From positions 20,573 to 84,572 of the forward strand of contig CAZHWT010000002.1 in NCBI GenBank assembly GCA_964536215.1: a stretch of DNA of 64,000 nt, given 5' to 3'. The notes under the pieces were generated by a model that was not told the DNA's origin, ran no database searches, and worked only from the letters and a program-made list of their open reading frames with translations. Below are positions 1 to 64,000 of this stretch, piece after piece (positions within the stretch are counted from its first letter, which is position 1; each line of letters starts with the position of its first letter). This stretch comes from an uncultured Candidatus Saccharibacteria bacterium. GTDB taxonomy: Bacteria > Patescibacteriota > CAZHWT01. The translations under genes were made by a program, and so were the position numbers.

Positions 1-35
1 GTCTAGATTGCCTAGTAAACTATAACCATAGACTA

Positions 36-67
36 AAATAAATAGCCATTTAAATGGCTATTTATTT
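36..67. repeat. dispersed palindrome AAATAAATAGCCATTTAAATGGCTATTTATTT (perfect inverted repeat)
   Basis: Overlaps the stop of the 66-1460 gene. Member of the 6-copy family. Confidence 0.7.
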
Positions 68-1460
68 AAATCCCCAGCCTCGTCCGCAAGGCTGCTTGTT
101 CGCCGGCGGTTGGCCAAATATTAAAGGTGCACCCACCCAAATAGACCGACTGCTGCATCATAATCGGCGCCGGCTGCCCCGTGGCTGGGCAACCCACATG
201 GCCAAAACCCAACTGATGTCCCACTTCGTGATTCACCGCCATAATTCGGTAGTCTTCAATTGACATGCCAGTGGCATTAAAAGTGGCTGTGCCATTTAAC
301 CACCGGTCGTAGTTTATTAGCACATTAGGTTTAACCGTACAGCTCCACGTCGTATCGCACCCTCCACCAAAGCTGGTCATAAACGGCGCTGCTACCAGCC
401 AGACGGTAAAGTTGCAGCCTGCCGTGGCTTGGGTAAAGGTAACTCGACCACCCGCACTCCAGCCACGTGGGTCATTGAGCGCCTGGTTAACCTTGTCGCC
501 CAAGGCTGACAATAAGCTACTATCGACACCCTTAACCGCCACACAGTAGCGGAAGGTCCGGCCAATTGTGACGGCGGTCAATTCAATAGTAGCTGGCTGA
601 CCGCTTTGAATTGCCGATACGGTTTTGGCTGTTGCCGCAGCCACGTTACCAACCGAGATACCAAACTCCTTGCCGGTGCCAACAATGGTGGTGCTAACTT
701 CGGCTGAGTTTATTTGTGGCTGATTCTGCCTGACCGCAAACCAATCATGTTTTTCTTTGTCAGTAATAACTTTTGATTTATCCCTATACGTGTAGGTAAT
801 TGCTGTAGTCTGTTGCGATTGCGCCGTGGCTAAAGCTTCCTCTAGACTGTCAGCGGTTATCTTAGCTGGTAGTGTTTCGATGGGTAGGACGATGGTGGTC
901 TGACCTTTCTGTAACGCCGACTGCAAGGCTGCTTTAGCCGACGCCACATCCAGGTGCTGGCCAGCTTGGGCTGGTTTAAGCGTAAACTCTCCCTCACTAT
1001 GCTCCAGAGCCGCGTCAACGGGTTGTCGCTCCACCTTTTTAGCCATCTCAGTAAGAGCTGTATCTGGCTGGCCGGTAAGCTTCATCGCCAGAGGCGCCAC
1101 GTGTGGCTGCCACAGTTCCCATAGTGGTAGCCATGAAGAAAAGCTATTCAAATGGCGGGAGATTAGCTCCGAATCAAGCTGGACGGTCAATTGTTTGGGG
1201 GTAAATTCGCGATGCACATCCGCCGCCTGCAGCAAAATGCGTTTAGGCAGCAGCTTCACCTTGGCCTCGTTCCAATCCTGGTCAATTGCCGTTATATCTA
1301 CCGCTCGGTTGCCAACTTTAGTGTTGGGGTAGGTAAAAGCCGAAAAATACCACGCCAGCAGGAAATTGGTGCCAATGATAAAAATGAAAAGCAATCCAGT
1401 TATAGCGGCCGCCCATTGCCAGGTGGTCTTAGGCCAAAACTTCTTAATGGTTGTCAGCAT
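66..1460 (-). CDS. membrane-anchored protein with C-terminal metzincin-like zinc metallopeptidase motif (HEVGHQLGFGH); Ala/Gln-rich repetitive middle region
   Basis: 464-aa ORF with an ATG start. It has an N-terminal hydrophobic helix and a C-terminal HExxHxxGxxH consensus. Family assignment (DUF3152-like?) is from memory. Confidence 0.55.
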   Translation of the reverse strand: MLTTIKKFWPKTTWQWAAAITGLLFIFIIGTNFLLAWYFSAFTYPNTKVGNRAVDITAIDQDWNEAKVKLLPKRILLQAADVHREFTPKQLTVQLDSELISRHLNSFSSWLPLWELWQPHVAPLAMKLTGQPDTALTEMAKKVERQPVDAALEHSEGEFTLKPAQAGQHLDVASAKAALQSALQKGQTTIVLPIETLPAKITADSLEEALATAQSQQTTAITYTYRDKSKVITDKEKHDWFAVRQNQPQINSAEVSTTIVGTGKEFGISVGNVAAATAKTVSAIQSGQPATIELTAVTIGRTFRYCVAVKGVDSSLLSALGDKVNQALNDPRGWSAGGRVTFTQATAGCNFTVWLVAAPFMTSFGGGCDTTWSCTVKPNVLINYDRWLNGTATFNATGMSIEDYRIMAVNHEVGHQLGFGHVGCPATGQPAPIMMQQSVYLGGCTFNIWPTAGEQAALRTRLGI

Positions 1461-1625
1461 GCCTAAATAGTATAGCCTATCCTGAATAAAAAAGCAGGCA
1501 GCCTAAATGAAAGTCCCACTGCTCATCTATCCGCCAGGGGGAAGTCGAATATGGGACTGCAGGCAGGTGGTCCCTGTTGGCGCACTCTTTGCATTTTGCT
1601 ACCACATTGGTATCTTATATAGATA

Positions 1626-2303
1626 ATGTCAGATCGCCTGCACAGAATAGTCGCTATTTTTTACCACATGACCGAGCGCCAGATGGCTATATCTGTCGCC
1701 TTAATTGCCTTTACGCTACTAGCGACCACTATTGCACTGCGCGGACACGTTCCGTTTGACTCAGCTGTTTTAACCTGGCTCAATAGCTTTTCATCGAGCT
1801 GGTTGGACGGCCTAATGCTAGGGATTACTCGTTTTGGGTATCCCTATGGTTTCTTTGGCGTCCTGGCTATTGCTATTGTCATCCTATATTGGCAAAGCCG
1901 CTGGCGCGACCTGGCCTTTCTGGCTATTGCTGCGTTATTCTCGGCTCCGCTAAACAGCCTCATTAAACTGCTCTTCGACCGACCCCGTCCCGATTTATGG
2001 CTGTCCATCGCTCCCGAGACTGATTCCAGTTTTCCCAGTGGCCACACCATGCTAACCGCTTCGTTGTTTTTGGCTCTGACTGCCTTGGCCTGGCAGAGCC
2101 GTTGGCGCTGGCCGGTTTTGGCATGTAGTAGTCTGGTGATTGGTCTCGTCGCTCTGTCTCGACTCTACCTAGGCGTTCACTTTCCGTCCGATGTTGTAGC
2201 TGGAGCTGCTGCGGCTGTGGTCTGGGTAGGCTTTCTTTATACTATCTGGTACAACAAAAATAGAAAAATAAAATGTGAAACGAAAAATACGAAACAAACC
2301 TAA
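1626..2303 (+). CDS. PAP2 family phosphatase (undecaprenyl-diphosphatase-like membrane phosphatase)
   Basis: Three PAP2 motifs are present: KLLFDRPRP, PSGH and SRLYLGVHFPSDVVAG. Several TM segments. Confidence 0.8.
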   Translation: MSDRLHRIVAIFYHMTERQMAISVALIAFTLLATTIALRGHVPFDSAVLTWLNSFSSSWLDGLMLGITRFGYPYGFFGVLAIAIVILYWQSRWRDLAFLAIAALFSAPLNSLIKLLFDRPRPDLWLSIAPETDSSFPSGHTMLTASLFLALTALAWQSRWRWPVLACSSLVIGLVALSRLYLGVHFPSDVVAGAAAAVVWVGFLYTIWYNKNRKIKCETKNTKQT

Positions 2304-2412
2304 ACTAAGAAGCTAGAAAGCTTTCTTATTTTAATACTCAGATTTGTTTCGTTTTTCGAGTTTTATATTTCCCACTACTCTTCGCATCTGTATGCGCAGA
2401 CAGGAATTTTCT

Positions 2413-2715
2413 CTAAAGGTCGGCTTCAGCTTTGCTTATAGCTATTTGCGGTCGTAGTAGGAAGTAATTAGCCACCGCTGCCAAAGTCAGATAAATGCCC
2501 GCCTTGGCACAGGTTGCCAAAATACTATCTGAAGTCATGACTGATAATGCTACTCCTGTACCAATCTCCCAAACCGTCAGGCCGGTAATGCCAGCCGCTG
2601 CCCAGCGATGATACGTGTCCTTCTTGCTCATCATTAAGCCAGCCGCAGTCAATAATGCCCCGGCAAATACTACCGCTCCGGCCAAATGAAAACTTAATAC
2701 TGTTGATATATCCAT
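2413..2715 (-). CDS. small hydrophobic membrane protein (hypothetical)
   Basis: 100-aa ORF with an AAGGAG RBS 6-8 nt upstream of its ATG. Predicted TM helices. Confidence 0.5.
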   Translation of the reverse strand: MDISTVLSFHLAGAVVFAGALLTAAGLMMSKKDTYHRWAAAGITGLTVWEIGTGVALSVMTSDSILATCAKAGIYLTLAAVANYFLLRPQIAISKAEADL

Positions 2716-2779
2716 AAAAAACTCCTTCTTGTGTGGTATAGGTTAATTGGTTACTTACTTAGTTAGTTAGTTCGCTTAC

Positions 2780-2799
2780 TTCCGCCAGAGGTGGACAGG
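2780..2799. promoter_or_regulatory. copy of palindrome TTCCGCCAGAGGTGGACAGG
   Basis: Matches the pair upstream of the MmeI-like gene, including the flanking GTTAGTTA-like sequence. Confidence 0.45.
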
Positions 2800-2847
2800 C
2801 TATGCGTTGTTATTCGCATAACTACAAACGATAAACTATTCGCAATC

Positions 2848-3228
2848 TTATCTAAATATATTCTCCTCTTTCATGAGGTAATTGTTCATCTCTGATGGCA
2901 TCATCAGGTAATTAAGGTGATACATTATCCAGAGCGATCCCAATACAACCATAGCAATAATACCAGCTGTAATGAACAGAAACTGCAAGTTCCAGCGCGG
3001 TTTAGCCTCTTGACCTAAATGGAGGAAAAAGTAAAACTGGATCACCATTTGCACCAGGGCTAGGCCCACTATTCCAAAAACTAACACCTCTCCCTTAGCC
3101 CAACCCTGCTGGACGGCCAGATAGGCCATGAGGGTCAAGATAATTGATAAGCCAAATCCGGTTACATAGGACCAGATTGTGGCCGGTTTAAGCTCAGCCT
3201 GGATAGCCTGATTACTGCCTTCAGTCAT
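2848..3228 (-). CDS. cyoD: cytochrome bo3 quinol oxidase subunit IV
   Basis: Small 3-TM protein immediately downstream of the subunit III gene (TAAATG junction). Operon position. Confidence 0.8.
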   Translation of the reverse strand: MTEGSNQAIQAELKPATIWSYVTGFGLSIILTLMAYLAVQQGWAKGEVLVFGIVGLALVQMVIQFYFFLHLGQEAKPRWNLQFLFITAGIIAMVVLGSLWIMYHLNYLMMPSEMNNYLMKEENIFR

Positions 3229-3822
3229 TTAGATTGCCCCCATTAAATACACAATGGTAAAAATAAAAATCCAAACCACGTCTAAAAAGTGCCAAAATAC
3301 GCTCAAGAGCGTTAATTTGCGCATAGCGCTATTGGTTAAGCCTTTGGCGCAGACATAGCCAAATAAAATCCCCAACCATAATAACCCAACCGCGATATGG
3401 ATACCATGGGTGCCAACTAGGCTAAAAAATGAAGTCAAAAAAGCGCTGCGTTGAGCCGTAAACCCTTCGCTAATAAGATGTCCAAACTCCGATAATTCCA
3501 TACCCAGAAAGGCTGCCCCTAGCACAAACGTGGCCCCCATCCACACCAAAGTCTGAGCTTTATGATTTCGGCGCATAGCCAGAACCGCCAGTCCACTAGT
3601 AAAACTACTGGTTAACAAAATTATTGTCTCTATCAACACAAACTGTAAGTCAAAAATATCCTTACCAACTGGCCCATCCCAAACCCCATCACGCAATACC
3701 ATAAAACAAGCAAATAAGACGCTAAAGATAATTAAGTCGGTCATTAAATACAGCCAAAAGCCAAAATAGACCTTGTCTGTCAATCCGCCGGCATGCTCAG
3801 TTGTAGAAGTGTGTTGAGACAT
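3229..3822 (-). CDS. cyoC: cytochrome bo3 quinol oxidase subunit III
   Basis: 197-aa polytopic protein with a heme-copper oxidase subunit III-like sequence (e.g. HFLDVVWIFIFTIVY). Operon context. Confidence 0.85.
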   Translation of the reverse strand: MSQHTSTTEHAGGLTDKVYFGFWLYLMTDLIIFSVLFACFMVLRDGVWDGPVGKDIFDLQFVLIETIILLTSSFTSGLAVLAMRRNHKAQTLVWMGATFVLGAAFLGMELSEFGHLISEGFTAQRSAFLTSFFSLVGTHGIHIAVGLLWLGILFGYVCAKGLTNSAMRKLTLLSVFWHFLDVVWIFIFTIVYLMGAI

Positions 3823-3934
3823 AAGTTAGTTTATGGTTTTTAGTTTTATGGTTCGTAGTAATTAGAATAGTTGCATATTCGCAGCATTCGGATTGCCATT
3901 CGTAATTCGGATGCTCCCTATTTGTATATTCGCA

Positions 3935-5920
3935 TCACACATGTATATAAGCTGACTCGCGCGGGTTTTTCTCCATTTTCTCCAATTCCTTGGCTGTAAT
4001 TGTATACTCGGTTTCATCATCAAAAGCTCGAACGATAAAGCTAACCAAGGCAATTAATCCGCCTAGCACAGCCAGCCACCACATATGCCAGACCATAGCA
4101 AAGCCCAAGATAAAGATGCCACCAGAGATGTAAATACCCGCGCCCGTATTCTTCGGCATATGGATATCTTGGTACTGTGGCGTTGCCTTTTTACCCAACT
4201 TCTTCATAGCCCAGAATGGGTCTCTATCTGTGACTTCTGGCAGCACCGCAAAGTTGTATGCCGGCGGTGGTGAAGCTGTGGCCCATTCTAAAGATTTACC
4301 ATTCCACGGGTCGCCCGTCACATCAATATTCTGCTTGCGCTGCCTAAAGCTGACATAGATTTGCATCACTTGAACCGCCACCGCCGCGCAAATTACCAAG
4401 CTGCCAATTCCAGCCACAATAAAGAGCGGCTGCCAGCCTAGCGACGGATCGTAGTGATCCAGGCGGCGCGTAGCGCCCATAATGCCCAGGATATACAGCG
4501 GTACAAATGAAAGATAGAATCCGGCCAACCATAGCCAGAAGGCATATTTACCTAGCCGCTCATTCAATTTGAAACCCATAACCTTGGGGAACCAGTAAGT
4601 AATACCGGCAAAGATGCCAAAGAGTGCGCCGCCAACCACCATAGTGTGAAAGTGGGCCACCAGGAATAAACTGTTATGGACCTGGAAGTCAATCCCTGGT
4701 ACTCCCAACATGACGCCTGTCACGCCGCCAAATGAGAAGGTAGCTAAGAAACCAAAGAACCAGTACATTGGTGAGGCAAACACAATTCGACCTTTATACA
4801 GCGTCATGAGCCAATTAAAGATCAGCGTGGCGGTCGGAATGGCAATCAGTATGGTCATAATACTAAAGAAGGTATTGACATTGGCTCCCGACCCCATGGT
4901 GAAGAAGTGATGCAGCCAGACCAGCATAGATAAGAACATTACCCCGAAGGCGCTGGCTATTGATAAAGCATAGCCAAACAGACGCTTTTGCGAGAATGTC
5001 GACACGATTTCAGAGTAAATACCAAACACTGGCAAGATCAACACGTAAATCTCCGGGTGTCCCCAAGTCCAGATCAAGTTGACATACATCATTGGGTTGC
5101 CGCCGCCCTCAGCGGTGAAAAAGTGGAAGCCAAACATTCGATCCAAAGATAGGGCCGCAATGGTGGCGCTCAGGATGGGGAAAATGGCCAGCACAATCAA
5201 CATGCTAAACAAGCTAGTCCAGACAAAAATTGGCATTCGCCACAGCGTCATGCCTGGAGCTCGCATTTTGAGAATCGTCATAATAAAGTTAATACCACCC
5301 AGCGTCGTCCCAAGTCCGGACACCTGCAGGCTCCAGATCCAGTAGTCTACCCCCACCCCCGGGCTAAACTTAATCCCGGACAGTGGTGACACTGCCAGCC
5401 AGCCAGCCGCTGAAAACTCTCCCCCGATCACAAAGAACATATTGATCAAAACGGCTCCGGCGACGTACAGCCAGAATCCCAGCGTATTAAGCAAAGGTGA
5501 GGCCACATCACGTGCGCCAATTTGCAGCGGAATAATAATATTCAGCAAGCCAAACAGAAACCCCATGGTCACAAAGAAGACCATAATATTACCGTGAGCC
5601 GTAAATATCTGTTGGAAGTGATCAGCGCTCAAGTAGCCCTGACTCCCAGAAGCCAGTGCCTGTTGTCCCCAGATCATGACCGCGTCCATACCGCCCCGAA
5701 CGAACATCAAAAAAGCCACAATGATGTACATAATGCCGATCTTCTTAGGATCGGTTGAGGTTAACCAATTCTTCCACAGCCACGTCCACTTTTTGGTCAG
5801 GGTTAAGTAGGCTGCTGCTGTCAGCATCATGCCAGTCACGGCGACGGCACCGCCAATGGTAAACCACTCATGCGGTAGCGCTGCCCAAGTTAATCGTCCA
5901 AAAATAAGTTGCCAATCCAT
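3935..5920 (-). CDS. cyoB: cytochrome bo3 quinol oxidase subunit I (heme-copper oxidase catalytic subunit)
   Basis: 661 aa. Hallmark heme-copper oxidase subunit I segments are present (WGHPEIYVLILP, HHFFTMG, histidine ligands). Confidence 0.95.
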   Translation of the reverse strand: MDWQLIFGRLTWAALPHEWFTIGGAVAVTGMMLTAAAYLTLTKKWTWLWKNWLTSTDPKKIGIMYIIVAFLMFVRGGMDAVMIWGQQALASGSQGYLSADHFQQIFTAHGNIMVFFVTMGFLFGLLNIIIPLQIGARDVASPLLNTLGFWLYVAGAVLINMFFVIGGEFSAAGWLAVSPLSGIKFSPGVGVDYWIWSLQVSGLGTTLGGINFIMTILKMRAPGMTLWRMPIFVWTSLFSMLIVLAIFPILSATIAALSLDRMFGFHFFTAEGGGNPMMYVNLIWTWGHPEIYVLILPVFGIYSEIVSTFSQKRLFGYALSIASAFGVMFLSMLVWLHHFFTMGSGANVNTFFSIMTILIAIPTATLIFNWLMTLYKGRIVFASPMYWFFGFLATFSFGGVTGVMLGVPGIDFQVHNSLFLVAHFHTMVVGGALFGIFAGITYWFPKVMGFKLNERLGKYAFWLWLAGFYLSFVPLYILGIMGATRRLDHYDPSLGWQPLFIVAGIGSLVICAAVAVQVMQIYVSFRQRKQNIDVTGDPWNGKSLEWATASPPPAYNFAVLPEVTDRDPFWAMKKLGKKATPQYQDIHMPKNTGAGIYISGGIFILGFAMVWHMWWLAVLGGLIALVSFIVRAFDDETEYTITAKELEKMEKNPRESAYIHV

Positions 5921-6045
5921 AATATAGTCAATTCGTTAATTCAACACTTCGCTATTCAAAACATTCGCACATTCGCACCATTCGAGTGCAATATGCGTAT
6001 CATTCGTATCCAAAATTAGCATATACGCCTCTAATACCATTACTA

Positions 6046-6981
6046 CTAATGCTCCATCATCTCCATGTGATCCATGCTCATAGGTGTTGGCGACGCCATT
6101 GCGTCAGTGGGGTGCCCCATACCACCTTCAGGCATAAACTTCATAATAATAGTATCATACAAGCCTGCCTGATACCCATAGTAGCTCTTTGGGTCCACCT
6201 TGTCGCTAGGCTTAGCCAGCCGCGTATAATTATCCAAACTCAAAAAGTCTGCCCCGGTCTTAGTTGTTGCCACCCACGTCTTAAAGTCAGCTTCAGACAC
6301 CGATTTAGCCTTAAATCTCATGCTGGCAAACCCCTCGCCGCTAATTTCAGCCGTTGCTCCTTCATAAATACCCGGCTTGTCAGCCATCAAATGAAGCTTA
6401 GTCACCATTCCCTCCATGGCGTATACCTGACCAGCTAGCTGAGGAATCCAGAATGAATTCATCGGTGCATCAGCCGTTAGCTCAAACGTAATAGGGGTAT
6501 TGGCTGGAAAAACTACTTCATTAACCGTGGCCACCTGCTGGTCCGGATACAAGAATAACCACTTCCATTGCAAAGCCACTACTTGAATAACTACTGGCGT
6601 TTTACCGCCATCCAGTGGCCGATACGGATCTAGTTGGTGTGTTGTCTTCCAAGAGGCTACTCCTAATACGCCTATAATCGCCACCGTTACGGCAAACCAG
6701 GCCAAGGATACTTTTTTGTTATAGAGCACTTCTGGGGCATAGTCGGCCTTTGGGTTGTCGGCCCGATATTTAATGGCCACATAAATAGCAAAAGTGAATA
6801 TTGGCACCAAGCCAAATAAGCTCAGCAAGACGGCAAATAAGAACAGACCATGCATCTGATTAGCAATCAAGCCAGCCGGCTGGAATAAAGCCACCGTCTT
6901 GCCTGGAAAATACCACACACCAGCTGCCACCAGCAGTATGACTAACAACAGTAAAAGTGGGATGAGTAATTTCTTAGACAT
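6046..6981 (-). CDS. cyoA: cytochrome bo3 quinol oxidase subunit II (lacks CuA site)
   Basis: Strong similarity to E. coli CyoA (NSFWIPQLAGQVYAMEGMVTKLHLMADKPGIYEG). No Cu-binding Cys pair. The start was chosen at the internal ATG that gives MSKKLLIPLLL; the ORF could instead extend to 7038. Confidence 0.85.
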   Translation of the reverse strand: MSKKLLIPLLLLLVILLVAAGVWYFPGKTVALFQPAGLIANQMHGLFLFAVLLSLFGLVPIFTFAIYVAIKYRADNPKADYAPEVLYNKKVSLAWFAVTVAIIGVLGVASWKTTHQLDPYRPLDGGKTPVVIQVVALQWKWLFLYPDQQVATVNEVVFPANTPITFELTADAPMNSFWIPQLAGQVYAMEGMVTKLHLMADKPGIYEGATAEISGEGFASMRFKAKSVSEADFKTWVATTKTGADFLSLDNYTRLAKPSDKVDPKSYYGYQAGLYDTIIMKFMPEGGMGHPTDAMASPTPMSMDHMEMMEH

Positions 6982-7132
6982 ACAAAAATCAGGCAATCGT
7001 CTATTACCAATATAGCACCGAGCTGACGACCATGGCAAGGTAGTCGAATTAAAATTGATTGTGTTCGTAATATGTAGGTGAATGGGGTAAAACTCTCATT
7101 CAAATTCTACCTAACATCCTGTATACTGTTTT

Positions 7133-7167
7133 CGTTAATCGTTAATCGTTAATCGTTAATCGTTAAT
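7133..7167. repeat. tandem heptamer (CGTTAAT)x5 in the cyoA/cyoE divergent promoter region
   Basis: Five perfect direct repeats are visible, 20 nt upstream of the cyoE start. Confidence 0.9.
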
Positions 7168-7187
7168 CGTACGTTGCTAATCGCAAA

Positions 7188-8051
7188 ATGTCTTTCCTTA
7201 AACCATACTTCACTCTCACTAAGCCCGGCGTTATGTTTGGTAACGCTATCACGGTGGCCGCTGGATACTTATTAGCTGCGCGCGGCCAGATAGATTGGTG
7301 GCTGCTGGTAGCCGTTTTTGTTGGGAGTACGCTGGTTATCGCTTCTGCTTGTGTTACTAATAACATCCTCGACCGAGACATTGACGCCAAAATGGAGCGT
7401 ACGAAAAAGCGCCCCTCCGTCTCCGGTCAAGTATCGGTTAATCACTCCATCATCCTGGCTCTCATTTTGGGCTTGGCCGGCCTGGCCATCCTGCTTGCCT
7501 TTACTAATATCCTTGTGGTTGGGTTGGGCCTCATTGGCTTTATTGATTACGTTTGGTTCTATGGTGCCTGGTCTAAGCGTAAATCTGTCCACGGCACTTT
7601 AGTCGGCAGTATTTCTGGTGCCATCCCAGTCTTGGCTGGATACGTAGCCGTCACTAATCAAATCGATCTGGGAGCAGTGCTGGCTTTTCTGGCCGTGTTT
7701 CTTTGGCAACAACCAGAGTTCTATTCCATTGCCCTCTATCGTCGCAATGAATATGCCGCTGCCGGAGTCCCCGTAATTTCTGTCGTCAAAGGCGCAGTCT
7801 CAACTAAAAAACAAATTTTAGTCTACTTGGCGGCCTTTGCCCTGGTCTGCATCGCTTTAACTAATTTTGGATATACCGGCTACACTTTTTTAGCTGTCAT
7901 GTCGGCACACAATTTGTATTGGTTATGGTTGGGAATGAGTAATTTTACCACCCTGTCCGACGATAAATGGGGTCGTACTATGTTCCGCCAGGCCATGATC
8001 TCTATCTTACTCCTGTCAATTATGATGTCAGTCGGCTCCATCTTGCCGTAG
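7188..8051 (+). CDS. cyoE: protoheme IX farnesyltransferase (heme O synthase), UbiA family
   Basis: 287-aa polytopic UbiA-type protein adjacent to and divergent from cyoABCD. Confidence 0.9.
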   Translation: MSFLKPYFTLTKPGVMFGNAITVAAGYLLAARGQIDWWLLVAVFVGSTLVIASACVTNNILDRDIDAKMERTKKRPSVSGQVSVNHSIILALILGLAGLAILLAFTNILVVGLGLIGFIDYVWFYGAWSKRKSVHGTLVGSISGAIPVLAGYVAVTNQIDLGAVLAFLAVFLWQQPEFYSIALYRRNEYAAAGVPVISVVKGAVSTKKQILVYLAAFALVCIALTNFGYTGYTFLAVMSAHNLYWLWLGMSNFTTLSDDKWGRTMFRQAMISILLLSIMMSVGSILP

Positions 8052-8098
8052 ATCTACTACAAAAAGTAGGCGGTCACCCATGGGTGGTGACCGCCAGT

Positions 8099-8389
8099 CT
8101 AACAAGTTGTCATCGTCGGACGAATCAGCTGTTGCAAACAGTCAATTGGAGTCGATGGATTTTCTTCGAGATAGCTGCGGGCGACGGCCAGCATATCCCG
8201 CCATAGCCAATAATCGGGGTCCGACCCCAGACTACCAACTAAAACGAAGTACCTCTCCATTAATTCCGCCTGCAGACTGCTGTTCCCCTCCTCACTTGAA
8301 GCTTGCCGACGCCACATCTGCATGGTCCGGCAAGCATCCCAAAAAATTTGCTCAACCGACAGTCCTGATACACTAGCTTCGGCTGACAT
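8099..8389 (-). CDS. hypothetical protein
   Basis: ORF with a GGGAG RBS before an internal ATG. The longer form extends to 8455. Confidence 0.4.
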   Translation of the reverse strand: MSAEASVSGLSVEQIFWDACRTMQMWRRQASSEEGNSSLQAELMERYFVLVGSLGSDPDYWLWRDMLAVARSYLEENPSTPIDCLQQLIRPTMTTC

Positions 8390-8737
8390 ATAGTGCTCCC
8401 AGCCTTCAGACAAATAAGATGCTTGGATAGTAAATCGCCTCAAACCCCATGTCAATAGTCAAAATATCAGCCAACCATCATAGCAGTACCAAGTACAGTC
8501 TTCAAACTATTGGCCTTTCTAGAGGCCTTGTAGACCGCTACAGGCCTACTTTTAGTGGGTTCGGTTACCGTTCAAGCGCAGTCCAGAACCCTCACGCTAA
8601 ACTTCCGACTACTCTCGAAACCTAGTCCCTAGCACCTAAAACCTAACCCTTCCCCCCGTTCGAGCGCAATCGGGAACTCTCTCCCGATTACCTTTGTCTA
8701 ATCGATAAAGCGAAGCATAGCATAAGGTGAATGACAT

Positions 8738-8767
8738 AAAAAAAATGAGGCGCCGAAAATCCGGCGC
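8738..8767 (-). terminator. rho-independent terminator downstream of the 8790-9362 gene
   Basis: GC hairpin GGCGCCGAAAATCCGGCGC followed by a T-run on the minus strand. Confidence 0.6.
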
Positions 8768-8789
8768 ATTTCCAATCTCCTTATTCCTC

Positions 8790-9362
8790 CTATAGCGACT
8801 CTTGCAAGCGAAGCCTCCGCTGTAGACCGTTGATGCAGCGCTCCAGCTTCATCCGGAGTTCATCGGCTTGGACCACAATCGTGTCGATCTGGCTCTGATG
8901 CAACTCAGCAGCATAGCTGAAATGCTGAATCTCTCGCTGCACCATTGTCGCGGCTAGCTGATCGTTGTTCCGCAGCGTTGCAAGCCATGTCTCAAGGTCA
9001 TAATCGTTGTTAGAGCTGTTATGCCAAGCCAGGCGGTTCATCTCTCGCCGGCTAAATCGGTGTAAGACCGGAAAGACGCCCTTGGCTGCGAATGTGTTGA
9101 GCAACTCCTGCAAAGGGTTTAGGCGGAGCGCATAGATCTTTTGGACCTGCTGCGCAGGCTCAAACAACTCCGCAAAGCTATGATAGTTGAAGGCTAATTG
9201 GAATTGTTTTCCAATTGACCGAGCCTCTGCGAGCACCTTGTTTAATGACCTAACCGGAGGATCAGCTATTGCCTCTCTGCAGATAGCAGATATCTCTTCT
9301 TGCCAAGCGGTTAGCGGCTTCTCCCAGCACTGCCCATCGGTCACATCAAAGCTATCCGACAT
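8790..9362 (-). CDS. hypothetical protein
   Basis: 190-aa ORF followed by a terminator. Confidence 0.5.
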   Translation of the reverse strand: MSDSFDVTDGQCWEKPLTAWQEEISAICREAIADPPVRSLNKVLAEARSIGKQFQLAFNYHSFAELFEPAQQVQKIYALRLNPLQELLNTFAAKGVFPVLHRFSRREMNRLAWHNSSNNDYDLETWLATLRNNDQLAATMVQREIQHFSYAAELHQSQIDTIVVQADELRMKLERCINGLQRRLRLQESL

Positions 9363-9449
9363 TTCTTCACCTCACGCTGCGCTATTCGATCAAGGTTGGA
9401 CCCGTAGTCTATCAAAAAAGACACCTAATCGCCACCGTACTGCAGGGGT

Positions 9450-10052
9450 TTATTTATACATAAAAATGGTAAAATCGCGCGGCACTACGTCTGTTACTAC
9501 TTCAACTCTCGTGGCTATGGCGCTACAATAATCGGCGATTTCCTTTGGGTCGTAGGCTGCGTACGTATCATCGTCTATATGCGAATGCTTATCCAGCATG
9601 TTAAAGGCTACGGCCTTGGTGGCTGACTGGTACATATGGGAAATAGCCTGCTGATAAAATGACAAATTATCCGCCACTTTAAAACTGAGAGCGCCAGAAG
9701 CAAGCACGTAATCATACTTCTCGGTCACTTCAAAAATATCCTGTTCAATAAAGTCAGCTTGAGGGTATTTTTGTGCGGCAATACGCACAAATTCAGGCAC
9801 AATATCAATTCCAGTATAATCCACCTCAATCTGCCGCTGCAAAAAATATTTATACAAGTCGCCTAGCCCACAACCAACATCTAGTACAGAGGCACCTTGT
9901 AGGTCAGCCACAAAAGACAGCACTTTAAATCTCTCCTGCTGTACATGCCGGCCCGACCAGCGCACGCTTTTAGCGTCGCTATCGCCATATTTAGCCAGAC
10001 CTTCCCTGTAAAAATTCAATATACGATCTTGATCTTTAGAACTCAGTTTCAT
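9450..10052 (-). CDS. class I SAM-dependent methyltransferase
   Basis: Motif I is VLDVGCGLGDL. The start was set at the ATG preceded by a GGAGGG RBS; the track ORF extends to 10157. Confidence 0.75.
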   Translation of the reverse strand: MKLSSKDQDRILNFYREGLAKYGDSDAKSVRWSGRHVQQERFKVLSFVADLQGASVLDVGCGLGDLYKYFLQRQIEVDYTGIDIVPEFVRIAAQKYPQADFIEQDIFEVTEKYDYVLASGALSFKVADNLSFYQQAISHMYQSATKAVAFNMLDKHSHIDDDTYAAYDPKEIADYCSAIATRVEVVTDVVPRDFTIFMYK

Positions 10053-10089
10053 AAAAATAGGCCCTCCGCGCTGAGTCGGAGGGCAATTA

Positions 10090-10371
10090 CTAACAGTCAA
10101 ACGCGACAGTAGCCAGGTTATTTGGCATATGCAAATAGACACTTCGACGGACGACATTATTATAATGGAATCCCCACACAGGTGTCACAATTTGCACCAG
10201 GCTATCCTGCAAGCCCGACCTAATCCACTCCCCAGGATACCACCAGATTGGCGCTCGGGTCGACGGAGTATAAAAACAATACTGATCCTTGCGTGCGTTA
10301 TAGTGCATAACCACCAGAACGCAGCTCCAACCCGGGACTGTCACCATACTACCGATGGGCAATACTGTCAT
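10090..10371 (-). CDS. hypothetical protein
   Basis: 93-aa ORF with a GGAGGG RBS 7 nt upstream of its ATG. Confidence 0.45.
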   Translation of the reverse strand: MTVLPIGSMVTVPGWSCVLVVMHYNARKDQYCFYTPSTRAPIWWYPGEWIRSGLQDSLVQIVTPVWGFHYNNVVRRSVYLHMPNNLATVAFDC

Positions 10372-10508
10372 TGTCTTACCCTCCATGTTAGCTTGACAAA
10401 ATCCATGCCCATAAAACAATATTTAATCCGCTTAGTCAAGGGGCAATAAAACAGCTTGATATTCGAAACTCGAAACCTCTAGTTCGACTATGCATAAAAC
10501 TCATCAGC

Positions 10509-10539
10509 GCTAAACGCCACACGCTAAACGCTAAACGCT
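10509..10539. repeat. tandem heptamer GCTAAAC (3-4 units) upstream of the zf-UBP gene
   Basis: gctaaacgccacacgctaaacgctaaacgctc. Confidence 0.7.
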
Positions 10540-10579
10540 CCCTCATCCCCGCTTTCTTGTTGCCAACAAACTCACAGCA

Positions 10580-10873
10580 GTGTACTGTAGAAACATGACC
10601 ATTAATTGCGACCATCTCGATCAAATTCGTCCCGTCGAACCTCAAACGCCTAATGGTTGTCAGGAGTGTCTAGTAAGTGGCGATAAATGGGTCCATCTGC
10701 GCCTGTGCATGACCTGTGGTCACGTTGGCTGCTGCGACAGTTCCCCCAACCAACACGCCACCAAGCACTTTCACGACACGCAGCACGCCATTATGCAATC
10801 TTTTGAACCCGAAGAGGACTGGCTTTATTGTTTTATTGACGAAATTCAATTTGAACCATTCGATATTTATTAG
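10580..10873 (+). CDS. zf-UBP (ubiquitin-hydrolase-type zinc finger) domain protein
   Basis: Cys/His pattern CDHL...C..C....WVHLRLCMTCGHVGCC...HATKHF...H, typical of the zf-UBP fold. The start could instead be the ATG at 10595. Confidence 0.65.
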   Translation: MYCRNMTINCDHLDQIRPVEPQTPNGCQECLVSGDKWVHLRLCMTCGHVGCCDSSPNQHATKHFHDTQHAIMQSFEPEEDWLYCFIDEIQFEPFDIY

Positions 10874-10925
10874 TAAGCGGCCAGACGGAGGTAGCCAGCT
10901 ACACGTTCAGATTTAAAAAACAAAT

Positions 10926-10960
10926 TCTATTTTCTATTTTCTACTTTCTATTTTCTAAAA
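10926..10960. repeat. tandem heptamer TCTATTT x5 immediately upstream of an RBS
   Basis: tctattttctattttctactttctattttctaaaa precedes the AAGGAG of the next gene. Confidence 0.75.
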
Positions 10961-10972
10961 AAGGAGCCTTAT

Positions 10973-11341
10973 ATGCTAAATCTAAGTTCCATTATGGTCG
11001 GCACCATGCAATTAGATACAATGGTTGAGTTCTATAACAAAATTTTTGATCGGGAACCAGTTATGGTGGACGAAGCTGGTAGTGGTTGGATGGTGGGAGA
11101 ATGTTTCTTTAGTGTCATGGAGCATTCGGAGATGGGTGGTCCGTCTAAGGACCCAGGTAGAATTATGATCACCTTGGCCACTGCCGAAGTCAAAGAGGAA
11201 TTCGAGCGCATGAAAAACGCCGGCGCCACGCCTATTAAAGAGCCATATGAAATGCAAGGCATGTGGATCGCCACCCTCGCCGACCCCGACAACAACTACT
11301 TCCAACTCATGACCCCATGGGAAGATTCGCAAGAAAAGTAG
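10973..11341 (+). CDS. VOC/glyoxalase-fold family protein
   Basis: 122 aa, AAGGAG RBS. Resemblance to the glyoxalase/bleomycin-resistance fold is weak. Confidence 0.5.
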   Translation: MLNLSSIMVGTMQLDTMVEFYNKIFDREPVMVDEAGSGWMVGECFFSVMEHSEMGGPSKDPGRIMITLATAEVKEEFERMKNAGATPIKEPYEMQGMWIATLADPDNNYFQLMTPWEDSQEK

Positions 11342-11597
11342 CCATTAAGACTAATTGGCTCGTAATAGCTCGGACATAATCGTAGACGATAAAGATAGTC
11401 TTAAAATAACAAAGGACCGATCTTGCCAGATCGGTCCTTTTTGGCTAACTACGATTGACAACCCGTCTAGCTATAGCATTCATTGTGCTAACTGTAATAT
11501 TGACGGGTAAGCTTATAGCGATTATAATCAACGCTATTGCAGATTATTTGCCAGGCACGGGTTTGGCCATACCTGCAATAAAGAGGAGATGAGCACC

Positions 11598-11960
11598 ATG
11601 GTGACAGGGGTATCGGATCAACCATTGGCTGAGACTAAACTGGTCGAATGTGACCAGTTTCCATCTTCAATTTTCATTCACGTCTCTGAAGAGATCATTG
11701 AAGCAGCTGACCGGTTCCGCGGAAAGGCGGATAAGTGCCCGTTAGCCATGGCGGCGCGATTGGCGCTCTCGTCCATGGGTACCGATATTGAAGTCAGGGT
11801 TCGCGAGTTTGACTATGAGCATATTGAAATCGAGGTCTGGCCTGCCGGCTGTAGCTGTGGCTATTACCAGATCAATGACATTGCTCATGTTGTTCGGGAT
11901 TGGGACGATGGCAAGCCCATGCAGTCATTCAAAGCTACTGCACACTTCGTGACGCTGTAA
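11598..11960 (+). CDS. hypothetical protein
   Basis: ORF with an AAGAGGAG RBS. The start was placed at the second ATG for better spacing. Confidence 0.5.
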   Translation: MVTGVSDQPLAETKLVECDQFPSSIFIHVSEEIIEAADRFRGKADKCPLAMAARLALSSMGTDIEVRVREFDYEHIEIEVWPAGCSCGYYQINDIAHVVRDWDDGKPMQSFKATAHFVTL

Positions 11961-12113
11961 GCTTCAGGCCAGTCGGTCAGTGGTTATTACCACTCGCCCG
12001 ACTGGCTTTTTTAAATTTTGCTATGTTTCGCTATGGCATCCGTTACACCTGGTATATAAAAAAATATAAAAAGAACAGCGCCGATAGCTCGGCGCTGTAA
12101 TAAATTTGCCCGA

Positions 12114-12380
12114 CTAGGCAAACGGAAATTTTGGCCTATTAATATGCCAATTTTCAGCTGATTCCATCTCCGTAATCGCTGAGTCGATCTCAACTATTAG
12201 ACCAGCAGCCTCTTGGCTAATATCCGGAAAGCCACACAGCTCTTCAACCTGACTGCGCAACCTGCGCAGCTGGTCAAGGATTGAGTCCATTTCGCTCCGC
12301 CCACAGGGCTTTACTGAAATGTAAAGAAAGTGAAAGGCTTCCACCTTTTTCTTTAGCATATCTGCTGGGGAAAGTGACAT
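12114..12380 (-). CDS. hypothetical protein
   Basis: 88 aa, AAGGAGG RBS. Confidence 0.5.
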   Translation of the reverse strand: MSLSPADMLKKKVEAFHFLYISVKPCGRSEMDSILDQLRRLRSQVEELCGFPDISQEAAGLIVEIDSAITEMESAENWHINRPKFPFA

Positions 12381-12490
12381 TGCGTCCTCCTTGGTTGCAG
12401 GTAAAGCAAAACGACGATAGCAATATACCCTATAGCCATCATATTGTAAAGCCCCATGGTACCTATAAGGCCACCGATATCGTACCCTAA

Positions 12491-12805
12491 CTAAGAACGC
12501 TTCTTGGCAGGAATAGACGCAGCAATAGCCAGTAAGATTTCTTTCAAGTCAGGGTCGGCATACATATCCTCTTCAACAACGTAGTACGGCTTAGATCCTG
12601 GATAGGGCTGACCTTGCTCATAACGTTCCATCAGAGCTGATGACGCTGGCACTATTTTGATGAACAATGTATCGTCACAAATAAACCCCACCGTCTTACC
12701 GTTAGCGTACAATGCATACTCGCCAAACATCGGTCGGACACTAAAAGTAGACTGATCACCTAAGCTGTCAAGGATATGCGCCGCAGTAGCTTTGGAAGTA
12801 GCCAT
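12491..12805 (-). CDS. TfoX N-terminal domain-like protein
   Basis: 104 aa. The pattern MFGEYALYANGKTVGFICDDTLFIKI resembles TfoX/Sxy N-domain proteins. Confidence 0.55.
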   Translation of the reverse strand: MATSKATAAHILDSLGDQSTFSVRPMFGEYALYANGKTVGFICDDTLFIKIVPASSALMERYEQGQPYPGSKPYYVVEEDMYADPDLKEILLAIAASIPAKKRS

Positions 12806-12944
12806 AGGAATAGTCTAGCACTTCAACCATTCAGGCGCACATGTTCCATTTCCGTGGCCAGGCCCTATACGACTAATAAGATCATATAAAATGCCGGCGG
12901 ATTGCAAAGAATCGCCGGCATGGTAAACACAAAATTCACGCTCC

Positions 12945-13361
12945 CTAGCCATTACTCACATTCAGTGACAACAGCCGTTTTCGGTTCTCGGGTCGCTTCA
13001 TGTACGCTGTCGCCTCCTCAATCTCCCAATCTGGAATCGCCACACGTACATTATAGATCATAAAGTCATGGCGGTCATAACAATCCCATTGCCAAATGGC
13101 AAAGTAGGCCGCTTGCTCAATGCTGTCATAATGAGCCGGGTTTTCAAGACAGCCTTGGTCGTATAGCAGCGAAAAGACATCAGTATGGTGTGGCTGGTCT
13201 TGGTATTCTGCCAATGCAGTCAATGCGGCCACCAGACCATACTTTTCCACCAACATAGCCAACTCTATGGCTACATTGGTCGGCCGCAGCACGCCTCGAT
13301 TCATGTGCTTGGCTACGGCAATTGCTTCGTGCATTTCATCGCTACTAATCACCTCTCTCAT
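12945..13361 (-). CDS. hypothetical protein
   Basis: 138 aa, AAGGAG RBS. Confidence 0.5.
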   Translation of the reverse strand: MREVISSDEMHEAIAVAKHMNRGVLRPTNVAIELAMLVEKYGLVAALTALAEYQDQPHHTDVFSLLYDQGCLENPAHYDSIEQAAYFAIWQWDCYDRHDFMIYNVRVAIPDWEIEEATAYMKRPENRKRLLSLNVSNG

Positions 13362-13565
13362 CTTGTGCTCCTTCTGCTGTTCTCTGCTGCCAACCTAGTC
13401 GCAGACAATCTGCCACCAAGCGGCGGCAGCATAAGATAAACCATCTTATCTGTCAATATGAACTAATTCCAATATACAGATGGGTAATTAAATCAGGCTT
13501 GTCTTTGGGTCAACCATCTGATAAGGTAACGGCAAGGTTTTTTGGTCGCTAAAAAGGAGAAAGAC

Positions 13566-14159
13566 ATGACCAAACAAATTATCGGCCTAGATGTCGACGG
13601 AGTGATTGCTGACTATTTCACCCCCCTGCTGATTCACATCAACCAGTTGCTGGGTACCAGTCATCGCTATGAAGATTGTATTTCTCACAATCTGGCTGAG
13701 TCTTTTGGCATTTCGGTGGAAGAGATGCGCAAATTGCTCATTGATTTTGAGACCGACGAACTGATTGCCAACCTGCCGCCTCTGGAGGGGGCATTGGAAG
13801 CCATTGCCTTGCTGCAGACCAAGTACGATATTGCCATTATCACCAGTCGTCGTACTGAGTGGCAAGCAGCGACGGCTGCCTGGCTAGACCAATATTTTTC
13901 GGCCGTCCAAGTGTATTACACTATTGGCCGCAACAACACCTTCGCCGGCGGACCCAACCGCCTGCATAAACCTCAGGTAGCCGAACAAATCGGCGCTTTT
14001 TGTCTGATCGAAGACAATGAGCAGGAATTCTATCACTGGGACTCTGATAAAGTTGAGCCCATCTGCTTTGCTCAACCCTGGAATCGTGGTCTTATTGCGA
14101 CTCACCCCCACATTCCGCGCCTGCGGTGGCCAGAAATTATCAGCCGGCTAATGTCATAG
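13566..14159 (+). CDS. HAD-superfamily 5'(3')-deoxyribonucleotidase-like hydrolase
   Basis: DxDGV motif (IIGLDVDGVIADY) at the N-terminus. AAGGAG RBS before the ATG at 13566. Confidence 0.6.
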   Translation: MTKQIIGLDVDGVIADYFTPLLIHINQLLGTSHRYEDCISHNLAESFGISVEEMRKLLIDFETDELIANLPPLEGALEAIALLQTKYDIAIITSRRTEWQAATAAWLDQYFSAVQVYYTIGRNNTFAGGPNRLHKPQVAEQIGAFCLIEDNEQEFYHWDSDKVEPICFAQPWNRGLIATHPHIPRLRWPEIISRLMS

Positions 14160-14259
14160 CTGGCCTGGACAGCGGTCGCTCCCGCTGTCCGCTTTACTTT
14201 TCAAATGTAGACAAAAAAGAAAGTCCGCCCAGAATGAGTCTGTGCGGACTTGGAATAGC

Positions 14260-14781
14260 CTACTCCTTCGCTTTATTGGCGGATTCGGCTTTGCGCCGCT
14301 CGGCTTCCTGTTGTATACCAAGATGTGTCCAAGTAGAGAACCACTCTTGGTATTCCAGAACATCGCTAGCATCGTGCGGGTTGTCCATCAACCCAGCCAA
14401 CCAGTGCGGCATATATGCTGGCAGCATAGTAAAGTCGCCGATCACCGCCTCTTTTGTAAACACGTAGCCGGCAATGGCCATCCGCAATAGCGTCGCCATT
14501 TGCTCTAGCGAGACGCGTTTGTACTCCTTGTAGAACTCCTGCGTCGCGATATGCTCATCAAACATATCCGAAATTGTTGGCAACAGCGACTCACGCAGGT
14601 CATCGCGGTGGCCATTATCCCCTTCGCGATACTGGGGCGTCGACTTATAGAGTCGGTCGATCAGGTCTTGCCCAGTTGGTACATCAGTTAGACGGGCGAA
14701 CATCAATGGGCGTCCCCGCCCATCTCGCGGCAAGTCTTTCAGACGTTTACCGGCGAGCTTGCGATTGAATAGTTTAACCAT
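14260..14781 (-). CDS. hypothetical protein
   Basis: 173 aa, AAGGAGA RBS. Confidence 0.5.
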   Translation of the reverse strand: MVKLFNRKLAGKRLKDLPRDGRGRPLMFARLTDVPTGQDLIDRLYKSTPQYREGDNGHRDDLRESLLPTISDMFDEHIATQEFYKEYKRVSLEQMATLLRMAIAGYVFTKEAVIGDFTMLPAYMPHWLAGLMDNPHDASDVLEYQEWFSTWTHLGIQQEAERRKAESANKAKE

Positions 14782-15013
14782 TGTGCTCTCCTTGACCTAG
14801 TCCTAGAAGTAGACCTATAGTATATACGATAGCCGTAAAAAAGGCAAGTTTTCACTTATTTTCGCACACTAGCCATCCGCCTCAACTCAAGCCCCATCTC
14901 CCGACCAACAAAAACACCATTACCTAAAACCAATCCCCCCCAATTGACGACCTGTCGTCAAAGTAGTATAAACAATCACTGTTGTCACGCTTACCTGTTA
15001 CGAAGGAGAGAAC

Positions 15014-15514
15014 ATGGTCAAATTAGGCAAGTTGTTAAGGCAACTCCAACCGGGGTCGAATCGCCAATCTGTTAGGCGGACGCACATTGTCCAAACGCTC
15101 GATCCTGTGGAAGAAACAATCAGGCTGCAGACCCATCTGAATCAGGGCAATCTGACCACCATACTCCCATTGTCCGTTTCACTCCATGATTGCCGCTTCT
15201 TTGAAGTTCTGGATGGACTGCAAGAACGTGGTTGGATTGCTTTACCGACCAGTTCAGTAGCTGAACAACAAGCCGCCTTTGAGCAGGCTTTTGGATTGCA
15301 GCTGGTAGAAATTCCAGAACCACTCCTCGCCGATTCCGACGTAGATCAAATCAACCAGATTTACGTATATAGAATTGAGGAGATTGAGAGCGGCGGGCAG
15401 CGACTTCTGTCATTGTTTGGCCCTTGGGCCGATAGGATCGGAATCTGCCTATGTGCCGGCCTCGACTTTGGGCGTGGTCGAGTTGACATAACGCTGGCCT
15501 ATCCCGCTATCTAA
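15014..15514 (+). CDS. hypothetical protein
   Basis: 166 aa, GAAGGAGAG RBS. Confidence 0.5.
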   Translation: MVKLGKLLRQLQPGSNRQSVRRTHIVQTLDPVEETIRLQTHLNQGNLTTILPLSVSLHDCRFFEVLDGLQERGWIALPTSSVAEQQAAFEQAFGLQLVEIPEPLLADSDVDQINQIYVYRIEEIESGGQRLLSLFGPWADRIGICLCAGLDFGRGRVDITLAYPAI

Positions 15515-15674
15515 AAACCACATTGGGGAGCCACCTTGGCTCCCTTTTTTCGTAAGCATTATGCCTAAACACAAGCATCTCTAATAAACAAGCTAAGAAA
15601 AGACCTATATTGAAAAATACAGGGCTGTGTGTCAGAATAGTGGTGTAGTTTTTGACGCAATCAGGAGAGAAGAG

Positions 15675-16091
15675 ATGCAGATGTATGTAAAGTGTCCGCT
15701 GTGTGATCGGGAGTGGGATCTGGAGTTCAACTACTGTCCTATCGACGGACGATCGCTTAAAGCGGCCAAGGCAGAAGTACTTCATCCGGGCCGCTACCTT
15801 CCAGAATTGCCAGTGGCAGACAATGCTGATCTTAGCCGACTGTACGCGGATGTATTCGGTCAAATGTCGGATGCCCCCAAACCAGATGTGGTGCAGGTCA
15901 GGAACTGGCTATCCAGTATGAACAAGCAGTGGGCTCAAGTGCTGATTCATTACTACGGCCTCGGTAGCCAACCGCCGCAAACATATGCGCAAATTGGAGC
16001 AATGGCGGGAGTCAGGGGTGCAGGCATACGGGCAAAAGCCGAAAATGCTCGCCGCCGCATTCGCCAATTTGAGCGAGAAAGCCGTCGCTAA
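15675..16091 (+). CDS. zinc-ribbon protein with C-terminal sigma-70 region-4-like HTH
   Basis: N-terminal CPLC...CPIDG ribbon. The C-terminal YAQIGAMAGVRGAGIRAKAENARRRIRQF resembles sigma region 4. AGGAGA RBS. Confidence 0.45.
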   Translation: MQMYVKCPLCDREWDLEFNYCPIDGRSLKAAKAEVLHPGRYLPELPVADNADLSRLYADVFGQMSDAPKPDVVQVRNWLSSMNKQWAQVLIHYYGLGSQPPQTYAQIGAMAGVRGAGIRAKAENARRRIRQFERESRR

Positions 16092-16566
16092 AGCAACGGC
16101 TTCCACGTACTAGTGGCTCTGGCCGTTAAAACCAGAGTCACTTTCGCCTTCACATTAAAACCGTAAATGATTGTGCCTTTGGTAACCAGCACGCAACAAG
16201 CTACGTGCCTGGTGCTTAACCAGCGGCAAGCAGGTGAAGACAGTGACAACTGAATTGGAGGAAGACAAGCCTGATCTGTGGCAAGGGCGCAGCCACCAGT
16301 GGACATTCAAATGCTCAGACCATGCCAGCTTTGGCCAGTGGTTGTACTGCCTGCTAAGCTGGCTCTTTTTATATCCAAAAAAGGAAAACAAAGTTAAAAA
16401 TAAAGATTGTGCAAAAAGGCACAAAAAATCCCGCCTGGTGGCGGGTAATGTATATATGAATAATACTACACTCGTCTCGAATCTGTCAAATTTTGGCCCA
16501 AACTGATTAAAAAATTTACCGTTTTTGCACCACCCTTAAAAACTGGTCGCAGGATATACTATAGCT

Positions 16567-16767
16567 ATGGAATATATATTATTCGCCGCCGTTGCTGCTG
16601 CAGTGTCGCTGATTGTTTTTGTCCATAAGGGTACCGTATTAGAAGATGGTAAATGTCCAAAATGCCGCCACCCTTTAACGTTACGCGAAGGTAAGTTTGG
16701 CCAATTCTGGGGCTGCACTAACTACCCTGCCTGTAAATACACACGCAAAGCACTGCGGTCAAAATAA
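16567..16767 (+). CDS. small membrane-anchored protein with topoisomerase-type C4 zinc finger
   Basis: The pattern CPKCRHPL...FWGCTNYPACKYT matches zf-C4_Topoisom. Confidence 0.6.
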   Translation: MEYILFAAVAAAVSLIVFVHKGTVLEDGKCPKCRHPLTLREGKFGQFWGCTNYPACKYTRKALRSK

Positions 16768-16785
16768 AGACAGGTTGGAATATGC

Positions 16786-16968
16786 CTACTTTTTCCAATC
16801 CTCCACTACAAGCTTTTTACCAGACAGCTTTACCGTCACCTTCTGCTTAACCCGCCAACCTAGTTTACGAATCGCTTCAATTGGCAACGTTATGCCCACA
16901 CTGTCCCCTCTAGTATTTAGTTTGCGTACTTCTCTATCTTCAGAATTTCGATTTGCCAAAACAATCAC
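16786..16968 (-). CDS. AbrB/MazE/SpoVT-like small DNA-binding protein
   Basis: 60 aa. The C-terminal half (VGITLPIEAIRKLGWRVKQKVTVKLSGKKLVV) looks like a swapped-hairpin barrel domain. Confidence 0.5.
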   Translation of the reverse strand: MIVLANRNSEDREVRKLNTRGDSVGITLPIEAIRKLGWRVKQKVTVKLSGKKLVVEDWKK

Positions 16969-17005
16969 CGGCTTTCCATGCTGAACCCAATTTAATCGGG
17001 CTACA

Positions 17006-17040
17006 TAGCCAATTAAATGGCTATTTAAATATCCATTTAT
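17006..17040. repeat. dispersed palindromic element (ATAGCCAATTAAATGGCTATTTAAAT family)
   Basis: Member of a 6-copy family, located upstream of the AbrB-like gene. Confidence 0.7.
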
Positions 17041-17078
17041 CCATTAGCTAAACCATACTCCCAAACAGCCAGGCGTGT

Positions 17079-17108
17079 CAAAAAGAAAACCCCGCCTACT
17101 CGGCGGGG
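17079..17108 (-). terminator. rho-independent terminator of the 17127-17765 gene
   Basis: CCCCGCCTACTCGGCGGGG hairpin plus a T-run on the minus strand. Confidence 0.65.
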
Positions 17109-17126
17109 TACGAACAAGCATTCAAT

Positions 17127-17765
17127 TTAAGGCGTAAATTTCGTGGTCTCAGCCGGCTCCCAAAAGTCATAGGTAATAATGCCGTCCTCCTGCCAGCGGC
17201 CGACAATAGCGATACCTTCCCAACAACAGTTCCAACGGCCACAGCCGAGAGCGTAGGTATTTCCACTCTCCTCTTGCTTATAGGTGGTTATTGAAAAATC
17301 CTGACCTGTGACAGAGTCGAGGTTGTAAAAAACCACCCCATCGCCAGGGAGAATCGGAAGGCCGCACACGCAGCATCTGATTGCCACCTTAGCCAAGTGC
17401 TCTACATTGCAGGCCGGGCAACGTAACTGCCTGATTTCATCGTATGGAGAATAGCGGTCGCCCCAGAGTCGGACCTCATACCACTTGGGCCCGGTATGCC
17501 CGCATTGACTGTGGATGATTTCGGTAGATTCGTTTTCTGGCGGAGCCACTTCAACCCAATCGACAATCGACGGGTCTTGTTCCGGTACCATTGGCTCCAT
17601 ATCGGCCCCAACGGCAAGAATCAGCTCTAAGCCCGGGATAGAAGGGGGCTTATCCCTCAGTGCCGGCTTTCTGTCTCCTCCCTTGTTCACGTTTGCTACT
17701 GACTCCGGATGGTCAGACTCACTAGTCGATGACTTGCCCATTATCCAACGTCGTAGCCTCTGCAT
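17127..17765 (-). CDS. hypothetical Cys-rich (zinc-ribbon-like) protein
   Basis: ORF with an AAGGAG RBS 6 nt before an internal ATG; the track ORF extends to 17798. Multiple CxxC pairs. Confidence 0.5.
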   Translation of the reverse strand: MQRLRRWIMGKSSTSESDHPESVANVNKGGDRKPALRDKPPSIPGLELILAVGADMEPMVPEQDPSIVDWVEVAPPENESTEIIHSQCGHTGPKWYEVRLWGDRYSPYDEIRQLRCPACNVEHLAKVAIRCCVCGLPILPGDGVVFYNLDSVTGQDFSITTYKQEESGNTYALGCGRWNCCWEGIAIVGRWQEDGIITYDFWEPAETTKFTP

Positions 17766-18140
17766 CCTGTCTCCTTTGCGAAAACCAGTAAACCTCACTC
17801 TTCTACCATAATGCCACTATCAGGTCAACGGTCGGACGGGCATGCGTTAAGAGTAAAAGAAATCCCCACCTAAAAGACCGAGTTATTGGTTAAAACCAAC
17901 CGCGAAAAGCATCCAGACCTTCCAAGTCCTTATCTCAGAAGACCTAGCTTGCCTTACCTATCGATACGTTCATTTATGCAAGTTTAATGGTAATAAAATC
18001 TCGATTAAATCATGAAAAACGGCATGCTGTCGTACTGTCAAAGCCGACAGAGCTGCAGCCCTTAAACTAAACTTGCAAACAAACTGATGACAGGATACAA
18101 CTCGCTGCCGCCACACAATTTCTATTTTGTAAAATTAGTG

Positions 18141-18323
18141 CTATTTCTTCCAATCCTCCACCCCCAACTTCTTCCCAGACAAGTTAACCGTCACTTGCTG
18201 CTTAACTCGCCAACCTGGTTTATGAATCGTTTCTACAGGTGTGGTCAAATCTATACTATCGCCCGATTTTCCTCACTTTCTGACTGTTCGTTGTTCAGAA
18301 TTATGATTAGATATATTGCTCAC
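18141..18323 (-). pseudogene. AbrB/MazE-like paralog of 16786-16968, interrupted by an in-frame TGA
   Basis: Nucleotide and protein homology to the 16786-16968 gene (…GWRVKQQVTVNLSGKKLGVEDWKK). GTG start, then a TGA stop after 16 codons. The same upstream module follows (terminator, conserved spacer, palindrome). Confidence 0.45.
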
Positions 18324-18340
18324 CGGCTTTCTCACAAACC

Positions 18341-18372
18341 CAAATAAATAGGGATTTAAGTCCCTATTTATT
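18341..18372. repeat. dispersed palindromic element variant (AAATAAATAGGGATTTAAGTCCCTATTTATT)
   Basis: Perfect inverted repeat, same family. Confidence 0.7.
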
Positions 18373-18444
18373 CACTACCCCACTCCCAAACAGGCAGGCA
18401 TGTCAAAAGCTGGAGTGCAGGGGAGGTGAACATCTTCCATAACC

Positions 18445-18479
18445 ATAAAAGAACCCCGCATTTACCTAAAATGCGGGGC
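18445..18479 (-). terminator. rho-independent terminator of the 18507-18845 gene
   Basis: CCCCGCATTTACCTAAAATGCGGGG hairpin plus a T-rich run on the minus strand. Confidence 0.6.
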
Positions 18480-18506
18480 ACGTCTGTCCCAGTTGGCTAG
18501 CCTAAC

Positions 18507-18845
18507 TCATCTCTCCTTCCGCCACATCGCTTGGGTTTGGTGGCATTTGGTATAGCAATTTGGGCAATACCGGATATACATTCCCCAACTGTTCGCAGAG
18601 TCGCGATCGATTGGTTTCTCCTTAATTACCTCGGACCATGGGGCAAAAAAGGTATGGACGCCGTTGCCAAGTGGCTTCCAGTGGCTAAACGGCACATTGC
18701 ATTCGGGGCACCGCTCTGACTTCGGTTCCGTCGTTCCGTAGTAGTCGTAGATGGTGGTGCCATAGCCCGAAGCTAATACTCTAGACACACTCCCTGTCCT
18801 TTCACCTGCCAATAACCAATTTGTCCTGGCTAATAGTAATAGCAT
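18507..18845 (-). CDS. hypothetical Cys-rich protein
   Basis: The track ORF starts with TTG at 18854; the first ATG is at 18845. CPECN and CPNCYTKC motifs. Confidence 0.45.
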   Translation of the reverse strand: MLLLLARTNWLLAGERTGSVSRVLASGYGTTIYDYYGTTEPKSERCPECNVPFSHWKPLGNGVHTFFAPWSEVIKEKPIDRDSANSWGMYIRYCPNCYTKCHQTQAMWRKER

Positions 18846-19001
18846 GCTAGCCAAAGAGCAAGTGGAGCAGCTCGCTGCTTTTAACAGAATTATTTAGGTA
18901 GATAAAAATTTCAACAGAGGCTATGCTTTATATACACACAACCAGAAAATATGCTAGCATTAATATAACATAAGCAAAAAACTAACTAGAAGGTAGCTAC
19001 T

Positions 19002-19460
19002 ATGCCAATTAGCCAAAAAATAACTCCCAACCTATGGTTCGACCATAACGCCAAAGAAGCCGTTGATTACTACATCTCGGTTTTTTCTAACAGCAAAATT
19101 AATAATATCGCCTATTACCCTACCGAAGGTTTGGCCGATTTTCAACAGGAGTTTGCTGGTAAAGAGCTGTCGATAGACTTTGAGTTGGATGGAGTAAGCT
19201 TTACGGCCATAAACGCCGGTTCCGAATTTAAATTTAACGAATCAGTATCATTTTCCATCACCTGTAAAGACCAAGAGGAGATTGATTATTTTTGGAGCAA
19301 ATTATCTGCGGTGCCAGAATCCGAACAATGCGGCTGGTGCAAAGACCAATTCGGCCTATCCTGGCAAGTCGTACCCGCTAATATGGGCGAACTCATGTCC
19401 AAACGCGACGCCTTCGCCCACATGATGCAAATGAAGAAGCTGGTCATTGCCGATTTTTAA
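19002..19460 (+). CDS. PhnB-like / VOC-fold protein (3-demethylubiquinone-9 3-methyltransferase-domain family)
   Basis: 152 aa. The start MPISQKITPNLWFDHNAKEAVDYYISVF is typical of PhnB-like proteins. Confidence 0.55.
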   Translation: MPISQKITPNLWFDHNAKEAVDYYISVFSNSKINNIAYYPTEGLADFQQEFAGKELSIDFELDGVSFTAINAGSEFKFNESVSFSITCKDQEEIDYFWSKLSAVPESEQCGWCKDQFGLSWQVVPANMGELMSKRDAFAHMMQMKKLVIADF

Positions 19461-19676
19461 ACAACTCAACCCAATGTTACTGCTACTAATCTTCTGTGTA
19501 TAAAATAAACTTCGCCAATCGACAGGCGAATGCAGGGGATTAGAATAGTAGTCCAAGTCGCGTTGAAATGTAGTTATACCTCTGTTCCCTACGCTCTAAT
19601 GCTTCAAAATCATTCGATTTGCTGCGATGGTGTACTATTAAGGTTAAGCAACTATACAAGATAAGGAATAATATTT

Positions 19677-20279
19677 ATGAAAATAACTTTTGAGCTCCCA
19701 ATAGATAGCAAAGTTCATCAGTATTGTACGAATTGCCTACAGGAAAGCGTAGAAAGAGTTTTTGTGGATGGAAAGACATACTATAAGTGCAACAACTGTC
19801 AACAGACTCTGCCGCGCAGCCTGGTTATCGATCCGCAGGTAACATGGTGGGTAGATCAGGAAACCAAAGAATATTGGCATGAGAGTGTCGGTATAATAAT
19901 TTCCAATCGCAATAAAAAAATACTATTGTTTGACAGAAAGATTTTTCCATTCGCTCTAACTATTCCCGCGGGTCATTTGGATGCTGATGAAGAGCCATTG
20001 CTGGCTGCTGTGAGAGAAGTTAGCGAAGAAGTCGGCGCTACTCCGCTTGACGTAGCATTATTTTCCCAAGAAGATGTCATTGGCGATGAATGTCGACGCG
20101 GTGCTGATGCTCATCGTTGGAGTTTATTCACCGGTACGCTAAGCGACACTACACCCTTGACACTAAATGATGAGGCTGCTGACGCAGTCTGGCTAACCAT
20201 CGATGAAGCCCTAAACAAAGAATTAACGTATCCGCTGCGCTATTTCTTGCAAAAATACGGCTCGCAATTGATTAAGTAA
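19677..20279 (+). CDS. NUDIX hydrolase with N-terminal zinc ribbon
   Basis: Nudix box GHLDADEEPLLAAVREVSEEVG. N-terminal CxxC...CxxC. Confidence 0.8.
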   Translation: MKITFELPIDSKVHQYCTNCLQESVERVFVDGKTYYKCNNCQQTLPRSLVIDPQVTWWVDQETKEYWHESVGIIISNRNKKILLFDRKIFPFALTIPAGHLDADEEPLLAAVREVSEEVGATPLDVALFSQEDVIGDECRRGADAHRWSLFTGTLSDTTPLTLNDEAADAVWLTIDEALNKELTYPLRYFLQKYGSQLIK

Positions 20280-20332
20280 CTAAAACCACTATGGGCAGGT
20301 AAGCGCTATGGCGCCAACCTGCCCTGGGAATA

Positions 20333-21073
20333 CTAGATCTTCATCCCTAATCGCTCAACCTCCTGCTCGATAGCAGAGGTCAAGCTGTCCACTTGCTGAA
20401 TCCGCTTACGGAACAGAGGCCAACCCGTTTCAGCGGCTGTTTGCTCTGGTGGATGACGGTAATCAACCTCAACCACTTTCCATGGTAACCCGTCACGAAT
20501 GATCCGCAGTTTGGGGATATGGATACTATCCCACCGGTCTCCGTACTCTCCTTGGTAGTCCAGATAGTACTGAACTGCCCGTTTGCTCAGAACAGTTGGT
20601 CCCCAACCAAAATCACAATCGATTCCGGTCAGGTATTTTGTAGCCAGCGCGATGAGCTGGTAGGCCATGGCCTGTTCTGGCGGATATGAGGCAAGGCTCT
20701 TCCGCCGCAACATCACCAGGTCATAGCCATGGTCGGTCACGTCCGCTGCAGCTTCGCCTAGTAGTGGCACCAGAGGGTATTTCTCTGGCTCCATCCATAC
20801 GATAGCCGATCGCTCCGATGAGACCGCCAACGCCCGCCGCAATGCCTGCCGCCTGGCCTTACCCATGCCGGGCTCATTCTGCGCATAAATGATAGCTCCC
20901 AGAGATTTAATGGCATTATAGTAGACTGTTGGCGAATCAGCGTCGACCGTTACTAGCCTGTAATCATAGTTTAGAGCTGCCTCAACTGTTTTTAGTGAAC
21001 ACTCCACCCGCACCCGCTCCTGTTCAGAGCCATACGAGGCTAGTGTCGTTGTCGCGATAACCGTCTGACTCAT
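20333..21073 (-). CDS. hypothetical protein
   Basis: 246 aa, AAGGAGA RBS. Confidence 0.5.
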   Translation of the reverse strand: MSQTVIATTTLASYGSEQERVRVECSLKTVEAALNYDYRLVTVDADSPTVYYNAIKSLGAIIYAQNEPGMGKARRQALRRALAVSSERSAIVWMEPEKYPLVPLLGEAAADVTDHGYDLVMLRRKSLASYPPEQAMAYQLIALATKYLTGIDCDFGWGPTVLSKRAVQYYLDYQGEYGDRWDSIHIPKLRIIRDGLPWKVVEVDYRHPPEQTAAETGWPLFRKRIQQVDSLTSAIEQEVERLGMKI

Positions 21074-21229
21074 GCCTGCTTCTCCTTCGCGAGTAATATG
21101 AGTATCAAACAGAACGATGAGGGAATTATACCAAACTATGGGCTTATGTCAAGCTCAAAATGTTATGCAAATAAAGTACGCACCCCTTTACACAATGGAA
21201 CTAGACCTAGATAGGTGATTAACTGGGCT

Positions 21230-21261
21230 AAAAAAGAAAACCCCGCAGAATGTCGGCGGGG
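21230..21261 (-). terminator. rho-independent terminator
   Basis: CCCCGCAGAATGTCGGCGGGG hairpin followed by a T-run on the minus strand. Confidence 0.6.
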
Positions 21262-21292
21262 TGGGATTGTGAGTCGTGTGGACACGTAGTCT

Positions 21293-21424
21293 TTAGTCAG
21301 CCAGTGTCTCAATCAAAGCTGACAGAAATGACGTAGTCACGTGATCCGTTGCTGGAACTAGCTTTTGTCGGGCATAGTTTAGGAGTTCACCGTTAAAAAG
21401 ACTGTCGCACAGCCTCTTTCTCAT
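21293..21424 (-). CDS. small hypothetical protein (43 aa)
   Basis: ATG with an AAGGAGA RBS. The track ORF starts with TTG at 21517. Confidence 0.3.
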   Translation of the reverse strand: MRKRLCDSLFNGELLNYARQKLVPATDHVTTSFLSALIETLAD

Positions 21425-21515
21425 GCCCGTCTCCTTTGTTATATGGCCAAAGTGCTCAACGTTTTCGATAATACCACACTCATGCCACGTCCCCGTTGAT
21501 GGAAGACTTCTGATC

Positions 21516-21542
21516 AAAAAACCCCGCCGGAGTCCGGCGGGG
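21516..21542 (-). terminator. rho-independent terminator
   Basis: CCCCGCCGGAGTCCGGCGGGG hairpin plus a T-run on the minus strand. Confidence 0.6.
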
Positions 21543-21567
21543 TAACAATAACTAATTTTTCGTCTGT

Positions 21568-22038
21568 TTATGAAGAGGTTGCCATCTTGCTTGCCAAGGC
21601 AGACAAGAACGAGGTTGGCGTCGGCACTGATGCCATGTCCATCTGTTCTTGGGCATAGCGCACTACTACCCCGTTTAGAACAGCATCGCAGACTCTCAAG
21701 ATCTGAATAACGGTTGCGTCCTCCAACATGGACGCAGAGTCGCCTACATCAAGAAAACTTGTCAGGCAGCCTCGTTTGCGATCAAACGAAATCATTAAGA
21801 TGGTGTGTGCGGATCTCAACGGTGAGATAAAAACGGTGACGTAGTTAGACTGGTCCTTAACCGTCACGACGTTACCCGAGATGATGCCTGTGTTCTCACA
21901 CCAAGCAAGACCACTTGAAGTTGGCATAACAGTCCAGCCAACTTCTGAGCTGAAAAAATCGACGCCAGCCTGCTTGAGTGCGGTAGCTAAGTCTTGAGCT
22001 ACGGGCGAAACAAATGCAACCGATGATGCAGCTTCCAT
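21568..22038 (-). CDS. hypothetical protein
   Basis: GGAGAG RBS before an internal ATG; the track ORF extends to 22077. Confidence 0.45.
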   Translation of the reverse strand: MEAASSVAFVSPVAQDLATALKQAGVDFFSSEVGWTVMPTSSGLAWCENTGIISGNVVTVKDQSNYVTVFISPLRSAHTILMISFDRKRGCLTSFLDVGDSASMLEDATVIQILRVCDAVLNGVVVRYAQEQMDMASVPTPTSFLSALASKMATSS

Positions 22039-22266
22039 TTTTCTTCTCTCCAATGCCTGCAATATTGCAGGATACAAATATACTACTATAGGTTACTAAT
22101 GTCAAGTTGGAATTGGCTAACTTTTGCATAGAACAAACAAGTATATCCTATAATATATTGATTATATAACTATAACGTGATATCATCAGCTCAGATTTTT
22201 ACTCGCATCACAAATGCGACAAAAGTCTTGCCCTTTAACAACTTGTGTTTGTGCAGGAGCAATTCT

Positions 22267-22821
22267 ATGGTTAGACAGGTTAGCGCCAAGGTGGTGCCGC
22301 GTAAAAACGGCATTATTCTTCTTGGACAAGCTGGAGAGGTGAGTATTACAGCCACAATAACAGTTCGCGATCAACGCCGCATTTATCGACAGTCTATGGC
22401 AACGGTAAGAGGCTTAAGGGTCTTTGCCGCCGCCAAACTGATCACAGAAGCCGCTACAAACCGATTTCTCGTTGCGGTGCAGCAAGAATTGTATTGGGAA
22501 GGACGGCAGATTTGGTCCGTTATAGACCCACTGGTTGGTAGCCGGGCCATTTATTCTTACCCTGAGAAAGTTTTTTCTTTTCCCAGGGACATGAAATTAG
22601 ATGGCGCTTGGGTATTGCAGTCCAGCATTGCCGTAGTGAGCATGGAGTCATTGCCAGAGTTAGGCAGAGACAGATTTCTGCAGGCTCTGCAGTACAATCC
22701 GCTCGGTCGCATGGAGTGGTACATTTACCACAACGAGCTCCTGGTGACGCCGACTGGTGAACGAAGGCCGGAAGTACCTCGCCCACGTCAAGATGTGGTC
22801 GTTGACATGAACGACATTTAG
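22267..22821 (+). CDS. hypothetical protein, first gene of the E2/JAB/E1 operon (candidate Ubl or substrate-recognition component)
   Basis: AGGAG RBS 8 nt before the ATG at 22267. A possible TTGCAT/TATAAT promoter lies upstream. The gene abuts the E2-like gene. Confidence 0.5.
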   Translation: MVRQVSAKVVPRKNGIILLGQAGEVSITATITVRDQRRIYRQSMATVRGLRVFAAAKLITEAATNRFLVAVQQELYWEGRQIWSVIDPLVGSRAIYSYPEKVFSFPRDMKLDGAWVLQSSIAVVSMESLPELGRDRFLQALQYNPLGRMEWYIYHNELLVTPTGERRPEVPRPRQDVVVDMNDI

Positions 22822-22838
22822 CAAAGGTGGTGTCTGCT

Positions 22839-23378
22839 ATGCCATACCGTTGGTTTTCAACCTATCATGAGAACAATTGGAGTCCTCAACGGGGCTACAA
22901 TGAGCTATTCGCCAAAGAAGTCCAGCAGGTCAGGGCATTCTTTTTCCTCGAACGAGTTTCGTTTGGGTTAGACCGGGGCGTAGGAAAATGGCGGAAATAT
23001 AACCGTGATGGAACAACGTATTATGCTCGCGTCAGTCAGTTTGAGTGGGGTAAGCTTTCTAAACTGGTAAAGTTTGAGAGCCCTGAATTCAGATTGCAGC
23101 TCGAGCTATCCACGAAACAGCATCAATCAGGTGTCTTTTTTAAAAAAAGCCTGGTTTTAGTATTTCCAACCAATTACCCTCGGGCTCGGCCTGACTGCAT
23201 CGTCGACTCTGCTCGATATCGCCAGCTCAGTGCATCCCACGATCATCACACATTTTCTAATGGTTGGATGTGTTTGACCAGCGATCAAAAACAATGGTCA
23301 GATGCATGCATGGCCGTAACGGCTATCAACTGGGCCGTAGAGTGGATTCATTTTCACTATACGACCTTTGGATTTTAG
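22839..23378 (+). CDS. E2-like (UBC-fold) ubiquitin-conjugating-enzyme-like protein, copy 1
   Basis: UBC-like landmarks are FPTNYPRARPDCIV..., HHTFSNGWMCL (HPN-like plus catalytic Cys) and W...INWAVEWI. RBS AAAGGTGG. Confidence 0.65.
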   Translation: MPYRWFSTYHENNWSPQRGYNELFAKEVQQVRAFFFLERVSFGLDRGVGKWRKYNRDGTTYYARVSQFEWGKLSKLVKFESPEFRLQLELSTKQHQSGVFFKKSLVLVFPTNYPRARPDCIVDSARYRQLSASHDHHTFSNGWMCLTSDQKQWSDACMAVTAINWAVEWIHFHYTTFGF

Positions 23379-23383
23379 AAAGG

Positions 23384-23983
23384 ATGGCGGGAATGCGCCA
23401 CTGGTTTACAACCTACACCGGAGCTGATTGGACGCCGCAACAATATGGCTATAACAGCCTATTTGCTGAGCATGTCCAGGTCATTCGCGATTATTATCGC
23501 CTCCGTAAACAGCGGCCAGGAGCAGAAATTGGCACTGGATACCGGCGCCAATACTCTCTTCAGGGCAAAGATTGGTCAATCGAAATTACGCGGTTTAGTT
23601 GGGGCAAATATCGCCGAGTTGGGAACGATTTAGTCGATAATGTTGGAGGCGACTACATCACCCCTCACTTGGAGTTGGAGTTTGTCATTTACGATAGCAC
23701 CGGACAGGTATTCATTAGTGATATCCCGATGGTGATCGAATTTGCGCCAGACTTCCCTGCCTCACCACCAAGGTTCCGATTGGATTCAGATCAGTATCGA
23801 GCCTTTAGTGGCACCGATGCCTCTCACCACATCCATAAAGGTGGATGGATGTGCATTATGGGCGGGGGGTACAGCTCTCGCTATACTACTTCGGAATGGA
23901 ATCCTGACGTCGACACTATTCTGGCCGGCCTTCACCGGGCATTTGACTGGATTGTGTGGCATCAGACCAAGTATGGATGGTGA
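23384..23983 (+). CDS. E2-like (UBC-fold) protein, copy 2 (paralog)
   Basis: Alignable to copy 1 (MRHWFTTY.. vs MPYRWFSTY..). Conserved HHIHKGGWMCI. The start is 5 nt after the copy-1 stop. Confidence 0.65.
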   Translation: MAGMRHWFTTYTGADWTPQQYGYNSLFAEHVQVIRDYYRLRKQRPGAEIGTGYRRQYSLQGKDWSIEITRFSWGKYRRVGNDLVDNVGGDYITPHLELEFVIYDSTGQVFISDIPMVIEFAPDFPASPPRFRLDSDQYRAFSGTDASHHIHKGGWMCIMGGGYSSRYTTSEWNPDVDTILAGLHRAFDWIVWHQTKYGW

Positions 23984-23988
23984 CAACC

Positions 23989-25266
23989 ATGACCGACAAC
24001 GCTGAAAAATCCACTCAGCAATCTGAATCGACGCCTGCTGCGAATGAACAGGCATCAATACTGTCCCCAGAAACCGCGACACCGCCTCAGAAAAAGTTAA
24101 ACTCGATCCTGGCCACCCTGAGAAAAATATTTTTCAATGGGTCCGAATCGAACACTGTATCTGAGGATGAACTGTTGGTTAAAGATCGAGCACCTCGCTC
24201 AGAGGAGTCGTCAGTAGTAATTGGGCCAACATTAGCAGAGCTTCTGGATAAGGCTCAAAAGCCTCATTCGGAAACGCCCTCAGCACCGCGGCCAAAACGG
24301 TTCGTCATTCCGCGCGTCGAGATTACCGCTGAGGTTATGTGCGTGATGGCCCAGGAAGTCATAGACAATGCCCATCAAGAGACCTCGTGGGGACTATACG
24401 GTATCCGCGATAGTCGCGATCAGGTCGTTATCTGTGGGGTATTGCTGCCAGATCACACCGTCCGTCGTAGTGTTGGCAATACAATATTTGGTTCGCCAAG
24501 TTATGGTGAAGAGATACGCTGGCTGAAAGCCAGTTATGAGTTTCGCAAAAAGCATGGCCTCGTGCCGGCAGATACCGAGCTCGAGTTCCTGTTCAAGGGA
24601 CACTCCCACCATACTCTAGGACTGCGGCGGTATTCTCCCACAGATATAGCATCCATTAAGGATGCAGTATCTAGTGGTTTAAGAATCGCCATTGGGCCAT
24701 TGGCCAACATTGACCGATTAGACCGCAAAGCCGATATCCGCTCAAGTGGAGATCGTGGTGCACTGACTATTCAAACAGGCAATTCCGTTACCTTCCATTT
24801 TTATTACCTATCACAGATGATGGTTGAAAATGGTATACGGGAGCCTGTCCTGATTCAACCGCACATTCGTAACGATAACTCTGTTACTCCACCACCAAGT
24901 TGCTGGAAGTTCCGCAAAGCTGACCTCTTTAGTCGTCAGATATCGCGACTTGCATCACATGGCTGTACTGTAACAGAGCAGTGGGCTGGCCAAAAGGACG
25001 GTTCACTACGGATTGTACTGAAGTTGACTCATCCTCATTGGGCAGGCGAGCTAAAAATTAGCACACCACACAATTTTCCCGATTCAGCCACGGAGATTAC
25101 CCTCCCGGATGGCCAGAAACAATTGTTTGAGCCAATTTCTGGAGCGGCTAATCCAGGCCAACAATTTGACCTGCTCGATATTGTTGTCGAGCTAGAACGA
25201 GAAGGAGCATTGTATGACCATGCAGTTGTATCGGACTCAGGGAATCCTGGACCTAAGCCAAGTTAG
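23989..25266 (+). CDS. JAB/MPN(+) metalloprotease-motif protein with a disordered Ser/Glu/Pro-rich N-terminus and a C-terminal region of unknown function
   Basis: JAMM-like motif GHSHHTLGLRRYSPTD (HxH...SxxD) with an upstream Glu. Operon position between E2 and E1. Confidence 0.55.
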   Translation: MTDNAEKSTQQSESTPAANEQASILSPETATPPQKKLNSILATLRKIFFNGSESNTVSEDELLVKDRAPRSEESSVVIGPTLAELLDKAQKPHSETPSAPRPKRFVIPRVEITAEVMCVMAQEVIDNAHQETSWGLYGIRDSRDQVVICGVLLPDHTVRRSVGNTIFGSPSYGEEIRWLKASYEFRKKHGLVPADTELEFLFKGHSHHTLGLRRYSPTDIASIKDAVSSGLRIAIGPLANIDRLDRKADIRSSGDRGALTIQTGNSVTFHFYYLSQMMVENGIREPVLIQPHIRNDNSVTPPPSCWKFRKADLFSRQISRLASHGCTVTEQWAGQKDGSLRIVLKLTHPHWAGELKISTPHNFPDSATEITLPDGQKQLFEPISGAANPGQQFDLLDIVVELEREGALYDHAVVSDSGNPGPKPS

Positions 25267-26134
25267 GCAGCAAAAGCTGCTGGTGCTTGGTCTAGGTAGC
25301 GTCGGTTCGCTATGCGTAAGCAATCTAGCCTACCCATGGCGGCAAATTGTCCTAGCTGACCCAGACACTCTGGAGCCAGAGAACATTGAACGCCATCTGC
25401 TAGGCCACGACGGCAACATCGGTCAACCTAAGGTTGACGGTGTTAAGCGATGGCTCGTAGATCGGGGCATGCAGGAGCAAAATATTACCGCCTATCATGG
25501 TAATGCTCTTGACATTCTTGATCAGCACACAGACGCCGATCTGGTGCTCGTTGCAATTGACAAACGTCGTGTCCGCGATGCAATTAATGGCTGGTGTTAT
25601 TCTCATCGAATCCCAGCTATGTATGGCGGCGTTTATCCTAAAGCCGTCGGTGGGCATATCATGGTTATACCGGATCCCCACCAAGCATGCTATCTGTGCG
25701 CCGAACACCTAATGGGTGGCGATACACAGGATAGCAAGGAGGTTAATTATGCTGTAGATATCACTCAAATTAAAGACGAGAGTGATATGGAGGCGGCTGT
25801 CGCTCTTCGCGCTCCAATCAATGCCATTGCCACTACCATGGCCAATCTGGCACTTGATTTTCTCAAAGGAAGTACGGTAGAATCCCAGGTATTCATTCAG
25901 GTGTTTGCCGAATGGGAAAATATCGTCATGTTGCCTCATCAGCACCCGGTTGTCGAAGCTTCTTCGCACTATGCGGAGCAGCTAAAGAAGACCATGCTGA
26001 TGCCAACAGAGGAGGTTCAAATTGACGGCCAATGGGCCGTTATAAATCGACGTAATACTACGGCTCAGTTGAGCTTGTATCGGTGGGCAAAGTGCCCGCT
26101 TCATCTTGCTCGTGTTGAGCTTGATCAAATTTAG
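25214..26134 (+). CDS. E1-like ThiF/MoeB-family adenylyltransferase
   Basis: Rossmann LVLGLGSVGS...LADPDTLEPENIERHLLG. CxxC near HQACYLCAE. GAAGGAG RBS. Overlaps the JAB gene by 53 nt. Confidence 0.75.
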   Translation: MTMQLYRTQGILDLSQVRQQKLLVLGLGSVGSLCVSNLAYPWRQIVLADPDTLEPENIERHLLGHDGNIGQPKVDGVKRWLVDRGMQEQNITAYHGNALDILDQHTDADLVLVAIDKRRVRDAINGWCYSHRIPAMYGGVYPKAVGGHIMVIPDPHQACYLCAEHLMGGDTQDSKEVNYAVDITQIKDESDMEAAVALRAPINAIATTMANLALDFLKGSTVESQVFIQVFAEWENIVMLPHQHPVVEASSHYAEQLKKTMLMPTEEVQIDGQWAVINRRNTTAQLSLYRWAKCPLHLARVELDQI

Positions 26135-26147
26135 AAAGAGGACAGAC

Positions 26148-26375
26148 ATGGTTAGGGACTTTAGCGCTGAGAATGAAATTCCCGAAGTCGAAGTGATCGA
26201 TCCGGGTGGAGCTCCGCAGGGGCTGGGGAACCGCTTCTTCGGCAATATTCCCGGTTTGGGAACGGTGCAACGGGCTATCCAGCCTGTTGAGATTGTCGAC
26301 GACGAGGGAAGGCCGGCAATGATGCAGGACGACGCTGGCATCCAGGCTGCTTCAAAGCGGCACACGTTTGCCTAA
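26148..26375 (+). CDS. small Gly/Pro-rich, probably disordered protein (75 aa) ending the operon
   Basis: AAGAGGA RBS 6 nt before the ATG. The sequence contains DPGG and low-complexity GLG repeats. Confidence 0.45.
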   Translation: MVRDFSAENEIPEVEVIDPGGAPQGLGNRFFGNIPGLGTVQRAIQPVEIVDDEGRPAMMQDDAGIQAASKRHTFA

Positions 26376-26407
26376 ATCACTGCCACTAGGTAGCAACGCC
26401 CGAGGGA

Positions 26408-26444
26408 TATTCTATATCCCCCGGGCATTTTTTATGCATAAAAA
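26408..26444 (+). terminator. rho-independent terminator of the E2/JAB/E1 operon
   Basis: GCCCGAGGGATATTCTATATCCCCCGGGC hairpin followed by ATTTTTTAT. Confidence 0.6.
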
Positions 26445-26495
26445 ACCGGAGCAGCAGATACATTGACTGTATCCACCGTCTCCGGTTATATACTC

Positions 26496-27788
26496 CTATC
26501 CTCCCGCTCGAGATTGCTTAGCGGCCGTATGGTGTTGCTCAGCCAGCAGCGCCACAAAGGAACGGCGCTCTTGAATGACTTTAACCTTGGCACTTAGGAT
26601 AGCTGCGTCCATCTTTCCGCCGCCTAAGCTGATGTACTCCAGTCTTTCCTCCTCTTTCTGTAATTGTCGAAGCACGTCTTCCGGCATGTCGTAAATAAAC
26701 ATCAGGCAATATTCCCAGGTCTGATCAAAATCAACCTCGAGTTGAATCAAATCTGACTGGACTTTCTCGACCTGAGCTAAGAGAGTTGCCTTGCTATCTC
26801 GCACCATGCTCAACGACTGCTTGGCTTGCTGGATAATTATGTCAGCGTCCACCATGGCTTGGATAGCTTCTTGCCAGTTTTGCGCATCCATACTAATCTC
26901 GTGCTGCAGTTGTGGCAGACGGGACCAGCAGTGGTTTATGACTTCTACTGCTGCCTTGAATATCCGACGTGGTTCCTCAAGGCAAGAGTCTGCATAGATG
27001 TCGGCGATCTCATTGATAACCTGCTCAGTCTGAGGGATATCCTTCACCCGCGCATCAGTCACTTCAGCAATAAACTCGCCAAGCGCCTTTTCGGCCCGCC
27101 CCTTGAACTCCACAAGCTTTTTTATTTTGCGCCGCGTGGCTACGAGGTGCTTGTGGTATTGCTTAGCCAAATCGGCTGCCATAAAAGGGTTCTGGTTCTG
27201 CTCACGAATCGCCTGTTCTAGTAGGTCCTTAGTTCTCAGGCATTCCTGATAAAACGGCTGGACCTGGTATTGCTGTCGAGCCAGTTCGTTTAATTCGCCG
27301 ACAGTCCTATGCAGCAAGTTCTCGGTTACTCGAATAGCTGCTTTTACTTCAACATAAGCAGCAGACAAGTTCTGCATCGCTGCTATTTGCTGCTGCATTG
27401 AGGAAGCCAAATGGACAAAGTTAGTATGGAGTAGTGACGACTTTCTGATCACAGCTTCAAATTGGTATTTTGAAGTAACGCGCCCCTCATTCCACTCTTG
27501 TACGAACTGAGACCAGGAGGTCGCCAATTCGTTATACCTGCGAAGACTGGCACTATACTCAGCCTCTCGCTGAGTAATCATTTCTGAATCGATTTGCAGT
27601 TGGGCCAGTTGATTCCAAGCGTCACGTAATTGTGAGCATAATTGACGAACTTCACGCTCCTTAACTGGAACTGCAACTACTTGTCGTGTCGCAGTCTGAC
27701 GAGCCTGATCAAAGGCTGACCAATTGGTCAGTCCGACCAGGATACCAATAAGCACTACTGCCACCAGTAGTGGAAGCCATATTGCCAT
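26496..27788 (-). CDS. membrane-anchored coiled-coil protein (EzrA-like architecture)
   Basis: N-terminal TM segment (MAIWLPLLVAVVLIGILVGL) followed by ~400 aa of heptad-rich helix. AAGGAGG RBS. Confidence 0.55.
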   Translation of the reverse strand: MAIWLPLLVAVVLIGILVGLTNWSAFDQARQTATRQVVAVPVKEREVRQLCSQLRDAWNQLAQLQIDSEMITQREAEYSASLRRYNELATSWSQFVQEWNEGRVTSKYQFEAVIRKSSLLHTNFVHLASSMQQQIAAMQNLSAAYVEVKAAIRVTENLLHRTVGELNELARQQYQVQPFYQECLRTKDLLEQAIREQNQNPFMAADLAKQYHKHLVATRRKIKKLVEFKGRAEKALGEFIAEVTDARVKDIPQTEQVINEIADIYADSCLEEPRRIFKAAVEVINHCWSRLPQLQHEISMDAQNWQEAIQAMVDADIIIQQAKQSLSMVRDSKATLLAQVEKVQSDLIQLEVDFDQTWEYCLMFIYDMPEDVLRQLQKEEERLEYISLGGGKMDAAILSAKVKVIQERRSFVALLAEQHHTAAKQSRAGG

Positions 27789-27999
27789 TGAACACCTCCT
27801 TGGAAGGCAAGGCTAATCAACGTTGTAAACGTGCTGAGGCTAATAAAAGGCTCAAACGGATTATATCACAAAATACATAATTATAGGGTTTATTTGAATC
27901 GATGAATTATATTTATTAATACTAAGAGTCTCAGTAAAAAATGGCTTCACTGGATATAGTTGTCCAGTGAAGCCATTGGTGGTTAAGCAAGGCTAGCTA

Positions 28000-28167
28000 T
28001 TAGCTCTTCTTGCCACCGTTGTTGCCACCCCCGCCCTTGAGCGAGTCGTGGTGATCTTTCTTTTTCTCAAAGTTTTTAGACTTTGAGGAGTCGTCGGCCT
28101 TTTTTTCTCGGTCTCCTGACTTTTTGTTGCCGAACGGGGTATAGTTGGGTTTAGGCTTGTTTGCCAT
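28000..28167 (-). CDS. small Lys/Gly-rich basic protein (55 aa)
   Basis: AGGAGA RBS before an internal ATG. Ends ...GGGGNNGGKKS. Divergent from the giant gene. Confidence 0.4.
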   Translation of the reverse strand: MANKPKPNYTPFGNKKSGDREKKADDSSKSKNFEKKKDHHDSLKGGGGNNGGKKS

Positions 28168-28473
28168 GCTCCATCTCCTGGAGTATGCGGCAGATACCGC
28201 GCAGTGCTCAGACTCCCTAAGCGAGGCTATGGTACCACAATTATATGTAAAGCACAATAGTAAAACTAAAAGGTTACATTAGCGTAGCGGAAGCTGTTGT
28301 AGGAGTATAACGTCGTGGCTATGATCCGACTAACAATTCTCACACTTATCTTTACCACAGAATATCTCACATGATTGCCGGTGCAAGCTTAAGTGTCGGT
28401 TAGTAAAAGTTTATACTAGTAGCTGTCAAAAGTATTGGACAGAAATTGGCAATGGAATAACGGTCATCTAGCC

Positions 28474-31400
28474 ATGGAATGGCCTCCAGTTCAGATGCTA
28501 TACTTGATTCTAATGTCCTCTGAATTTGGTACACCCCCACCAGATAAACTGCAATTGGTTGAGAAAGCTGACGCTCCTGCATTAAAGCAAGCCCCACTGC
28601 ATACACACCGACCTGTTGAGATTCAACACATCGAGCATAGTACTAATATAGATACTAGCTATGGCGAGAAAACCTGGCATCCATCGCAGTCTATTGTCGA
28701 TTTGCTTCAGAACCACCTCGACGCTAATACTTCTGCCTTTGAAAAGTCACGCCTCAAATTAGTTGGTATATCGGAATACAAACCTGATCAACAGGCCATC
28801 CTGGAGTCAATGTCCCTCTTTGCGGCTGAAACAGATCCTGTCGTCCAAGAAGTACACTTTCATAAGCTTGTGGCGCTACTTGAATCATCCTCTGGCATTA
28901 GCACACTGCTTCAGGATAGCCAACAGAATATGAATGCATTATGGCAGCAGCTTCAAGAGGTAAGGTATGAAGTCCCAGAGCTTAAGCTGAAGCTAAGCAA
29001 CGGCCAAACAAGTAAATTCGTGTCCTATACAGAAGTGGCGACGGAGGACTCCGAATGGCAGGTCGTTGGTTACCTTATAGCAGATAATGGGCCCGGCTTT
29101 GATCATGCGCTGCTTGGCCTGATGGGTGCTACAACTAAAGGCGAAGATGACAATAGACGAGGTGGATTGGGTGAAGGGTTAAAAATGAGCCTAGCCCAGT
29201 TGAATAGGGTTGGCGCGGATGTGCGGATCCTGTCCCGGAATACCGACCAATCGTGGTGGCTTAAGCCCCAGGTTAATGACGGGCTTTTGTCGCTGGATGG
29301 TACGGCTGTCGATCGGAAGCTGACAGTTCAATCGCCATCGGAAGGGTCTCGGACAATGGTTGATCTTAGTCAAGCCAATATGACAGACCTGCAATGGAGA
29401 GAAATTCGGAACATCTTGGATAGTCGAATCTCGCCCGAAGGCATTGCTAAGTATGTCCTGGAGTTCCATCCCGACATAGCCCCAGAAAAGCTCGAAGGCG
29501 ATGCCTTGTTTCAGAATGAAGTGCCAGCTGGGCGGGTGTACGTTAAAGGACTGCTGGTTGAGGAAGATCGGTCAGATTTACTTTGGAGCTACAACTTATC
29601 GGACAAATGGGCCATTTCTGGCCGCGATCGCAAGACGGTTGATGTAGCCATACTTGACGTAGCCATTATCGACAAGTTGACTGACTTGACAGACTACGAG
29701 TCTATCTTGCAGATAGTCCGACTAATGAATGATCCATCCACAGATATCATTCCCCGGGAAGTAAGATGCCTGCGGTTTATCTATAAATTGCCGGAGTCTC
29801 AGCAGTCACTCTGGCGACAGGCAATAGAGGAAGTATTTCATTTTGAGTCAGGTAAGACTGTGTTCTGCCCATCGAATGCCGACTTTGAACATAAACGATT
29901 AGCCGAACAACGCGGCTATACATTGCTGGTCGTCAGGCCAGAGATTTTATCCATGTTATCCATTATTTCCGCAGCCTATGATCCCTCGCCTGTCTATAGA
30001 TTAGATGAACTTGTGAAGCAGCTCACTGCATCGGACGAATCAACTGAAACGATTGATAAAACTTTTAACGCCGTGCTCCATCATATGGTAGAAAGCTATG
30101 CAGCTGATAATCTGGCTACAATCCCGCGCAGTCAATATCAATTAGGCAATCTGTCTTTTGTGCACAAAACAAATAGTAATGCAGATAGATTTATGACCGA
30201 CTTCCCATATTGGGTAGACTGGTATAAGGATACGATCGCAGTTGATACCGACGCCATCTCTAATGGCTTTGCTCGCGATGCCGATTTGCTGCTAGCCACA
30301 GAGATGTTCTTCGAATGGAAATCGTCATTCACTGACGAAGTACAACATGCCTTGGGTCAAATGGTGGCCAGCGCAGTGCTTCGTCATCACCCGGAGCTGT
30401 TCGAAGTGGCGTTGCCAAGTCATATTGCAGAGCGCATTGCTGTAGATGTGCCTAACATTGGCTACACTAATGAACAGCGTCAGAAAGATGCTGTAAAAAT
30501 TGCCTTCGACTACTTAGAAGCACAGCTTTATCATTTAGCAACCGATGAGGACCGCCAGCAATTTCTAGCGTCAATTGAGGCGACCAAGCAGTTATTGGCT
30601 GGGACGGACGCAGATATAGTCAAATCTGTACCACTGTCTTCGTTTATATACCTACCATTTCATGTTGCTGGTCAACTAAAATGGGTTACTGAAGAGCTAG
30701 AGGTAGCTGACAACGCAAAGGATTTTCCATGGCTAAAACTGCGTCGATCGCCGGATGAAATAGATGATTTACAATCCCTTAATTATATGCTCTTGGATAT
30801 ACCTGTAGGGCAATACAAATCCTACGGATATAAGGCCGGCGATCAGAAAGGACGATTGGTTATATCAAGGACGGACTATGGATATAGTGTTGATCGTATC
30901 GAAGATATCCTGACAGCATCTGACACTTCAAGCCACAATCAGGCTGCTATCGATGAAAAGGCCGGGGACAATGTTCAATCGTTTATCTTGGGCGATTTGT
31001 TATATATAAATCTCAATCAGCCGGATGCTCAATTTTATGAAATTCCCACTCCTCAAACTACTCCGCTTCCAGAAAAAAATCGGGGTTTAGAATTTATTTC
31101 GGCTAACACGACGTTAGATTATGGTAGCAAAGTCTGGAGTGATCCCAAGCGCATCCTGATCGATGCTATTCAGAATCATCGTGATGCCAATGGTGGTCAG
31201 CCGCCACGCATTACCTTCCAGATTAGTAATAGCCAGGGCGAGACTATGGATGTAGATATGGCCGCCCTCACTGGCATGCCTTCAGATTGGGTGATTGTGA
31301 GCGTGTCAATTGAAGATCATGGCACGGGATATACCACTCCATATCTGGTGCAAATGGGGAGTAGTACCAAAACTGATGCAGACGCAGGTAAGTTTGGAGA

Positions 31401-32853
31401 GGGGCTGAAGATGTTGACCGCCGCAGCTACGCGCCAGCAGATTGACCTCCGGTTGGAATCTAAGGATTGGCAGGCTTCTCCTACTTCAACAACCGAACAA
31501 GCTATTGACCATGACACTGGTCAGAGTAAACAGTTTGACGTTCTAGCCTATAATCTTAAGTGGTCTGATCGGCCTAGAGATGGATCCATGACCACCTTCT
31601 CTATTTTTAGCAACGGTCACCCCTGGAGCCGCCAGCAATTTGAACAGCTGCAGCGGTCGGAAGAATTGCTTGTGAACGATGCGCATGTACCGCAGCGAAT
31701 CCGAACGTGGCGCCAATGGTTGGACATACTTGATCCTCGCGTTACCGATGCCACCGGAAATACTGGACTGGATAGGTTTGTGTTGCCGGTTGAGTCAGAG
31801 AAATTTTACAACGCATATGTCAGCGTGTTAACAGATCGACCTGGCCAAGTCTTTGAAAAGAATTTGCTTATACCTGACGCTGCTACAAGCCTTAATGGCA
31901 GCAAGCAGCTCATGTTTGGCTATAACTTGCACCAGTCAACCATAAACACGAGAGAGCGAAATGCCATTTCACCAACAGTCTTTAAGGATACTGTTTCCCA
32001 GTATTTTAATCAGGACGCTGGCAGTGTCATCTTTAAGGAGATGCTAAGTAGAGCCAAAGAGGATCCTCAGACTAGTTATTATGAGTATGAGCTTTTAGAA
32101 GAGTCTGACCGTGTGCAGATACTTTTACGGCAGGCCTACTATGACGTCTTTGGTGATGATGCTATTTTGTCTATCGCTAGCATTTCTGAACAACAGCATC
32201 AAGAAGAGTTGATGAAGGTGCATTTAGAGCGAGCTAATACGGTATTCCTACCACCTTTCCTAACAAGGCGGCTCAGTAAGTCGGTTTATACAACGGCTGA
32301 CTATTTCAAGAATTTAGAGGGTAAAGAAGTTGAAGTAACCGATCAAGAGCGCGCTCAGTTGTACACATTAGCTACCCGCGTTAACCAAATTGTTGATGAT
32401 TATTACCGGCAAATGTTAAATGATCCAGACAAGCTGCAGTACCTTAGTAAGGGATGGCTAAAGCTAGGCTATGACCAAGGTGAAGTGGTTGATGTTATCA
32501 GGGATCGACTTGCTCAATTGTCTCAGATGAATGAGCAGGATATTAGAGTTGGCTCTAGTTTAAATCCTCATGGCGGCATGTATAAAACCGGCCAGGATAA
32601 TCGAATTAAAATCGAGGTCAGTCAAGTCTTATTGCATAATCATAAAGCATTTTTGGAGGTCTATCTTCATGAGGTTATTCACCATATGACTGGAGAAAAT
32701 GATTTTGAGTTAGGCTTCGTCCGAGGTTTTGTGGCTTTGGCTATGCAGGCAGATGAGCACGTTCAACGCCTTACGAAAATAGAGCAAAAGGCGCTATCAT
32801 TGCCGTTGATTCGTAAATTTTTGAATGCCAGAACGCGTATCAAGCGAAGATAG
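28474..32853 (+). CDS. giant protein with two tandem GHKL (Bergerat-fold) ATPase-like modules and a C-terminal HExxH motif
   Basis: Motif set 1 is LLQNHLDAN / IADNGPGF / GGLGEGLKM; set 2 is IDAIQNHRDAN / IEDHGTGY / GKFGEGLKM (N-box, G1, G2). C-terminal YLHEVIHHMTGEND. The start is uncertain: TTG at 28435 or ATG at 28474 or 28513. Confidence 0.7.
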   Translation: MEWPPVQMLYLILMSSEFGTPPPDKLQLVEKADAPALKQAPLHTHRPVEIQHIEHSTNIDTSYGEKTWHPSQSIVDLLQNHLDANTSAFEKSRLKLVGISEYKPDQQAILESMSLFAAETDPVVQEVHFHKLVALLESSSGISTLLQDSQQNMNALWQQLQEVRYEVPELKLKLSNGQTSKFVSYTEVATEDSEWQVVGYLIADNGPGFDHALLGLMGATTKGEDDNRRGGLGEGLKMSLAQLNRVGADVRILSRNTDQSWWLKPQVNDGLLSLDGTAVDRKLTVQSPSEGSRTMVDLSQANMTDLQWREIRNILDSRISPEGIAKYVLEFHPDIAPEKLEGDALFQNEVPAGRVYVKGLLVEEDRSDLLWSYNLSDKWAISGRDRKTVDVAILDVAIIDKLTDLTDYESILQIVRLMNDPSTDIIPREVRCLRFIYKLPESQQSLWRQAIEEVFHFESGKTVFCPSNADFEHKRLAEQRGYTLLVVRPEILSMLSIISAAYDPSPVYRLDELVKQLTASDESTETIDKTFNAVLHHMVESYAADNLATIPRSQYQLGNLSFVHKTNSNADRFMTDFPYWVDWYKDTIAVDTDAISNGFARDADLLLATEMFFEWKSSFTDEVQHALGQMVASAVLRHHPELFEVALPSHIAERIAVDVPNIGYTNEQRQKDAVKIAFDYLEAQLYHLATDEDRQQFLASIEATKQLLAGTDADIVKSVPLSSFIYLPFHVAGQLKWVTEELEVADNAKDFPWLKLRRSPDEIDDLQSLNYMLLDIPVGQYKSYGYKAGDQKGRLVISRTDYGYSVDRIEDILTASDTSSHNQAAIDEKAGDNVQSFILGDLLYINLNQPDAQFYEIPTPQTTPLPEKNRGLEFISANTTLDYGSKVWSDPKRILIDAIQNHRDANGGQPPRITFQISNSQGETMDVDMAALTGMPSDWVIVSVSIEDHGTGYTTPYLVQMGSSTKTDADAGKFGEGLKMLTAAATRQQIDLRLESKDWQASPTSTTEQAIDHDTGQSKQFDVLAYNLKWSDRPRDGSMTTFSIFSNGHPWSRQQFEQLQRSEELLVNDAHVPQRIRTWRQWLDILDPRVTDATGNTGLDRFVLPVESEKFYNAYVSVLTDRPGQVFEKNLLIPDAATSLNGSKQLMFGYNLHQSTINTRERNAISPTVFKDTVSQYFNQDAGSVIFKEMLSRAKEDPQTSYYEYELLEESDRVQILLRQAYYDVFGDDAILSIASISEQQHQEELMKVHLERANTVFLPPFLTRRLSKSVYTTADYFKNLEGKEVEVTDQERAQLYTLATRVNQIVDDYYRQMLNDPDKLQYLSKGWLKLGYDQGEVVDVIRDRLAQLSQMNEQDIRVGSSLNPHGGMYKTGQDNRIKIEVSQVLLHNHKAFLEVYLHEVIHHMTGENDFELGFVRGFVALAMQADEHVQRLTKIEQKALSLPLIRKFLNARTRIKRR

Positions 32854-33116
32854 TAGATCTAGTTGTGCCATCCGCTATAGTAATTTGACAACCCATAACC
32901 GTATCAGATATAGACGAGTTACTTCGAGCACATAGTTAAAAGAACGAAGAGGCGATAAGCGCCTATCCGTCCGTCGTTTGTGGCGGCAACACTACTGCAC
33001 TCCTCGATCAAACGCGGAGTGCAGCGCTACTGGAACGTTTTCAGTTTTCCCAAATTCTAGAATGACACTGTGGTGCACTAGCTAATGACTACATTTGTAT
33101 AATGCTTTAGGGAAGG

Positions 33117-33149
33117 TAAAAAATGCCCCACTCAGGTAAGGAGTGGGGC
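33117..33149 (-). terminator. rho-independent terminator
   Basis: GCCCCACTCAGGTAAGGAGTGGGGC hairpin plus a T-run on the minus strand. Confidence 0.55.
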
Positions 33150-33188
33150 AAGGTGTAAACTGTAGCCTAGTGACCGTGCCATGTTAGG

Positions 33189-33389
33189 CTACAAAAAGAT
33201 CATCGCGACAAACCAGGTTAGCATGAAAGCCAAAAATCCAATGACGGGCGCTACCTCAATGTCATCGCCCGACCGTACGACCAAAATCATCGCCACAATG
33301 GCTGCGATGACTGCTATATAGAATCCGATAGCCAGCGGTTCCGTGGCAGTAAGTGCCATTTGCCTTCCCCTGTCGTTAGGCCCGGTCAC
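33189..33389 (-). CDS. small membrane protein
   Basis: 66-aa hydrophobic ORF. Confidence 0.4.
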   Translation of the reverse strand: MTGPNDRGRQMALTATEPLAIGFYIAVIAAIVAMILVVRSGDDIEVAPVIGFLAFMLTWFVAMIFL

Positions 33390-33543
33390 ACTTTCTATAC
33401 CATTTTAAGTTTATAAAGTCAATCTATAGGACAACGGGTCATAGCTAACCGTAATGGCGCCGGGGGTATGGTCGCCAAAGATGATAGTAAGTGGGACCGC
33501 CACCTTTGACGGAGACTATTCGTTAGGCATACCTTGCCCCTGA

Positions 33544-33576
33544 CAAATAAATACCCATTTAAATAGCCATTTATTA
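33544..33576. repeat. dispersed element CAAATAAATACCCATTTAAATAGCCATTTATTA
   Basis: Member of the 6-copy family, immediately downstream of the 33590-34903 gene. Confidence 0.7.
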
Positions 33577-33589
33577 CAAAAGTCACATG

Positions 33590-34903
33590 CTAATCGGTGC
33601 TCAGTTCGCTAAATCTTTCGGTCATGGTCGGGTTGCCGCGAGTCAGTTTTTTGACAGTTAAATCTTCAGCTTTGCCATTGGCAATACGCAGATTATCTTC
33701 GGATCGAAGCAGGTTTTCTTTAGTTTTCTGAAGTTGCGCTATAGATTTGTCGATATTGTCGATAGCGTCTTTAAATCGTTCGGATGCAAGACGATAGTTG
33801 CGACCAAAGGAGTCGCGAAAGTCATTTAGTTGATTCTCAAAATTTGTCACATCAATATTTTGTTCTCGCACCAGAGCTAGCTCGGCCTTATACTTGAGTG
33901 AGTTAAGAGCTGCGTTGCGCAGCACTGTAATCATGGGGATAAAAAATTGCGGCCGGATAACATACATTTTGTCGTGTCGGTGCGACATATCAACAATACC
34001 GGTATTATAAAATTCATTTTCACCTTCGAGCAACGACACCAACACCGCATACTCACATTTCTTTTGCGTTCGATCCTTATCTAATTCTTTTAAAAAATCC
34101 TCGTTGCGCTTTTTAGTTGCTGTTTCATCGCCCTCATTTTTCATCTCAAACATTATCGAGATTAGCTCATTCCCCTGTTCATCATTCTCCCGATAAATGT
34201 AGTCCCCTTTACTACCCTCACGCACTTCATTATCTTTCTCAAAATATGCCTTCTGGAAAGCTGTGGCCCGCAATTTATTAAACTCAATCTCACAATGCTG
34301 CTCCAATGTCTCTCCAACCATCTTAGTTGAAAGCTTGGCTTTCATATCTTTGTAATAAGCAATCATTTCCTCTTTGGTCTTCAGCTCGTTTTGGAACTTT
34401 TCATTCAGCAGCAACACTTCAGATTTTTGCTCAGCCTCTTTATTCTTTAAGTCGTAAGCCAATTGGTCACGTTCTTTTTTGATTTTACCAACTGCCTCAG
34501 TTAAAGCCAGCTTTTTATCAGTTTCCGCCGCCAAGATCTGCGACTGTAGCTTGGCAATCTCCATTTCCTTCTTAGACATAGCTTCTTGTAACTCGTTTTT
34601 AGTCTTGCTTTGCGCTAAAACCACCGCATCCACCTTTTCTTTTTCCAGCATGGCAATTTTATTGAGCAGTTCCTGTTCCTTAACTTTGGCCTCCAAAGCC
34701 TTCTCCCGCTCAACACTCAACCGCTCCCTAGCCACCTCCGCCTCAAAAGCCTCATTCTTAAGTGCCTCAAGAATAGTTTCCAAATTGGACTTATCAATGT
34801 CCGTCTCATGCAAAGACTTCAAATCAACCAAATCCCCCTTAACCCCATCCTCCTGCAACATCAACGTATGCTCATCCTGAATTGAAACTTTAATTGTTTT
34901 CAT
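33590..34903 (-). CDS. coiled-coil protein, DUF2130-like (RmuC-like architecture)
   Basis: AGGAGA RBS before the ATG at 34903. Long Lys/Glu-rich coiled coil plus a C-terminal conserved globular region. The family name is from memory. Confidence 0.5.
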
Positions 34904-35107
34904 ATCGGATTCTCCTAATCTTTGATTTATCAACATAAACGGCGTGTAATGCTTAATATTGTAATTAAGAACATTAAGCGTAGGCCTTTGTCATTCTGAA
35001 CACAGTGAATCATCCACCCCCCCCGATATAGCATTTACCTGGAAGATCCTTCGCATATGCTCAGGATGACAATTGTCTGAGAGGGTTTCGCTATGAGCTT
35101 TAATTAC

Positions 35108-36127
35108 CTACCCTTGTAGCAAGTGCATAACCAGTGCAATCATAACCTCTTTCTGCTTAGGATCACTTTCAGCGATTAATAGTGTGAGTGCAACTAAGGC
35201 ATTTTCATCCACCTTGGACCCACCGATCGTCTTGGTTAAATAATTATTCTGAGACAGAAAATAAATAAACAGAAGAGCCGCAGATCGCTTATTTCCATCA
35301 CTAAATGGATGGTCCTTAATCACAAAATAAAGCAAGTGAGCAGCCTTATGCTCGATAGATGGATACAATTCCTCACCATCAAATGTTTGATAAATAGCAC
35401 CCAAAATACCTTGGAACGACTCATCTCGCTCATTACCAAACAACTCAGAGGCTTCCCCTTTGCCAACCAGATCTACTTTTAAGGTAGCAATGGCTTCCCG
35501 GGCTTTATCGTAGGTTAGTTCAAATGAAGGACTCCTGCCATGCTCCACCTGCTCCAACTTGCCATCATCGTATTGCTGCAACAAAGCCCAACTTGAAGCA
35601 TAGTCTGTCACAAGTCGCATTAACGCTACAGCCTCATCATCCGAAAGATCGCCGCGAGACGATAATCTCTCAACAGTTTGCGGAAACAGCGACAACGCTT
35701 GCTGAAACTGTTTGATTTGCTCACCATTCAACCGCGTATGGTTCAACGCATAGCCTCTCAGCAGATATTCTTTAAGCACAGAATTAGCCCAAATGCGAAA
35801 TTGTGTTCCCCTCTTGGAATTGACCCGGTATCCCACAGAGATGATCATATCTAGATTATAAAAATCTATTTCTCGCTCTACTTGACGATTGCCTTCCATA
35901 CGAACTATTCGGAATTTCCGAATAGTTGGGGCTGATTCAAGTTCGCCTTCACCATAGATACTCTTGATATGTTCGTTAATTGTCGGGGCAGTGCGGTCAA
36001 ACAACTCAGCCATCTGGGCCTGTGACAGCCAGACGGTTTCCTGCTCCAGTCGAACATCAACAGCCGTCGATCCATCCGGATTGGTGTACAAAATAACTTC
36101 GCCAGTTTTTAAATCCTGATTATTCAT
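35108..36127 (-). CDS. Fic/DOC family protein with RhuM-like N-terminal domain
   Basis: Fic motif HPFSDGNKRSAALL. N-terminal RhuM-like region (YRVNSKRGTQFRIWAN). GAGGAG RBS. Confidence 0.8.
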   Translation of the reverse strand: MNNQDLKTGEVILYTNPDGSTAVDVRLEQETVWLSQAQMAELFDRTAPTINEHIKSIYGEGELESAPTIRKFRIVRMEGNRQVEREIDFYNLDMIISVGYRVNSKRGTQFRIWANSVLKEYLLRGYALNHTRLNGEQIKQFQQALSLFPQTVERLSSRGDLSDDEAVALMRLVTDYASSWALLQQYDDGKLEQVEHGRSPSFELTYDKAREAIATLKVDLVGKGEASELFGNERDESFQGILGAIYQTFDGEELYPSIEHKAAHLLYFVIKDHPFSDGNKRSAALLFIYFLSQNNYLTKTIGGSKVDENALVALTLLIAESDPKQKEVMIALVMHLLQG

Positions 36128-36277
36128 ACGAGAGCTCCTCAATCAGCTTATCACACTTCTAAAATACGCCTGACCATGTTCGGGTATTATTCGCCTAAAC
36201 CGTTTAACCGTCAACAGCCAACCTAAGAATTGCACAGTTAATTCCATAATGACTTCAAATCCACTCAGGCAAATCAA

Positions 36278-36324
36278 CAAACAGGTAAGCCAGGTGTCCA
36301 GAGATAAACACCTGGAAGGTGGTG
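36278..36324 (+). repeat. partial copy of the modular intergenic repeat (M3 module ending ACCTGGAAGGTGGT)
   Basis: aacaggtaagccaggtgtccagagataaacacctggaaggtggt. Confidence 0.6.
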
Positions 36325-36369
36325 CATTGAAATTCATCGAAAATAATTAGTACAATACAAGCACAAAAA

Positions 36370-36564
36370 GACGCCGGCAGTCCTGGAGGACAGCCCACGT
36401 CTTTTTTAGTATCCACACCATTTCAAGTCAATATCCAATTACGTACGCACACGTGTACATACTAACTTGGAAGCATCTGAGAAGTATAATCAAAACCACC
36501 CACCTCCCAAGTGAATAGTTTAGTGGGTGGAATAGGTGTTCTGAGGCAATCTCCGGAAGATGGT
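36370..36564 (+). repeat. modular intergenic repeat copy A (M1 hairpin/T-run, degenerate GTACGTAC box, M3)
   Basis: Alignable to the copies at 37299, 39158, 39937, 41094 and 41824. Confidence 0.65.
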
Positions 36565-36667
36565 TTGCATACTAATAGCCTTACTGTTGACAATGCGAGT
36601 ATAATAAAATCAAACATTGTCAATCGTGGCAATGTTAAGTCGATCAGAGAGCCAAGGAGAGAACAAA

Positions 36668-36874
36668 ATGAGCTCTAAAGATCCTGGTGACACGCGTGAG
36701 ACAGTCGATCGCAATGGCGATGTTGAAACAACTTTCAAGGTCGGCTACAGCTACGACAAACAAGACGACACTCAAGACTTCGTTATTATCGACCATAGTG
36801 CCACAGACGGTGGACATGCACACGTCGTGTTCGACTCTGACGGTAACGAGATCTACAACGACACAGAGGATTGA
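36668..36874 (+). CDS. small acidic hypothetical protein (68 aa)
   Basis: AAGGAGA RBS before the ATG at 36668. Confidence 0.45.
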   Translation: MSSKDPGDTRETVDRNGDVETTFKVGYSYDKQDDTQDFVIIDHSATDGGHAHVVFDSDGNEIYNDTED

Positions 36875-36941
36875 GCCTCTGAAGCTTCATAAATCTGTGG
36901 CCATGTCTATAGACTGGCCACATTTCTTTTAGGAGGACAGC

Positions 36942-37241
36942 ATGACCCAACTCCCAGTAACCATCGAACCTTGTAATAACATAAAAGAGCTTACTAAACA
37001 TTTACGTCATTCGTTAACCCTACTACCAGAAAGTGACGAGCAGGAAATCGCTCATACTATGGTGGCACAAATTATTGCCGCCAAGCACGACGAATGGTGG
37101 AGAGGAGAAAGCCCTGTCTATCCACAACTAGCCCAAGCTGCTGAATTACTGATTCATCTCGAAACTCCAGACGGTAATCAGCAGCAGAGGCAACAGCAAT
37201 GGGATACTGTTAACAGTATCCTTAAAGCTATAGAAACCTAA
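36942..37241 (+). CDS. hypothetical protein
   Basis: AGGAGG RBS, 99 aa. Confidence 0.5.
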   Translation: MTQLPVTIEPCNNIKELTKHLRHSLTLLPESDEQEIAHTMVAQIIAAKHDEWWRGESPVYPQLAQAAELLIHLETPDGNQQQRQQQWDTVNSILKAIET

Positions 37242-37298
37242 AAGCACAAAGGGTCAGAAAAAATCTGACCCTTTGCATTAATCAGTTTTGCCCAAAGA

Positions 37299-37444
37299 GA
37301 TGCCGGCAATCCTGGAGGACAACCCGCGTCTTTTTAGTATCTACACCCATCCGACAGCTTCTTTTGCCCAAATATGAACAATTGACCATAGAACAATAAG
37401 GCGGGCAGGCTAGGTGCTCTGAGATAGCTACCTGGAAGGTGGTA
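37299..37444 (+). repeat. modular intergenic repeat copy F (M1 + M3, no GTACGTAC box)
   Basis: gatgccggcaatcctggaggacaacccgcgtcttttt ... atatgaacaattgaccatagaacaataaggcgggcaggctaggtgctctgagatagctacctggaaggtggta. Confidence 0.65.
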
Positions 37445-37591
37445 CACCGACACAGAAAAATATAAAAAGGTTGACTTATAAGACCCATAGTAATATAATA
37501 ACCAACACTAAAAACTCGAATCGGCCAAAAGCGTAATGGACTCTGCCATTATTAAAGGATACAAGGCAACGAATATCTACAAATTCTGCAT

Positions 37592-38338
37592 ATGAACCTG
37601 AAGTCAATAATTCATAAACCTAAACGAATCGTAACTGTTAGCTTGATATTGCTGGCCGTCATTTCAATAGTCTTGTATGCTGGGGTTAAAATAATGTATT
37701 TTCCCGGTTCAACTACGAACCAGGAACCAAGCATCCAGAAACAGACTATAAGTAAAACCAAACTACCGGAGAAATCAGTCAGCGAAAACATTACTCAAGA
37801 GTCTGGTCCAGCCGTGGTCAAATTGCCCGATGATCGGACTGGCGTGGGTGCTGAGAGTTTTCAGTCCACGGATGAAACTGTTACAGACTGGTGTGCTTCT
37901 ACTTGCACCTTTACGGACTCCAACGGTGACTATACTGATATTCATTGTTACCAATACTCGAATTCATGTTCAGCGCATAACTCCAATGGGGATTACGTAA
38001 ATATCTATTGCTATCAGTATTCAAACTCGTGTTCAGCTTATGGATCCGATGGTAGTAGCGCTACTTCACATTGCTATCCCAATTTAAATTCATGCTCGAC
38101 CTATGGATCAGATGGCTCATATAGCAATACACATTGCTATACCTACTCCAACACCTGCGGTACAACGGGATCCGATGGCAATTACTCTACCACTCATTGT
38201 TATTCATACACAAATAGTTGTACCACTCATGATTCAGATGGCTCATATACAAATACCTATTGCTATTCATATACCAGTTCCTGTAGTTCGTACAGCTATG
38301 GCAGCAACAATTACGACTATTCTTACTTAGATTACTGA
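37592..38338 (+). CDS. secreted/membrane-anchored Cys-rich tandem-repeat protein
   Basis: N-terminal TM/signal. About 8 tandem ~21-aa units of consensus SDGSY(S/T)NTHCY.YSN.C.T.G. Confidence 0.6.
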   Translation: MNLKSIIHKPKRIVTVSLILLAVISIVLYAGVKIMYFPGSTTNQEPSIQKQTISKTKLPEKSVSENITQESGPAVVKLPDDRTGVGAESFQSTDETVTDWCASTCTFTDSNGDYTDIHCYQYSNSCSAHNSNGDYVNIYCYQYSNSCSAYGSDGSSATSHCYPNLNSCSTYGSDGSYSNTHCYTYSNTCGTTGSDGNYSTTHCYSYTNSCTTHDSDGSYTNTYCYSYTSSCSSYSYGSNNYDYSYLDY

Positions 38339-38540
38339 TATATCTACAAAAATGGCTAGCATTGCTCATAAAATTGCTGCTCTAAAATCAGGCAAATAAT
38401 GACGCAATCAAAAGTAAACTATAGTGGCTAGCATCACAACAGATTTTATGTGCCGTTCAGTAGTATAGATATACAACTGGAAGGTGATACAAAGCCGGTA
38501 AGTCAAACTAAATCCGGATTTAAGTAAGAGCGAGGCTCAC

Positions 38541-38825
38541 TTATCTGCTGCGCTTGTATACCTCACTTCTATGCCGCACGGTTAACAAATAAATAGTTCG
38601 ACCATCTAAATCAAAAGTAATCCGATATGGATCAATTCTCCAGCGATATTGACCAAAATTAAAATTTTTAAGCGGTTTGGCTAAAGATATTGGACCAACA
38701 TGTTGTTCCAACTCTTTCAACTTTTTAACCAATTGACGCTGAACCTTGCCATCCAAGGCTTGCACATCCTTATTAAATTGGGCAGTGGTAAGGATTGTAT
38801 AGTTATTCTCTAATGAGGTGGCCAA
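38541..38825 (-). CDS. RelE/ParE-family type II toxin
   Basis: C-terminal region WRIDPYRITFDLDGRTIYLLTVRHRSEVYK. The start is uncertain: TTG at 38825 gives 95 aa, while the track ORF extends to 38927 with a 125-nt antitoxin overlap. Confidence 0.55.
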   Translation of the reverse strand: MATSLENNYTILTTAQFNKDVQALDGKVQRQLVKKLKELEQHVGPISLAKPLKNFNFGQYRWRIDPYRITFDLDGRTIYLLTVRHRSEVYKRSR

Positions 38826-39075
38826 AGGCTTGGTCGAGGGTGTAAGTCCTACCTTCTTCGACGTCTTTCCGCGCTTGGGCGATTGATTCGACATAGGTTT
38901 TGTCATGCAATTCCAATAAATCCTCAAGTAAGTCTGTATTAATCAAGGCAATAGCGGTTTTCTTATGGCGCTTAATTAAGGTTACCCCATCTTGCTCGGC
39001 CATATCTAACACACTAGATAAATTGTTCCGCACTTCAGTAGCTCCCACCACCTTAGTTACTTTTCCCTCAGACAT
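38803..39075 (-). CDS. Phd/YefM-family antitoxin
   Basis: The start MSEGKVTKVVGATEVRNNLSSVLDMAE... is typical of Phd/YefM. GGAGG RBS. Confidence 0.7.
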   Translation of the reverse strand: MSEGKVTKVVGATEVRNNLSSVLDMAEQDGVTLIKRHKKTAIALINTDLLEDLLELHDKTYVESIAQARKDVEEGRTYTLDQAFGHLIRE

Positions 39076-39157
39076 ATACACCTCCAGTGTCTTTGCTAAT
39101 TAGACATAATGTACGTTAATTATGTACATTTGTCAATAAAATATATCCCCAATAGTC

Positions 39158-39350
39158 TGGAGGTAAGCACAAAATCAAGTACGTACACATGTACGTACAC
39201 GTTTACGTACTAATCTACAAGCAGCTGAGAAGTATAAACAAAACCATACCTCCGATGGTTTCCTCTGCCAGAATATGAACATCTAATCCTAGAGCAATAA
39301 TGGACAAGCTAGGCGTCATGAGGTAAACACCAACTAGATGCTAGTGATCA
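39158..39350 (+). repeat. modular intergenic repeat copy B
   Basis: Contains GTACGTACACATGTACGTACACGTTTACGTAC (39179-39210) and a degenerate M3. Confidence 0.65.
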
Positions 39351-39436
39351 CAAATGCTAAGGGGGACTATTGCAGCCTGCCTGATGACTCCAGGAGAGCT
39401 AAGTGGTATTCTCCGCGCGTGACTAAAAGAAACCGC

Positions 39437-39814
39437 ATGGGAAAAACAATTATACCCTTTGGGGTTTACCCGGAAAAACATGAGCTAACTACGGCCGCGG
39501 TTTTTCTTAAGCAGGGGTTCGATGTCGAGTTTATCAAGCCCAAACGAACCAAAGGAGCCAAAAATACTGATATGAGGTTTAATGGAGTAGATTGGGAGGC
39601 CAAGAGTCCATTAGGCAACGGCAAGAAAACAGTGGAGAAACAGCTCCAGCGGGCAGGAAAACAATCTAAGAATATCATCATCGACAGCCGGGGAACAAAA
39701 CTAGATGACGAATACCTGGAAAAAGAGTTACGCAAAAAGTACGCACTCGTCCGATCGATCAAAAAGTTAATATTAATCAAGAAGACGGGTGATACTGTTG
39801 AATTTAACCGTTAA
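39437..39814 (+). CDS. hypothetical basic protein; possible PD-(D/E)xK-like nuclease motif (TD...EAK)
   Basis: ORF in the cassette array. The start was chosen downstream of the repeat remnant; the track ORF begins at 39338, inside the repeat. Confidence 0.4.
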   Translation: MGKTIIPFGVYPEKHELTTAAVFLKQGFDVEFIKPKRTKGAKNTDMRFNGVDWEAKSPLGNGKKTVEKQLQRAGKQSKNIIIDSRGTKLDDEYLEKELRKKYALVRSIKKLILIKKTGDTVEFNR

Positions 39815-39936
39815 ATATGCTACAAATAGACCATAAGCAAGCCACGGCAGTGTTGAATTACACAGCCCTGGCTTTCTTTTTTGTGCCGACATAAATCAAC
39901 ACGATTAAGAGACTCGTCCTTTCAACGGAAAACAAA

Positions 39937-40178
39937 CAGCTCGCCAGATAGCGATTAATAGATGGAGTATATCACTTTATCCTCAACGATCAGCAGGCAA
40001 GCACGAAATCTCGTACGTACACATGTACGTACACGTTTACGTACTAATCTAGAAGCAGCTGGGAAACAGAGATAAAACCATACACCTCAGACGGTTTCCT
40101 CTGCCAGGATATGAACATCTAACTATAGAACAATAACAGGCAGGCTACGTGTTCTGCGATAACCACCTGGAAGGTGGT
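39937..40178 (+). repeat. modular intergenic repeat copy C (most complete)
   Basis: CAGCTCGCCAGATAGCG leader, GTACGTAC box at 40013-40044, and M3 ending ACCTGGAAGGTGGT. Confidence 0.7.
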
Positions 40179-40245
40179 ATATATTCAAAACATCAGCTGA
40201 GGCAGACTAAGGATCAGGAGGTAAATGTCTAGAAGATTGGCAGTG

Positions 40246-40752
40246 TTAATCCTCAGGCAACAACTCCTCATCCTTAGCCTTAATTCGATTAGACTCTTTA
40301 GACTTTTGACTATAAAAATTATAAATCAAAATAGCTGCTTGGCCCAAAACGAGAGCAAAGCCAGCTACATTTTGACCATTGAGAATTAATACAAAGCCGC
40401 CAATTATCATAAATGAGGCTAAAATAAACGCTAATACTACTCCCAATCTCTCATTCGTTATATTACTTTGAACAACTTTGCTTTCCAGGCTCATTCGGTG
40501 AGTCGTCTGCATCATAGCCTGATTCACAATCTTCTTAGCGGCGCCTGGATATACTCGGTCATAACCAGCCAATATTTGAGGAGGAGGTAATGGCCCACTA
40601 AACTGTTCACCTGTAACAACCAATTCATGCAGAAGCTTTTGCTTCTTATCAGATGGAAGATTATCACTATCAAGTATGGAAGCTACAGTTTCCTCGACAG
40701 AATGCTTTTTATCAGCATGCAAGCCAGGTTTATTCTTAGAGTCAGATGCCAA
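40246..40752 (-). CDS. DUF2335-like membrane protein (phage-associated family)
   Basis: SGPLPPPQILAGYDRVYPG motif and two C-terminal TM helices. TTG start. Confidence 0.55.
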   Translation of the reverse strand: MASDSKNKPGLHADKKHSVEETVASILDSDNLPSDKKQKLLHELVVTGEQFSGPLPPPQILAGYDRVYPGAAKKIVNQAMMQTTHRMSLESKVVQSNITNERLGVVLAFILASFMIIGGFVLILNGQNVAGFALVLGQAAILIYNFYSQKSKESNRIKAKDEELLPED

Positions 40753-40795
40753 TGATTGTAATCTGCTATCGCTAGCATTATTTGTGTCGTTCGTA

Positions 40796-41044
40796 TTAAG
40801 GCATAAACTTATTTATAGAGCTATATAGACTGCGGCCAACTATCTGCCAGTCTCTCCGTATAGCCTTTGCATCAGCCTCCTTAGAAGAGGCGCTATAGTT
40901 ATATTTAGTTATCTGACCATAGAGGTCTAGTACTCTTGCAACGCCTCGCAAAAGAGATGGATTATTGTAAAGCCTAGAGGAAGTGTATGTTAAATTCTGC
41001 ATATATAAAGTATAGCTGATACATGTCAGTTTGCTAACAAGCAA
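40796..41044 (-). CDS. hypothetical protein
   Basis: 82-aa ORF. Confidence 0.3.
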   Translation of the reverse strand: MLVSKLTCISYTLYMQNLTYTSSRLYNNPSLLRGVARVLDLYGQITKYNYSASSKEADAKAIRRDWQIVGRSLYSSINKFMP

Positions 41045-41093
41045 TTAACTCTTATTATAGACTTGAGTGTCAAGTTGTTAGCATTAATTAGTT

Positions 41094-41282
41094 CTCAACA
41101 ATCAGCAGCCAAGCTCAAAATCTAGTACGCACACGTGTACGTACTAACCTAGAAGCAGCTGAGAAGTATAAAAAAATCATACGCCTCTCCCAGCCGGTTT
41201 CTTCTACCAAATCTAAACTCTTAGCCATTGGGTAGTAACAGGCAGACTAGATGTTCCGAGATAACTATCTAGTAGATAGTAC
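41094..41282 (+). repeat. modular intergenic repeat copy D
   Basis: AGTACGCACACGTGTACGTACT box at 41124-41145. M3 variant. Confidence 0.65.
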
Positions 41283-41362
41283 ATTTCACAAATTGACAGT
41301 AACCTATAGTGTATGTATAATGCACTAGTTGCATTTGTTACCAACAAAAGGAGAAGTAAGTG

Positions 41363-41677
41363 ATGAATGACTTTCCTATCGCTGTACAGAATGCAGTTGA
41401 TGCGACAAAAGAGCTGTGGAGACTGGCACGCAAATTCAAATCAAAGCAAGACAGGTTGGACAAGATTTACGCAAAAGCAGCTCGCGGCGAACGGCTTATT
41501 GAGACAGATTGGAGAGACCTGCTCAATATCCAAGATTCGATGGCCAGATATATCGCATATCGAGACGCCGTCAAGACTATTATTGGCGATGAAATACTAA
41601 CCGATGTCGCCAATGAGTTAGGCTTAGCAGAGACGAATATCCCAGAAGATATGTGGGGAATGCTCGGCAAATTGTGA
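41363..41677 (+). CDS. hypothetical protein
   Basis: AAGGAG RBS 9 nt before the ATG. Confidence 0.5.
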   Translation: MNDFPIAVQNAVDATKELWRLARKFKSKQDRLDKIYAKAARGERLIETDWRDLLNIQDSMARYIAYRDAVKTIIGDEILTDVANELGLAETNIPEDMWGMLGKL

Positions 41678-41766
41678 TTAAAACATCGAAAAAGAGAGTT
41701 CTCCTACAACCACCTTCACTTGCAGCCAGGCCATTGTGCCTGGCTGTTTCTAGCTGCTTTCTCTCT

Positions 41767-41798
41767 CAAATAAATATCCATTTAAATAGCCATTTATC
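41767..41798. repeat. dispersed element CAAATAAATATCCATTTAAATAGCCATTTATC
   Basis: Member of the 6-copy family. Confidence 0.7.
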
Positions 41799-41823
41799 TC
41801 ATTATCCTTTCAACCAAAATAAA

Positions 41824-42033
41824 AAGCTGGCCAGATAGCGAACAGTAAGCAAATTATAACACTTCATTCCCAACATCCATAGGCAGGCGCAAAACTAAGT
41901 ACGTACACATGTACGTACACGTTTACGTACCAACCTAGAAGCAGCTGATTAGTGTAAACAAAACCATACATCTGCCCCGTGATTAGTTTAGCAGGCAGAC
42001 TAGGTGTTCTGAGTAAGTGCCTGGAAGGTGGTG
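41824..42033 (+). repeat. modular intergenic repeat copy E
   Basis: GCTGGCCAGATAGCG leader, GTACGTAC box at 41899-41930, and M3 ending GCCTGGAAGGTGGTG. Confidence 0.7.
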
Positions 42034-42232
42034 AATACTATAGCTGCGCTTGCATCCCATAAGTAGACCGAGGAATGCCAGTCCAGTTGCTAAACAGTAG
42101 ATCTTTACTATATAAGCTATTTATGCTCGACTTTAAACTGGGGAGGAAGGAGTCTAACGCAATCAAGAAGAGCGGGGTGCAATAGAAGCTCTGGTATAAC
42201 GCCAGAGCTTCATAGTGCAATTCAACCTCAGC

Positions 42233-42472
42233 TTAGTGCTTGGTATCTTTTGGAGGGTTAGGATCCTTTGCCGGTTTTACTGTGTCGCTATCGCGAATAG
42301 GTCCTTTTGGACTGTGAATTCTCACTTCGCCTCCACCAGAATTAGCAGCCAATCGCTTGGCATCCACCTCTGCTTGACGTTGTGTTTGAGCATGGCTTGA
42401 AGCTCGAGAAGAGCCTTCTCGCTTTGCATCCCATCCACCTTTGGGGTTATGAGTTACGTGATAGTTTGCCAT
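42233..42472 (-). CDS. DUF2188-like protein
   Basis: NPKGGWDAKREGSSRASSH...DPNPPKD pattern. The ATG start overlaps the upstream stop (TAATG). Confidence 0.55.
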   Translation of the reverse strand: MANYHVTHNPKGGWDAKREGSSRASSHAQTQRQAEVDAKRLAANSGGGEVRIHSPKGPIRDSDTVKPAKDPNPPKDTKH

Positions 42473-42780
42473 TACTTTGCACTCCATCGACAAGCGCGTA
42501 GGCTATCTAAGTTATTATCGGTAGTGGCATCTGGAGACGACTTAATAATTCTGCGGCCACAGTTATCACAATTAACCGAGACAACCTTTGCAGTTGTACC
42601 GGTGCGCGATCCAACAGTGTAAAACGAATCGCCATTATCTATCGCGCTTAATACCTGAGACAAAGACAGCCGTCTGGCAGCATTGTCAGGGGCATCTCCG
42701 ACGCCCACAGTTACGATGTGCGCATGAGTAGTTGGCTCATTGATTGGTTCTTGGTTTGTACAGACAATTCTGTAGGTCAT
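42472..42780 (-). CDS. DUF3892-like protein
   Basis: MTYRIVCTNQ...HAHIVTVGVG pattern. AAGGAGA RBS. Confidence 0.55.
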   Translation of the reverse strand: MTYRIVCTNQEPINEPTTHAHIVTVGVGDAPDNAARRLSLSQVLSAIDNGDSFYTVGSRTGTTAKVVSVNCDNCGRRIIKSSPDATTDNNLDSLRACRWSAK

Positions 42781-42929
42781 AAAATATCTCCTTAATTAAT
42801 GTAATCCATTGACTTTTAGGCCTACAGATTGTATTATACAAGCATAGGCCTATAATATTTGGTATCATCCTTTATTATTGGTTCACGAACCACGAGATTG
42901 TCGTCTCGTGGTTCTTCAGTTATAGGTAG

Positions 42930-43343
42930 TCATATCGCGCTCACCTCCTCAGATTGTTTTTCCTTTAAATAGATAATATACAAATCCCCTTCTCCTTCTA
43001 GCCCTGCTTCTGAAAGCGGCTTTTTCTCGTAATCATATCGACCGGCATATTTTTTCGTGTTTATCCTGTTTGCCTTAAAGAAGCTATTGGCCAAGATGTG
43101 CCCGCCATAGTTAGAGCTTTTAGTAATAGCTATCCTACCTTGTTCGTCTTCGCTATTAGTAAACATGACCCCAATAGCATTCAGGTTGCTGTCGTAGTAT
43201 AGTACCCCAAATTTGTAGCTATCAATATAATTCTGTTTGTAAAATTGGGTAGGGAAACCTACGGCTCTATTTCGAGTGATAGTAATACGGTCTTCGAACC
43301 GCTTCCCTACAGCCGTAAAACGTTGAAAGTTAAAATTACTCAT
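42930..43343 (-). CDS. hypothetical protein
   Basis: 137-aa ORF. Confidence 0.5.
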   Translation of the reverse strand: MSNFNFQRFTAVGKRFEDRITITRNRAVGFPTQFYKQNYIDSYKFGVLYYDSNLNAIGVMFTNSEDEQGRIAITKSSNYGGHILANSFFKANRINTKKYAGRYDYEKKPLSEAGLEGEGDLYIIYLKEKQSEEVSAI

Positions 43344-43911
43344 GATTTACTTGTACACCCTGAAAGTAAGATATGTCAAGTATGTACAAAAAGTAATGTG
43401 GAACTTTGGAACATTATTTAACTGGAGGTAGATATAGATTCGGAATCCCGTTGCAGCAAAAACTTAGCTAATCGTCTAGTAACACAGATCGGGTGTCTGA
43501 AGCTATCCAAATCTTAAGCAAAATGTACCTCAATCGATTAAAGCGTAGAAGATTCTAAATGCACGACCGAATTGATGTTAAAGAGAAAGACAAACCGGAG
43601 CAACTATGTAATAAATAATCTTTTGGTAGAAACATTAATATTAAATGCGACTGATTCAGAATAATCGGTTGATGCCCTACTGTTGTGGTAAGAACGAAAA
43701 AAATCCGCTCAATCGACCGAAATGCAGTGTGACTAGGCTAAGATTATTGGGTTAAATAGCAGCTACTTTAAAAATTAACTCCGGCTTCATCAAAATCATT
43801 CTTCAACAGAGTTTCTAGCTTGAAAATTAAACTTATCTGCCATCTAGTTGCCGAATAAGTTCCGTGCAGGCCCATAGCTCTCAATCGTCCTACACCCAAT
43901 TATGCGCTCTG

Positions 43912-43984
43912 TGGAGATGACGGGAGTCGAACCCGTTCCTCTCTCTTGATAAGAGAGTGATCTAACCGCTAATTCTACATCCCC
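43912..43984 (-). tRNA. tRNA-like gene with atypical anticodon loop UUAUCAA (apparent anticodon ATC)
   Basis: Canonical T-arm (ACGGG-TTCGACT-CCCGT), a 7-bp acceptor stem, GG in the D-loop, and an A.A mismatch in the D-stem. No encoded CCA. Confidence 0.55.
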
Positions 43985-44091
43985 ACAGAGACCACAATTC
44001 ATCTGTCTACAATCTTACCTATAGTACCATAAACAAACCCGAATAGCCGACAGGCGAGCAAACAAATGATGTGAGCTAAACCATCACTTAA

Positions 44092-44742
44092 TCAAGATTG
44101 CTGCTTGCCTTCAGCTTGTTTCAGTTTGACAGTCTCAATAATCTGTTGGCAATAGTCACAAATAATAGCGCAACACTCACCAGTAAGATTAATAGAGACA
44201 GTCTTATGGTTATGCTTAAAAGAATGGTGGCCAATTGTAAAATCCACCATTCTAGCAGAAGAACCCTCGTCCTGTTCTCCCGAAACTCTACCTGCGTACA
44301 AAATGCTAGCGGAATTAGGATGGACAAATTCACTCAGTTGGTCGTAAGAACTTCGCAAATTTGGATGCGCATTAGTAGCCTTATCGATACAGGTCAATAT
44401 GTTTACAGACTGCGCCTCACTACCTGGCTCTCTCGAGCCATACAAGAATATATTAAAAACCTCAGCAGAGCTAGCGGTTTTTACCTTGTCCAGAGCATAG
44501 TACACAAGACCAACAGTCTCCAATAAACCTCGTATAATTGCGAAAGAGGTCAATGGTCTATTACTCTCAATCGACCAGATAGCTGATTCAGTCAACTCTT
44601 GAGTCCTGTTCAAAACACCAGTAACAAAAACTGTATGGGGATAGATTTTTCCTGTATCAGCAAAAAGCACTAATCCAGTATCAGTCAATTTTGGCAAAAG
44701 GTTTTTGAGCTGTTCAATGTCGGTATAGCTAACTTGATCCAT
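44092..44742 (-). CDS. hypothetical protein co-transcribed downstream of the MmeI-like enzyme
   Basis: AAGGAG RBS. Overlaps the upstream gene by 14 nt. Confidence 0.5.
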   Translation of the reverse strand: MDQVSYTDIEQLKNLLPKLTDTGLVLFADTGKIYPHTVFVTGVLNRTQELTESAIWSIESNRPLTSFAIIRGLLETVGLVYYALDKVKTASSAEVFNIFLYGSREPGSEAQSVNILTCIDKATNAHPNLRSSYDQLSEFVHPNSASILYAGRVSGEQDEGSSARMVDFTIGHHSFKHNHKTVSINLTGECCAIICDYCQQIIETVKLKQAEGKQQS

Positions 44743-47464
44743 CTCGCTCCTTATATTTATTAAACAATAATGCCACTCTTTCCGCGTCGTCGGCGAAAGG
44801 TTTCTTGCGGTAGAGTTTGTCTATGGCTTTATCTAGGCTTTTGTGGGCCTTGAGGAGGTCGGGGGGCATGGTTAGGGGGTCGTAGAGGTCAGCTAGGGTG
44901 CTGTTAGGGTAATTGCCGCGAGTGGCTAGGATGGCTTGAGCTAAGGTTTCTATCTCTGATTTTTGGTCCTCAGTTACGTTTTCCGGCCAGACGAAGTTGT
45001 TGTAAACAATATCTTTGGAATATTGATAATCGCTCTTTAGCCGGCCCGTGACCGCCCTTGTCCAAGACATGTGCATCCCAGATGTAAGTACAGCAAACTC
45101 GTACAGATTCGCATGATCAACCAATCTCAATTTATTACTACAAAGCACATCAGGGCCAAGGAATTGTATGGGTATGTAATTTCTGCGTTCTGAGGATACT
45201 TCAGGAAGAGCAATGTAGTTTGACTTCGAAATAAATCGGGTATGAAATCGAGTGGGATAATCTGCAATCTTTCTAGTAGAAGAACTTGGGCTAGATAAGC
45301 GATACTGTCTAACGGCCTCAATACGCTTTAAGACATGCGGCATGGTCTTGAGTTCGGAAGGGCTTGCTTCGTCCAAATATAAATACCACCTCTCAATCCC
45401 ATTCAAGAACTCAACCCCGCCCAACCATCGCTTGAAGAACTTCTCAGCATTGAGCTCTAGTTGTAAAAATTCCGCTTTCTCCTGGGGGGTAAACAAATAA
45501 TTGCCGCCATCGATAGGCTTATTCCCCGATACCATAACTGGCACATCGCAAATTGGCTTGCTTCGACTCTGAATAAGCACATCAGGTGCGTTAACCAGAT
45601 AGGGATTAATGTGCTCTACTGATTGTTCTACAGCCTCGCCACGAATATCTGGGTAGTCAAAAATATATTTATCTTTGGCTTGATGAGAATCTTTGGAAAA
45701 GCCGATGATCACACAGTAGACAGCCGCCACACCTTTGGCATCGTTGGTCCACTTAAACGTTCGGTGAGCAAAATTAATGGCAATATGTAGGTCAAATAGA
45801 TACTTCCATAGAATACCGACCTGCTCGCCCTGAGTAATCGAATTAGTCGACACCAAAGCAGCTCGAACGGCTGGATTACTATCCATCATTCGGGCAGCCT
45901 TAGCGTACCACGCGCTGACAAAATCCAAAACTCCCACCTTATCTTGCCCATTAAAAACCGCCTTTACCTCATCCCTCTGCGTTTGAGACATAATCTTAGC
46001 TCCAATAAACGGCGGGTTACCTATAATAAAGTCTAACTTTTGTGGCTCTATGACTTCGGTCCAATCCTGCTGCAGCGCATTAGCATTCACAATATTAGCG
46101 CTCTTAGTCAGCGGCAACCGCTTAAAGGTGGAACCGGACAACTGGCTAAATTCCATGTTCATCTGGTGGTCGGTTAGCCATAGTGCGGTTTGGGCGATGA
46201 GGGCGGGGAATTCTTCGATTTCTATCCCGTTCATTTGGTCCACATTAACCCGCACCCTAGACCCCACTCCCTCCAACCCACTAGCATCAAAAATATTCCC
46301 CTTATCCTTGTATAACAAATCAATCACCTTATGCTCCAACCGTCGCAACTCCCGATAAGTAATCACCAAAAAATTCCCACTCCCACACGCCGGATCCAAA
46401 AACGTCAACCCAGCCAGCTTATCGTGAAACTCCGCCAATTTAGCCTTACTCCGCTTAACCCGGGCAAACTCCTCATACAACCCATCCAAAAATAACGGCT
46501 TAATTACCTTAAGAATATTAGCCTCCGACGTATAATGAGCTCCCAAATTACGCCGCTCCGCCTCATCCATAACTCCCTGGAACATACTGCCAAAAATAGC
46601 CGGCGACACCTTACTCCAATCCAGACGCATCGCCATCAACACCTGCTGTCGCATATCCGACCTAAACGACGGCGTTCGTAAACTCTCGGCAAACAACCCA
46701 CCATTTATATACGGAAAACTAGCCAAATCCTGGTCCAGCGAACTCTGCCGTTGATCCTCTGGTGTCCGCAGCACCTCAAAAAACTCCCGCATCCGACTAC
46801 CGAAATCCGACCCATCCGGGGCTGTTCGCCGCTCCAAATACTCCTCCAGACTCTTGCGAGCAAAAATCCCCGCATCGTCAGCAAAAAAGCAGAACACCAA
46901 CCGCACCAGCAATAACTCCAAATCGTGCCCAGTATAATTATCCTCCCGCAAGGCATTATGTAGCCGAGCCATAGCCTCCGCCGCCTGCCGGTTAACCGGC
47001 TCCTCCTCGGCCAACTGCCGACTCTGCTGTCCCACCAAAAAGCCAAACAACCGCACCTGCTTAGGCAAGTCGGCTAAGACAAACTCTGTCTCCGCCTTAG
47101 ACTCCAAATCAATAAACCGGAAAGTAGCAAAATCGCTCACCACAATCCCTAGCGGCAAATCCGCATCTGGCATATTAGGCAAATAATCATAGGCCTGAAC
47201 CTTAGCATCGCCCAAATCTCGACCGCCCGACTTCTGCTCCGCTAACAACTTACCCGGCCAGAACAAATCAATAAACCCCTGCTGACCGCCGGACTTCTTA
47301 ATCGCGTATTCAAAAAAGGCTCCATGCCGCCGCCTATCCACCCCAAACACATCCAAAAATTCCGACCAAAACGACTGTGACTCCCCCTTCTCGTACGTCT
47401 CGCCCGCCCACCGAGAGGCAAAAGCTACCGCACGTGATTCAATTTCATTCCAGGAAAGAGGCAT
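44729..47464 (-). CDS. MmeI-family Type IIL restriction-modification enzyme (fused endonuclease / gamma-class N6-adenine methyltransferase / TRD)
   Basis: The N-terminus LSWNEIESRAVAFASRW...FFEYAIKK...GFIDLFWPGKLLAEQKSGGRDL matches the MmeI N-terminal domain. Methyltransferase motifs are LDPACGSGNFLV and IIGNPPF. 911 aa. Confidence 0.8.
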   Translation of the reverse strand: MPLSWNEIESRAVAFASRWAGETYEKGESQSFWSEFLDVFGVDRRRHGAFFEYAIKKSGGQQGFIDLFWPGKLLAEQKSGGRDLGDAKVQAYDYLPNMPDADLPLGIVVSDFATFRFIDLESKAETEFVLADLPKQVRLFGFLVGQQSRQLAEEEPVNRQAAEAMARLHNALREDNYTGHDLELLLVRLVFCFFADDAGIFARKSLEEYLERRTAPDGSDFGSRMREFFEVLRTPEDQRQSSLDQDLASFPYINGGLFAESLRTPSFRSDMRQQVLMAMRLDWSKVSPAIFGSMFQGVMDEAERRNLGAHYTSEANILKVIKPLFLDGLYEEFARVKRSKAKLAEFHDKLAGLTFLDPACGSGNFLVITYRELRRLEHKVIDLLYKDKGNIFDASGLEGVGSRVRVNVDQMNGIEIEEFPALIAQTALWLTDHQMNMEFSQLSGSTFKRLPLTKSANIVNANALQQDWTEVIEPQKLDFIIGNPPFIGAKIMSQTQRDEVKAVFNGQDKVGVLDFVSAWYAKAARMMDSNPAVRAALVSTNSITQGEQVGILWKYLFDLHIAINFAHRTFKWTNDAKGVAAVYCVIIGFSKDSHQAKDKYIFDYPDIRGEAVEQSVEHINPYLVNAPDVLIQSRSKPICDVPVMVSGNKPIDGGNYLFTPQEKAEFLQLELNAEKFFKRWLGGVEFLNGIERWYLYLDEASPSELKTMPHVLKRIEAVRQYRLSSPSSSTRKIADYPTRFHTRFISKSNYIALPEVSSERRNYIPIQFLGPDVLCSNKLRLVDHANLYEFAVLTSGMHMSWTRAVTGRLKSDYQYSKDIVYNNFVWPENVTEDQKSEIETLAQAILATRGNYPNSTLADLYDPLTMPPDLLKAHKSLDKAIDKLYRKKPFADDAERVALLFNKYKERDGSS

Positions 47465-47483
47465 AGTTTTGTTATTAGTTATT

Positions 47484-47528
47484 TCCGCCAGAGGCGGACT
47501 ATCGGGTTACTTTCCGCCAGAGGCGGAC
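47484..47528. promoter_or_regulatory. two direct copies of palindrome TTCCGCCAGAGGCGGAC upstream of the MmeI-like gene
   Basis: Copies at 47484-47500 and 47512-47528. A third copy (TTCCGCCAGAGGTGGACAGG) lies at 2780-2799. Confidence 0.5.
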
Positions 47529-47979
47529 AGGAGTTACTTGGTTAGCCTGTGGTTGATGATTTATGGTTTTGTTATTCGCCCTAGCTGCCTCGCACCCTTG
47601 CCGTCTAGCACCTTGCCACAAATTATACACCTCAGATAACCGCCCCCGCCACTCCAGACCATAATTACTACCACCCAAAAGTTGACTAAGGACACTATTT
47701 AATGTAGCGTATAGACACAAAAAGACTTTCGGCATGTAGTTTTTAAGCTACCCCGCGGAAGGTCTTTTTTATTGCTATTCTACTGGGAACACTGACATAA
47801 AGTCCCGCCTGTCCCCTCTTTGAGAAACCTTCACTTGGACACAGAAATTAATAGCTCTTATAAGTTTAGTCTAGTAGAGGAAAGTTAGCTGACATGTTCT
47901 CGTTATTGAATCCTCAGTCCATAATTATCGGCATGCCTGAGGCTATTAATTATTTGGCAGAGAGGAATAAATCCTGTAA

Positions 47980-48016
47980 AAAAAGAGAAAGGGTAGTCAA
48001 AAGCGACTACCCTTTT
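47980..48016. terminator. bidirectional rho-independent terminator
   Basis: GGGTAGTCAAAAGCGACTACCC hairpin flanked by A-runs and T-runs. Confidence 0.55.
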
Positions 48017-48019
48017 AAC

Positions 48020-48490
48020 TTACGCGTCGAACGTATGTAAGCGTGATGCTTGCCTAATGGTCTGGCTTGCAGCCTCGTGATCGCGCAGAGCTTTGTCTAA
48101 TCTCTCCTCCAGACCGACCTTGATGTCGCTAAGTTCATCTTTGAACTCAGCTACAACATCATTCATTCCCGGTATCAATACCAGCTTTGTTACAATACTC
48201 GCGTTGAGGGGTGTAAAAAGCGGGGCCAGAAAGAAGGCTTGTTGAGGTCTGGGCTCTTCAGATTCATCTAGGCCACTCTTCCACAACACATTCAGTACGG
48301 CGCGAAGCTGCGCAGTTGTGATGAACTTTGGCTCGGCTGGAGGATCGATGCCAAAGACTTCGCGGAACTCGCCCGCATACTTCGCCCGCTGACGATCTTT
48401 CATCTGCTTGTCCCTCCTTTGTGCAGCGAACAGACCTAGGCCGCCAACGAAAATCCCACTAAGCGCGATAGCTGTTTTTTGGCGCACCAT
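48020..48490 (-). CDS. hypothetical membrane-anchored protein
   Basis: AAGGAAGGTGG RBS before the ATG at 48490. Confidence 0.5.
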   Translation of the reverse strand: MVRQKTAIALSGIFVGGLGLFAAQRRDKQMKDRQRAKYAGEFREVFGIDPPAEPKFITTAQLRAVLNVLWKSGLDESEEPRPQQAFFLAPLFTPLNASIVTKLVLIPGMNDVVAEFKDELSDIKVGLEERLDKALRDHEAASQTIRQASRLHTFDA

Positions 48491-48688
48491 TGTGCCCACC
48501 TTCCTTAAGTACCAGCGAATCCGACTGCCGTACTATACAACATAAAAATAGACAGCACAACTGTCATAGGTCGCGATGGCTATGTATATAATATTAGCCA
48601 ATAGGAGTTACGAATACGGGATCGAACTATATACATAAATACAGATTAGTCCAAGCGGAGTAAATCCCTATTTATAGCAATTCCATAT

Positions 48689-48740
48689 CAGATATGAACA
48701 TCTCTGGTCATAATATCGCGGTAGGCACTAGGTAATAGAC
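48689..48740 (+). repeat. isolated copy of the M3 module of the intergenic repeat
   Basis: cagatatgaacatctctggtcataatatcgcggtaggcactaggtaatagac. Confidence 0.5.
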
Positions 48741-48817
48741 AGATTGGTATTGATGATAGCCCCAAAACGTTTAAAAGCCGCGCTGTGTAGGAATGTACAG
48801 CGCGGCTTGGTGTATCC

Positions 48818-49297
48818 TCACCCGTGAAGATAACGATGGTTACTCAGGAATGCCAGTCTGTCTTTGCTTGCCACTATTGCCAATAGTTGCCAAGCGGTAA
48901 TAATGCCGCGATAAGCAGCAGTGGCTACGAGTAGTCCAATAAGCGTACCGGCGTAGTGGTTTGCCGTAAACGCAAATGGAATTATAGCTAGGTAGAGATC
49001 TGGTCGAGGCCTTTCATCTGTAACCTGATCACTCCAGGTATCCATGTCACCCATTCTCCACCTTGCTAGAATTGCATCAGGCAGCATGGTAGTTATAGCC
49101 GTAAGCAGCAGGGCAATTTCGTCCACTTGCGCCGTCCGGAACAAAGCGTCATGGTACAGCCAGTAGCCTGGGATCCAGGCTCGTCGCATAACCAAAGCAG
49201 CTTCGCCTGGTTCAAAGCTACGGCGCTGACATCGGATATAACCAAGGTTACCAGCTATGCCCACCGTCAAAGCCAGACCTAATAAAAGAACAGTCAT
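48818..49297 (-). CDS. hypothetical membrane protein
   Basis: 159 aa, RBS GAGGTGGAGAG. Confidence 0.5.
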   Translation of the reverse strand: MTVLLLGLALTVGIAGNLGYIRCQRRSFEPGEAALVMRRAWIPGYWLYHDALFRTAQVDEIALLLTAITTMLPDAILARWRMGDMDTWSDQVTDERPRPDLYLAIIPFAFTANHYAGTLIGLLVATAAYRGIITAWQLLAIVASKDRLAFLSNHRYLHG

Positions 49298-49490
49298 CTC
49301 TCCACCTCTTCACTAATACGTCTCTTGAGGGTTTGATTATATATCAGAAGCTCTAATAAAACAATTATAGGCCCAGACAGCGGAAGCTGTGGAGTTAGGA
49401 GTAAGGAGTTGCGAGTTGTGAGAAAGACTAATCAAAAAGTACGTATTCGCAAAAGGCGACGCGTTTTAGCGTCGCCTTAGTGCCCATTAC

Positions 49491-50063
49491 TCAGCGAGAC
49501 ACAAAGTGATCAACTTTGACCACCTGATCCAACCGAACCAGCGGAAGAGTAGCTTGGTGCGGCGGGGCCGCATTGACCCAATCAGGATCAGCGCCCTCCA
49601 ACTCGAGATCGAAGATTCTCTCCCAGCCCTTATAGACTTCAGTCCGCAAATCGGCCGGCAAATCGTCAAGCCTGTAATACTCCGATCCCGTCCGGTCCCT
49701 TACCCGATCTAGAAAATCTTCGTGTTCTTCCTCGGTTAGAGTCATGTGCCAGCCGCTTAGGACCAAGCACCAATTGTCAAAGCTGGACAATAAGTAGTCT
49801 GACTCATTGGCCAAAAATTGAACCCGGACGCCTCGCTGACCTCTCTCAAGGTGGCCGGGGTGGCGCAGGTCTGGCTTGGTCGGCCAAGCCCAAATCGGAT
49901 AACCAATCTGAGGATTACCTAACCGTTCCCGCATCTGCCCGATCAGCCATTGGTAGGCCGGTCGGCAAGTAGACCATACGCGCCGACCATCGGCGCGGAG
50001 GATACCGCGAGTCTGGAACACCTCCCAGGCTCGTTCGTCCTGGATTGTCCACAAGGTGACCAC
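49491..50063 (-). CDS. hypothetical protein
   Basis: GTG start preceded by a GGGAGG RBS. The track ORF extends to 50102. Confidence 0.45.
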   Translation of the reverse strand: MVTLWTIQDERAWEVFQTRGILRADGRRVWSTCRPAYQWLIGQMRERLGNPQIGYPIWAWPTKPDLRHPGHLERGQRGVRVQFLANESDYLLSSFDNWCLVLSGWHMTLTEEEHEDFLDRVRDRTGSEYYRLDDLPADLRTEVYKGWERIFDLELEGADPDWVNAAPPHQATLPLVRLDQVVKVDHFVSR

Positions 50064-50145
50064 TACTTTCCTCCCACTGTTTGGACAGTAACACGGCCTC
50101 AATTATATCAAAAACGCAGGCCTATAGTCAATAAAAGCACTCAAA

Positions 50146-50541
50146 CTACTTCAATATTTCTAGCCAGATATTTTTAGCTTGTTGATGAACAGGGTTGTAA
50201 ATAGATATAATCTGGCGACCCTGCTGTTGGCTACGTTTCCGGGCTCTTTTTGCAGCTACATCGCCGTCGATGCAATAGGTGGTAATATCCAGATAGCAAA
50301 GCCCACTATTTGGATTAACCCAAGTACCAAGAAACATATTTGGTTGTAATAGCAGGTCTTCATAATTGGTTGTAAACCGCAGCAGTGCATCTTCCAGCTC
50401 GTCGACCGTCACAATCTCAGTAAGCCCTGGATGCTCCGGGTAAAACCAGGCATCAATAGGCTCTAAAAACTGCTGAGTTCGCCAAGCAACCGTCGCTCCG
50501 CCGTCTCGTATTGTCTTGTCTTTAGCTTGAGTAATAAACAC
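50146..50541 (-). CDS. hypothetical protein
   Basis: 131-aa ORF with a GTG start. Confidence 0.4.
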   Translation of the reverse strand: MFITQAKDKTIRDGGATVAWRTQQFLEPIDAWFYPEHPGLTEIVTVDELEDALLRFTTNYEDLLLQPNMFLGTWVNPNSGLCYLDITTYCIDGDVAAKRARKRSQQQGRQIISIYNPVHQQAKNIWLEILK

Positions 50542-50587
50542 CAGATCCCAACTCTAGAATGTCCTTGGACATTCAACTACCAATCAC

Positions 50588-50626
50588 AAATAGGCATTTA
50601 AATAGGCATTTAAATGCCTATTTATT
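50588..50626. repeat. dispersed element AAATAGGCATTTAAATAGGCATTTAAATGCCTATTTATT
   Basis: Direct plus inverted copies of the GGCATTTAAAT unit. Confidence 0.7.
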
Positions 50627-51173
50627 GCGTCTTCAGCCATTCCGCCACCTCTGCCCAAATATACTCCTCTGTATCAAAGGCGGTCTTGCCCGCGTCGCGT
50701 CGCTGGGCAATAGTTTGACCGTTAAACATGGCAGTTTTCTCCATACTATTGCCAGATTCCCCCAGCGGCTCCGGAGCCATTTCTCCCCAGTAGACCTTGC
50801 TAAATTCTTTAATCTGGTAGGCATCCTTATAAATAATCGTTTCAATAAAACTGGTTCTGCGGTCGGTCTTATCTCGCATCAAGTTAATCCAGTCCTGAGG
50901 CTCAAACCAGTGGACTACATCCTTCATATAGGCACCAGGAAAGCCATTTAGTCCGGGGATATCCCAAGAAGTATCGCAGACAACTATGGCTTTTTGAGCC
51001 AAGGCAAAAGCCGATTCTGCTTTATGCCGAGTAACTTTAAGCGGATCCGCCGACTGAATCTCATCAAAATCCAATACTAATTGTTCCACCGCAATCCCCA
51101 TTGGTTCACACGCCGCCCGCGCTTCTATCATCTTTCTCTGGTTGGATGTAACAAAGGTAATCCGCTCAATCAT
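50622..51173 (-). CDS. Ham1/Maf-like non-canonical purine NTP pyrophosphatase
   Basis: TSNQRKMIE motif, then EIQSADPLKVTRHKAESAFALAQKAIVVCDTSWDIPGLNGFPGAYMKD. Confidence 0.55.
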   Translation of the reverse strand: MIERITFVTSNQRKMIEARAACEPMGIAVEQLVLDFDEIQSADPLKVTRHKAESAFALAQKAIVVCDTSWDIPGLNGFPGAYMKDVVHWFEPQDWINLMRDKTDRRTSFIETIIYKDAYQIKEFSKVYWGEMAPEPLGESGNSMEKTAMFNGQTIAQRRDAGKTAFDTEEYIWAEVAEWLKTQ

Positions 51174-51457
51174 AGTCGGATTATACAAGTAAATATCTGA
51201 GTAAACAATAAACGCTTATGGCAGAGAACCAGAAAGCTATTAGTATAATCGAACTGACTTTGAAACGTTGATTTTTGCACACGTCATTGCGTGGAGCGAA
51301 AGCGACGCGGCCACCTACATCCGATGACTGTAAGACCTAGATTGATGCGCGGGGTCTATCTCTATAATCATCGGGGCTCGTTATGACAGTCCTAGGTAAA
51401 ATCAGTTCAACCATTTGTTAACCTAAATACGTTTCATATAAAAATTTAGGCGGTCCC

Positions 51458-51880
51458 TTAAGGACCGCCCTTTTTTGCCAGCCAAGGCTGTATTGAATCG
51501 ATAGGCTCAATGTGAGTGTCGACCTCCTTTTGCTGCTGCTTATACGCCTTAATCTGCCACGGCATAGTAAATACCCAGCAGCTCAGTTGTAGTAAAATGG
51601 CCAGTATCCCCAACCCAAATAGCGATTGGAGTGAGTATGTTTGAGGCCAAATCAGCCTGATAAGCAGGAAGAAAGCTGCTAAGCCAAGCATGGACTTAGC
51701 ATACCCATCGGTGCTTTGCATGGCCGGGACTATTCCTCGATAGCCACACATAAGTGAAACAACGTAGCAGGCTAAGAAACAGACAAGGCTTGAGACAATG
51801 ATAGCTGCCACAGAGACGAGCGTAGCTGTTGTCATGATCCACAGCTGACCATGCTGTTGCCAGTCGTTGCTAATATCCAC
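51458..51880 (-). CDS. hypothetical membrane protein
   Basis: GTG start with an AAGGAGA RBS. Confidence 0.45.
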   Translation of the reverse strand: MDISNDWQQHGQLWIMTTATLVSVAAIIVSSLVCFLACYVVSLMCGYRGIVPAMQSTDGYAKSMLGLAAFFLLIRLIWPQTYSLQSLFGLGILAILLQLSCWVFTMPWQIKAYKQQQKEVDTHIEPIDSIQPWLAKKGGP

Positions 51881-51969
51881 CTTAATTCTCCTTTTTAAGC
51901 TATGCCACTCGACTGAAGTAGTATACCAGACTATAGGTCTACAATCAATGGGTGCGGTAAATCATTGAA

Positions 51970-51989
51970 GTACGTACACGTGTACGTAC
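51970..51989. promoter_or_regulatory. perfect 20-bp palindrome GTACGTACACGTGTACGTAC (GTACGTAC box)
   Basis: The same box recurs in the cassette-array repeats at 39-42 kb. Confidence 0.6.
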
Positions 51990-52646
51990 TTATGGCATAA
52001 GCCGCAGTAGTAGTAACAAAACAATATCAATCCCTAGTGACAAACACATCCATAGTACGGCTTGGATAAAAACTGGTTGGAGTGAGGTCAACATAACTGG
52101 TAACCAGTCAAAAGTTGGCCATAAACCAGCCCAATACAGCAGTGCGCCCACAGCTGCTAATCCAACAAATAGTGTAAGAGCACCCTCCATGTCTGCTCTA
52201 CTGGTAAATAGTGTATTGCTAACTTCAAAAACAGCATACCCAATAATCAGCCACCCCAGCCAACTCTGGAAAAAATGATAGTGTTCCGCCAACCACATGA
52301 TAGCTAAAATAGTTGTCAGACCTACATATACCGGCGCAGCGCCCATTAAAAAACGCCGTATCAAATCCGTTTTTGGCACCATCACGCTACCTAGGATAAT
52401 TCTTTCACCTTCAATCTTTGGCACAATTGTCAGTCTCTGCGTATTTACTAGTAACGCTCGCCCAACGAGCAGATGAGACAACTCGTGGACCAGTACGCCG
52501 GGCAAGTACAGCACTGACATAACTCGCACAACCGCCGATTGCCGCCTAAACAGCCTCATAAGAACCATCCCTAGCCTCCGTTCGACTGACCTCGACAATA
52601 AAAATAACAACAAAATTTGTCCTAGCAATATCAAGGCGTACATCAT
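51990..52646 (-). CDS. polytopic membrane protein with HExxH (site-2-protease / M50-like) motif
   Basis: VLVHELSHLLVG sits within a hydrophobic segment. Confidence 0.5.
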   Translation of the reverse strand: MMYALILLGQILLLFLLSRSVERRLGMVLMRLFRRQSAVVRVMSVLYLPGVLVHELSHLLVGRALLVNTQRLTIVPKIEGERIILGSVMVPKTDLIRRFLMGAAPVYVGLTTILAIMWLAEHYHFFQSWLGWLIIGYAVFEVSNTLFTSRADMEGALTLFVGLAAVGALLYWAGLWPTFDWLPVMLTSLQPVFIQAVLWMCLSLGIDIVLLLLLRLMP

Positions 52647-52893
52647 CACATATCAGTATACTGCACTAACGGTCAAGCTAGGTGGTCGAGTAGCCCACCT
52701 CGCAGGTGGATGGAATAAGCAAAGAAACTATAAATATATAGTAAATACCGGATAAGAATTTAAAGGCGAGTTTGGTTGAGCTAGTTAAATATAAAATGAC
52801 GGGGCAGCTATAATGCTGCCCCAAAACGATTCACAAAACTATTAATAAGACCGTTGTAGACTTAGTCAAAGGAAGGCATGAAAAAGGCGCTGC

Positions 52894-53472
52894 TCATGCA
52901 GCGCCCTGATGGATGATTTGGTGGTCCAGCCAGACCCGCCACTTATCGGCCCAGACTTCCCAGGTGTCCCGGGCCAAAAAGATGACCACTTCGTCGGGCG
53001 GGCTGGCAACCTGCCAAAAGACATGGGCAGCTAGTCCTTTCTGACGCGAAATTGCCTCAGCCATCCATAAGGTGAATGGCTGGCCAATAACGATATTCAT
53101 AGGCCAACTGGTCAGTTGCTGTATGTCATGCCCCAGCTGGATAATGGTATCCAACTTGACTGCCAGGACGAATTGTGTCCAGTCCTTTGGCGGTGTGAGA
53201 CTCACTTCCAGGATGGCGCTAACGTTCGATGTTTGGCGGCGCAATGACGAACAGGATTTGTACCAGGTTAGTCTGAGACTTAACTGAGGCACTCCATCTA
53301 CCTGTTGGTACGAGTCCCATAGCCATTCACAATCTTTAGCCGTAGCGGTCTGGGACAAATTGCCATCGAACCCCATTCGCTCTCCGGCGCTAAAAAGCAT
53401 GGAGCTTATGCGCTCTCCATACCGGGCCATCATCCGCTCCGACTCCGTTCTGGCCGTGTTAAACGTCAGCAT
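52894..53472 (-). CDS. hypothetical protein
   Basis: AAGGAGA RBS, 192 aa. Confidence 0.5.
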   Translation of the reverse strand: MLTFNTARTESERMMARYGERISSMLFSAGERMGFDGNLSQTATAKDCEWLWDSYQQVDGVPQLSLRLTWYKSCSSLRRQTSNVSAILEVSLTPPKDWTQFVLAVKLDTIIQLGHDIQQLTSWPMNIVIGQPFTLWMAEAISRQKGLAAHVFWQVASPPDEVVIFLARDTWEVWADKWRVWLDHQIIHQGAA

Positions 53473-53594
53473 ATTGTCTCTCCTTGATAGCTGACAACCG
53501 TTAGTTGCAGGTACTATATCATAAAATATAGCGCCGGTTTTTTGGCGCTACCTTTGCTTTAATCTTGCCAGCACTGATTAAGCTCCGCAATATC

Positions 53595-53942
53595 TCACTT
53601 TTCGGCATAGTAGTCCGGGACATCTGGTTGCTCAAACCGCACTCGCGGCCGTCGCAATGCCTCCGCAACTTTGTCGCTGATATAGTCTGATTGGGCCAGT
53701 GATGACTCAATTGCCCTGAGATCTGACCACATGGTATCGACATTCCCGTCACAATATTCGTACAGCTGAACCAGACACTCACCAGTTAATTCGGGGAAAT
53801 AGGCCAACATTTCCACCACTACATACTGATCCTCTGGCGGAATACTTCGACACAATCTTTTGGTCTCATGGAGCGGAGTTGTAAACTCCTCAACCATCTC
53901 CTCTACCTGACGCGGCGGTGTAAAGTAGATAAGGTTACCCAT
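53595..53942 (-). CDS. hypothetical protein
   Basis: AAGGAG RBS before an internal ATG. Confidence 0.45.
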   Translation of the reverse strand: MGNLIYFTPPRQVEEMVEEFTTPLHETKRLCRSIPPEDQYVVVEMLAYFPELTGECLVQLYEYCDGNVDTMWSDLRAIESSLAQSDYISDKVAEALRRPRVRFEQPDVPDYYAEK

Positions 53943-54127
53943 GTCATCACTCCTTGACACTAGCTGCTAACAGTTGGTTGATTATATACAGACTATAGGT
54001 TTGTGTCAATCAGATAGTTTATGAGATGAGCTAATAGCGATAAATTCCTTCGATGACCAGCTTGCCCGCTAAAACACTGTAGCCAGACCGAGAATAAAAA
54101 TAGAACAGCCTGCTCGAAAGCAGGCTG

Positions 54128-54403
54128 TTAGTTGGCTTGGCCGGGAATTTTAAGTAATCCGACGATTTCGTCCGGATCAACCTCATCCCACTCCAGCACC
54201 GTTGGGTGCGTTGGCTCTTCAGCCAGCAGTCTTACCTGTTTGGTTTCGGTTACCTTTATATAAGGCTGCTTGTCCTCACGGATGTAGAGAACTAACCTCT
54301 GGCCGGGTATTGAAACAAATATCTCTCCAAGAGGTATCTCCTCTAGATACTGAGACCATATCTCGGCTGGTATCCCGAACAAGCAGTTGCGCGTATACGC
54401 CAC
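54128..54403 (-). CDS. hypothetical protein
   Basis: GTG start with a GAGGAGA RBS. Terminator downstream. Confidence 0.45.
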   Translation of the reverse strand: MAYTRNCLFGIPAEIWSQYLEEIPLGEIFVSIPGQRLVLYIREDKQPYIKVTETKQVRLLAEEPTHPTVLEWDEVDPDEIVGLLKIPGQAN

Positions 54404-54516
54404 TGTCCTTCTCCTCGACTAAACACTCTCTGCTTCTAGTATACGATACAAGTCAGCAAACAGGTGTTAAAAGCCGCTCTGCAGCACATGTGTGCTGGTG
54501 GAGCGGCTGCTACAGG

Positions 54517-55071
54517 CTATGTTTTGCGGCCTCGACGAAACCGAACCTGCACCCGGTGAGAATTTTGCCCATCCCACGACCAGTATCTGGCCCGATTAAG
54601 ATGGAGATTGTGAGTCGTCAGGCCAGCCATCATCTCAGACCGACCGGTCGTTTCTTGTAGCCCAATTCGCAGCATCTCCAGAAAGCACAAATCGTTATGG
54701 GAAAACTGCAATTGGGATCGTCGCCGAACAGGGTGACTATGGATAACCAGCGGTCGACAGTTATCCAGCTGGCAACGGCGAATAACATGATCAAAAAAGC
54801 TCTGTCTCGGCCGCAAATGCCGCCAAGTTCGGACACTAAACATGTCGGGCGACAAATAATCAATCTCTTCTGCCACAAAGGCTGTGGGATATCTGGCAGG
54901 CAATGGCCGGCAGTAGATGACGATCAGCAGTTCATAGTCGCCCTGTTGCCGCTCTAGCTTGGCCCAATTCCGAGCTGTGGCAATCATGCCATGCGGTATG
55001 ATCAGATGATTAGGGCTGGGAGACTTGCGTCGTTGCCCCATCAGCCTGACAGGCCAAAAAATGTTCCGCAC
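54517..55071 (-). CDS. hypothetical protein
   Basis: GTG start with a GAGGAGG RBS. Confidence 0.45.
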   Translation of the reverse strand: MRNIFWPVRLMGQRRKSPSPNHLIIPHGMIATARNWAKLERQQGDYELLIVIYCRPLPARYPTAFVAEEIDYLSPDMFSVRTWRHLRPRQSFFDHVIRRCQLDNCRPLVIHSHPVRRRSQLQFSHNDLCFLEMLRIGLQETTGRSEMMAGLTTHNLHLNRARYWSWDGQNSHRVQVRFRRGRKT

Positions 55072-55254
55072 CTCTCTCCTCCTCGCCGGAAACGCGTAAA
55101 CAGGCCTAAACTATATCATGCTATGGGTTATTAATCAAGGCTAGGGATTGTTAGGCTATCGACCTTGCAAGGCCCTCCAGCCCCCGCAAGGGTAGTATAA
55201 AAGCGATACTTACAAGAAAAAGGCACCCCGAAGGGTGCCAGATTGACGCTTATT

Positions 55255-55830
55255 TTAGAGAGTATCTCCTCCAGTAATGGTCTTGATGTGTTGGTCAATA
55301 TCGAACCTCATTTCCTGGTACCACTCTTGCCGATGCAGCTCATTGGCATACAACGCCAAAGCTTTCTCCCGCCATTTACTTATCCACCATGCCCGCCAGA
55401 AGGCCAGGCTAATCAATAGTGCTGGCGCGATAATCGTCAGCCAGACAGTTAACGATGTGGCTGGTACATTGCCTAGCGCCATATTGGCTATACTGGCTCC
55501 CCAAAAAACCTGCAGACAAACGCCACAGAGAGTGGGGTTGCCGCTAAGCGCCAGTGACATATCCGTGCTGGTCAAAAAACCAAGCCGGACTGCCCATCGC
55601 GGTTCGACGTTGGCTACAGAATGTATCGCCAAACGACGGCGTATGCCCCAGATTACAGCTTGGGGTATAGCAGTCACTGCTATCAGAGATAACAGCGCCC
55701 AGTACCATGACCAGTAGCCCAGCGGACCCGAAATCAAACAGCTGGCTGTTAGAGGCCAAAGCAGGCAGACTACATCCCAATGTCGAAAGGGGTGTGTCCA
55801 GAACAGTTGCCGGCGGAACTCCATTCTCAT
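55255..55830 (-). CDS. hypothetical membrane protein
   Basis: AGGAGAG RBS. Multiple TM helices. Confidence 0.5.
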   Translation of the reverse strand: MRMEFRRQLFWTHPFRHWDVVCLLWPLTASCLISGPLGYWSWYWALLSLIAVTAIPQAVIWGIRRRLAIHSVANVEPRWAVRLGFLTSTDMSLALSGNPTLCGVCLQVFWGASIANMALGNVPATSLTVWLTIIAPALLISLAFWRAWWISKWREKALALYANELHRQEWYQEMRFDIDQHIKTITGGDTL

Positions 55831-55920
55831 CTCTCCTGTGTCGTGCGGCTGAATAGTGAGCGTAATATTACCCGGTTATAGGCTGTACGTCAATAATTGA
55901 ACAGTGTTGTGCTGAAAGTG

Positions 55921-57216
55921 TTACTTTGCATATCGAGCTGATAGCTGGCGGTATGGTTTGGTTTGCATGGCCAGCAGGGTAACAATAAGTCCGATTATCC
56001 CCGAAAGTACAAAGACCAACGCAATGCCGCGAGCCTGACCCACTCCAAACCATCCACCAATCAGCTCAACGCCAGCCCCTGTGGTCATAAACGGAATAAA
56101 CACTGTTTGAGTGATCGGGCCGATTAAAAAAGCGCTGAACGGCGAGGCGCCTTGCTCAATGCTTTGAGCAAACCCAAATACTCGCCCCTGTCTATCCAAC
56201 GGCACCACTTTCTGTAAGATAGTCTGCTCGGCTGCTTCGATAAACGGCACAATAGCCATGTAAGCAAACATACCCACAATAAACAGGGGCAATGAAGCCT
56301 GAATGGCAAATAAGCATGAGATGATCCACATTGCGATCATGATCCGGAACATGGTTCGCAGCGGATTTTTGCCTAAACCCCACTTGGCAATCAGTGCCCC
56401 TCCGGCCATAAAACCCGTACTTACTCCCGCCAACAAAAAGCCCCAGACCTGTACCGATACAAAGGATAGGCCGTAAGCGTCCAGCAGGGCCATAAACGAA
56501 CCACCCACAAAGTTGTTAAAAGTAGTAAATAAAATCAGCGCCAATAATCCCGGAATGGCCACAATTACTTTAAAGGTGCCCTTCAGATCAATCTTGCCAT
56601 GCGCTTGATCGCCTTCTAGATGGACAATTTTTGGCTCATCCATTTCGATATAGGCCAGGTGCAGCAATGCCATGGCATTGACCACAATAGCCAAGATCAA
56701 GACGCCGTACATAGCCGAATAGGCCACCAATACGCCACTAATTGCAGAAGTGATAAAAAATCCAACTCCATTAACCATGCCAACCAGCCCATTGGCTTTA
56801 TCGTGACGGTCTTCGGGGACAAACATGCTTACTGTTACCGGCATAATGATATTGCGGATATTGCCCGCCAATACACCGCCCATCAACAGCAAAACAAACA
56901 CCCACAACTCAATGCTGGCCGGATTGCGATAAACAGCCGAGTCAGTCAACCCATACAACAGCAAGCTTACACTGTACAAAATGGCTGAGGTGGCCGTAGA
57001 AATGAGCAGCATCGGTTTTTTACGGTGGTGATCTACTAAGCTACCTAACCAAAATCCCGATGCTGCTGTCACTATCAAATAAATACCAGAAATAACCCCA
57101 GTCACTGTCACCGACTGCGTTTCTAGGTAAGCATAAAAGGTAATCGCAAACCACACCACCATATTGGTCAGCGTGGCAAACAGCGTGTTACCCAAGATAT
57201 GATAAAACGTTTTCAT
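55921..57216 (-). CDS. MFS transporter
   Basis: 12-TM-like hydrophobic profile. The start was set at the ATG downstream of a TATAAT-like element; the track ORF extends to 57309 with a TTG start. Confidence 0.8.
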   Translation of the reverse strand: MKTFYHILGNTLFATLTNMVVWFAITFYAYLETQSVTVTGVISGIYLIVTAASGFWLGSLVDHHRKKPMLLISTATSAILYSVSLLLYGLTDSAVYRNPASIELWVFVLLLMGGVLAGNIRNIIMPVTVSMFVPEDRHDKANGLVGMVNGVGFFITSAISGVLVAYSAMYGVLILAIVVNAMALLHLAYIEMDEPKIVHLEGDQAHGKIDLKGTFKVIVAIPGLLALILFTTFNNFVGGSFMALLDAYGLSFVSVQVWGFLLAGVSTGFMAGGALIAKWGLGKNPLRTMFRIMIAMWIISCLFAIQASLPLFIVGMFAYMAIVPFIEAAEQTILQKVVPLDRQGRVFGFAQSIEQGASPFSAFLIGPITQTVFIPFMTTGAGVELIGGWFGVGQARGIALVFVLSGIIGLIVTLLAMQTKPYRQLSARYAK

Positions 57217-57325
57217 AAAAGCAGAACGAATTATAGCAGACTGGCGTCTAAAATCCGATATGGCAAATTTAATAATGCAGTCAGGTATGAGCCAGGAGTA
57301 TAGATGCAAACGGCAATGTATCCAA

Positions 57326-57354
57326 TAAATAAAAAAGGCGTCATTGCTGACGCC
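57326..57354 (-). terminator. rho-independent terminator of the 57400-58905 gene
   Basis: GGCGTCATTGCTGACGCC hairpin plus a T-run on the minus strand. Confidence 0.6.
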
Positions 57355-57399
57355 CTACGGCTTGTTCTAATTTTACGTCTGAACAACAAGACAATCACT

Positions 57400-58905
57400 C
57401 TAACCGATCATTTGTGCTGGGCGAGATCCTAATGCCAGACAGTTGCGCACATGGAGTTTGACATGTGTGCTTACTTCTAGAGTCAATTCGTGTACGTAAG
57501 CACGCAACGATTGAGCAATCAGGCCCTGCAAGGAGATTTGATCCCGCAGCAATCGGATATTTGTCGCCAATTGTGGTAACAAATCCTCGATTACTGCACC
57601 AACCGTCCGGTCCATTGGACAACTGCTGGAAATCAGCCGATCGGATACAGTCCTTGGCCATCGGTAGTCATCTTCAGGTTCCACTGCCAATGCCAACCGT
57701 TCGGCGATAGCTTTGTCGAGCCACTCTGGAATCAACTGTTGTAACTCGCCAGAAGCACTTATGACAGCCTCGGCCAGCAGCATCTCCCATTCGTCTTCCG
57801 AGGTAAACAGGACGTCAATATCCTGCTCAACCCTCTGTACGATGGTATCTACCGCATTCCCAAGCAATCTGGCCAGGATGGAATCCTGATCCGAGATTGA
57901 CTTGACGATCCAAGGGTAATAGATCACCCGTCCCGGTTCAACCACGCTGCGTGGTGGATTTACGGGCAGAGCTGTCCGTTGCACTTCGGACTCAAGAGTA
58001 TCGCGATTGGTTGGCGCCGAAATCGGGTCAGTCAATCTGTCCTCAGAAAATGCAGCCCTCTGTACCGGCAGAATGGGGGTGAAATCCTCCAGCATATGCA
58101 GCAAGTTTGCTGAGAATACCTGTGATGGCTCACCTGCTCCTCTTTGCCAATAGCTTACACTGCCCTGGCTAAGGCTGCGACCGAACTTTTGACTGTAAGC
58201 CTTCGCCAGCTTGGCTTGACTGCCAAACTGCCCGACAAGTCGGGAAACAATCTGCGGCCAATCATTTTCGGCCGTGATTTGAGGACGTTGAGGAGCGGTC
58301 TGTACATCAACCGCATCGGCAGCCAGCTCTTCAGCCGGAACCAGCCGCGTTGAAGGTGATTGCCACGATGGGGTGGTCGCATGATTAGTCGCCGGATTAC
58401 TCTGCAGAGCTAGGCTGTGCAGGGTATCAATGAGTACTGACTGAGTTGACTCGCTCTGTAGACCCTGGCAAAGGTGAAGCAAGTCATTGGCCCAGACCGG
58501 CGGCATGTTCAAATCATACAGAAAGGTACACAGCTGAGTATCGCTGTCAAAATCCTCACCAAGGAAAGGTGCAAATTTGTCCTCCAGCCACACGGCAATC
58601 CTGGCCAGCTTGTCATCAAGCGGCAAAACGCCAAATGAGCTAATTTGACCATCAAGAGGGATGTCGAGTCGGTGCATACATTCCTGCACTAGCCACAGGG
58701 GAAAGAACCCCATATTGCGATCAATTCGGCACAAGACGCCTCGACGAATGCAGACATCCTTTTCCATGCGTCCGATTTGACGTTCGCGCAAGCCGGATGG
58801 TCCATACTGTCTGGCCTCATCCGGATCTACCGGATAGCACACCAACAAATCCTCAACCGTAGCGATAATCCTGTTGCGAGTGTCCCCAGCAATTGAATTG
58901 GACAT
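57400..58905 (-). CDS. hypothetical protein (501 aa)
   Basis: GGGAGA RBS. Confidence 0.55.
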   Translation of the reverse strand: MSNSIAGDTRNRIIATVEDLLVCYPVDPDEARQYGPSGLRERQIGRMEKDVCIRRGVLCRIDRNMGFFPLWLVQECMHRLDIPLDGQISSFGVLPLDDKLARIAVWLEDKFAPFLGEDFDSDTQLCTFLYDLNMPPVWANDLLHLCQGLQSESTQSVLIDTLHSLALQSNPATNHATTPSWQSPSTRLVPAEELAADAVDVQTAPQRPQITAENDWPQIVSRLVGQFGSQAKLAKAYSQKFGRSLSQGSVSYWQRGAGEPSQVFSANLLHMLEDFTPILPVQRAAFSEDRLTDPISAPTNRDTLESEVQRTALPVNPPRSVVEPGRVIYYPWIVKSISDQDSILARLLGNAVDTIVQRVEQDIDVLFTSEDEWEMLLAEAVISASGELQQLIPEWLDKAIAERLALAVEPEDDYRWPRTVSDRLISSSCPMDRTVGAVIEDLLPQLATNIRLLRDQISLQGLIAQSLRAYVHELTLEVSTHVKLHVRNCLALGSRPAQMIG

Positions 58906-59056
58906 AGGTATCTCCCGGGATATGTGATTGATAAAGAGCCGATAGTAAAACTATAACACGGTATGACTCATAAGTCAACGTGCGCTACGCAGAGAGGTCA
59001 ACCGATATATTGGAGGCCCTACGGCCAAAACTAGGCTATAATATCCGCTGCAGAGG

Positions 59057-59438
59057 TTGCCAATGAACTATTTGTCTAAAACACTTTTTATTATTTATGT
59101 AATTGTTTTATTATGGTTGGTTCTGTTTAAACTCTCCTTCGATGTCTTCTGGACGAGGGATATTCAAAATAGATCGCTTAACCTTATTCCATTCCTCTAC
59201 TCCCCAACTGGCTCATTACAGCATCACCTAATTGAAATTCTGGTTAATAATTATTGCGTTTATTCCTTTCAGCTTTTTGTTATCCCACAGTTTTAAAAAA
59301 CGTTCCTATCGCTACAAACTGATGGTTGTGCTAAGTCTTAGCTTAGTCGTAGAGGCAGTCCAATTTGTCTTTGCCATAGGTGTCGCCGACATAACCGACA
59401 TTATCGCCAACACTCTCGGCGGGGTAATCGGCCTATAA
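59057..59438 (+). pseudogene. VanZ-like family gene split by a frameshift
   Basis: Two overlapping ORFs in different frames (59057-59296 and 59232-59438) together resemble one ~140-aa VanZ-like membrane protein (C-terminal D..D.I.N..GG.IG). Confidence 0.45.
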
Positions 59439-59777
59439 CTATACAAAGGTATCAGCAGGCGCATGGATGATAAAAAGCTGGATCACCTTGTCATGTTTGT
59501 TGGCATACTGCTGTTGCTACTATTTATTTTGCTGAGATTCTTTATCCTCAGGCACATAAGCTATCATTCGCCACCCTAATAGCGCCGCAAACATCTCAAA
59601 TCTGATTGTTCGCCCTAAAGACGAGTAGGATTTTGGTCTGATAAAGTATTACGCTGTCATTCTCGACCTGATCGAGAATCAAGTGCAGATTCCCGCTTCC
59701 GCGGGAATGACATGGGTGAGTTGATAGGTCATCAAGCAATAAAAACACCCCAACTTTCGTTGAGGCACTTTTATTGG

Positions 59778-59848
59778 TTGGCGGACTAGGATTCGAACCC
59801 AGAATAACAGGACCAAAACCTGTCGTGATGCCATTTCACTATCCGCCA
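59778..59848 (-). tRNA. tRNA-Gln (anticodon TTG)
   Basis: Cloverleaf with a U1:A72 pair, anticodon loop TTTTGGT, T-loop TTCGAAT. 71 nt without CCA. Confidence 0.85.
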
Positions 59849-59948
59849 ATGTGCAATCTTCGATTGCGGAATTATGAATTATGAATTTTGAATAAAGAAT
59901 ACTATTCCAAATTCCAAATTCAGTATTCCGGAGCGCCTAGCGCTCCCC

Positions 59949-60035
59949 TGGTGCCGGGGAAGGGACTTGAACCCTTAAGCCGTATGAGGGCAACGGATTT
60001 TAAGTCCGTCGTGTATACCATTCCACCACCCCGGC
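59949..60035 (-). tRNA. tRNA-Leu (anticodon TAA)
   Basis: 87 nt with a long variable arm, anticodon loop CTTAAAA, and encoded CCA. Confidence 0.85.
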
Positions 60036-60135
60036 AAAGCGAGCAGAGCGCGGGCTAATCGCTAATCGATTAGCTAATACGTGGTGGATTATATCAGATA
60101 CAATTCAGCTTGGCGAGGTTGCGCCAAAGTTTATT

Positions 60136-60552
60136 TTAAAGGGTATCTGTCAGCATATCTTCTTTGCGCAACCTGCCTTGCAGAAAATCTTGGACTTTGT
60201 CATAAACTTGTCTGGGTAAATGGCTGGATTTGAGCAAAAAACCATCAGCTCCCAAATTGTAAGCATCTCGAATCACTGACTCTTGACCTAAGTTAGTTAG
60301 CAGCAGGATAGGTGTATGCTTGGTTCTAGAACCATCCGCCCGTAGGTCTCGCAGAACATCTAGTCCATTCTTTTTAGGCAACATAATATCCAACAATATA
60401 ATTTCGTAGTCTGCCTGGTCCGCTTTCTGCACCCCCTCTTCTCCGTCCATTGCGACGTCAAAAGTATAGCCTTCGTCAACAAACGCGCGACTGTACATCT
60501 CGCAAATAAATGGCTCATCTTCGATTAATAATGCTCGTTTAGTAGTAGGCAT
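60136..60552 (-). CDS. single-domain response regulator (CheY-like receiver)
   Basis: LLIEDEP...DYEIILLDIMLP...TPILLLT...GADGFLLKS. Confidence 0.8.
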   Translation of the reverse strand: MPTTKRALLIEDEPFICEMYSRAFVDEGYTFDVAMDGEEGVQKADQADYEIILLDIMLPKKNGLDVLRDLRADGSRTKHTPILLLTNLGQESVIRDAYNLGADGFLLKSSHLPRQVYDKVQDFLQGRLRKEDMLTDTL

Positions 60553-60581
60553 AGTTTACTATCAGTAGGACCAACTGGGTA

Positions 60582-62129
60582 TTAATAATCACCAACCGGC
60601 TTAGTCCAGGCCGACTCCAGCTTGTCGAGCCTTCGTTTGCCGCTAGCAATAATTTTAATCCAACTCTTATTATGCCGATCATATGGCAGCATGTGAGATC
60701 CGCCAACTTTTGCTTCGGTCGTTTTACCATCAAAGTCCATTGTTGCCCCCAACTGACCAGATCTCCGGCGAATACGCAGAGCTGACCTAACCTGGTCAAC
60801 AATTGACTGGGTTAAAGAATCTTCCCAACCCCGCGTCACCACCGTGCGCATATCCTTAGTGTCTGGTGCTACCCCTTTGAATAAGGCCAATTGTTCAACC
60901 TGAAAGGCCTTGCCTTTTAAGTCTGCTTGCTCGGCAGAGTCTTCTTCCCAACCTTTCAACTTTCGCAACTCTTCCTTAAAAGGCCCGTCTAATCGACCAA
61001 ACTCACGGAACGTGGGGCTGGCGGCAAGATGTCCGACGATGGCGCCGCCCAAACCTACAGCCACTCTACCTGACTTAGCTGCTCGGCTAGGCTCATCAGC
61101 CCCACCATGATCACCGGCCGGGTTATCCAACCGTAATACAACCTGCTGGCGGGCTTGGTCATCCAACATACTGCCAACTTCCGTGGCAATCAATGCACCT
61201 TTAGATGCTCCCCGAATAACAATTGTCTGCTGCTCATCACCTTGGGCATCCTCAGGCTGAGCTGAATGCTGCTTCACAAAATCAACAAATGTCTTGCCAT
61301 AGGTTGATAGATAATCCTGCTGCAAGTCGTTCTGCCATTCTTGGCTAACATGACCGCCCTGTCCGGTTGGGGTGCCAACGGCATAAATTTCGATATCCGG
61401 CGGGTTCTCGCCTTTGCGTAAGGCATCCCAATACTGGGGCAGCTCTCTAATAAATGTGTCGAGAGTCGTATCAGCCATACCAAAAGCATCTCCAGATGGC
61501 GGAGGTGCCAATGCTCCGAACAGAAAATGGGTCCGTTTGTTCTGAGGGTGATGAGATGAAGTAGCTTCTGCCGCTGAAGCTGATGAGACTCCCGTTTCGG
61601 GCAATCCACTCTGGCCATAAATTCGCTTGACCACATCTGGAGTGATAGTAAGCTTGGAAACAGTAAAATCAACGCCAGGATACGCCGGCGATGCTACCTG
61701 ATCCAGGTTTTTAATATACTGTTGATTATACTCGGTTAGAGTCCGTTCTACCTCTGCTTTGTCTTTTTCAGGAGTTTTTGCCAATATCTTACGCAAACTT
61801 ACTTCGTACTGCGGCGAATGAATCTCGCCCCGGGCCAGGCGTTCTTTAGCTTCGGCCATGTCCGCATCCCGCTGTTCGTTGGTATAGACCGGATGAATAG
61901 TCTCAGACTCAGTTTGTATTTGGCCAAGATCAGCTTCTTCTTCCTGACGGGCTAAATTTTTGAGCGGATGTGACGTTTGTGCTTCCTCGCTAGTAGCGAC
62001 CTCTGCCAATTCTTGACTCAAGTCCTGATTGTCAGGTAATGGGGAAGCTTCCGGACCGTCATGTTCAGGGGTCGTGGTCGAATGTTCATGTTCATCGGCT
62101 GGTGGATGAAATCCAGATTCAATATTCAT
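60582..62129 (-). CDS. hypothetical protein with acidic disordered N-terminus
   Basis: Large ORF. The start was placed at an internal ATG; the track gives a TTG at 62162. Confidence 0.5.
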   Translation of the reverse strand: MNIESGFHPPADEHEHSTTTPEHDGPEASPLPDNQDLSQELAEVATSEEAQTSHPLKNLARQEEEADLGQIQTESETIHPVYTNEQRDADMAEAKERLARGEIHSPQYEVSLRKILAKTPEKDKAEVERTLTEYNQQYIKNLDQVASPAYPGVDFTVSKLTITPDVVKRIYGQSGLPETGVSSASAAEATSSHHPQNKRTHFLFGALAPPPSGDAFGMADTTLDTFIRELPQYWDALRKGENPPDIEIYAVGTPTGQGGHVSQEWQNDLQQDYLSTYGKTFVDFVKQHSAQPEDAQGDEQQTIVIRGASKGALIATEVGSMLDDQARQQVVLRLDNPAGDHGGADEPSRAAKSGRVAVGLGGAIVGHLAASPTFREFGRLDGPFKEELRKLKGWEEDSAEQADLKGKAFQVEQLALFKGVAPDTKDMRTVVTRGWEDSLTQSIVDQVRSALRIRRRSGQLGATMDFDGKTTEAKVGGSHMLPYDRHNKSWIKIIASGKRRLDKLESAWTKPVGDY

Positions 62130-62326
62130 ATCCAAACTATACTCCCATTTTTTAAAAAACAACAGAGATTAAACGCAAAGACCGCTACTGACCACAGCAT
62201 CTATACTATTGACCTTGCTAGACCCCTTGCAGCCCCTCGCAAGGCTATTTTAGAGGCATTTTTTGCTCCAAATACGTGCAGACAGACCAATTGTAACCAA
62301 TTATTTATACAATCAAGCTCAAGCAG

Positions 62327-63643
62327 TTATGCCGAGAAATCGGCGCCAATAGCAGTCAATTTCTCCAGAAATCGCTCGTAGCCGCGCTGGATCAAGGTCG
62401 TGTTATGCAATGTTGTCGTTCCTTCGGCTAATAACGCCGCTAAAACATAAGAAAACCCGCCGCGCAAATCCGGCACGGTCAATTCTGCTCCATGCAGCGG
62501 CGTGGGCCCTACGATCACCGCACTATGTTTGTAGTTGCGGGAAATATAACGGCAATCCGAGCCGCCTAAGCATTCGGTGAACAACTGGATTTTAGCGCCC
62601 ATATCGTTCAAGGCCGATATGTAGCCAAACCGCTCCTCATACACGGTTTCGTGAACCACTGATACGCCCGTAGCTTGGGTTAAGGCAATCACAAACGGCT
62701 GTTGCCAATCGGTCATAAAGCCTGGATGCACACCCGTCTCCAAGGCAATTGGTTTGAGAATCTCAGCCTCGCGCCAAAATGTAATGCTATCATCAGTGGC
62801 CGTAAACCCGCCGCCCAGCTGCCGGAATTTATTTAAAAAGGTAATCATATCGATCTGATGAGCACCCTGGACGACAATCTTGCCGTTAGTAATTAGCGCC
62901 GCGCAAGCCCAACTAGCCGCCTCGATACGATCGGGTAGGCAGAAATGGTCATAGCCATGCAACTCATCTACTCCCACAATCGTAATTACCCGATCAGTAT
63001 CAACCGAAATAATCGCCCCCATCTTTTGCAACACGCAAATAAGATCAATAATTTCCGGCTCCACCGCCGCATTGGATAAATGAGTTACACCCTTAGCCAA
63101 CACTGCTGCCATCAAAACCTGTTCCGTCGCTCCCACACTCGGATAATCCAAATGAATCTTGGCTCCCTGTAATCGTTCAGCCGTTAGAGTCAGATATTTT
63201 TCATCCACTACCACTTCCGCACCCATCAACTCCAAAGCATTTATATGAAAATCCACTGGCCTAGCTCCAATGTTACAGCCCCCTAAATTAGCAATCACCA
63301 CTTTGCCAAACCGGTTAAGCATCGGCCCGCACATTAAAATGGGAATCCGGCTCTTGCCAGCATATTGATCTAATTCTTCAGCTGTTAACGGATGGATATT
63401 GTCAGCAGTAATCTGCAAGGTCAGTTCATCTCTATATTCGGCTTTACCACCCATAGCCGTAATCATTTCCGCCACCAACTCCACGTCGCGAACCTGCGCC
63501 ACATTGCCCAAAGTGCATGTTTCCGGCGTCAGCAAAGCAGCCACCATTTCCTTAGACAAAGCATTCTTGGCCCCATGCAGTTCAATAGTGCCATTTAATG
63601 GTTTACCACCGCGGATTATTAAAGTGTCAGGAAGAGTGGACAT
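62327..63643 (-). CDS. murA: UDP-N-acetylglucosamine 1-carboxyvinyltransferase
   Basis: MSTLPDTLIIRGGKPLNGTIELHGAKNA... full-length MurA-like sequence. Trimmed from the track ORF at the conserved start. Confidence 0.9.
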   Translation of the reverse strand: MSTLPDTLIIRGGKPLNGTIELHGAKNALSKEMVAALLTPETCTLGNVAQVRDVELVAEMITAMGGKAEYRDELTLQITADNIHPLTAEELDQYAGKSRIPILMCGPMLNRFGKVVIANLGGCNIGARPVDFHINALELMGAEVVVDEKYLTLTAERLQGAKIHLDYPSVGATEQVLMAAVLAKGVTHLSNAAVEPEIIDLICVLQKMGAIISVDTDRVITIVGVDELHGYDHFCLPDRIEAASWACAALITNGKIVVQGAHQIDMITFLNKFRQLGGGFTATDDSITFWREAEILKPIALETGVHPGFMTDWQQPFVIALTQATGVSVVHETVYEERFGYISALNDMGAKIQLFTECLGGSDCRYISRNYKHSAVIVGPTPLHGAELTVPDLRGGFSYVLAALLAEGTTTLHNTTLIQRGYERFLEKLTAIGADFSA

Positions 63644-63750
63644 GATAATAGAATAAAGAATTTGGAATCCTGAATAGCCCATAAGCACGATCAATACTAT
63701 TCAATATTCATGGTTCAAAATTCACAATTCTGTTGAGCCGAAGGCTCAAC

Positions 63751-63827
63751 TGGTCGGGGCGAGATGACTTGAACATCCGACCTCACGGTCCCAAACCGCG
63801 CGCTCTAGCCAACTGAGCTACGCCCCG
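63751..63827 (-). tRNA. tRNA-Pro (anticodon TGG)
   Basis: 77 nt with CCA. Anticodon loop TTTGGGA, T-loop TTCAAGT. Confidence 0.85.
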
Positions 63828-64000
63828 AAATAAAAAGTATTAAGTTCGCTTTTAGACTATACGCTCTAGCCTTAGCCAAAGGTTGATCCACCTCCGGAAG
63901 ACACTGAGCTGCGTCCCAAGAATTGAACACAAGAATTATATCAGATAGAAGGGTAAAAAACGAGTGGCTACCTAATAGGCAGCCACAATTTGCCTGCACT

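What the first reader, a model, noticed from the sequence alone, without database searches (positions are those of the whole stretch)
22267..26375. Compact E2-E2-JAB-E1 operon: a bacterial ubiquitination-like (Bil/Bub-type) candidate with tandem duplicated E2
Six tightly packed plus-strand genes, with gaps of 5-14 nt or overlaps, end in a clean terminator. Two are paralogous UBC-fold proteins that retain the E2 landmarks (FP..YP..P, H-x-x-GWMC(L/I), W..I.W). One protein carries a JAMM/MPN+ motif (HSHHTLGLRRYSPTD). One is a ThiF/MoeB E1-like enzyme with a GxGxxG loop. From established knowledge, E1+E2+JAB+Ubl operons are antiphage conjugation systems. Here the E2 is duplicated in tandem, the JAB protein has a long disordered N-terminus plus an unassigned ~170-aa C-terminal domain, and no obvious beta-grasp/GG-terminated Ubl is visible. 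These points suggest a variant architecture. Which gene encodes the transferred modifier (22267-22821 or 26148-26375) is inference.
Basis: partly seen in the sequence, partly recalled or inferred. Interest (0 to 1): 0.85.

Follow-up and report, generated by a model that had tools for sequence, protein, structure and literature searches.

The report
Rare bacterial E1–E2–JAB protein-tagging operon
This is a real six-gene operon for a ubiquitin-style protein-tagging machine (activating enzyme, two conjugating enzymes, a de-tagging protease) that belongs to a very rare, undescribed family and probably attaches a small tag ending in alanine that shows no sign of a ubiquitin fold.

Summary
Six co-directional, tightly packed genes (22267-26375) end in a strong hairpin plus U-run. 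They encode:
- a ThiF-type E1 (Pfam 1.5e-26);
- two paralogous E2s whose family profile hits only canonical E2s in the PDB (7e-5), with the catalytic Cys aligned;

New details:
- The protease's "unassigned" C-terminal domain is a Cys-less UEV/UBC-like fold.
- The first protein (A) is an Ig-like beta-sandwich, not a beta-grasp Ubl.
- A and the E1 share a co-varying C-terminal tail (…D-x-I/L/M).
- The last small protein (F) has an invariant Ala that is either the last residue or is followed by 1-6 variable residues. That is the signature of a processed modifier.

The family is very rare: 59 clusters among 1.84 billion representatives, all unnamed. It fails the defining tests for Bil, Bub and type II CBASS.

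Best reading: a new variant of bacterial ubiquitination-like conjugation, with F as the tag, the JAB-UEV protein as its processing and de-tagging enzyme, and A as an E2-docking adaptor or substrate. The enzyme identities are solid. The identity of the modifier, the role of A and the biological function are inference.

The parts
22158..22186 (+). Weak sigma-70-like promoter candidate upstream of gene A
   Evidence: Consensus scan gives 9/12 matches with a TG extension. The number of such sites does not exceed the shuffled expectation, so this is only a candidate.
22267..22821 (+). Gene A (184 aa). Ig-like/RhoGDI-like beta-sandwich (residues 7-154) plus a flexible tail. The tail has an invariant Gly164 and a C-terminal ...V-D-M-N-D-I motif shared with the E1.
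22839..23378 (+). E2-a (179 aa). UBC-fold conjugating enzyme, catalytic Cys145 (23271-23273), His137; 'first-position' paralogue class.
   Evidence: PADLOC E2 models 2.7e-5. The family profile hits 86 PDB E2s at E <= 0.01, best UBE2B at 7e-5, with the Cys aligned. Cys is invariant in 17 sequences. It is closer to the first-position E2s of L013 and L007 (37-38%) than to its neighbour E2-b (31%).
23393..23983 (+). E2-b (196 aa). Second UBC-fold paralogue, catalytic Cys154 (23852-23854), His146, with a GGGYSS insertion after the Cys; 'last-position' class.
   Evidence: Same profile evidence as E2-a. 41-47% identical to L013_c, L012_b and L007_186. Weak Pfam Prok-E2_B hit.
23980..24279 (+). N-terminal ~100-aa low-complexity, non-conserved extension of the JAB protein
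   Evidence: Absent from homologues in L008, L011, L014, L015 and L020. Present but unalignable in L007, L012 and L013. Composition falls on the disordered side.
24301..24891 (+). JAMM/MPN+ metalloprotease domain of protein D (E134, H208, H210, S219, D222)
24892..25215 (+). C-terminal UEV/UBC/RWD-like domain of protein D, without a conserved Cys (non-catalytic)
25214..26134 (+). E1 (306 aa). Single ThiF/MoeB-type adenylation domain with a Zn site (C159, C162, C294, H297). No conserved Cys elsewhere. C-terminal tail ...V-E-L-D-Q-I.
   Evidence: Pfam ThiF 1.5e-26; PADLOC Cap2-type E1-E2 models 2.4e-21; BilD 1e-8. Motif conservation in 9 homologues.
26148..26375 (+). Gene F (75 aa). Acidic, Pro/Gly-rich small protein ending ...A-A-S-K-R-H-T-F-A. 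Candidate modifier.
   Evidence: Present immediately after the E1 in 12 loci. An invariant Ala is either the last residue (5 of 12) or is followed by 1-6 variable residues that begin with G, S or T. No Pfam hit. Composition is roughly on the disordered side.
26398..26432 (+). Intrinsic terminator of the operon (bulged GC-rich hairpin followed by U6)
   Evidence: Sequence. Fold -26.2 kcal/mol for the 70-nt stretch, z = -4.9.
26496..27788 (-). Convergent gene G (430 aa): N-terminal TM helix plus a long helical region. Possibly an associated component in this subclade.
   Evidence: Homologous genes occupy the same convergent position in L007, L012 and L013 (E 1e-12 to 1e-19 at about 20% identity). 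Absent in L008, L011, L015 and L020. No Pfam or PADLOC assignment.

Best explanation
This is a self-contained ubiquitination-like protein-conjugation operon of an undescribed, very rare family.

Shown:
- An active-looking MoeB-size E1.
- Two (elsewhere 1-4) E2s with an invariant catalytic Cys.
- A JAMM/MPN+ isopeptidase fused to a non-catalytic UEV-like domain.
- A beta-sandwich protein (A).
- A small protein (F).

Inferred mechanism:
1. F is the modifier. Where F carries extra residues after the invariant Ala, the JAB protein trims them. In this window F already ends in Ala.
2. The E1 adenylates that C-terminal Ala.
3. The E1 has no conserved Cys outside its Zn site, so the acyl group passes directly (or via a non-Cys intermediate) to the catalytic Cys of an E2.
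4. The E2 is docked on the E1's extreme C-terminal tail, which directly follows the Zn-binding C-x-x-H. This is the same region that forms the E2-binding element of BilD.
5. Protein A carries the same co-varying tail. It then takes the E1's place on the charged E2 and acts either as an E3-like adaptor or as the acceptor.
6. The two ancient E2 classes would give two acceptor specificities, or work as a pair.
7. The JAB-UEV protein reverses the modification, with its UEV domain holding the tag or an E2-like surface.

The biological role is unknown. An accessory conflict or stress function is the most likely, possibly at the membrane in this subclade (gene G).
For: Enzyme identities:
- E1.
- E2.
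- JAB.
- UEV-like domain.

Operon conservation: the order A-E2(n)-JAB-E1-F holds in the 7 loci that include the upstream gene (window, L007, L008, L011, L012, L013, L015, L020) at 25-47% identity. Truncated contigs show partial versions.

F as modifier:
- The C-terminal Ala is invariant in 12 of 12. The endings are FA*, FAG*, FAGRN*, FA*, FA*, FAGAEA*, FASE*, FAGRERRE*, FATPE*, FASSQ*, MA* and NA*.
- Precedent 1: in Bil, BilC removes the residue after the reactive Gly (10.1101/2023.09.26.559546).
- Precedent 2: in type II CBASS a non-beta-grasp protein is conjugated through a C-terminal Gly or Ala, and Ser, Val, Arg or Trp at that position abolish conjugation (PMC10097602).

A is not a Ubl.

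Shared tail:
- A | E1 tails are DMNDI | ELDQI, SIDDI | AISDI, SMDDI | DMSDI, HLDEI | DASDI, SLDNI | SADDI, PLDQI | SAEDI, SMDDM | KISDM and SLNDL | SLGDL.
- The last residue co-varies: I/I six times, M/M once, L/L once.
- In the sister family the tails are SLADIFNGG | SLEDIFAN.
- The BilD E2-binding element lies right after the C-terminal Zn ligands.

Rarity: 59 representatives in 1.84e9. There are only 3 close E1 relatives in 5.8e9 proteins.
Against: - No experiment and no complex model supports any interaction.
- F's fold is unknown. Longer F versions (82-117 aa) may hide a small domain, possibly a degenerate beta-grasp.
- F has no hit to any family.
- In Bil the first gene, the position A occupies here, is the Ubl. 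A also has an invariant Gly about 20 residues before its end. In the sister locus L017 the A-like protein ends in ...NGG. A processed A could therefore be the conjugated moiety instead.
- L019 has E2-JAB-E1 without A directly upstream.
- The shared tail could bind the JAB-UEV protein, or the E1 active site, rather than the E2.
- The co-variation rests on only 8 loci.
- Genome contexts are mostly housekeeping: between mreB and mreC in L008, next to rpsB/tsf in L020, next to rplS in L012. Nothing was found on phages or plasmids. A defence role is therefore not supported directly.
Confidence: 0.5

Rival explanations
1. Protein A, not F, is the conjugated moiety, in CBASS-like logic where a non-Ubl protein is attached through its own C-terminus. 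The JAB would cut A after the invariant Gly164 (T-G|E). The E1 would adenylate that Gly, and the E2s would attach the beta-sandwich protein to targets. F would be a regulator, a pseudo-substrate, or the acceptor (it has a conserved Lys70).
For: - A sits where BilA sits in Ubl-E2-DUB-E1 operons.
- A has a globular domain followed by a flexible tail with an invariant Gly.
- The L017 A-like protein ends in NGG.
- CBASS shows that E1/E2 enzymes can conjugate a non-beta-grasp protein.
Against: - The Gly lies about 20 residues from the end, within a tail whose extreme end is itself highly conserved and is shared with the E1. That is odd for a discarded propeptide.
- A is missing upstream of the E2 in L019.
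- F's variable extension after an invariant Ala is the more typical precursor signature.
Confidence: 0.2
2. It is a member of the Bil or Bub families, and works exactly like them: a beta-grasp Ubl conjugated to phage proteins.
For: - The gene order X-E2-JAB-E1 equals that of Bil.
- There is a weak PADLOC BilD hit on the adenylation domain (1e-8).
Against: - The E1 has no IAD and no CYS domain, and no conserved non-Zn Cys.
- The E2 Cys is invariant, unlike Bub.
- There is no DUF6527/BubE and there are no fusions.
- The first protein is a beta-sandwich.
- No Bil or Bub PADLOC model other than the BilD adenylation region hits any of the six proteins.
Confidence: 0.05
3. The E1 is a peptide-modifying adenylase, as in microcin C (MccB) or pantocin (PaaA), or a sulfur-carrier activator. 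F would be its precursor peptide or carrier, and the product would be a small molecule or thiocarboxylate rather than a protein conjugate.
For: - The E1 is MoeB/ThiF-sized, with best NCBIfam similarities to ThiF, MoeB and UbaA.
- F is a small peptide-like protein with a conserved C-terminal motif.
- The contexts are chromosomal and housekeeping-like.
Against: - One to four E2s with an invariant catalytic Cys, plus an MPN+ isopeptidase with a UEV domain, are conserved in every locus. None of them is needed for MccB, PaaA or ThiF chemistry.
- There is no rhodanese, sulfurtransferase, export or immunity gene in the operon.
- All ThiF and MoeB NCBIfam scores are far below the family cut-offs.
Confidence: 0.1
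4. The cascade is real, but the acceptor is not a protein chosen by A. The tag (F or A) would be attached to a membrane lipid or envelope component, as with Atg8-PE. The membrane-anchored coiled-coil protein G, or the TM-bearing variants, would serve as the platform.
For: - G is conserved and convergent in four loci.
- The L013 JAB and the L017 A-like protein carry N-terminal hydrophobic segments.
- A's best Foldseek matches are the lipid-binding RhoGDI/UNC119/PDE-delta sandwiches.
- A PAP2 lipid phosphatase follows the operon in L008.
Against: - G is absent from half the loci.
- No lipid-handling enzyme is conserved.
Confidence: 0.15

Closest known systems
Type I/II BilABCD (Bacterial ISG15-like) operons
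   Different: - BilD is an IAD-AAD-CYS pseudo-dimer with a catalytic Cys. Here the E1 is a single 306-aa adenylation domain with no such Cys.
- BilA is a beta-grasp Ubl ending in Gly. Here the first protein is a beta-sandwich ending in D-x-I.
- This system has an extra small protein ending in Ala, tandem E2 paralogues and a UEV domain on the JAB.
Type II CBASS Cap2/Cap3
   Same: - The closest profile matches for the E1 are PADLOC Cap2-type E1-E2 models (2.4e-21).
- The E2s match PADLOC CBASS E2 models (2.7e-5) and Pfam E2-CBASS.
- The conjugated C-terminus can be Ala, and the conjugated protein need not be a beta-grasp (PMC10097602).
   Different: - There is no CD-NTase and no effector.
- E1 and E2 are separate genes, not a fusion.
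- E2 is present in 1-4 copies.
- The JAB carries a UEV-like domain.
- The additional proteins A and F are present.
Bub (6E/DUF6527) operons
   Different: - Bub E2s use Ser and the E1 uses Tyr (oxyester intermediates). Here the E2 Cys is invariant.
- Bub has JAB-E1 or E2-E1 fusions, a DUF6527 serine protease and 1-3 beta-grasp Ubls. None of these is present here.
Pup / UBact-type disordered tags (author's own knowledge, not tested here)
   Same: A small, acidic, probably largely disordered protein whose conserved extreme C-terminus would be the attachment point. In the sister locus L017 a ClpB-like AAA+ unfoldase sits directly upstream, which recalls Pup-Mpa.
   Different: Pup is ligated by a glutamine-synthetase-like ligase (PafA) through a C-terminal Glu side chain. 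Here the machinery is E1/E2/JAB and the end is Ala. There is no sequence similarity.
Eukaryotic BRCC36 (JAMM) complexes with UEV-domain subunit BRE/BRCC45 (author's own knowledge)
   Different: In eukaryotes the UEV domains are on a separate subunit. Here one UEV-like domain is fused to the C-terminus of the protease.

Membership tests
ThiF/MoeB/E1-like adenylating enzymes | Rossmann-type adenylation domain with a G-x-G-x-x-G loop, an Arg finger, an Mg-binding Asp, and often a CxxC...CxxC/H Zn site | tested here: met
   Pfam ThiF 1.5e-26, above the cut-off. G26-x-G28-S29, R60, D116, C159/C162 and C294/H297 are invariant in 9 homologues.
UBC/E2 superfamily | UBC fold with a catalytic Cys after an H-P-N-like motif and an F/Y-P-x-x-Y-P-x-x-P-P strand | tested here: met
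   The profile of 17 sequences hits 86 PDB E2s (best 7e-5) and nothing else, with the Cys aligned to Rad6 Cys88. F109, P118 and C145 are invariant; H137 and W153 are nearly invariant. No structure model of the E2s was made, and no single Pfam E2 model reaches its cut-off.
JAMM/MPN+ metalloproteases | MPN fold with the E...H-x-H-x(7-8)-S-x-x-D zinc site | tested here: met
UEV/RWD (non-catalytic UBC-like) domains | UBC-like alpha/beta fold without the catalytic Cys | tested here: met
BilABCD (type I/II) | [quoted passage not shown] | tested here: not met
   The E1 is 306 aa with a single domain and no conserved Cys outside the Zn site. The PADLOC BilD match covers only the adenylation core (profile positions 209-350 of 453, 1e-8).
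BilABCD (type I/II) | Beta-grasp Ubl (BilA) with a C-terminal Gly, encoded first in the operon | tested here: not met
   The first protein is a beta-sandwich ending in D-x-I. The fold of F was not modelled.
Bub (6E/DUF6527) | E2 without a catalytic Cys (Ser oxyester), a DUF6527 serine protease, and JAB-E1 or E2-E1 fusions | tested here: not met
   The E2 Cys is invariant. No DUF6527 hit in the operon or its neighbours. All genes are separate.
Type II CBASS | CD-NTase and an effector together with a Cap2 (E2-E1 fusion) and Cap3 | tested here: not met
   No CD-NTase or effector model hits any operon or neighbouring protein. E1 and E2 are separate.
6A-MBL (E2-E1-JAB triple fusion plus metallo-beta-lactamase) | A single triple-module protein next to an MBL-fold gene | tested here: not met
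   There is only a weak NCBIfam cap2_3 hit on the E1 (36.5 bits against a cut-off of 320). No MBL gene and no fusion.
Ubiquitin-like (beta-grasp) modifiers | Beta-grasp fold with a flexible C-terminal tail ending in Gly(-Gly) | tested here: inconclusive
   A: not beta-grasp. F: no family hit, ends in Ala, and its composition is mostly on the disordered side.

The most novel reading that the evidence does not exclude
An E1/E2 cascade that conjugates a Pup-like, largely disordered, non-beta-grasp tag through a C-terminal alanine. Substrate selection would come from a beta-sandwich adaptor that docks on the E2 by mimicking the E1's own C-terminal tail, a minimal one-peptide solution to the E1/E3 hand-over. 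A JAB-UEV fusion would act as the eraser. The sister family is linked to a ClpB-like unfoldase, so the tag could be a degradation or unfolding signal. That would make it a third, independent bacterial 'tag-for-unfoldase' system built from ubiquitin-type enzymes.
Probability: 0.25. Interest if true: 0.85.

Novelty: new variant of a known kind. Interest (0 to 1): 0.68.

Why it matters
Bacterial ubiquitination-like systems (CBASS Cap2/3, Bil, Bub) have only recently been shown to perform real protein conjugation, and each new family has revealed unexpected chemistry. This family adds five features:
- a minimal homodimer-type E1 paired with Cys-active E2s;
- conserved tandem E2 paralogue classes, with copy number from 1 to 4 and one decayed copy;
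- a deubiquitinase fused to a UEV domain, an arrangement that in eukaryotes is spread over separate subunits;
- a probable modifier that ends in Ala and shows no evidence of a ubiquitin fold;
- a shared, co-varying C-terminal peptide on the E1 and on a beta-sandwich protein.

The shared peptide gives a directly testable model for how an E2 alternates between its E1 and a substrate adaptor without an E3 domain. All components are small and soluble-looking, so the system could be reconstituted in E. coli. It occurs only in uncultivated bacteria, so it also marks biology that culture-based defence screens cannot see.

Tried and rejected
1. The word-index homology search with the JAB protein alone found only itself.
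2. A concatenated A+E2+JAB+F alignment, meant to fetch four families in one search, failed. This wasted the last search of that kind.
The problem was solved by using hits of the exhaustive search and cluster look-ups.
5. Scans of metagenome and viral contigs with the JAB patterns found nothing. A 5-sequence E1 alignment gave 5 more loci.
6. The afdb50 fold library was unavailable.
8. Beta-grasp in A: rejected by the model and by two fold searches.
9. Beta-grasp at the JAB C-terminus: rejected. It is UEV-like.
10. Mobile-element origin: there are no tblastn hits in the 50,697 phage and 72,556 plasmid records.
11. Upstream minus-strand genes (20333-22077) as part of the system: rejected because they are not conserved in other loci.
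12. Taxonomy of the source organism could not be established with the tools left. One related MAG is labelled 'uncultured Gammaproteobacteria' and another only 'bacterium'. My suspicion of a Patescibacteria-like origin, based on many unannotated ORFs and a 784-kb top contig in L008, is untested.

Full report
**1. Observation**

The region 22267-26375 holds six plus-strand genes:
- A: 22267-22821, 184 aa.
- E2-a: 22839-23378, 179 aa.
- E2-b: 23393-23983, 196 aa.
- D (JAB protein): about 23980-25266, 428 aa.
- E1: 25214-26134, 306 aa.
- F: 26148-26375, 75 aa.

Intergenic distances are 17, 14, -4, -53 and 13 nt, and Shine-Dalgarno-like sequences precede the starts. A bulged GC-rich hairpin at 26398-26426 followed by U6 closes the operon. 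The 70-nt stretch folds at -26.2 kcal/mol, z = -4.9. A second hairpin serves the convergent gene downstream. The GC content of the operon (0.47-0.50) is that of the surrounding chromosome.

**2. The enzymes**

E1:
- It matches Pfam ThiF at 1.5e-26. Among defence models it is closest to the E1 part of Cap2-type E1-E2 fusions (2.4e-21) and weakly matches BilD (1e-8).
- It is far below the cut-offs of all ThiF, MoeB and UbaA equivalogs.
- In nine family members the nucleotide loop G-x-G-S-x-G-S, the N-x-E-R-H arginine, Lys73, Asp116, the Y-G-G-x-Y-x-x-G-x-G-G crossover region and a Zn site (C-Y-x-C ... C-x-x-H) are invariant. No other Cys is conserved.

E2s:
- The two E2s are 30% identical to each other.
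- Single sequences give only weak hits: PADLOC CBASS E2 2.7e-5, Pfam UEV and Prok-E2_B, and a weak precomputed E2-CBASS hit.
- A profile of 7 and then 17 family members retrieves 181 and 86 PDB chains respectively. All are canonical E2s, the best being UBE2B/Rad6 at 7e-5. The alignment runs through the F-P-x-x-Y-P-x-x-P-P strand to the catalytic Cys.
- The Cys is invariant. A His in the position of the H-P-N motif, and a following Trp, are nearly invariant.

JAB protein (D):
- It has no Pfam, NCBIfam, PADLOC or PDB sequence hit.
- An exhaustive phmmer search of 1.84 billion cluster representatives found 59 relatives, 45 of them at E <= 1e-10.
- In an alignment of 45 relatives, E134, H208, H210 and D222 are invariant and S209 and S219 nearly so. 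These are exactly the JAMM zinc and catalytic residues. A few members reach weak Prok-JAB or JAB hits.
- The AlphaFold model built on that alignment has pLDDT 90.8 and pTM 0.86.

**3. The unassigned parts**

- The roughly 100 N-terminal residues of D are low-complexity. They are absent or unalignable in homologues.
- A profile-profile comparison with the operon's own E2 family aligns the characteristic beta-strand and P-x-x-P motif (probability 77%, P = 2e-5). No Cys is conserved there. It is therefore a non-catalytic UEV-like domain fused to the protease.
- Protein A was modelled from nine orthologues (pLDDT 84.8). Residues 7-154 form a beta-sandwich and the last 28 residues are flexible.

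**4. The family and its conserved anatomy**

All six window proteins are singletons at 90% identity. The E1 has only three close relatives in 5.8 billion sequences. Contigs encoding relatives of the E1 or JAB show the same order.

| Locus | Gene order |
|---|---|
| L007 | A, three E2s plus one copy decayed into 105-aa and 38-aa fragments, JAB, E1, F |
| L012 | A, 2 E2, JAB, E1, F |
| L013 | A, 3 E2, JAB (630 aa with N-terminal hydrophobic segments), E1, F |
| L008, L011, L015/L016, L020 | A, 1 E2, JAB (about 315 aa), E1, F |
| L014, L022-L026 | Truncated fragments consistent with the same order |
| L019 | E2-JAB-E1 with no A directly upstream |

The window's two E2s are each closer to the positionally equivalent E2 of other loci than to each other: E2-a 37-38%, E2-b 41-47%, against 31% between them. 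The tandem pair is therefore an old, maintained duplication with further lineage-specific copies.

A convergent gene for a membrane-anchored helical protein (window 26496-27788) is conserved in the four loci whose JAB has the long N-terminal extension.

A more distant sister family (L017) has a ClpB-like AAA+ gene, then a TM-anchored A-like protein, an E2 (Pfam E2-CBASS), a JAB-UEV protein, an E1 and a 101-aa protein.

**5. Two sequence signatures that bear on mechanism**

(a) F. Sequence similarity among F orthologues is confined to the C-terminus, A-[AVS]-[AK]-[KQ]-x-x-x-[FMN]-A. The endings are FA*, FAG*, FAGRN*, FA*, FA*, FAGAEA*, FASE*, FAGRERRE*, FATPE*, FASSQ*, MA* and NA*. The Ala is invariant in 12 of 12. 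It is the terminal residue in five, and is otherwise followed by 1-6 unconserved residues beginning with G, S or T.
- This is the pattern of a modifier precursor trimmed by its peptidase. BilC does this to BilA and BubCD does it to BubAB.
- A C-terminal Ala is an accepted E1/E2 substrate end in type II CBASS, where bulkier residues abolish conjugation.
- F is acidic, has 20-26% Pro plus Gly in the 74-75-aa forms, has no family hit, and sits mostly on the disordered side of a charge-hydropathy plot.
- The 82-117-aa forms may contain a small N-terminal domain that I could not model.

(b) Tails. A and the E1 both end in h-x-h-[DNSE]-[DNQE]-[ILM]-COOH.

| Locus | A tail | E1 tail |
|---|---|---|
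| window | DMNDI | ELDQI |
| L007 | SIDDI | AISDI |
| L012 | SMDDI | DMSDI |
| L013 | HLDEI | DASDI |
| L008 | SLDNI | SADDI |
| L011 | PLDQI | SAEDI |
| L015 | SMDDM | KISDM |
| L020 | SLNDL | SLGDL |
| L017 (sister) | SLADIFNGG | SLEDIFAN |

- The terminal residue co-varies: I/I six times, M/M once, L/L once.
- Two unrelated proteins of one operon keeping the same co-varying C-terminal peptide argues for a common docking site.
- In the E1 the tail follows directly on the C-terminal Zn ligands. In BilD the loop and helix at exactly that place form the E2-binding element.
- My inference is that the tail docks the E2, and that A competes with the E1 for it. This is analogous to the mutually exclusive E1/E3 binding of eukaryotic E2s (established knowledge).
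- Docking on the UEV domain of D is an alternative.

**6. Most likely mechanism**

Shown: the enzymes and their catalytic residues.

Inferred:
1. The JAB trims F where needed. In this window F already ends in Ala75.
2. The E1 adenylates Ala75.
3. The acyl group passes to Cys145 or Cys154 of an E2 docked on the E1 tail. There is no E1 thioester, because no suitable Cys is conserved.
4. The charged E2 is then engaged by the tail of A, which presents a target or is itself modified.
5. The JAB-UEV protein reverses the modification.

I put about 0.9 on 'functional E1-E2-JAB conjugation system', about 0.5 on F as the modifier, and about 0.2 on A, processed after the invariant Gly164. The A reading is suggested by A's position, which equals BilA's, and by the NGG end of the L017 A-like protein. 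The remaining probability covers an unlinked or non-protein partner. A peptide-antibiotic or sulfur-carrier reading of the E1 is unlikely because Cys-active E2s and an MPN+ isopeptidase are conserved in every locus.

**7. Biological role**

This remains open.
- For a conflict or accessory role: extreme rarity and patchiness; E2 copy-number change and decay; a nearby lower-GC island with a type IIG restriction-modification enzyme and a RhuM-Fic candidate defence gene, 7-20 kb downstream; and analogy with Bil and CBASS.
- Against: the operon itself has host-like GC. Its neighbours in other genomes are housekeeping genes: mreB/mreC, rpsB-tsf-frr, rplS-pyrG. Nothing similar is on the sequenced phages or plasmids searched.
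- The ClpB-like gene of the sister family hints at unfolding or degradation of tagged proteins.

**8. Comparison and novelty**

The system works like the Bil and CBASS Cap2/Cap3 conjugation machineries but fails their membership tests:
- no IAD-AAD-CYS E1;
- no beta-grasp first gene;
- no CD-NTase;
- no fusions;
- no DUF6527;
- the E2 Cys is retained.

It matches none of the operon types 6a-6e of Iyer et al. 2006 (PMC1779556). Full-text searches found no description of a JAB-UEV fusion with tandem E2s and an Ala-terminated small protein. The library is incomplete, however, and the published version of the Chambers et al. study in Nature did not come up in my searches; only its preprint did.

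I classify it as a new variant of a known kind. It is of real interest to the field because it is small, appears easy to reconstitute, and poses sharp questions: a non-Ubl tag, tail mimicry in place of an E3, and paired E2 classes.

Noticed in passing
window 28435-32853 (+): A 1472-aa protein with weak GHKL-type HATPase_c similarity (1.8e-4; the sequence suggests two such modules) and a C-terminal SprT-like HExxH metalloprotease motif (7.8e-3). It has no PADLOC hit and no counterpart next to the operon in other loci.
   Followed up: partly
window 26496-27788 (-): A convergent gene for a protein with an N-terminal TM helix and a long helical region. Homologues at about 20% identity occupy the same position in L007, L012 and L013. 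These are the loci whose JAB protein also has a long N-terminal extension.
   Followed up: partly
window ~33000-47500: A lower-GC stretch (0.41-0.44 against 0.47-0.50) holding DUF2130 (33590-34936), a RhuM+Fic protein matching PADLOC candidate PDC-S23 (35108-36142, 6e-134) and an MmeI-type IIG restriction-modification enzyme (44729-47464). It looks like a defence-type island a few kb from the operon.
   Followed up: partly
window 43911-43984 (-): ARAGORN calls a tRNA-Asp with anticodon AUC. This anticodon is unusual for bacteria. Rfam confirms a tRNA (51 bits). It lies at the edge of the low-GC island next to the RM gene.
   Followed up: no
L007 7505-8065: One of four tandem E2 copies is broken into 105-aa and 38-aa fragments, so it is a decaying paralogue. 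The contig also has Ns inside the next E2 copy.
   Followed up: partly
L017 2-5708: A sister family at about 25% identity. A ClpB-like AAA+ gene (AAA_2 3e-61, ClpB_D2-small) ends 6 nt before a TM-anchored A-like protein that ends ...SLADIFNGG. The E1 ends ...SLEDIFAN. The small last protein has a long extension after a possible G-F-G-A site.
   Followed up: partly
window 23370-23378, 23975-23983 and orthologues: The extreme C-termini of the E2s are also conserved ([YF]-[GQR]-[WF]-COOH), as are those of the JAB proteins (G-[EKM]-L). Every protein of the operon therefore has a conserved last few residues.
   Followed up: no
L008 4644-12683: In this 784-kb contig the operon, together with a DnaJ-like gene and a PAP2-like membrane protein, sits between mreB and mreC. 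It looks like an insertion into a conserved cell-shape cluster.
   Followed up: no
window 28000-28257 (-): An 85-aa ORF with a very Lys- and Gly-rich tail lies between gene G and the 1472-aa gene. It is not known whether it is a real gene.
   Followed up: no

Follow-up and report, generated by a model that had tools for sequence, protein, structure and literature searches.

A protein with two predicted GHKL ATPase modules and a C-terminal zincin in Candidatus Saccharibacteria is a member of a rare, unnamed family that occurs mainly in bacteria and archaea with tiny genomes

A 1459-aa protein encoded in a 64,000-nucleotide stretch of contig CAZHWT010000002.1 from an uncultured Candidatus Saccharibacteria bacterium (hereinafter, the window) represents a GHKL-zincin family on which no paper was found; the protein itself is matched by no family model at threshold. 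As judged from conserved motifs and structural models, the two GHKL modules in this single chain are genuine Bergerat-fold domains, and a small zinc protease with an intact predicted active site forms its C-terminal end (Table 1). The family is rare, unnamed, and found mainly in bacteria and archaea with tiny genomes. The ATP-dependent proteases that have been well studied (Lon, FtsH, Clp, HslUV, and the proteasome) all, to our knowledge, use AAA+ motors; the conserved fusion of a GHKL clamp with a zincin suggests a different route of coupling ATP to proteolysis, and the protein may be an ATP-controlled protease without an AAA+ motor.

Domain organization of the GHKL-zincin protein

The mechanically delineated open reading frame spans positions 28435-32853, with a TTG start, and translation from the ATG at 28474 yields the 1459-aa product, in which all the motifs quoted in the original prediction were confirmed at translation-verified coordinates. 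The true start is uncertain because homologs begin near Met14 (28513), which is the better fit to them. The ORF is unbroken in 14 independent contigs, all from the same strain, and is full length in relatives as well. The protein is acidic overall (pI 5.0), as is every domain (pI 4.4-5.9), and neither a signal peptide nor a transmembrane segment is predicted, which points to a cytoplasmic location. It is probably best read as a soluble cytoplasmic enzyme that acts on its own, with a mass of about 165 kDa.

Table 1. Coordinates of the GHKL-zincin gene, its predicted domains and motifs, and two adjacent genes in the window
Feature	Position	Strand	Remarks
430-aa membrane/coiled-coil gene	26496-27788	minus	Between the E2/JAB/E1 operon and the GHKL-zincin gene
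55-aa Lys/Gly-rich gene	28000-28167	minus	Own terminator 27977-27940; AGGAG ribosome-binding site
Whole GHKL-zincin gene	28474..32853	+	1459 aa plus stop; ATG start at 28474
N-terminal ~49 residues	28474..28620	+	Poorly conserved, predicted disordered (pLDDT below 50)
GHKL ATPase domain 1	28621..29373	+	About residues 50-300
N-box 1, DLLQNHLDA	28699..28725	+	D76, N80, D83, A84; Asp at the general-base position
G1 box 1, DNGPG	29083..29097	+	D204, G206, G208
G2 box 1, GGLGEGLK	29161..29184	+	G230-K237
Middle (transducer-like) domain 1	29374..29973	+	Invariant LDxR, YVKGL, SYN, GRDR (29620-29631); then helices
Probable degenerate zincin-like pseudo-protease	30061..30393	+	About residues 530-640; helix, three strands, two helices
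Inter-module region	30394..31053	+	Helical stretch, then beta-rich domain (about residues 729-857); poorly conserved
GHKL ATPase domain 2	31084..31620	+	Residues 871-1049
N-box 2, DAIQNHRDA	31162..31188	+	D897, N901, D904, A905
G1 box 2, DHGTG	31315..31329	+	D948, G950, G952
G2 box 2, GKFGEGLK	31387..31410	+	G972-K979
Middle (transducer-like) domain 2	31621..32178	+	LDPR, FEKNLL, GYN, TRER (31948-31959) motifs
Helical connector, module 2 to protease	32179..32535	+	
Predicted minimal zincin metalloprotease (SprT- or minigluzincin-like)	32536..32766	+	Residues 1355-1431
Active-site motif HEVIHHMTGEND	32668..32703	+	HExxH-x6-D: H1399, E1400, H1403, D1410
Basic C-terminal tail	32767..32850	+	28 aa, pI 12; sole basic segment; not conserved

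Both GHKL heads retain the complete set of ATP-binding motifs, which are invariant or nearly so across 19 homologs. Among about 280 domain instances from 156 family proteins, the N-box Asn is present in 259 of the 272 GHKL domains (N80 and N901 being invariant or nearly so), the G1 Asp in 280/282, and the G2 motif GxxGEGxK in about 99%. The N-box had been described as ExxxNxxDA; it is indeed present, with NxxDA, but the residue four positions before the Asn is Asp rather than Glu in both modules (D76 and D897), so that the motif reads DxxxNxxDA. Asp occupies this position in 259 of 266 family domains, with Glu in only 5, and the general-base Glu of hydrolytic GHKL ATPases is absent from both modules of the window protein. 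The replacement of the canonical Glu may result in slow hydrolysis or in ATP binding only. Asp is able to act as the general base in GHKL proteins, and Jackson and Maxwell are said to have found in 1993 that the E42D mutant of GyrB retains reduced ATPase activity.

The near-invariance of these motifs in the family, together with the mutual alignment of the two halves of the protein (BLASTP E 4e-12; hhalign E 1.3e-44 over 306 columns), rules out chance motif matches. AF2 models of the C- and N-terminal halves have pLDDT values of 82.7 and 73.8, respectively, and fold searches identify the Bergerat alpha/beta sandwich in both modules, which, along with the motif conservation, backs the presence of two GHKL modules in one polypeptide. 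Domain 1 additionally contains a helical insertion of ~70-80 aa (about residues 97-165), located after the N-box helix and ahead of the strand that precedes G1. The top structural matches are the ATPase domains of type IIA topoisomerases and Hsp90/TRAP1, the latter being closest to the N-terminal half, and somewhat lower scores are obtained for MORC2, MORC3, SMCHD1, and MutL. In the HATPase_c/HATPase_c_3 test, the window protein scores 22.4 bits (cut-off 26.4), with no match of its own to HATPase_c_3; the Pfam cut-off is passed by the relatives P0005, P0010, P0088, and P0104 (HATPase_c) and P0067 (HATPase_c_3). No Pfam or NCBIfam model scores above threshold on the window protein and no PADLOC-DB 2.0 family matches it at E up to 0.1, in agreement with the suggestion that a doubled GHKL module is uncommon.

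The C-terminal HExxH noted previously was borne out as well: the HExxH-x6-D...F pattern is found in about 126/127 family proteins. The motif HEVIHHMTGEND lies 61 residues from the C-terminal end, with the catalytic Glu on the active-site helix of the zincin fold, and is followed, just beyond it, by the conserved F1415. In the family, these positions are held by H (122/127), E (127/127), H (127/127), D (126/127, the single exception being His), and F (124/124), such that the His that is the third zinc ligand in the SprT-like type is replaced by the conserved D1410. SprT/Spartan is the sole protease family matched by sequence profiles; the PF10263 (SprT-like) scores are 16.5 bits for the window protein and 22.8 bits for the best relative, P0017, both below the cut-off of 25.6.

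A second, degenerate zincin-like domain seems to be present in the N-terminal unit, with the catalytic positions substituted (H to L, E to A, H to M, D to S); this region is modeled with pLDDT of about 60-70, and its sequence signal falls short of significance (E 0.099). The HExxH...D metal-binding and catalytic site is, by its sequence, kept in the C-terminal zincin only. Compact two-module relatives have no space between the modules for a pseudo-zincin, so the duplicated part could be either the whole unit or GHKL-MID alone.

The family and its relationship to known GHKL and zincin proteins

The tandem GHKL-zincin family consists of about 1500 cluster representatives, mostly from CPR and DPANN genome assemblies, and includes long two-module, compact two-module, and single-module forms. 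The dominant architecture is GHKL-MID-GHKL-MID-(HEL)-SPRT; the single-unit GHKL-MID-SPRT proteins, of about 490 aa, come from archaeal assemblies. A 5398-aa protein from an Elusimicrobia assembly contains the 2xGHKL+zincin unit together with methyltransferase, GNAT, peptidase M3, PP2C, and SLOG domains. The large "hypothetical" proteins of CPR and DPANN, where this family mainly falls, are mostly unexplained. The forms make up an evolutionary series, from the single unit through the compact tandem to the long tandem and its apparently dead second protease, and this series lends itself to studying the transition from homodimeric GHKL machines to fused asymmetric ones.

The original prediction likened the protein to sacsin or MORC, which holds at the superfamily level only; type IIA topoisomerases and Hsp90/TRAP1 are better structural matches. 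Sacsin, which has no protease, contains three Hsp90-like repeat regions per chain, and the likeness goes no further than the repetition of GHKL-type modules within a chain; the window protein matches no sacsin-type Pfam or NCBIfam model, has no UBL, DnaJ, or HEPN domains, and is not assigned to this family. Neither is it a MORC family member: the GHKL-S5 proteins MORC, SMCHD1, and paraMORC rank under topoisomerase II and Hsp90 structurally, and, in contrast to MORC, the window protein has no HATPase_c_3 match, no CW or other chromatin domains, and no linkage to restriction-modification genes. With the ATPase domains of type IIA topoisomerases (the 43 kDa fragment of ParE/GyrB and the Top2 ATPase), sequence identity is 10-15%; no Toprim or DNA-cleavage domains were detected (Pfam, NCBIfam), and the identification as a type II topoisomerase B subunit was rejected given the lack of Toprim and of a conserved partner gene. 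The protein differs from the Hsp90 family (TRAP1, GRP94, HtpG) by the tandem heads and the protease, and shows no Pfam or NCBIfam match to Hsp90 and no Hsp90 C-terminal dimerization domain. MutL, a homodimer, combines an N-terminal GHKL and transducer domain with a C-terminal metal-dependent endonuclease, whereas the window protein has two heads in one chain, Asp as the putative general base, and a terminal zincin protease, with no MutL_C detected (Pfam, NCBIfam). Among the zincins, SprT/Spartan/Wss1 and the minigluzincins (selecase, proabylysin) are the relevant comparison; the third ligand of the window zincin is predicted to be Asp at +7 from the second His, as in Asp-ligand zincins, in contrast to His in the SprT types. 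Unlike Spartan, the protein has no Spartan zinc-binding or DNA-binding subdomain, and its Pfam score is below threshold.

A possible ATP-gated clamp and the alternatives

In type II topoisomerases, MutL, Hsp90, and MORC, ATP pairs two heads from two chains, and in MutL the GHKL cycle governs the C-terminal metal-dependent endonuclease. By analogy, the preferred reading, to which roughly an even chance can be assigned, is a covalently fused pseudo-dimer in which ATP-driven pairing of the two GHKL heads of a single chain gates one protease. The ancestral unit would have consisted of a GHKL ATPase head followed by a transducer-like middle domain and, at the C terminus, a small zincin protease, and a tandem duplication of this ~490-aa unit, surviving alone in archaea, would have given rise to the long form. 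ATP would drive the clamp shut and open again, either capturing a macromolecular substrate, taken to be a protein held inside it, or exposing the sole active protease, with proteolysis thereby gated by the ATPase cycle.

It is conceivable, if only tentatively, that these proteins comprise a new class of ATP-dependent proteases in which a GHKL clamp replaces the AAA+ ring. The homodimeric GHKL-transducer-zincin ancestor would persist in DPANN-type archaea, the fused pseudo-heterodimer would contain one active and one dead protease, and the whole would be a protein-processing or quality-control machine typical of CPR bacteria and DPANN archaea with ultra-small genomes.

The remaining explanations appear less probable. 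An unlikely one is a clamp loaded on DNA, with the GHKL-transducer pair closing round it as in topoisomerase II, MutL, and MORC, and the SprT-like protease cutting bound or crosslinked proteins, in effect a Spartan/Wss1 analog for reduced genomes. DNA is the cofactor for Spartan and Wss1, and this option would be compatible with SprT/Spartan being alone among the protease families detected by sequence and with the basic C-terminal tail. However, that tail is not conserved and the N-terminal half is nearest to Hsp90/TRAP1; the acidity of every domain, together with the lack of recognizable DNA-binding domains (DNA-binding, Toprim, MutL_C, and zinc-ribbon domains were looked for in Pfam and NCBIfam), weakens the Spartan-like, DNA-dependent reading.

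Restriction-modification and conflict systems have seen a wide radiation of GHKL-S5 ATPases (PMC3417536). This radiation, the location of the window gene in a variable, defense-rich stretch, a phage-type integrase directly upstream in another locus (L039), and the multidomain Elusimicrobia protein would all fit a single-gene anti-phage or conflict system or effector, in which sensing of an invader causes the clamp to activate the protease on phage or host proteins (abortive infection) or, alternatively, the protein is one weapon among several, as in polyvalent conflict proteins. Against this equally doubtful option, the protein matches no PADLOC model, no family relatives were detected in phage and plasmid collections or found in viral contigs, most loci place the gene among housekeeping neighbors (cell division, glycosyltransferases, ribosomal proteins, NusA, LepA), and PADLOC matches among neighbor ORFs are sporadic, with one or two members each.

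Still less probable is a lack of coupling to the protease, with the GHKL modules serving as scaffolds that bind ATP or are degenerate; the protein would then be either a regulated metalloprotease of large size or an Hsp90-like chaperone with no proteolytic activity. The substitution of Asp for the canonical general-base Glu in the two heads would be in line with such a role, but the residues of the ATP site and of the protease site are both nearly invariant, and bacteria and archaea retain the fusion in all three forms (long, compact, and single-unit), which argues for functional coupling.

Genomic neighborhood and the E2/JAB/E1 operon

The GHKL-zincin gene had been proposed to be the immediate neighbor of an E2/JAB/E1 operon and to form one defense locus with it. 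The operon, about 2.1 kb away, is real (E2, PADLOC 2.7e-5; a JAMM motif in the 436-aa ORF; ThiF, 1.5e-26), but two minus-strand genes intervene, one with its own strong terminator, and the GHKL-zincin gene, with a minus-strand gene on either side, forms a transcription unit of its own. A RhuM-Fic gene (PDC-S23, 6e-134) and an MmeI-type restriction-modification gene lie within the surrounding 20-47 kb. In five relatives inspected gene by gene, no ThiF, E2, or JAB neighbor is present, and no recurrent partner emerges among 143 neighbor ORFs from 22 other loci; co-occurrence with E2/E1 operons was thus not found in these loci, and only contigs of the same strain show the adjacency. With no E1/E2/JAB and no recurrent partner in about 22 other loci, and no PADLOC match of the protein, the single-locus proposal is unsupported: despite the nearby operon and the RhuM-Fic and MmeI-type genes, the role of a component, sensor, or effector of such a locus is largely refuted and highly improbable. 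The gene has no conserved partner and lies outside the neighboring ubiquitin-like operon, whose proximity alone does not place it in that system.

The divergent 55-aa Lys/Gly-rich ORF reported upstream looks real, given its ribosome-binding site and terminator, but is not conserved beside the homologs looked at. One other locus (L001) has a small upstream ORF whose sequence is unrelated to the 55-aa ORF.

Domain architecture and the GHKL heads

The GHKL-zincin gene is a single, unbroken plus-strand ORF that, when read mechanically, runs from a TTG at 28435 to the stop codon at 32851-32853 (1472 aa; the form denoted P0020) and, when read from the ATG at 28474, encodes 1459 aa (P0001). In the alignment of relatives, the homologues start near Met14 (28513), so that the exact start of the window gene is uncertain. 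The ORF, in its TTG-start form, is unbroken in 14 independent metagenome contigs from the same strain (the exact window form matched no contig). The motif coordinates were checked by translation, and all motifs quoted in the original prediction are present. The whole protein is acidic (pI 5.0, with 4.4-5.9 for each domain), the last 28 residues being the sole basic segment, which is not conserved; no transmembrane segment or signal peptide was detected in the 1459-aa protein.

Coordinates of the features of the GHKL-zincin gene and its surroundings in the window
Feature	Position	Strand	Basis or remark
E2/JAB/E1 operon	22177-26375	+	
E2-like ORF	22827-23378	+	PADLOC E2, 2.7e-5
436-aa JAB ORF	23956-25266	+	JAMM motif HSHH...SPTD
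ThiF E1	25214-26134	+	Pfam 1.5e-26
Other operon ORFs (214 aa, 239 aa, small ~75-89 aa)	within 22177-26375	+	no role assigned
430-aa protein, N-terminal membrane helix then long coiled coil	26496-27788	-	weak SMC/Rad50/SngA-type matches only
Terminator of the 55-aa gene	27977-27940	-	intrinsic, strong, 15-bp stem
55-aa Lys/Gly-rich low-complexity ORF	28000-28167	-	AGGAG ribosome-binding site; upstream of the GHKL-zincin gene
N-box 1, DLLQNHLDA	28699-28725	+	translation
G1 box 1, DNGPG	29083-29097	+	translation
G2 box 1, GGLGEGLK	29161-29184	+	translation
N-box 2, DAIQNHRDA	31162-31188	+	translation
G1 box 2, DHGTG	31315-31329	+	translation
G2 box 2, GKFGEGLK	31387-31410	+	translation
Protease-site motif, HEVIHHMTGEND	32668-32703	+	translation
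DUF2130 protein, downstream neighbour	33590-34936	-	Pfam 3.3e-88
RhuM-Fic fusion, candidate defence family PDC-S23, adjoins DUF2130	35108-36142	-	PADLOC 6.3e-134
tRNA-Asp, anticodon loop TTATCAA	43911-43984	-	ARAGORN; anticodon ATC, usual GTC
Complete MmeI-type (type IIL) R-M enzyme	44729-47464	-	all five MmeI Pfam domains

No Pfam or NCBIfam model scores above threshold on the window protein (HATPase_c at 22.4 bits and SprT-like at 16.5 bits both fall below the Pfam thresholds), nothing useful comes from the NCBIfam or PADLOC models, and a PDB sequence search with the protein yields only noise (best match TraT, E 0.5). Some relatives do score above the HATPase_c or HATPase_c_3 cut-offs in Pfam. 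A weak precomputed match to PF25856 (MPN635_N) on some relatives was not reproduced with the local Pfam copy. A histidine kinase affinity can be dismissed: the NCBIfam ActS/PrrB match (E 1.7e-3) spans G1-G2 only and scores 17 bits against a cut-off of 350.

AlphaFold2 models were built from family alignments for the two halves separately, with a mean pLDDT of 82.7 for residues 860-1459 and 73.8 for residues 1-870 (80-95 in the head and middle domain). A Bergerat fold is predicted, and fold comparison gives 9.0 for topo VI-B, 8.9 for MORC3 and SMCHD1, 8.7 for MutL and 8.5 for MORC2. The sacsin- or MORC-like affinity originally suggested holds only loosely, at the level of the superfamily: the heads are nearest to those of topo II and Hsp90, no sacsin model matches, and the protein lacks the partner domains of both MORC and sacsin.

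The two halves of the protein are homologous (BLASTP E 4e-12; hhalign profile-profile probability 100%, E 1.3e-44, over 306 columns), the repeated unit comprising the head, the middle domain and the helices that follow. The middle domains carry the invariant motifs LDPR, Y/F-x-K-G/N-L-L and S/G-Y-N, along with GRDR in module 1 versus TRER in module 2, and in head 1 the N-box helix is separated from the strand leading into G1 by a helical insertion of ~70-80 residues. The motifs are not chance matches: the N-box Asn, G1, G2 and HExxH are invariant or nearly so among the 19 relatives found by sequence search, and in ~280 GHKL domain instances from 156 family proteins, the N-box Asn is conserved in 259 of 272, the G1 Asp in 280 of 282 and the Gly, Glu and Lys of G2 in ~99%. 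The two predicted motif sets hold with regard to the N-box Asn, G1 and G2, each of which is present twice, but the first N-box residue is Asp, not Glu. This Asp, four positions before the N-box Asn in both heads, is found in 259 of 266 family domains; in GyrB, MutL, Hsp90 and MORC, the same position is occupied by the general-base Glu. Since the E42D variant of GyrB retains reduced ATPase activity, Asp is compatible with hydrolysis but suggests a slow cycle. Altogether, the assignment of the GHKL modules and of the zincin is very likely to hold.

The C-terminal zincin and its putative decayed copy

The protein has one zincin site that is intact, located at its very C-terminal end, and the HExxH noted there is conserved through the family as HExxH-x6-D...F: among 127 members, the first His is present in 122, the Glu and the second His in all 127 and the Asp in 126, and the Phe is found in 124 of 124. 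The one exception at the Asp position carries His, the usual third zinc ligand. EExxH replaces HExxH in some compact or divergent members, five of the 127 (e.g., in the Melainabacteria and Omnitrophota MAGs with loci L029 and L023), and the spacing of the Asp differs in compact forms, e.g., HEKTHHNTDGAQD.

A comparison by hhalign of the regions that follow modules 1 and 2 is not significant (E 0.044 and 0.099), so that the case for a pseudo-zincin in the N-terminal half is a structural one. In the best alignment of the deeper sub-alignments (E 0.099), a segment at residues ~530-640 pairs exactly with the active site, with Leu, Ala, Met and Ser in the catalytic positions. This segment (pLDDT ~60-70) is probably a dead second protease, as indicated by structural evidence of moderate confidence. 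Residues ~640-860 consist of helices and a beta-rich domain for which no fold assignment was reached.

Family forms and possible mode of action

A search of 5.8 billion proteins recovered only 19 relatives, all of 1269-1575 aa, and a second word-indexed search, with the alignment as query, recovered the same 19; the nearest, in a Saccharibacteria assembly, is 41% identical, and the window probably comes from an organism related to its host. When residues 860-1459 were used in an exhaustive profile search, 1533 cluster representatives were recovered at E <= 1e-3, including 180 at E <= 1e-30. No relatives were found in a scan of viral contigs or by tblastn against phage and plasmid records. Domain HMMs cut from the alignment distinguish three forms: a long two-module form of 1350-1950 aa, to which the window protein belongs; a compact two-module form of ~970-1100 aa, in which module 2 begins ~45 residues after module 1; and a single-unit form of ~490 aa, found in archaeal assemblies, that consists of GHKL, middle domain and zincin with HExxH-x6-D. 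According to the taxon labels of the metagenome assembly records, most of the hosts identified by the genome scan belong to CPR/Patescibacteria (Saccharibacteria, Levyi-, Pacei-, Nomura-, Kerfeld-, Peri- and Parcubacteria), archaea (Woese- and Nanoarchaeota of DPANN, and Methanosarcinales), Melainabacteria, Elusimicrobia, Omnitrophota and uncultured Gammaproteobacteria. Two relatives are giant proteins: a 5398-aa ORF of an Elusimicrobia MAG (JAKLIF010000007.1, locus L030, 5981-22177), with the 2xGHKL+zincin unit at aa ~1348-2247 and methyltransferase, GNAT, peptidase M3, PP2C and SLOG/LOG domains as partners, and P0135, of 6439 aa.

The fusion of GHKL and middle domain with the zincin is kept in all three forms. 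In type II topoisomerases, MutL, Hsp90 and MORC, ATP drives dimerisation of the heads, and MutL, the nearest system in working logic, uses the head cycle to control a metal-dependent nuclease in its distal C-terminal part. By this logic, the archaeal single-unit form would act as a homodimer, and the tandem forms would be fused pseudo-dimers in which the two heads of a single chain pair with each other; the clamp, as it shuts and reopens, might capture the substrate or unmask the one active protease, the second copy having presumably decayed following the fusion. The chances that the protein performs such ATP-gated proteolysis by an intramolecular clamp appear to be about even. The substrate could be a protein client, as with Hsp90, or a DNA-bound protein, as with Spartan. 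The resemblance of module 2 to topo II and the likeness of the protease sequence to SprT speak somewhat for the latter; the acidity of the surface and the absence of any DNA-binding domain speak somewhat against it.

The protein lies outside the MutL, topo II, Hsp90, SprT and minigluzincin families, given the domains it lacks (MutL_C, Toprim and the Hsp90 C-domain), Asp in place of Glu in the N-box, sub-threshold Pfam scores, and the Asp in the third-ligand position that sets the family apart from SprT and the minigluzincins, the most similar proteases. No description of a GHKL-plus-zincin/SprT architecture was found in the literature. We regard the protein as a novel version of a known pairing, that of GHKL ATPase with hydrolase; a separate class of ATP-dependent protease in its own right seems rather unlikely.

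Gene context and the defence-locus question

The E2/JAB/E1 operon, in which no ubiquitin-like protein was recognised, is real. However, it is not the immediate neighbour of the GHKL-zincin gene, as had been proposed, but a separate unit that ends ~2.1 kb upstream, with the 55-aa and 430-aa minus-strand genes intervening; minus-strand genes border the GHKL-zincin gene on both sides. The divergent 55-aa gene was correctly predicted and, with its ribosome-binding site and terminator, is apparently a genuine small gene transcribed on its own; it shows no relationship to the small ORF that precedes the gene of the closest homologue.

When the surroundings of five relatives were examined one gene at a time, no E1, E2 or JAB was seen beside them, their neighbours being NUDIX, glycosyltransferase, cell-division, ribosomal-protein, NusA and LepA genes. 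Clustering of neighbour ORFs revealed no partner common to the bacterial loci, and among the 143 neighbour ORFs of 22 loci no Pfam partner recurs and PADLOC matches are merely scattered. These observations lend no support to the reading as a single defence locus. Being a separate unit in the window and having no recurrent partner elsewhere, the GHKL-zincin gene is stand-alone, with no partner genes in the ~22 loci surveyed. The neighbourhood of the archaeal single-unit genes (MgtC/DUF4010, methyltransferase, AlaE and 2OG oxygenases) was considered as an operon and looks like plain synteny among related genomes. In locus L040, a separate HATPase_c_3 (MORC-like) gene (19529-22878, minus strand) adjoins a DNA cytosine methylase ~5 kb from the family gene; the two have the look of a textbook GHKL-linked R-M pair outside the GHKL-zincin family.

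A less likely possibility is that the GHKL-zincin protein is itself a single-gene conflict system: defence genes abound in this part of the window (RhuM-Fic PDC-S23 and MmeI-type R-M), an integrase adjoins one relative, and the giant Elusimicrobia protein embeds the unit among its diverse partner domains. The lower GC content over 32-46 kb (0.41-0.44 versus 0.46-0.50 elsewhere in the window) suggests that this stretch is an acquired island. The tRNA-Asp (ATC) gene lies within the same stretch and adjoins the MmeI-type R-M gene, and the window also contains a cytochrome bo-type oxidase operon.
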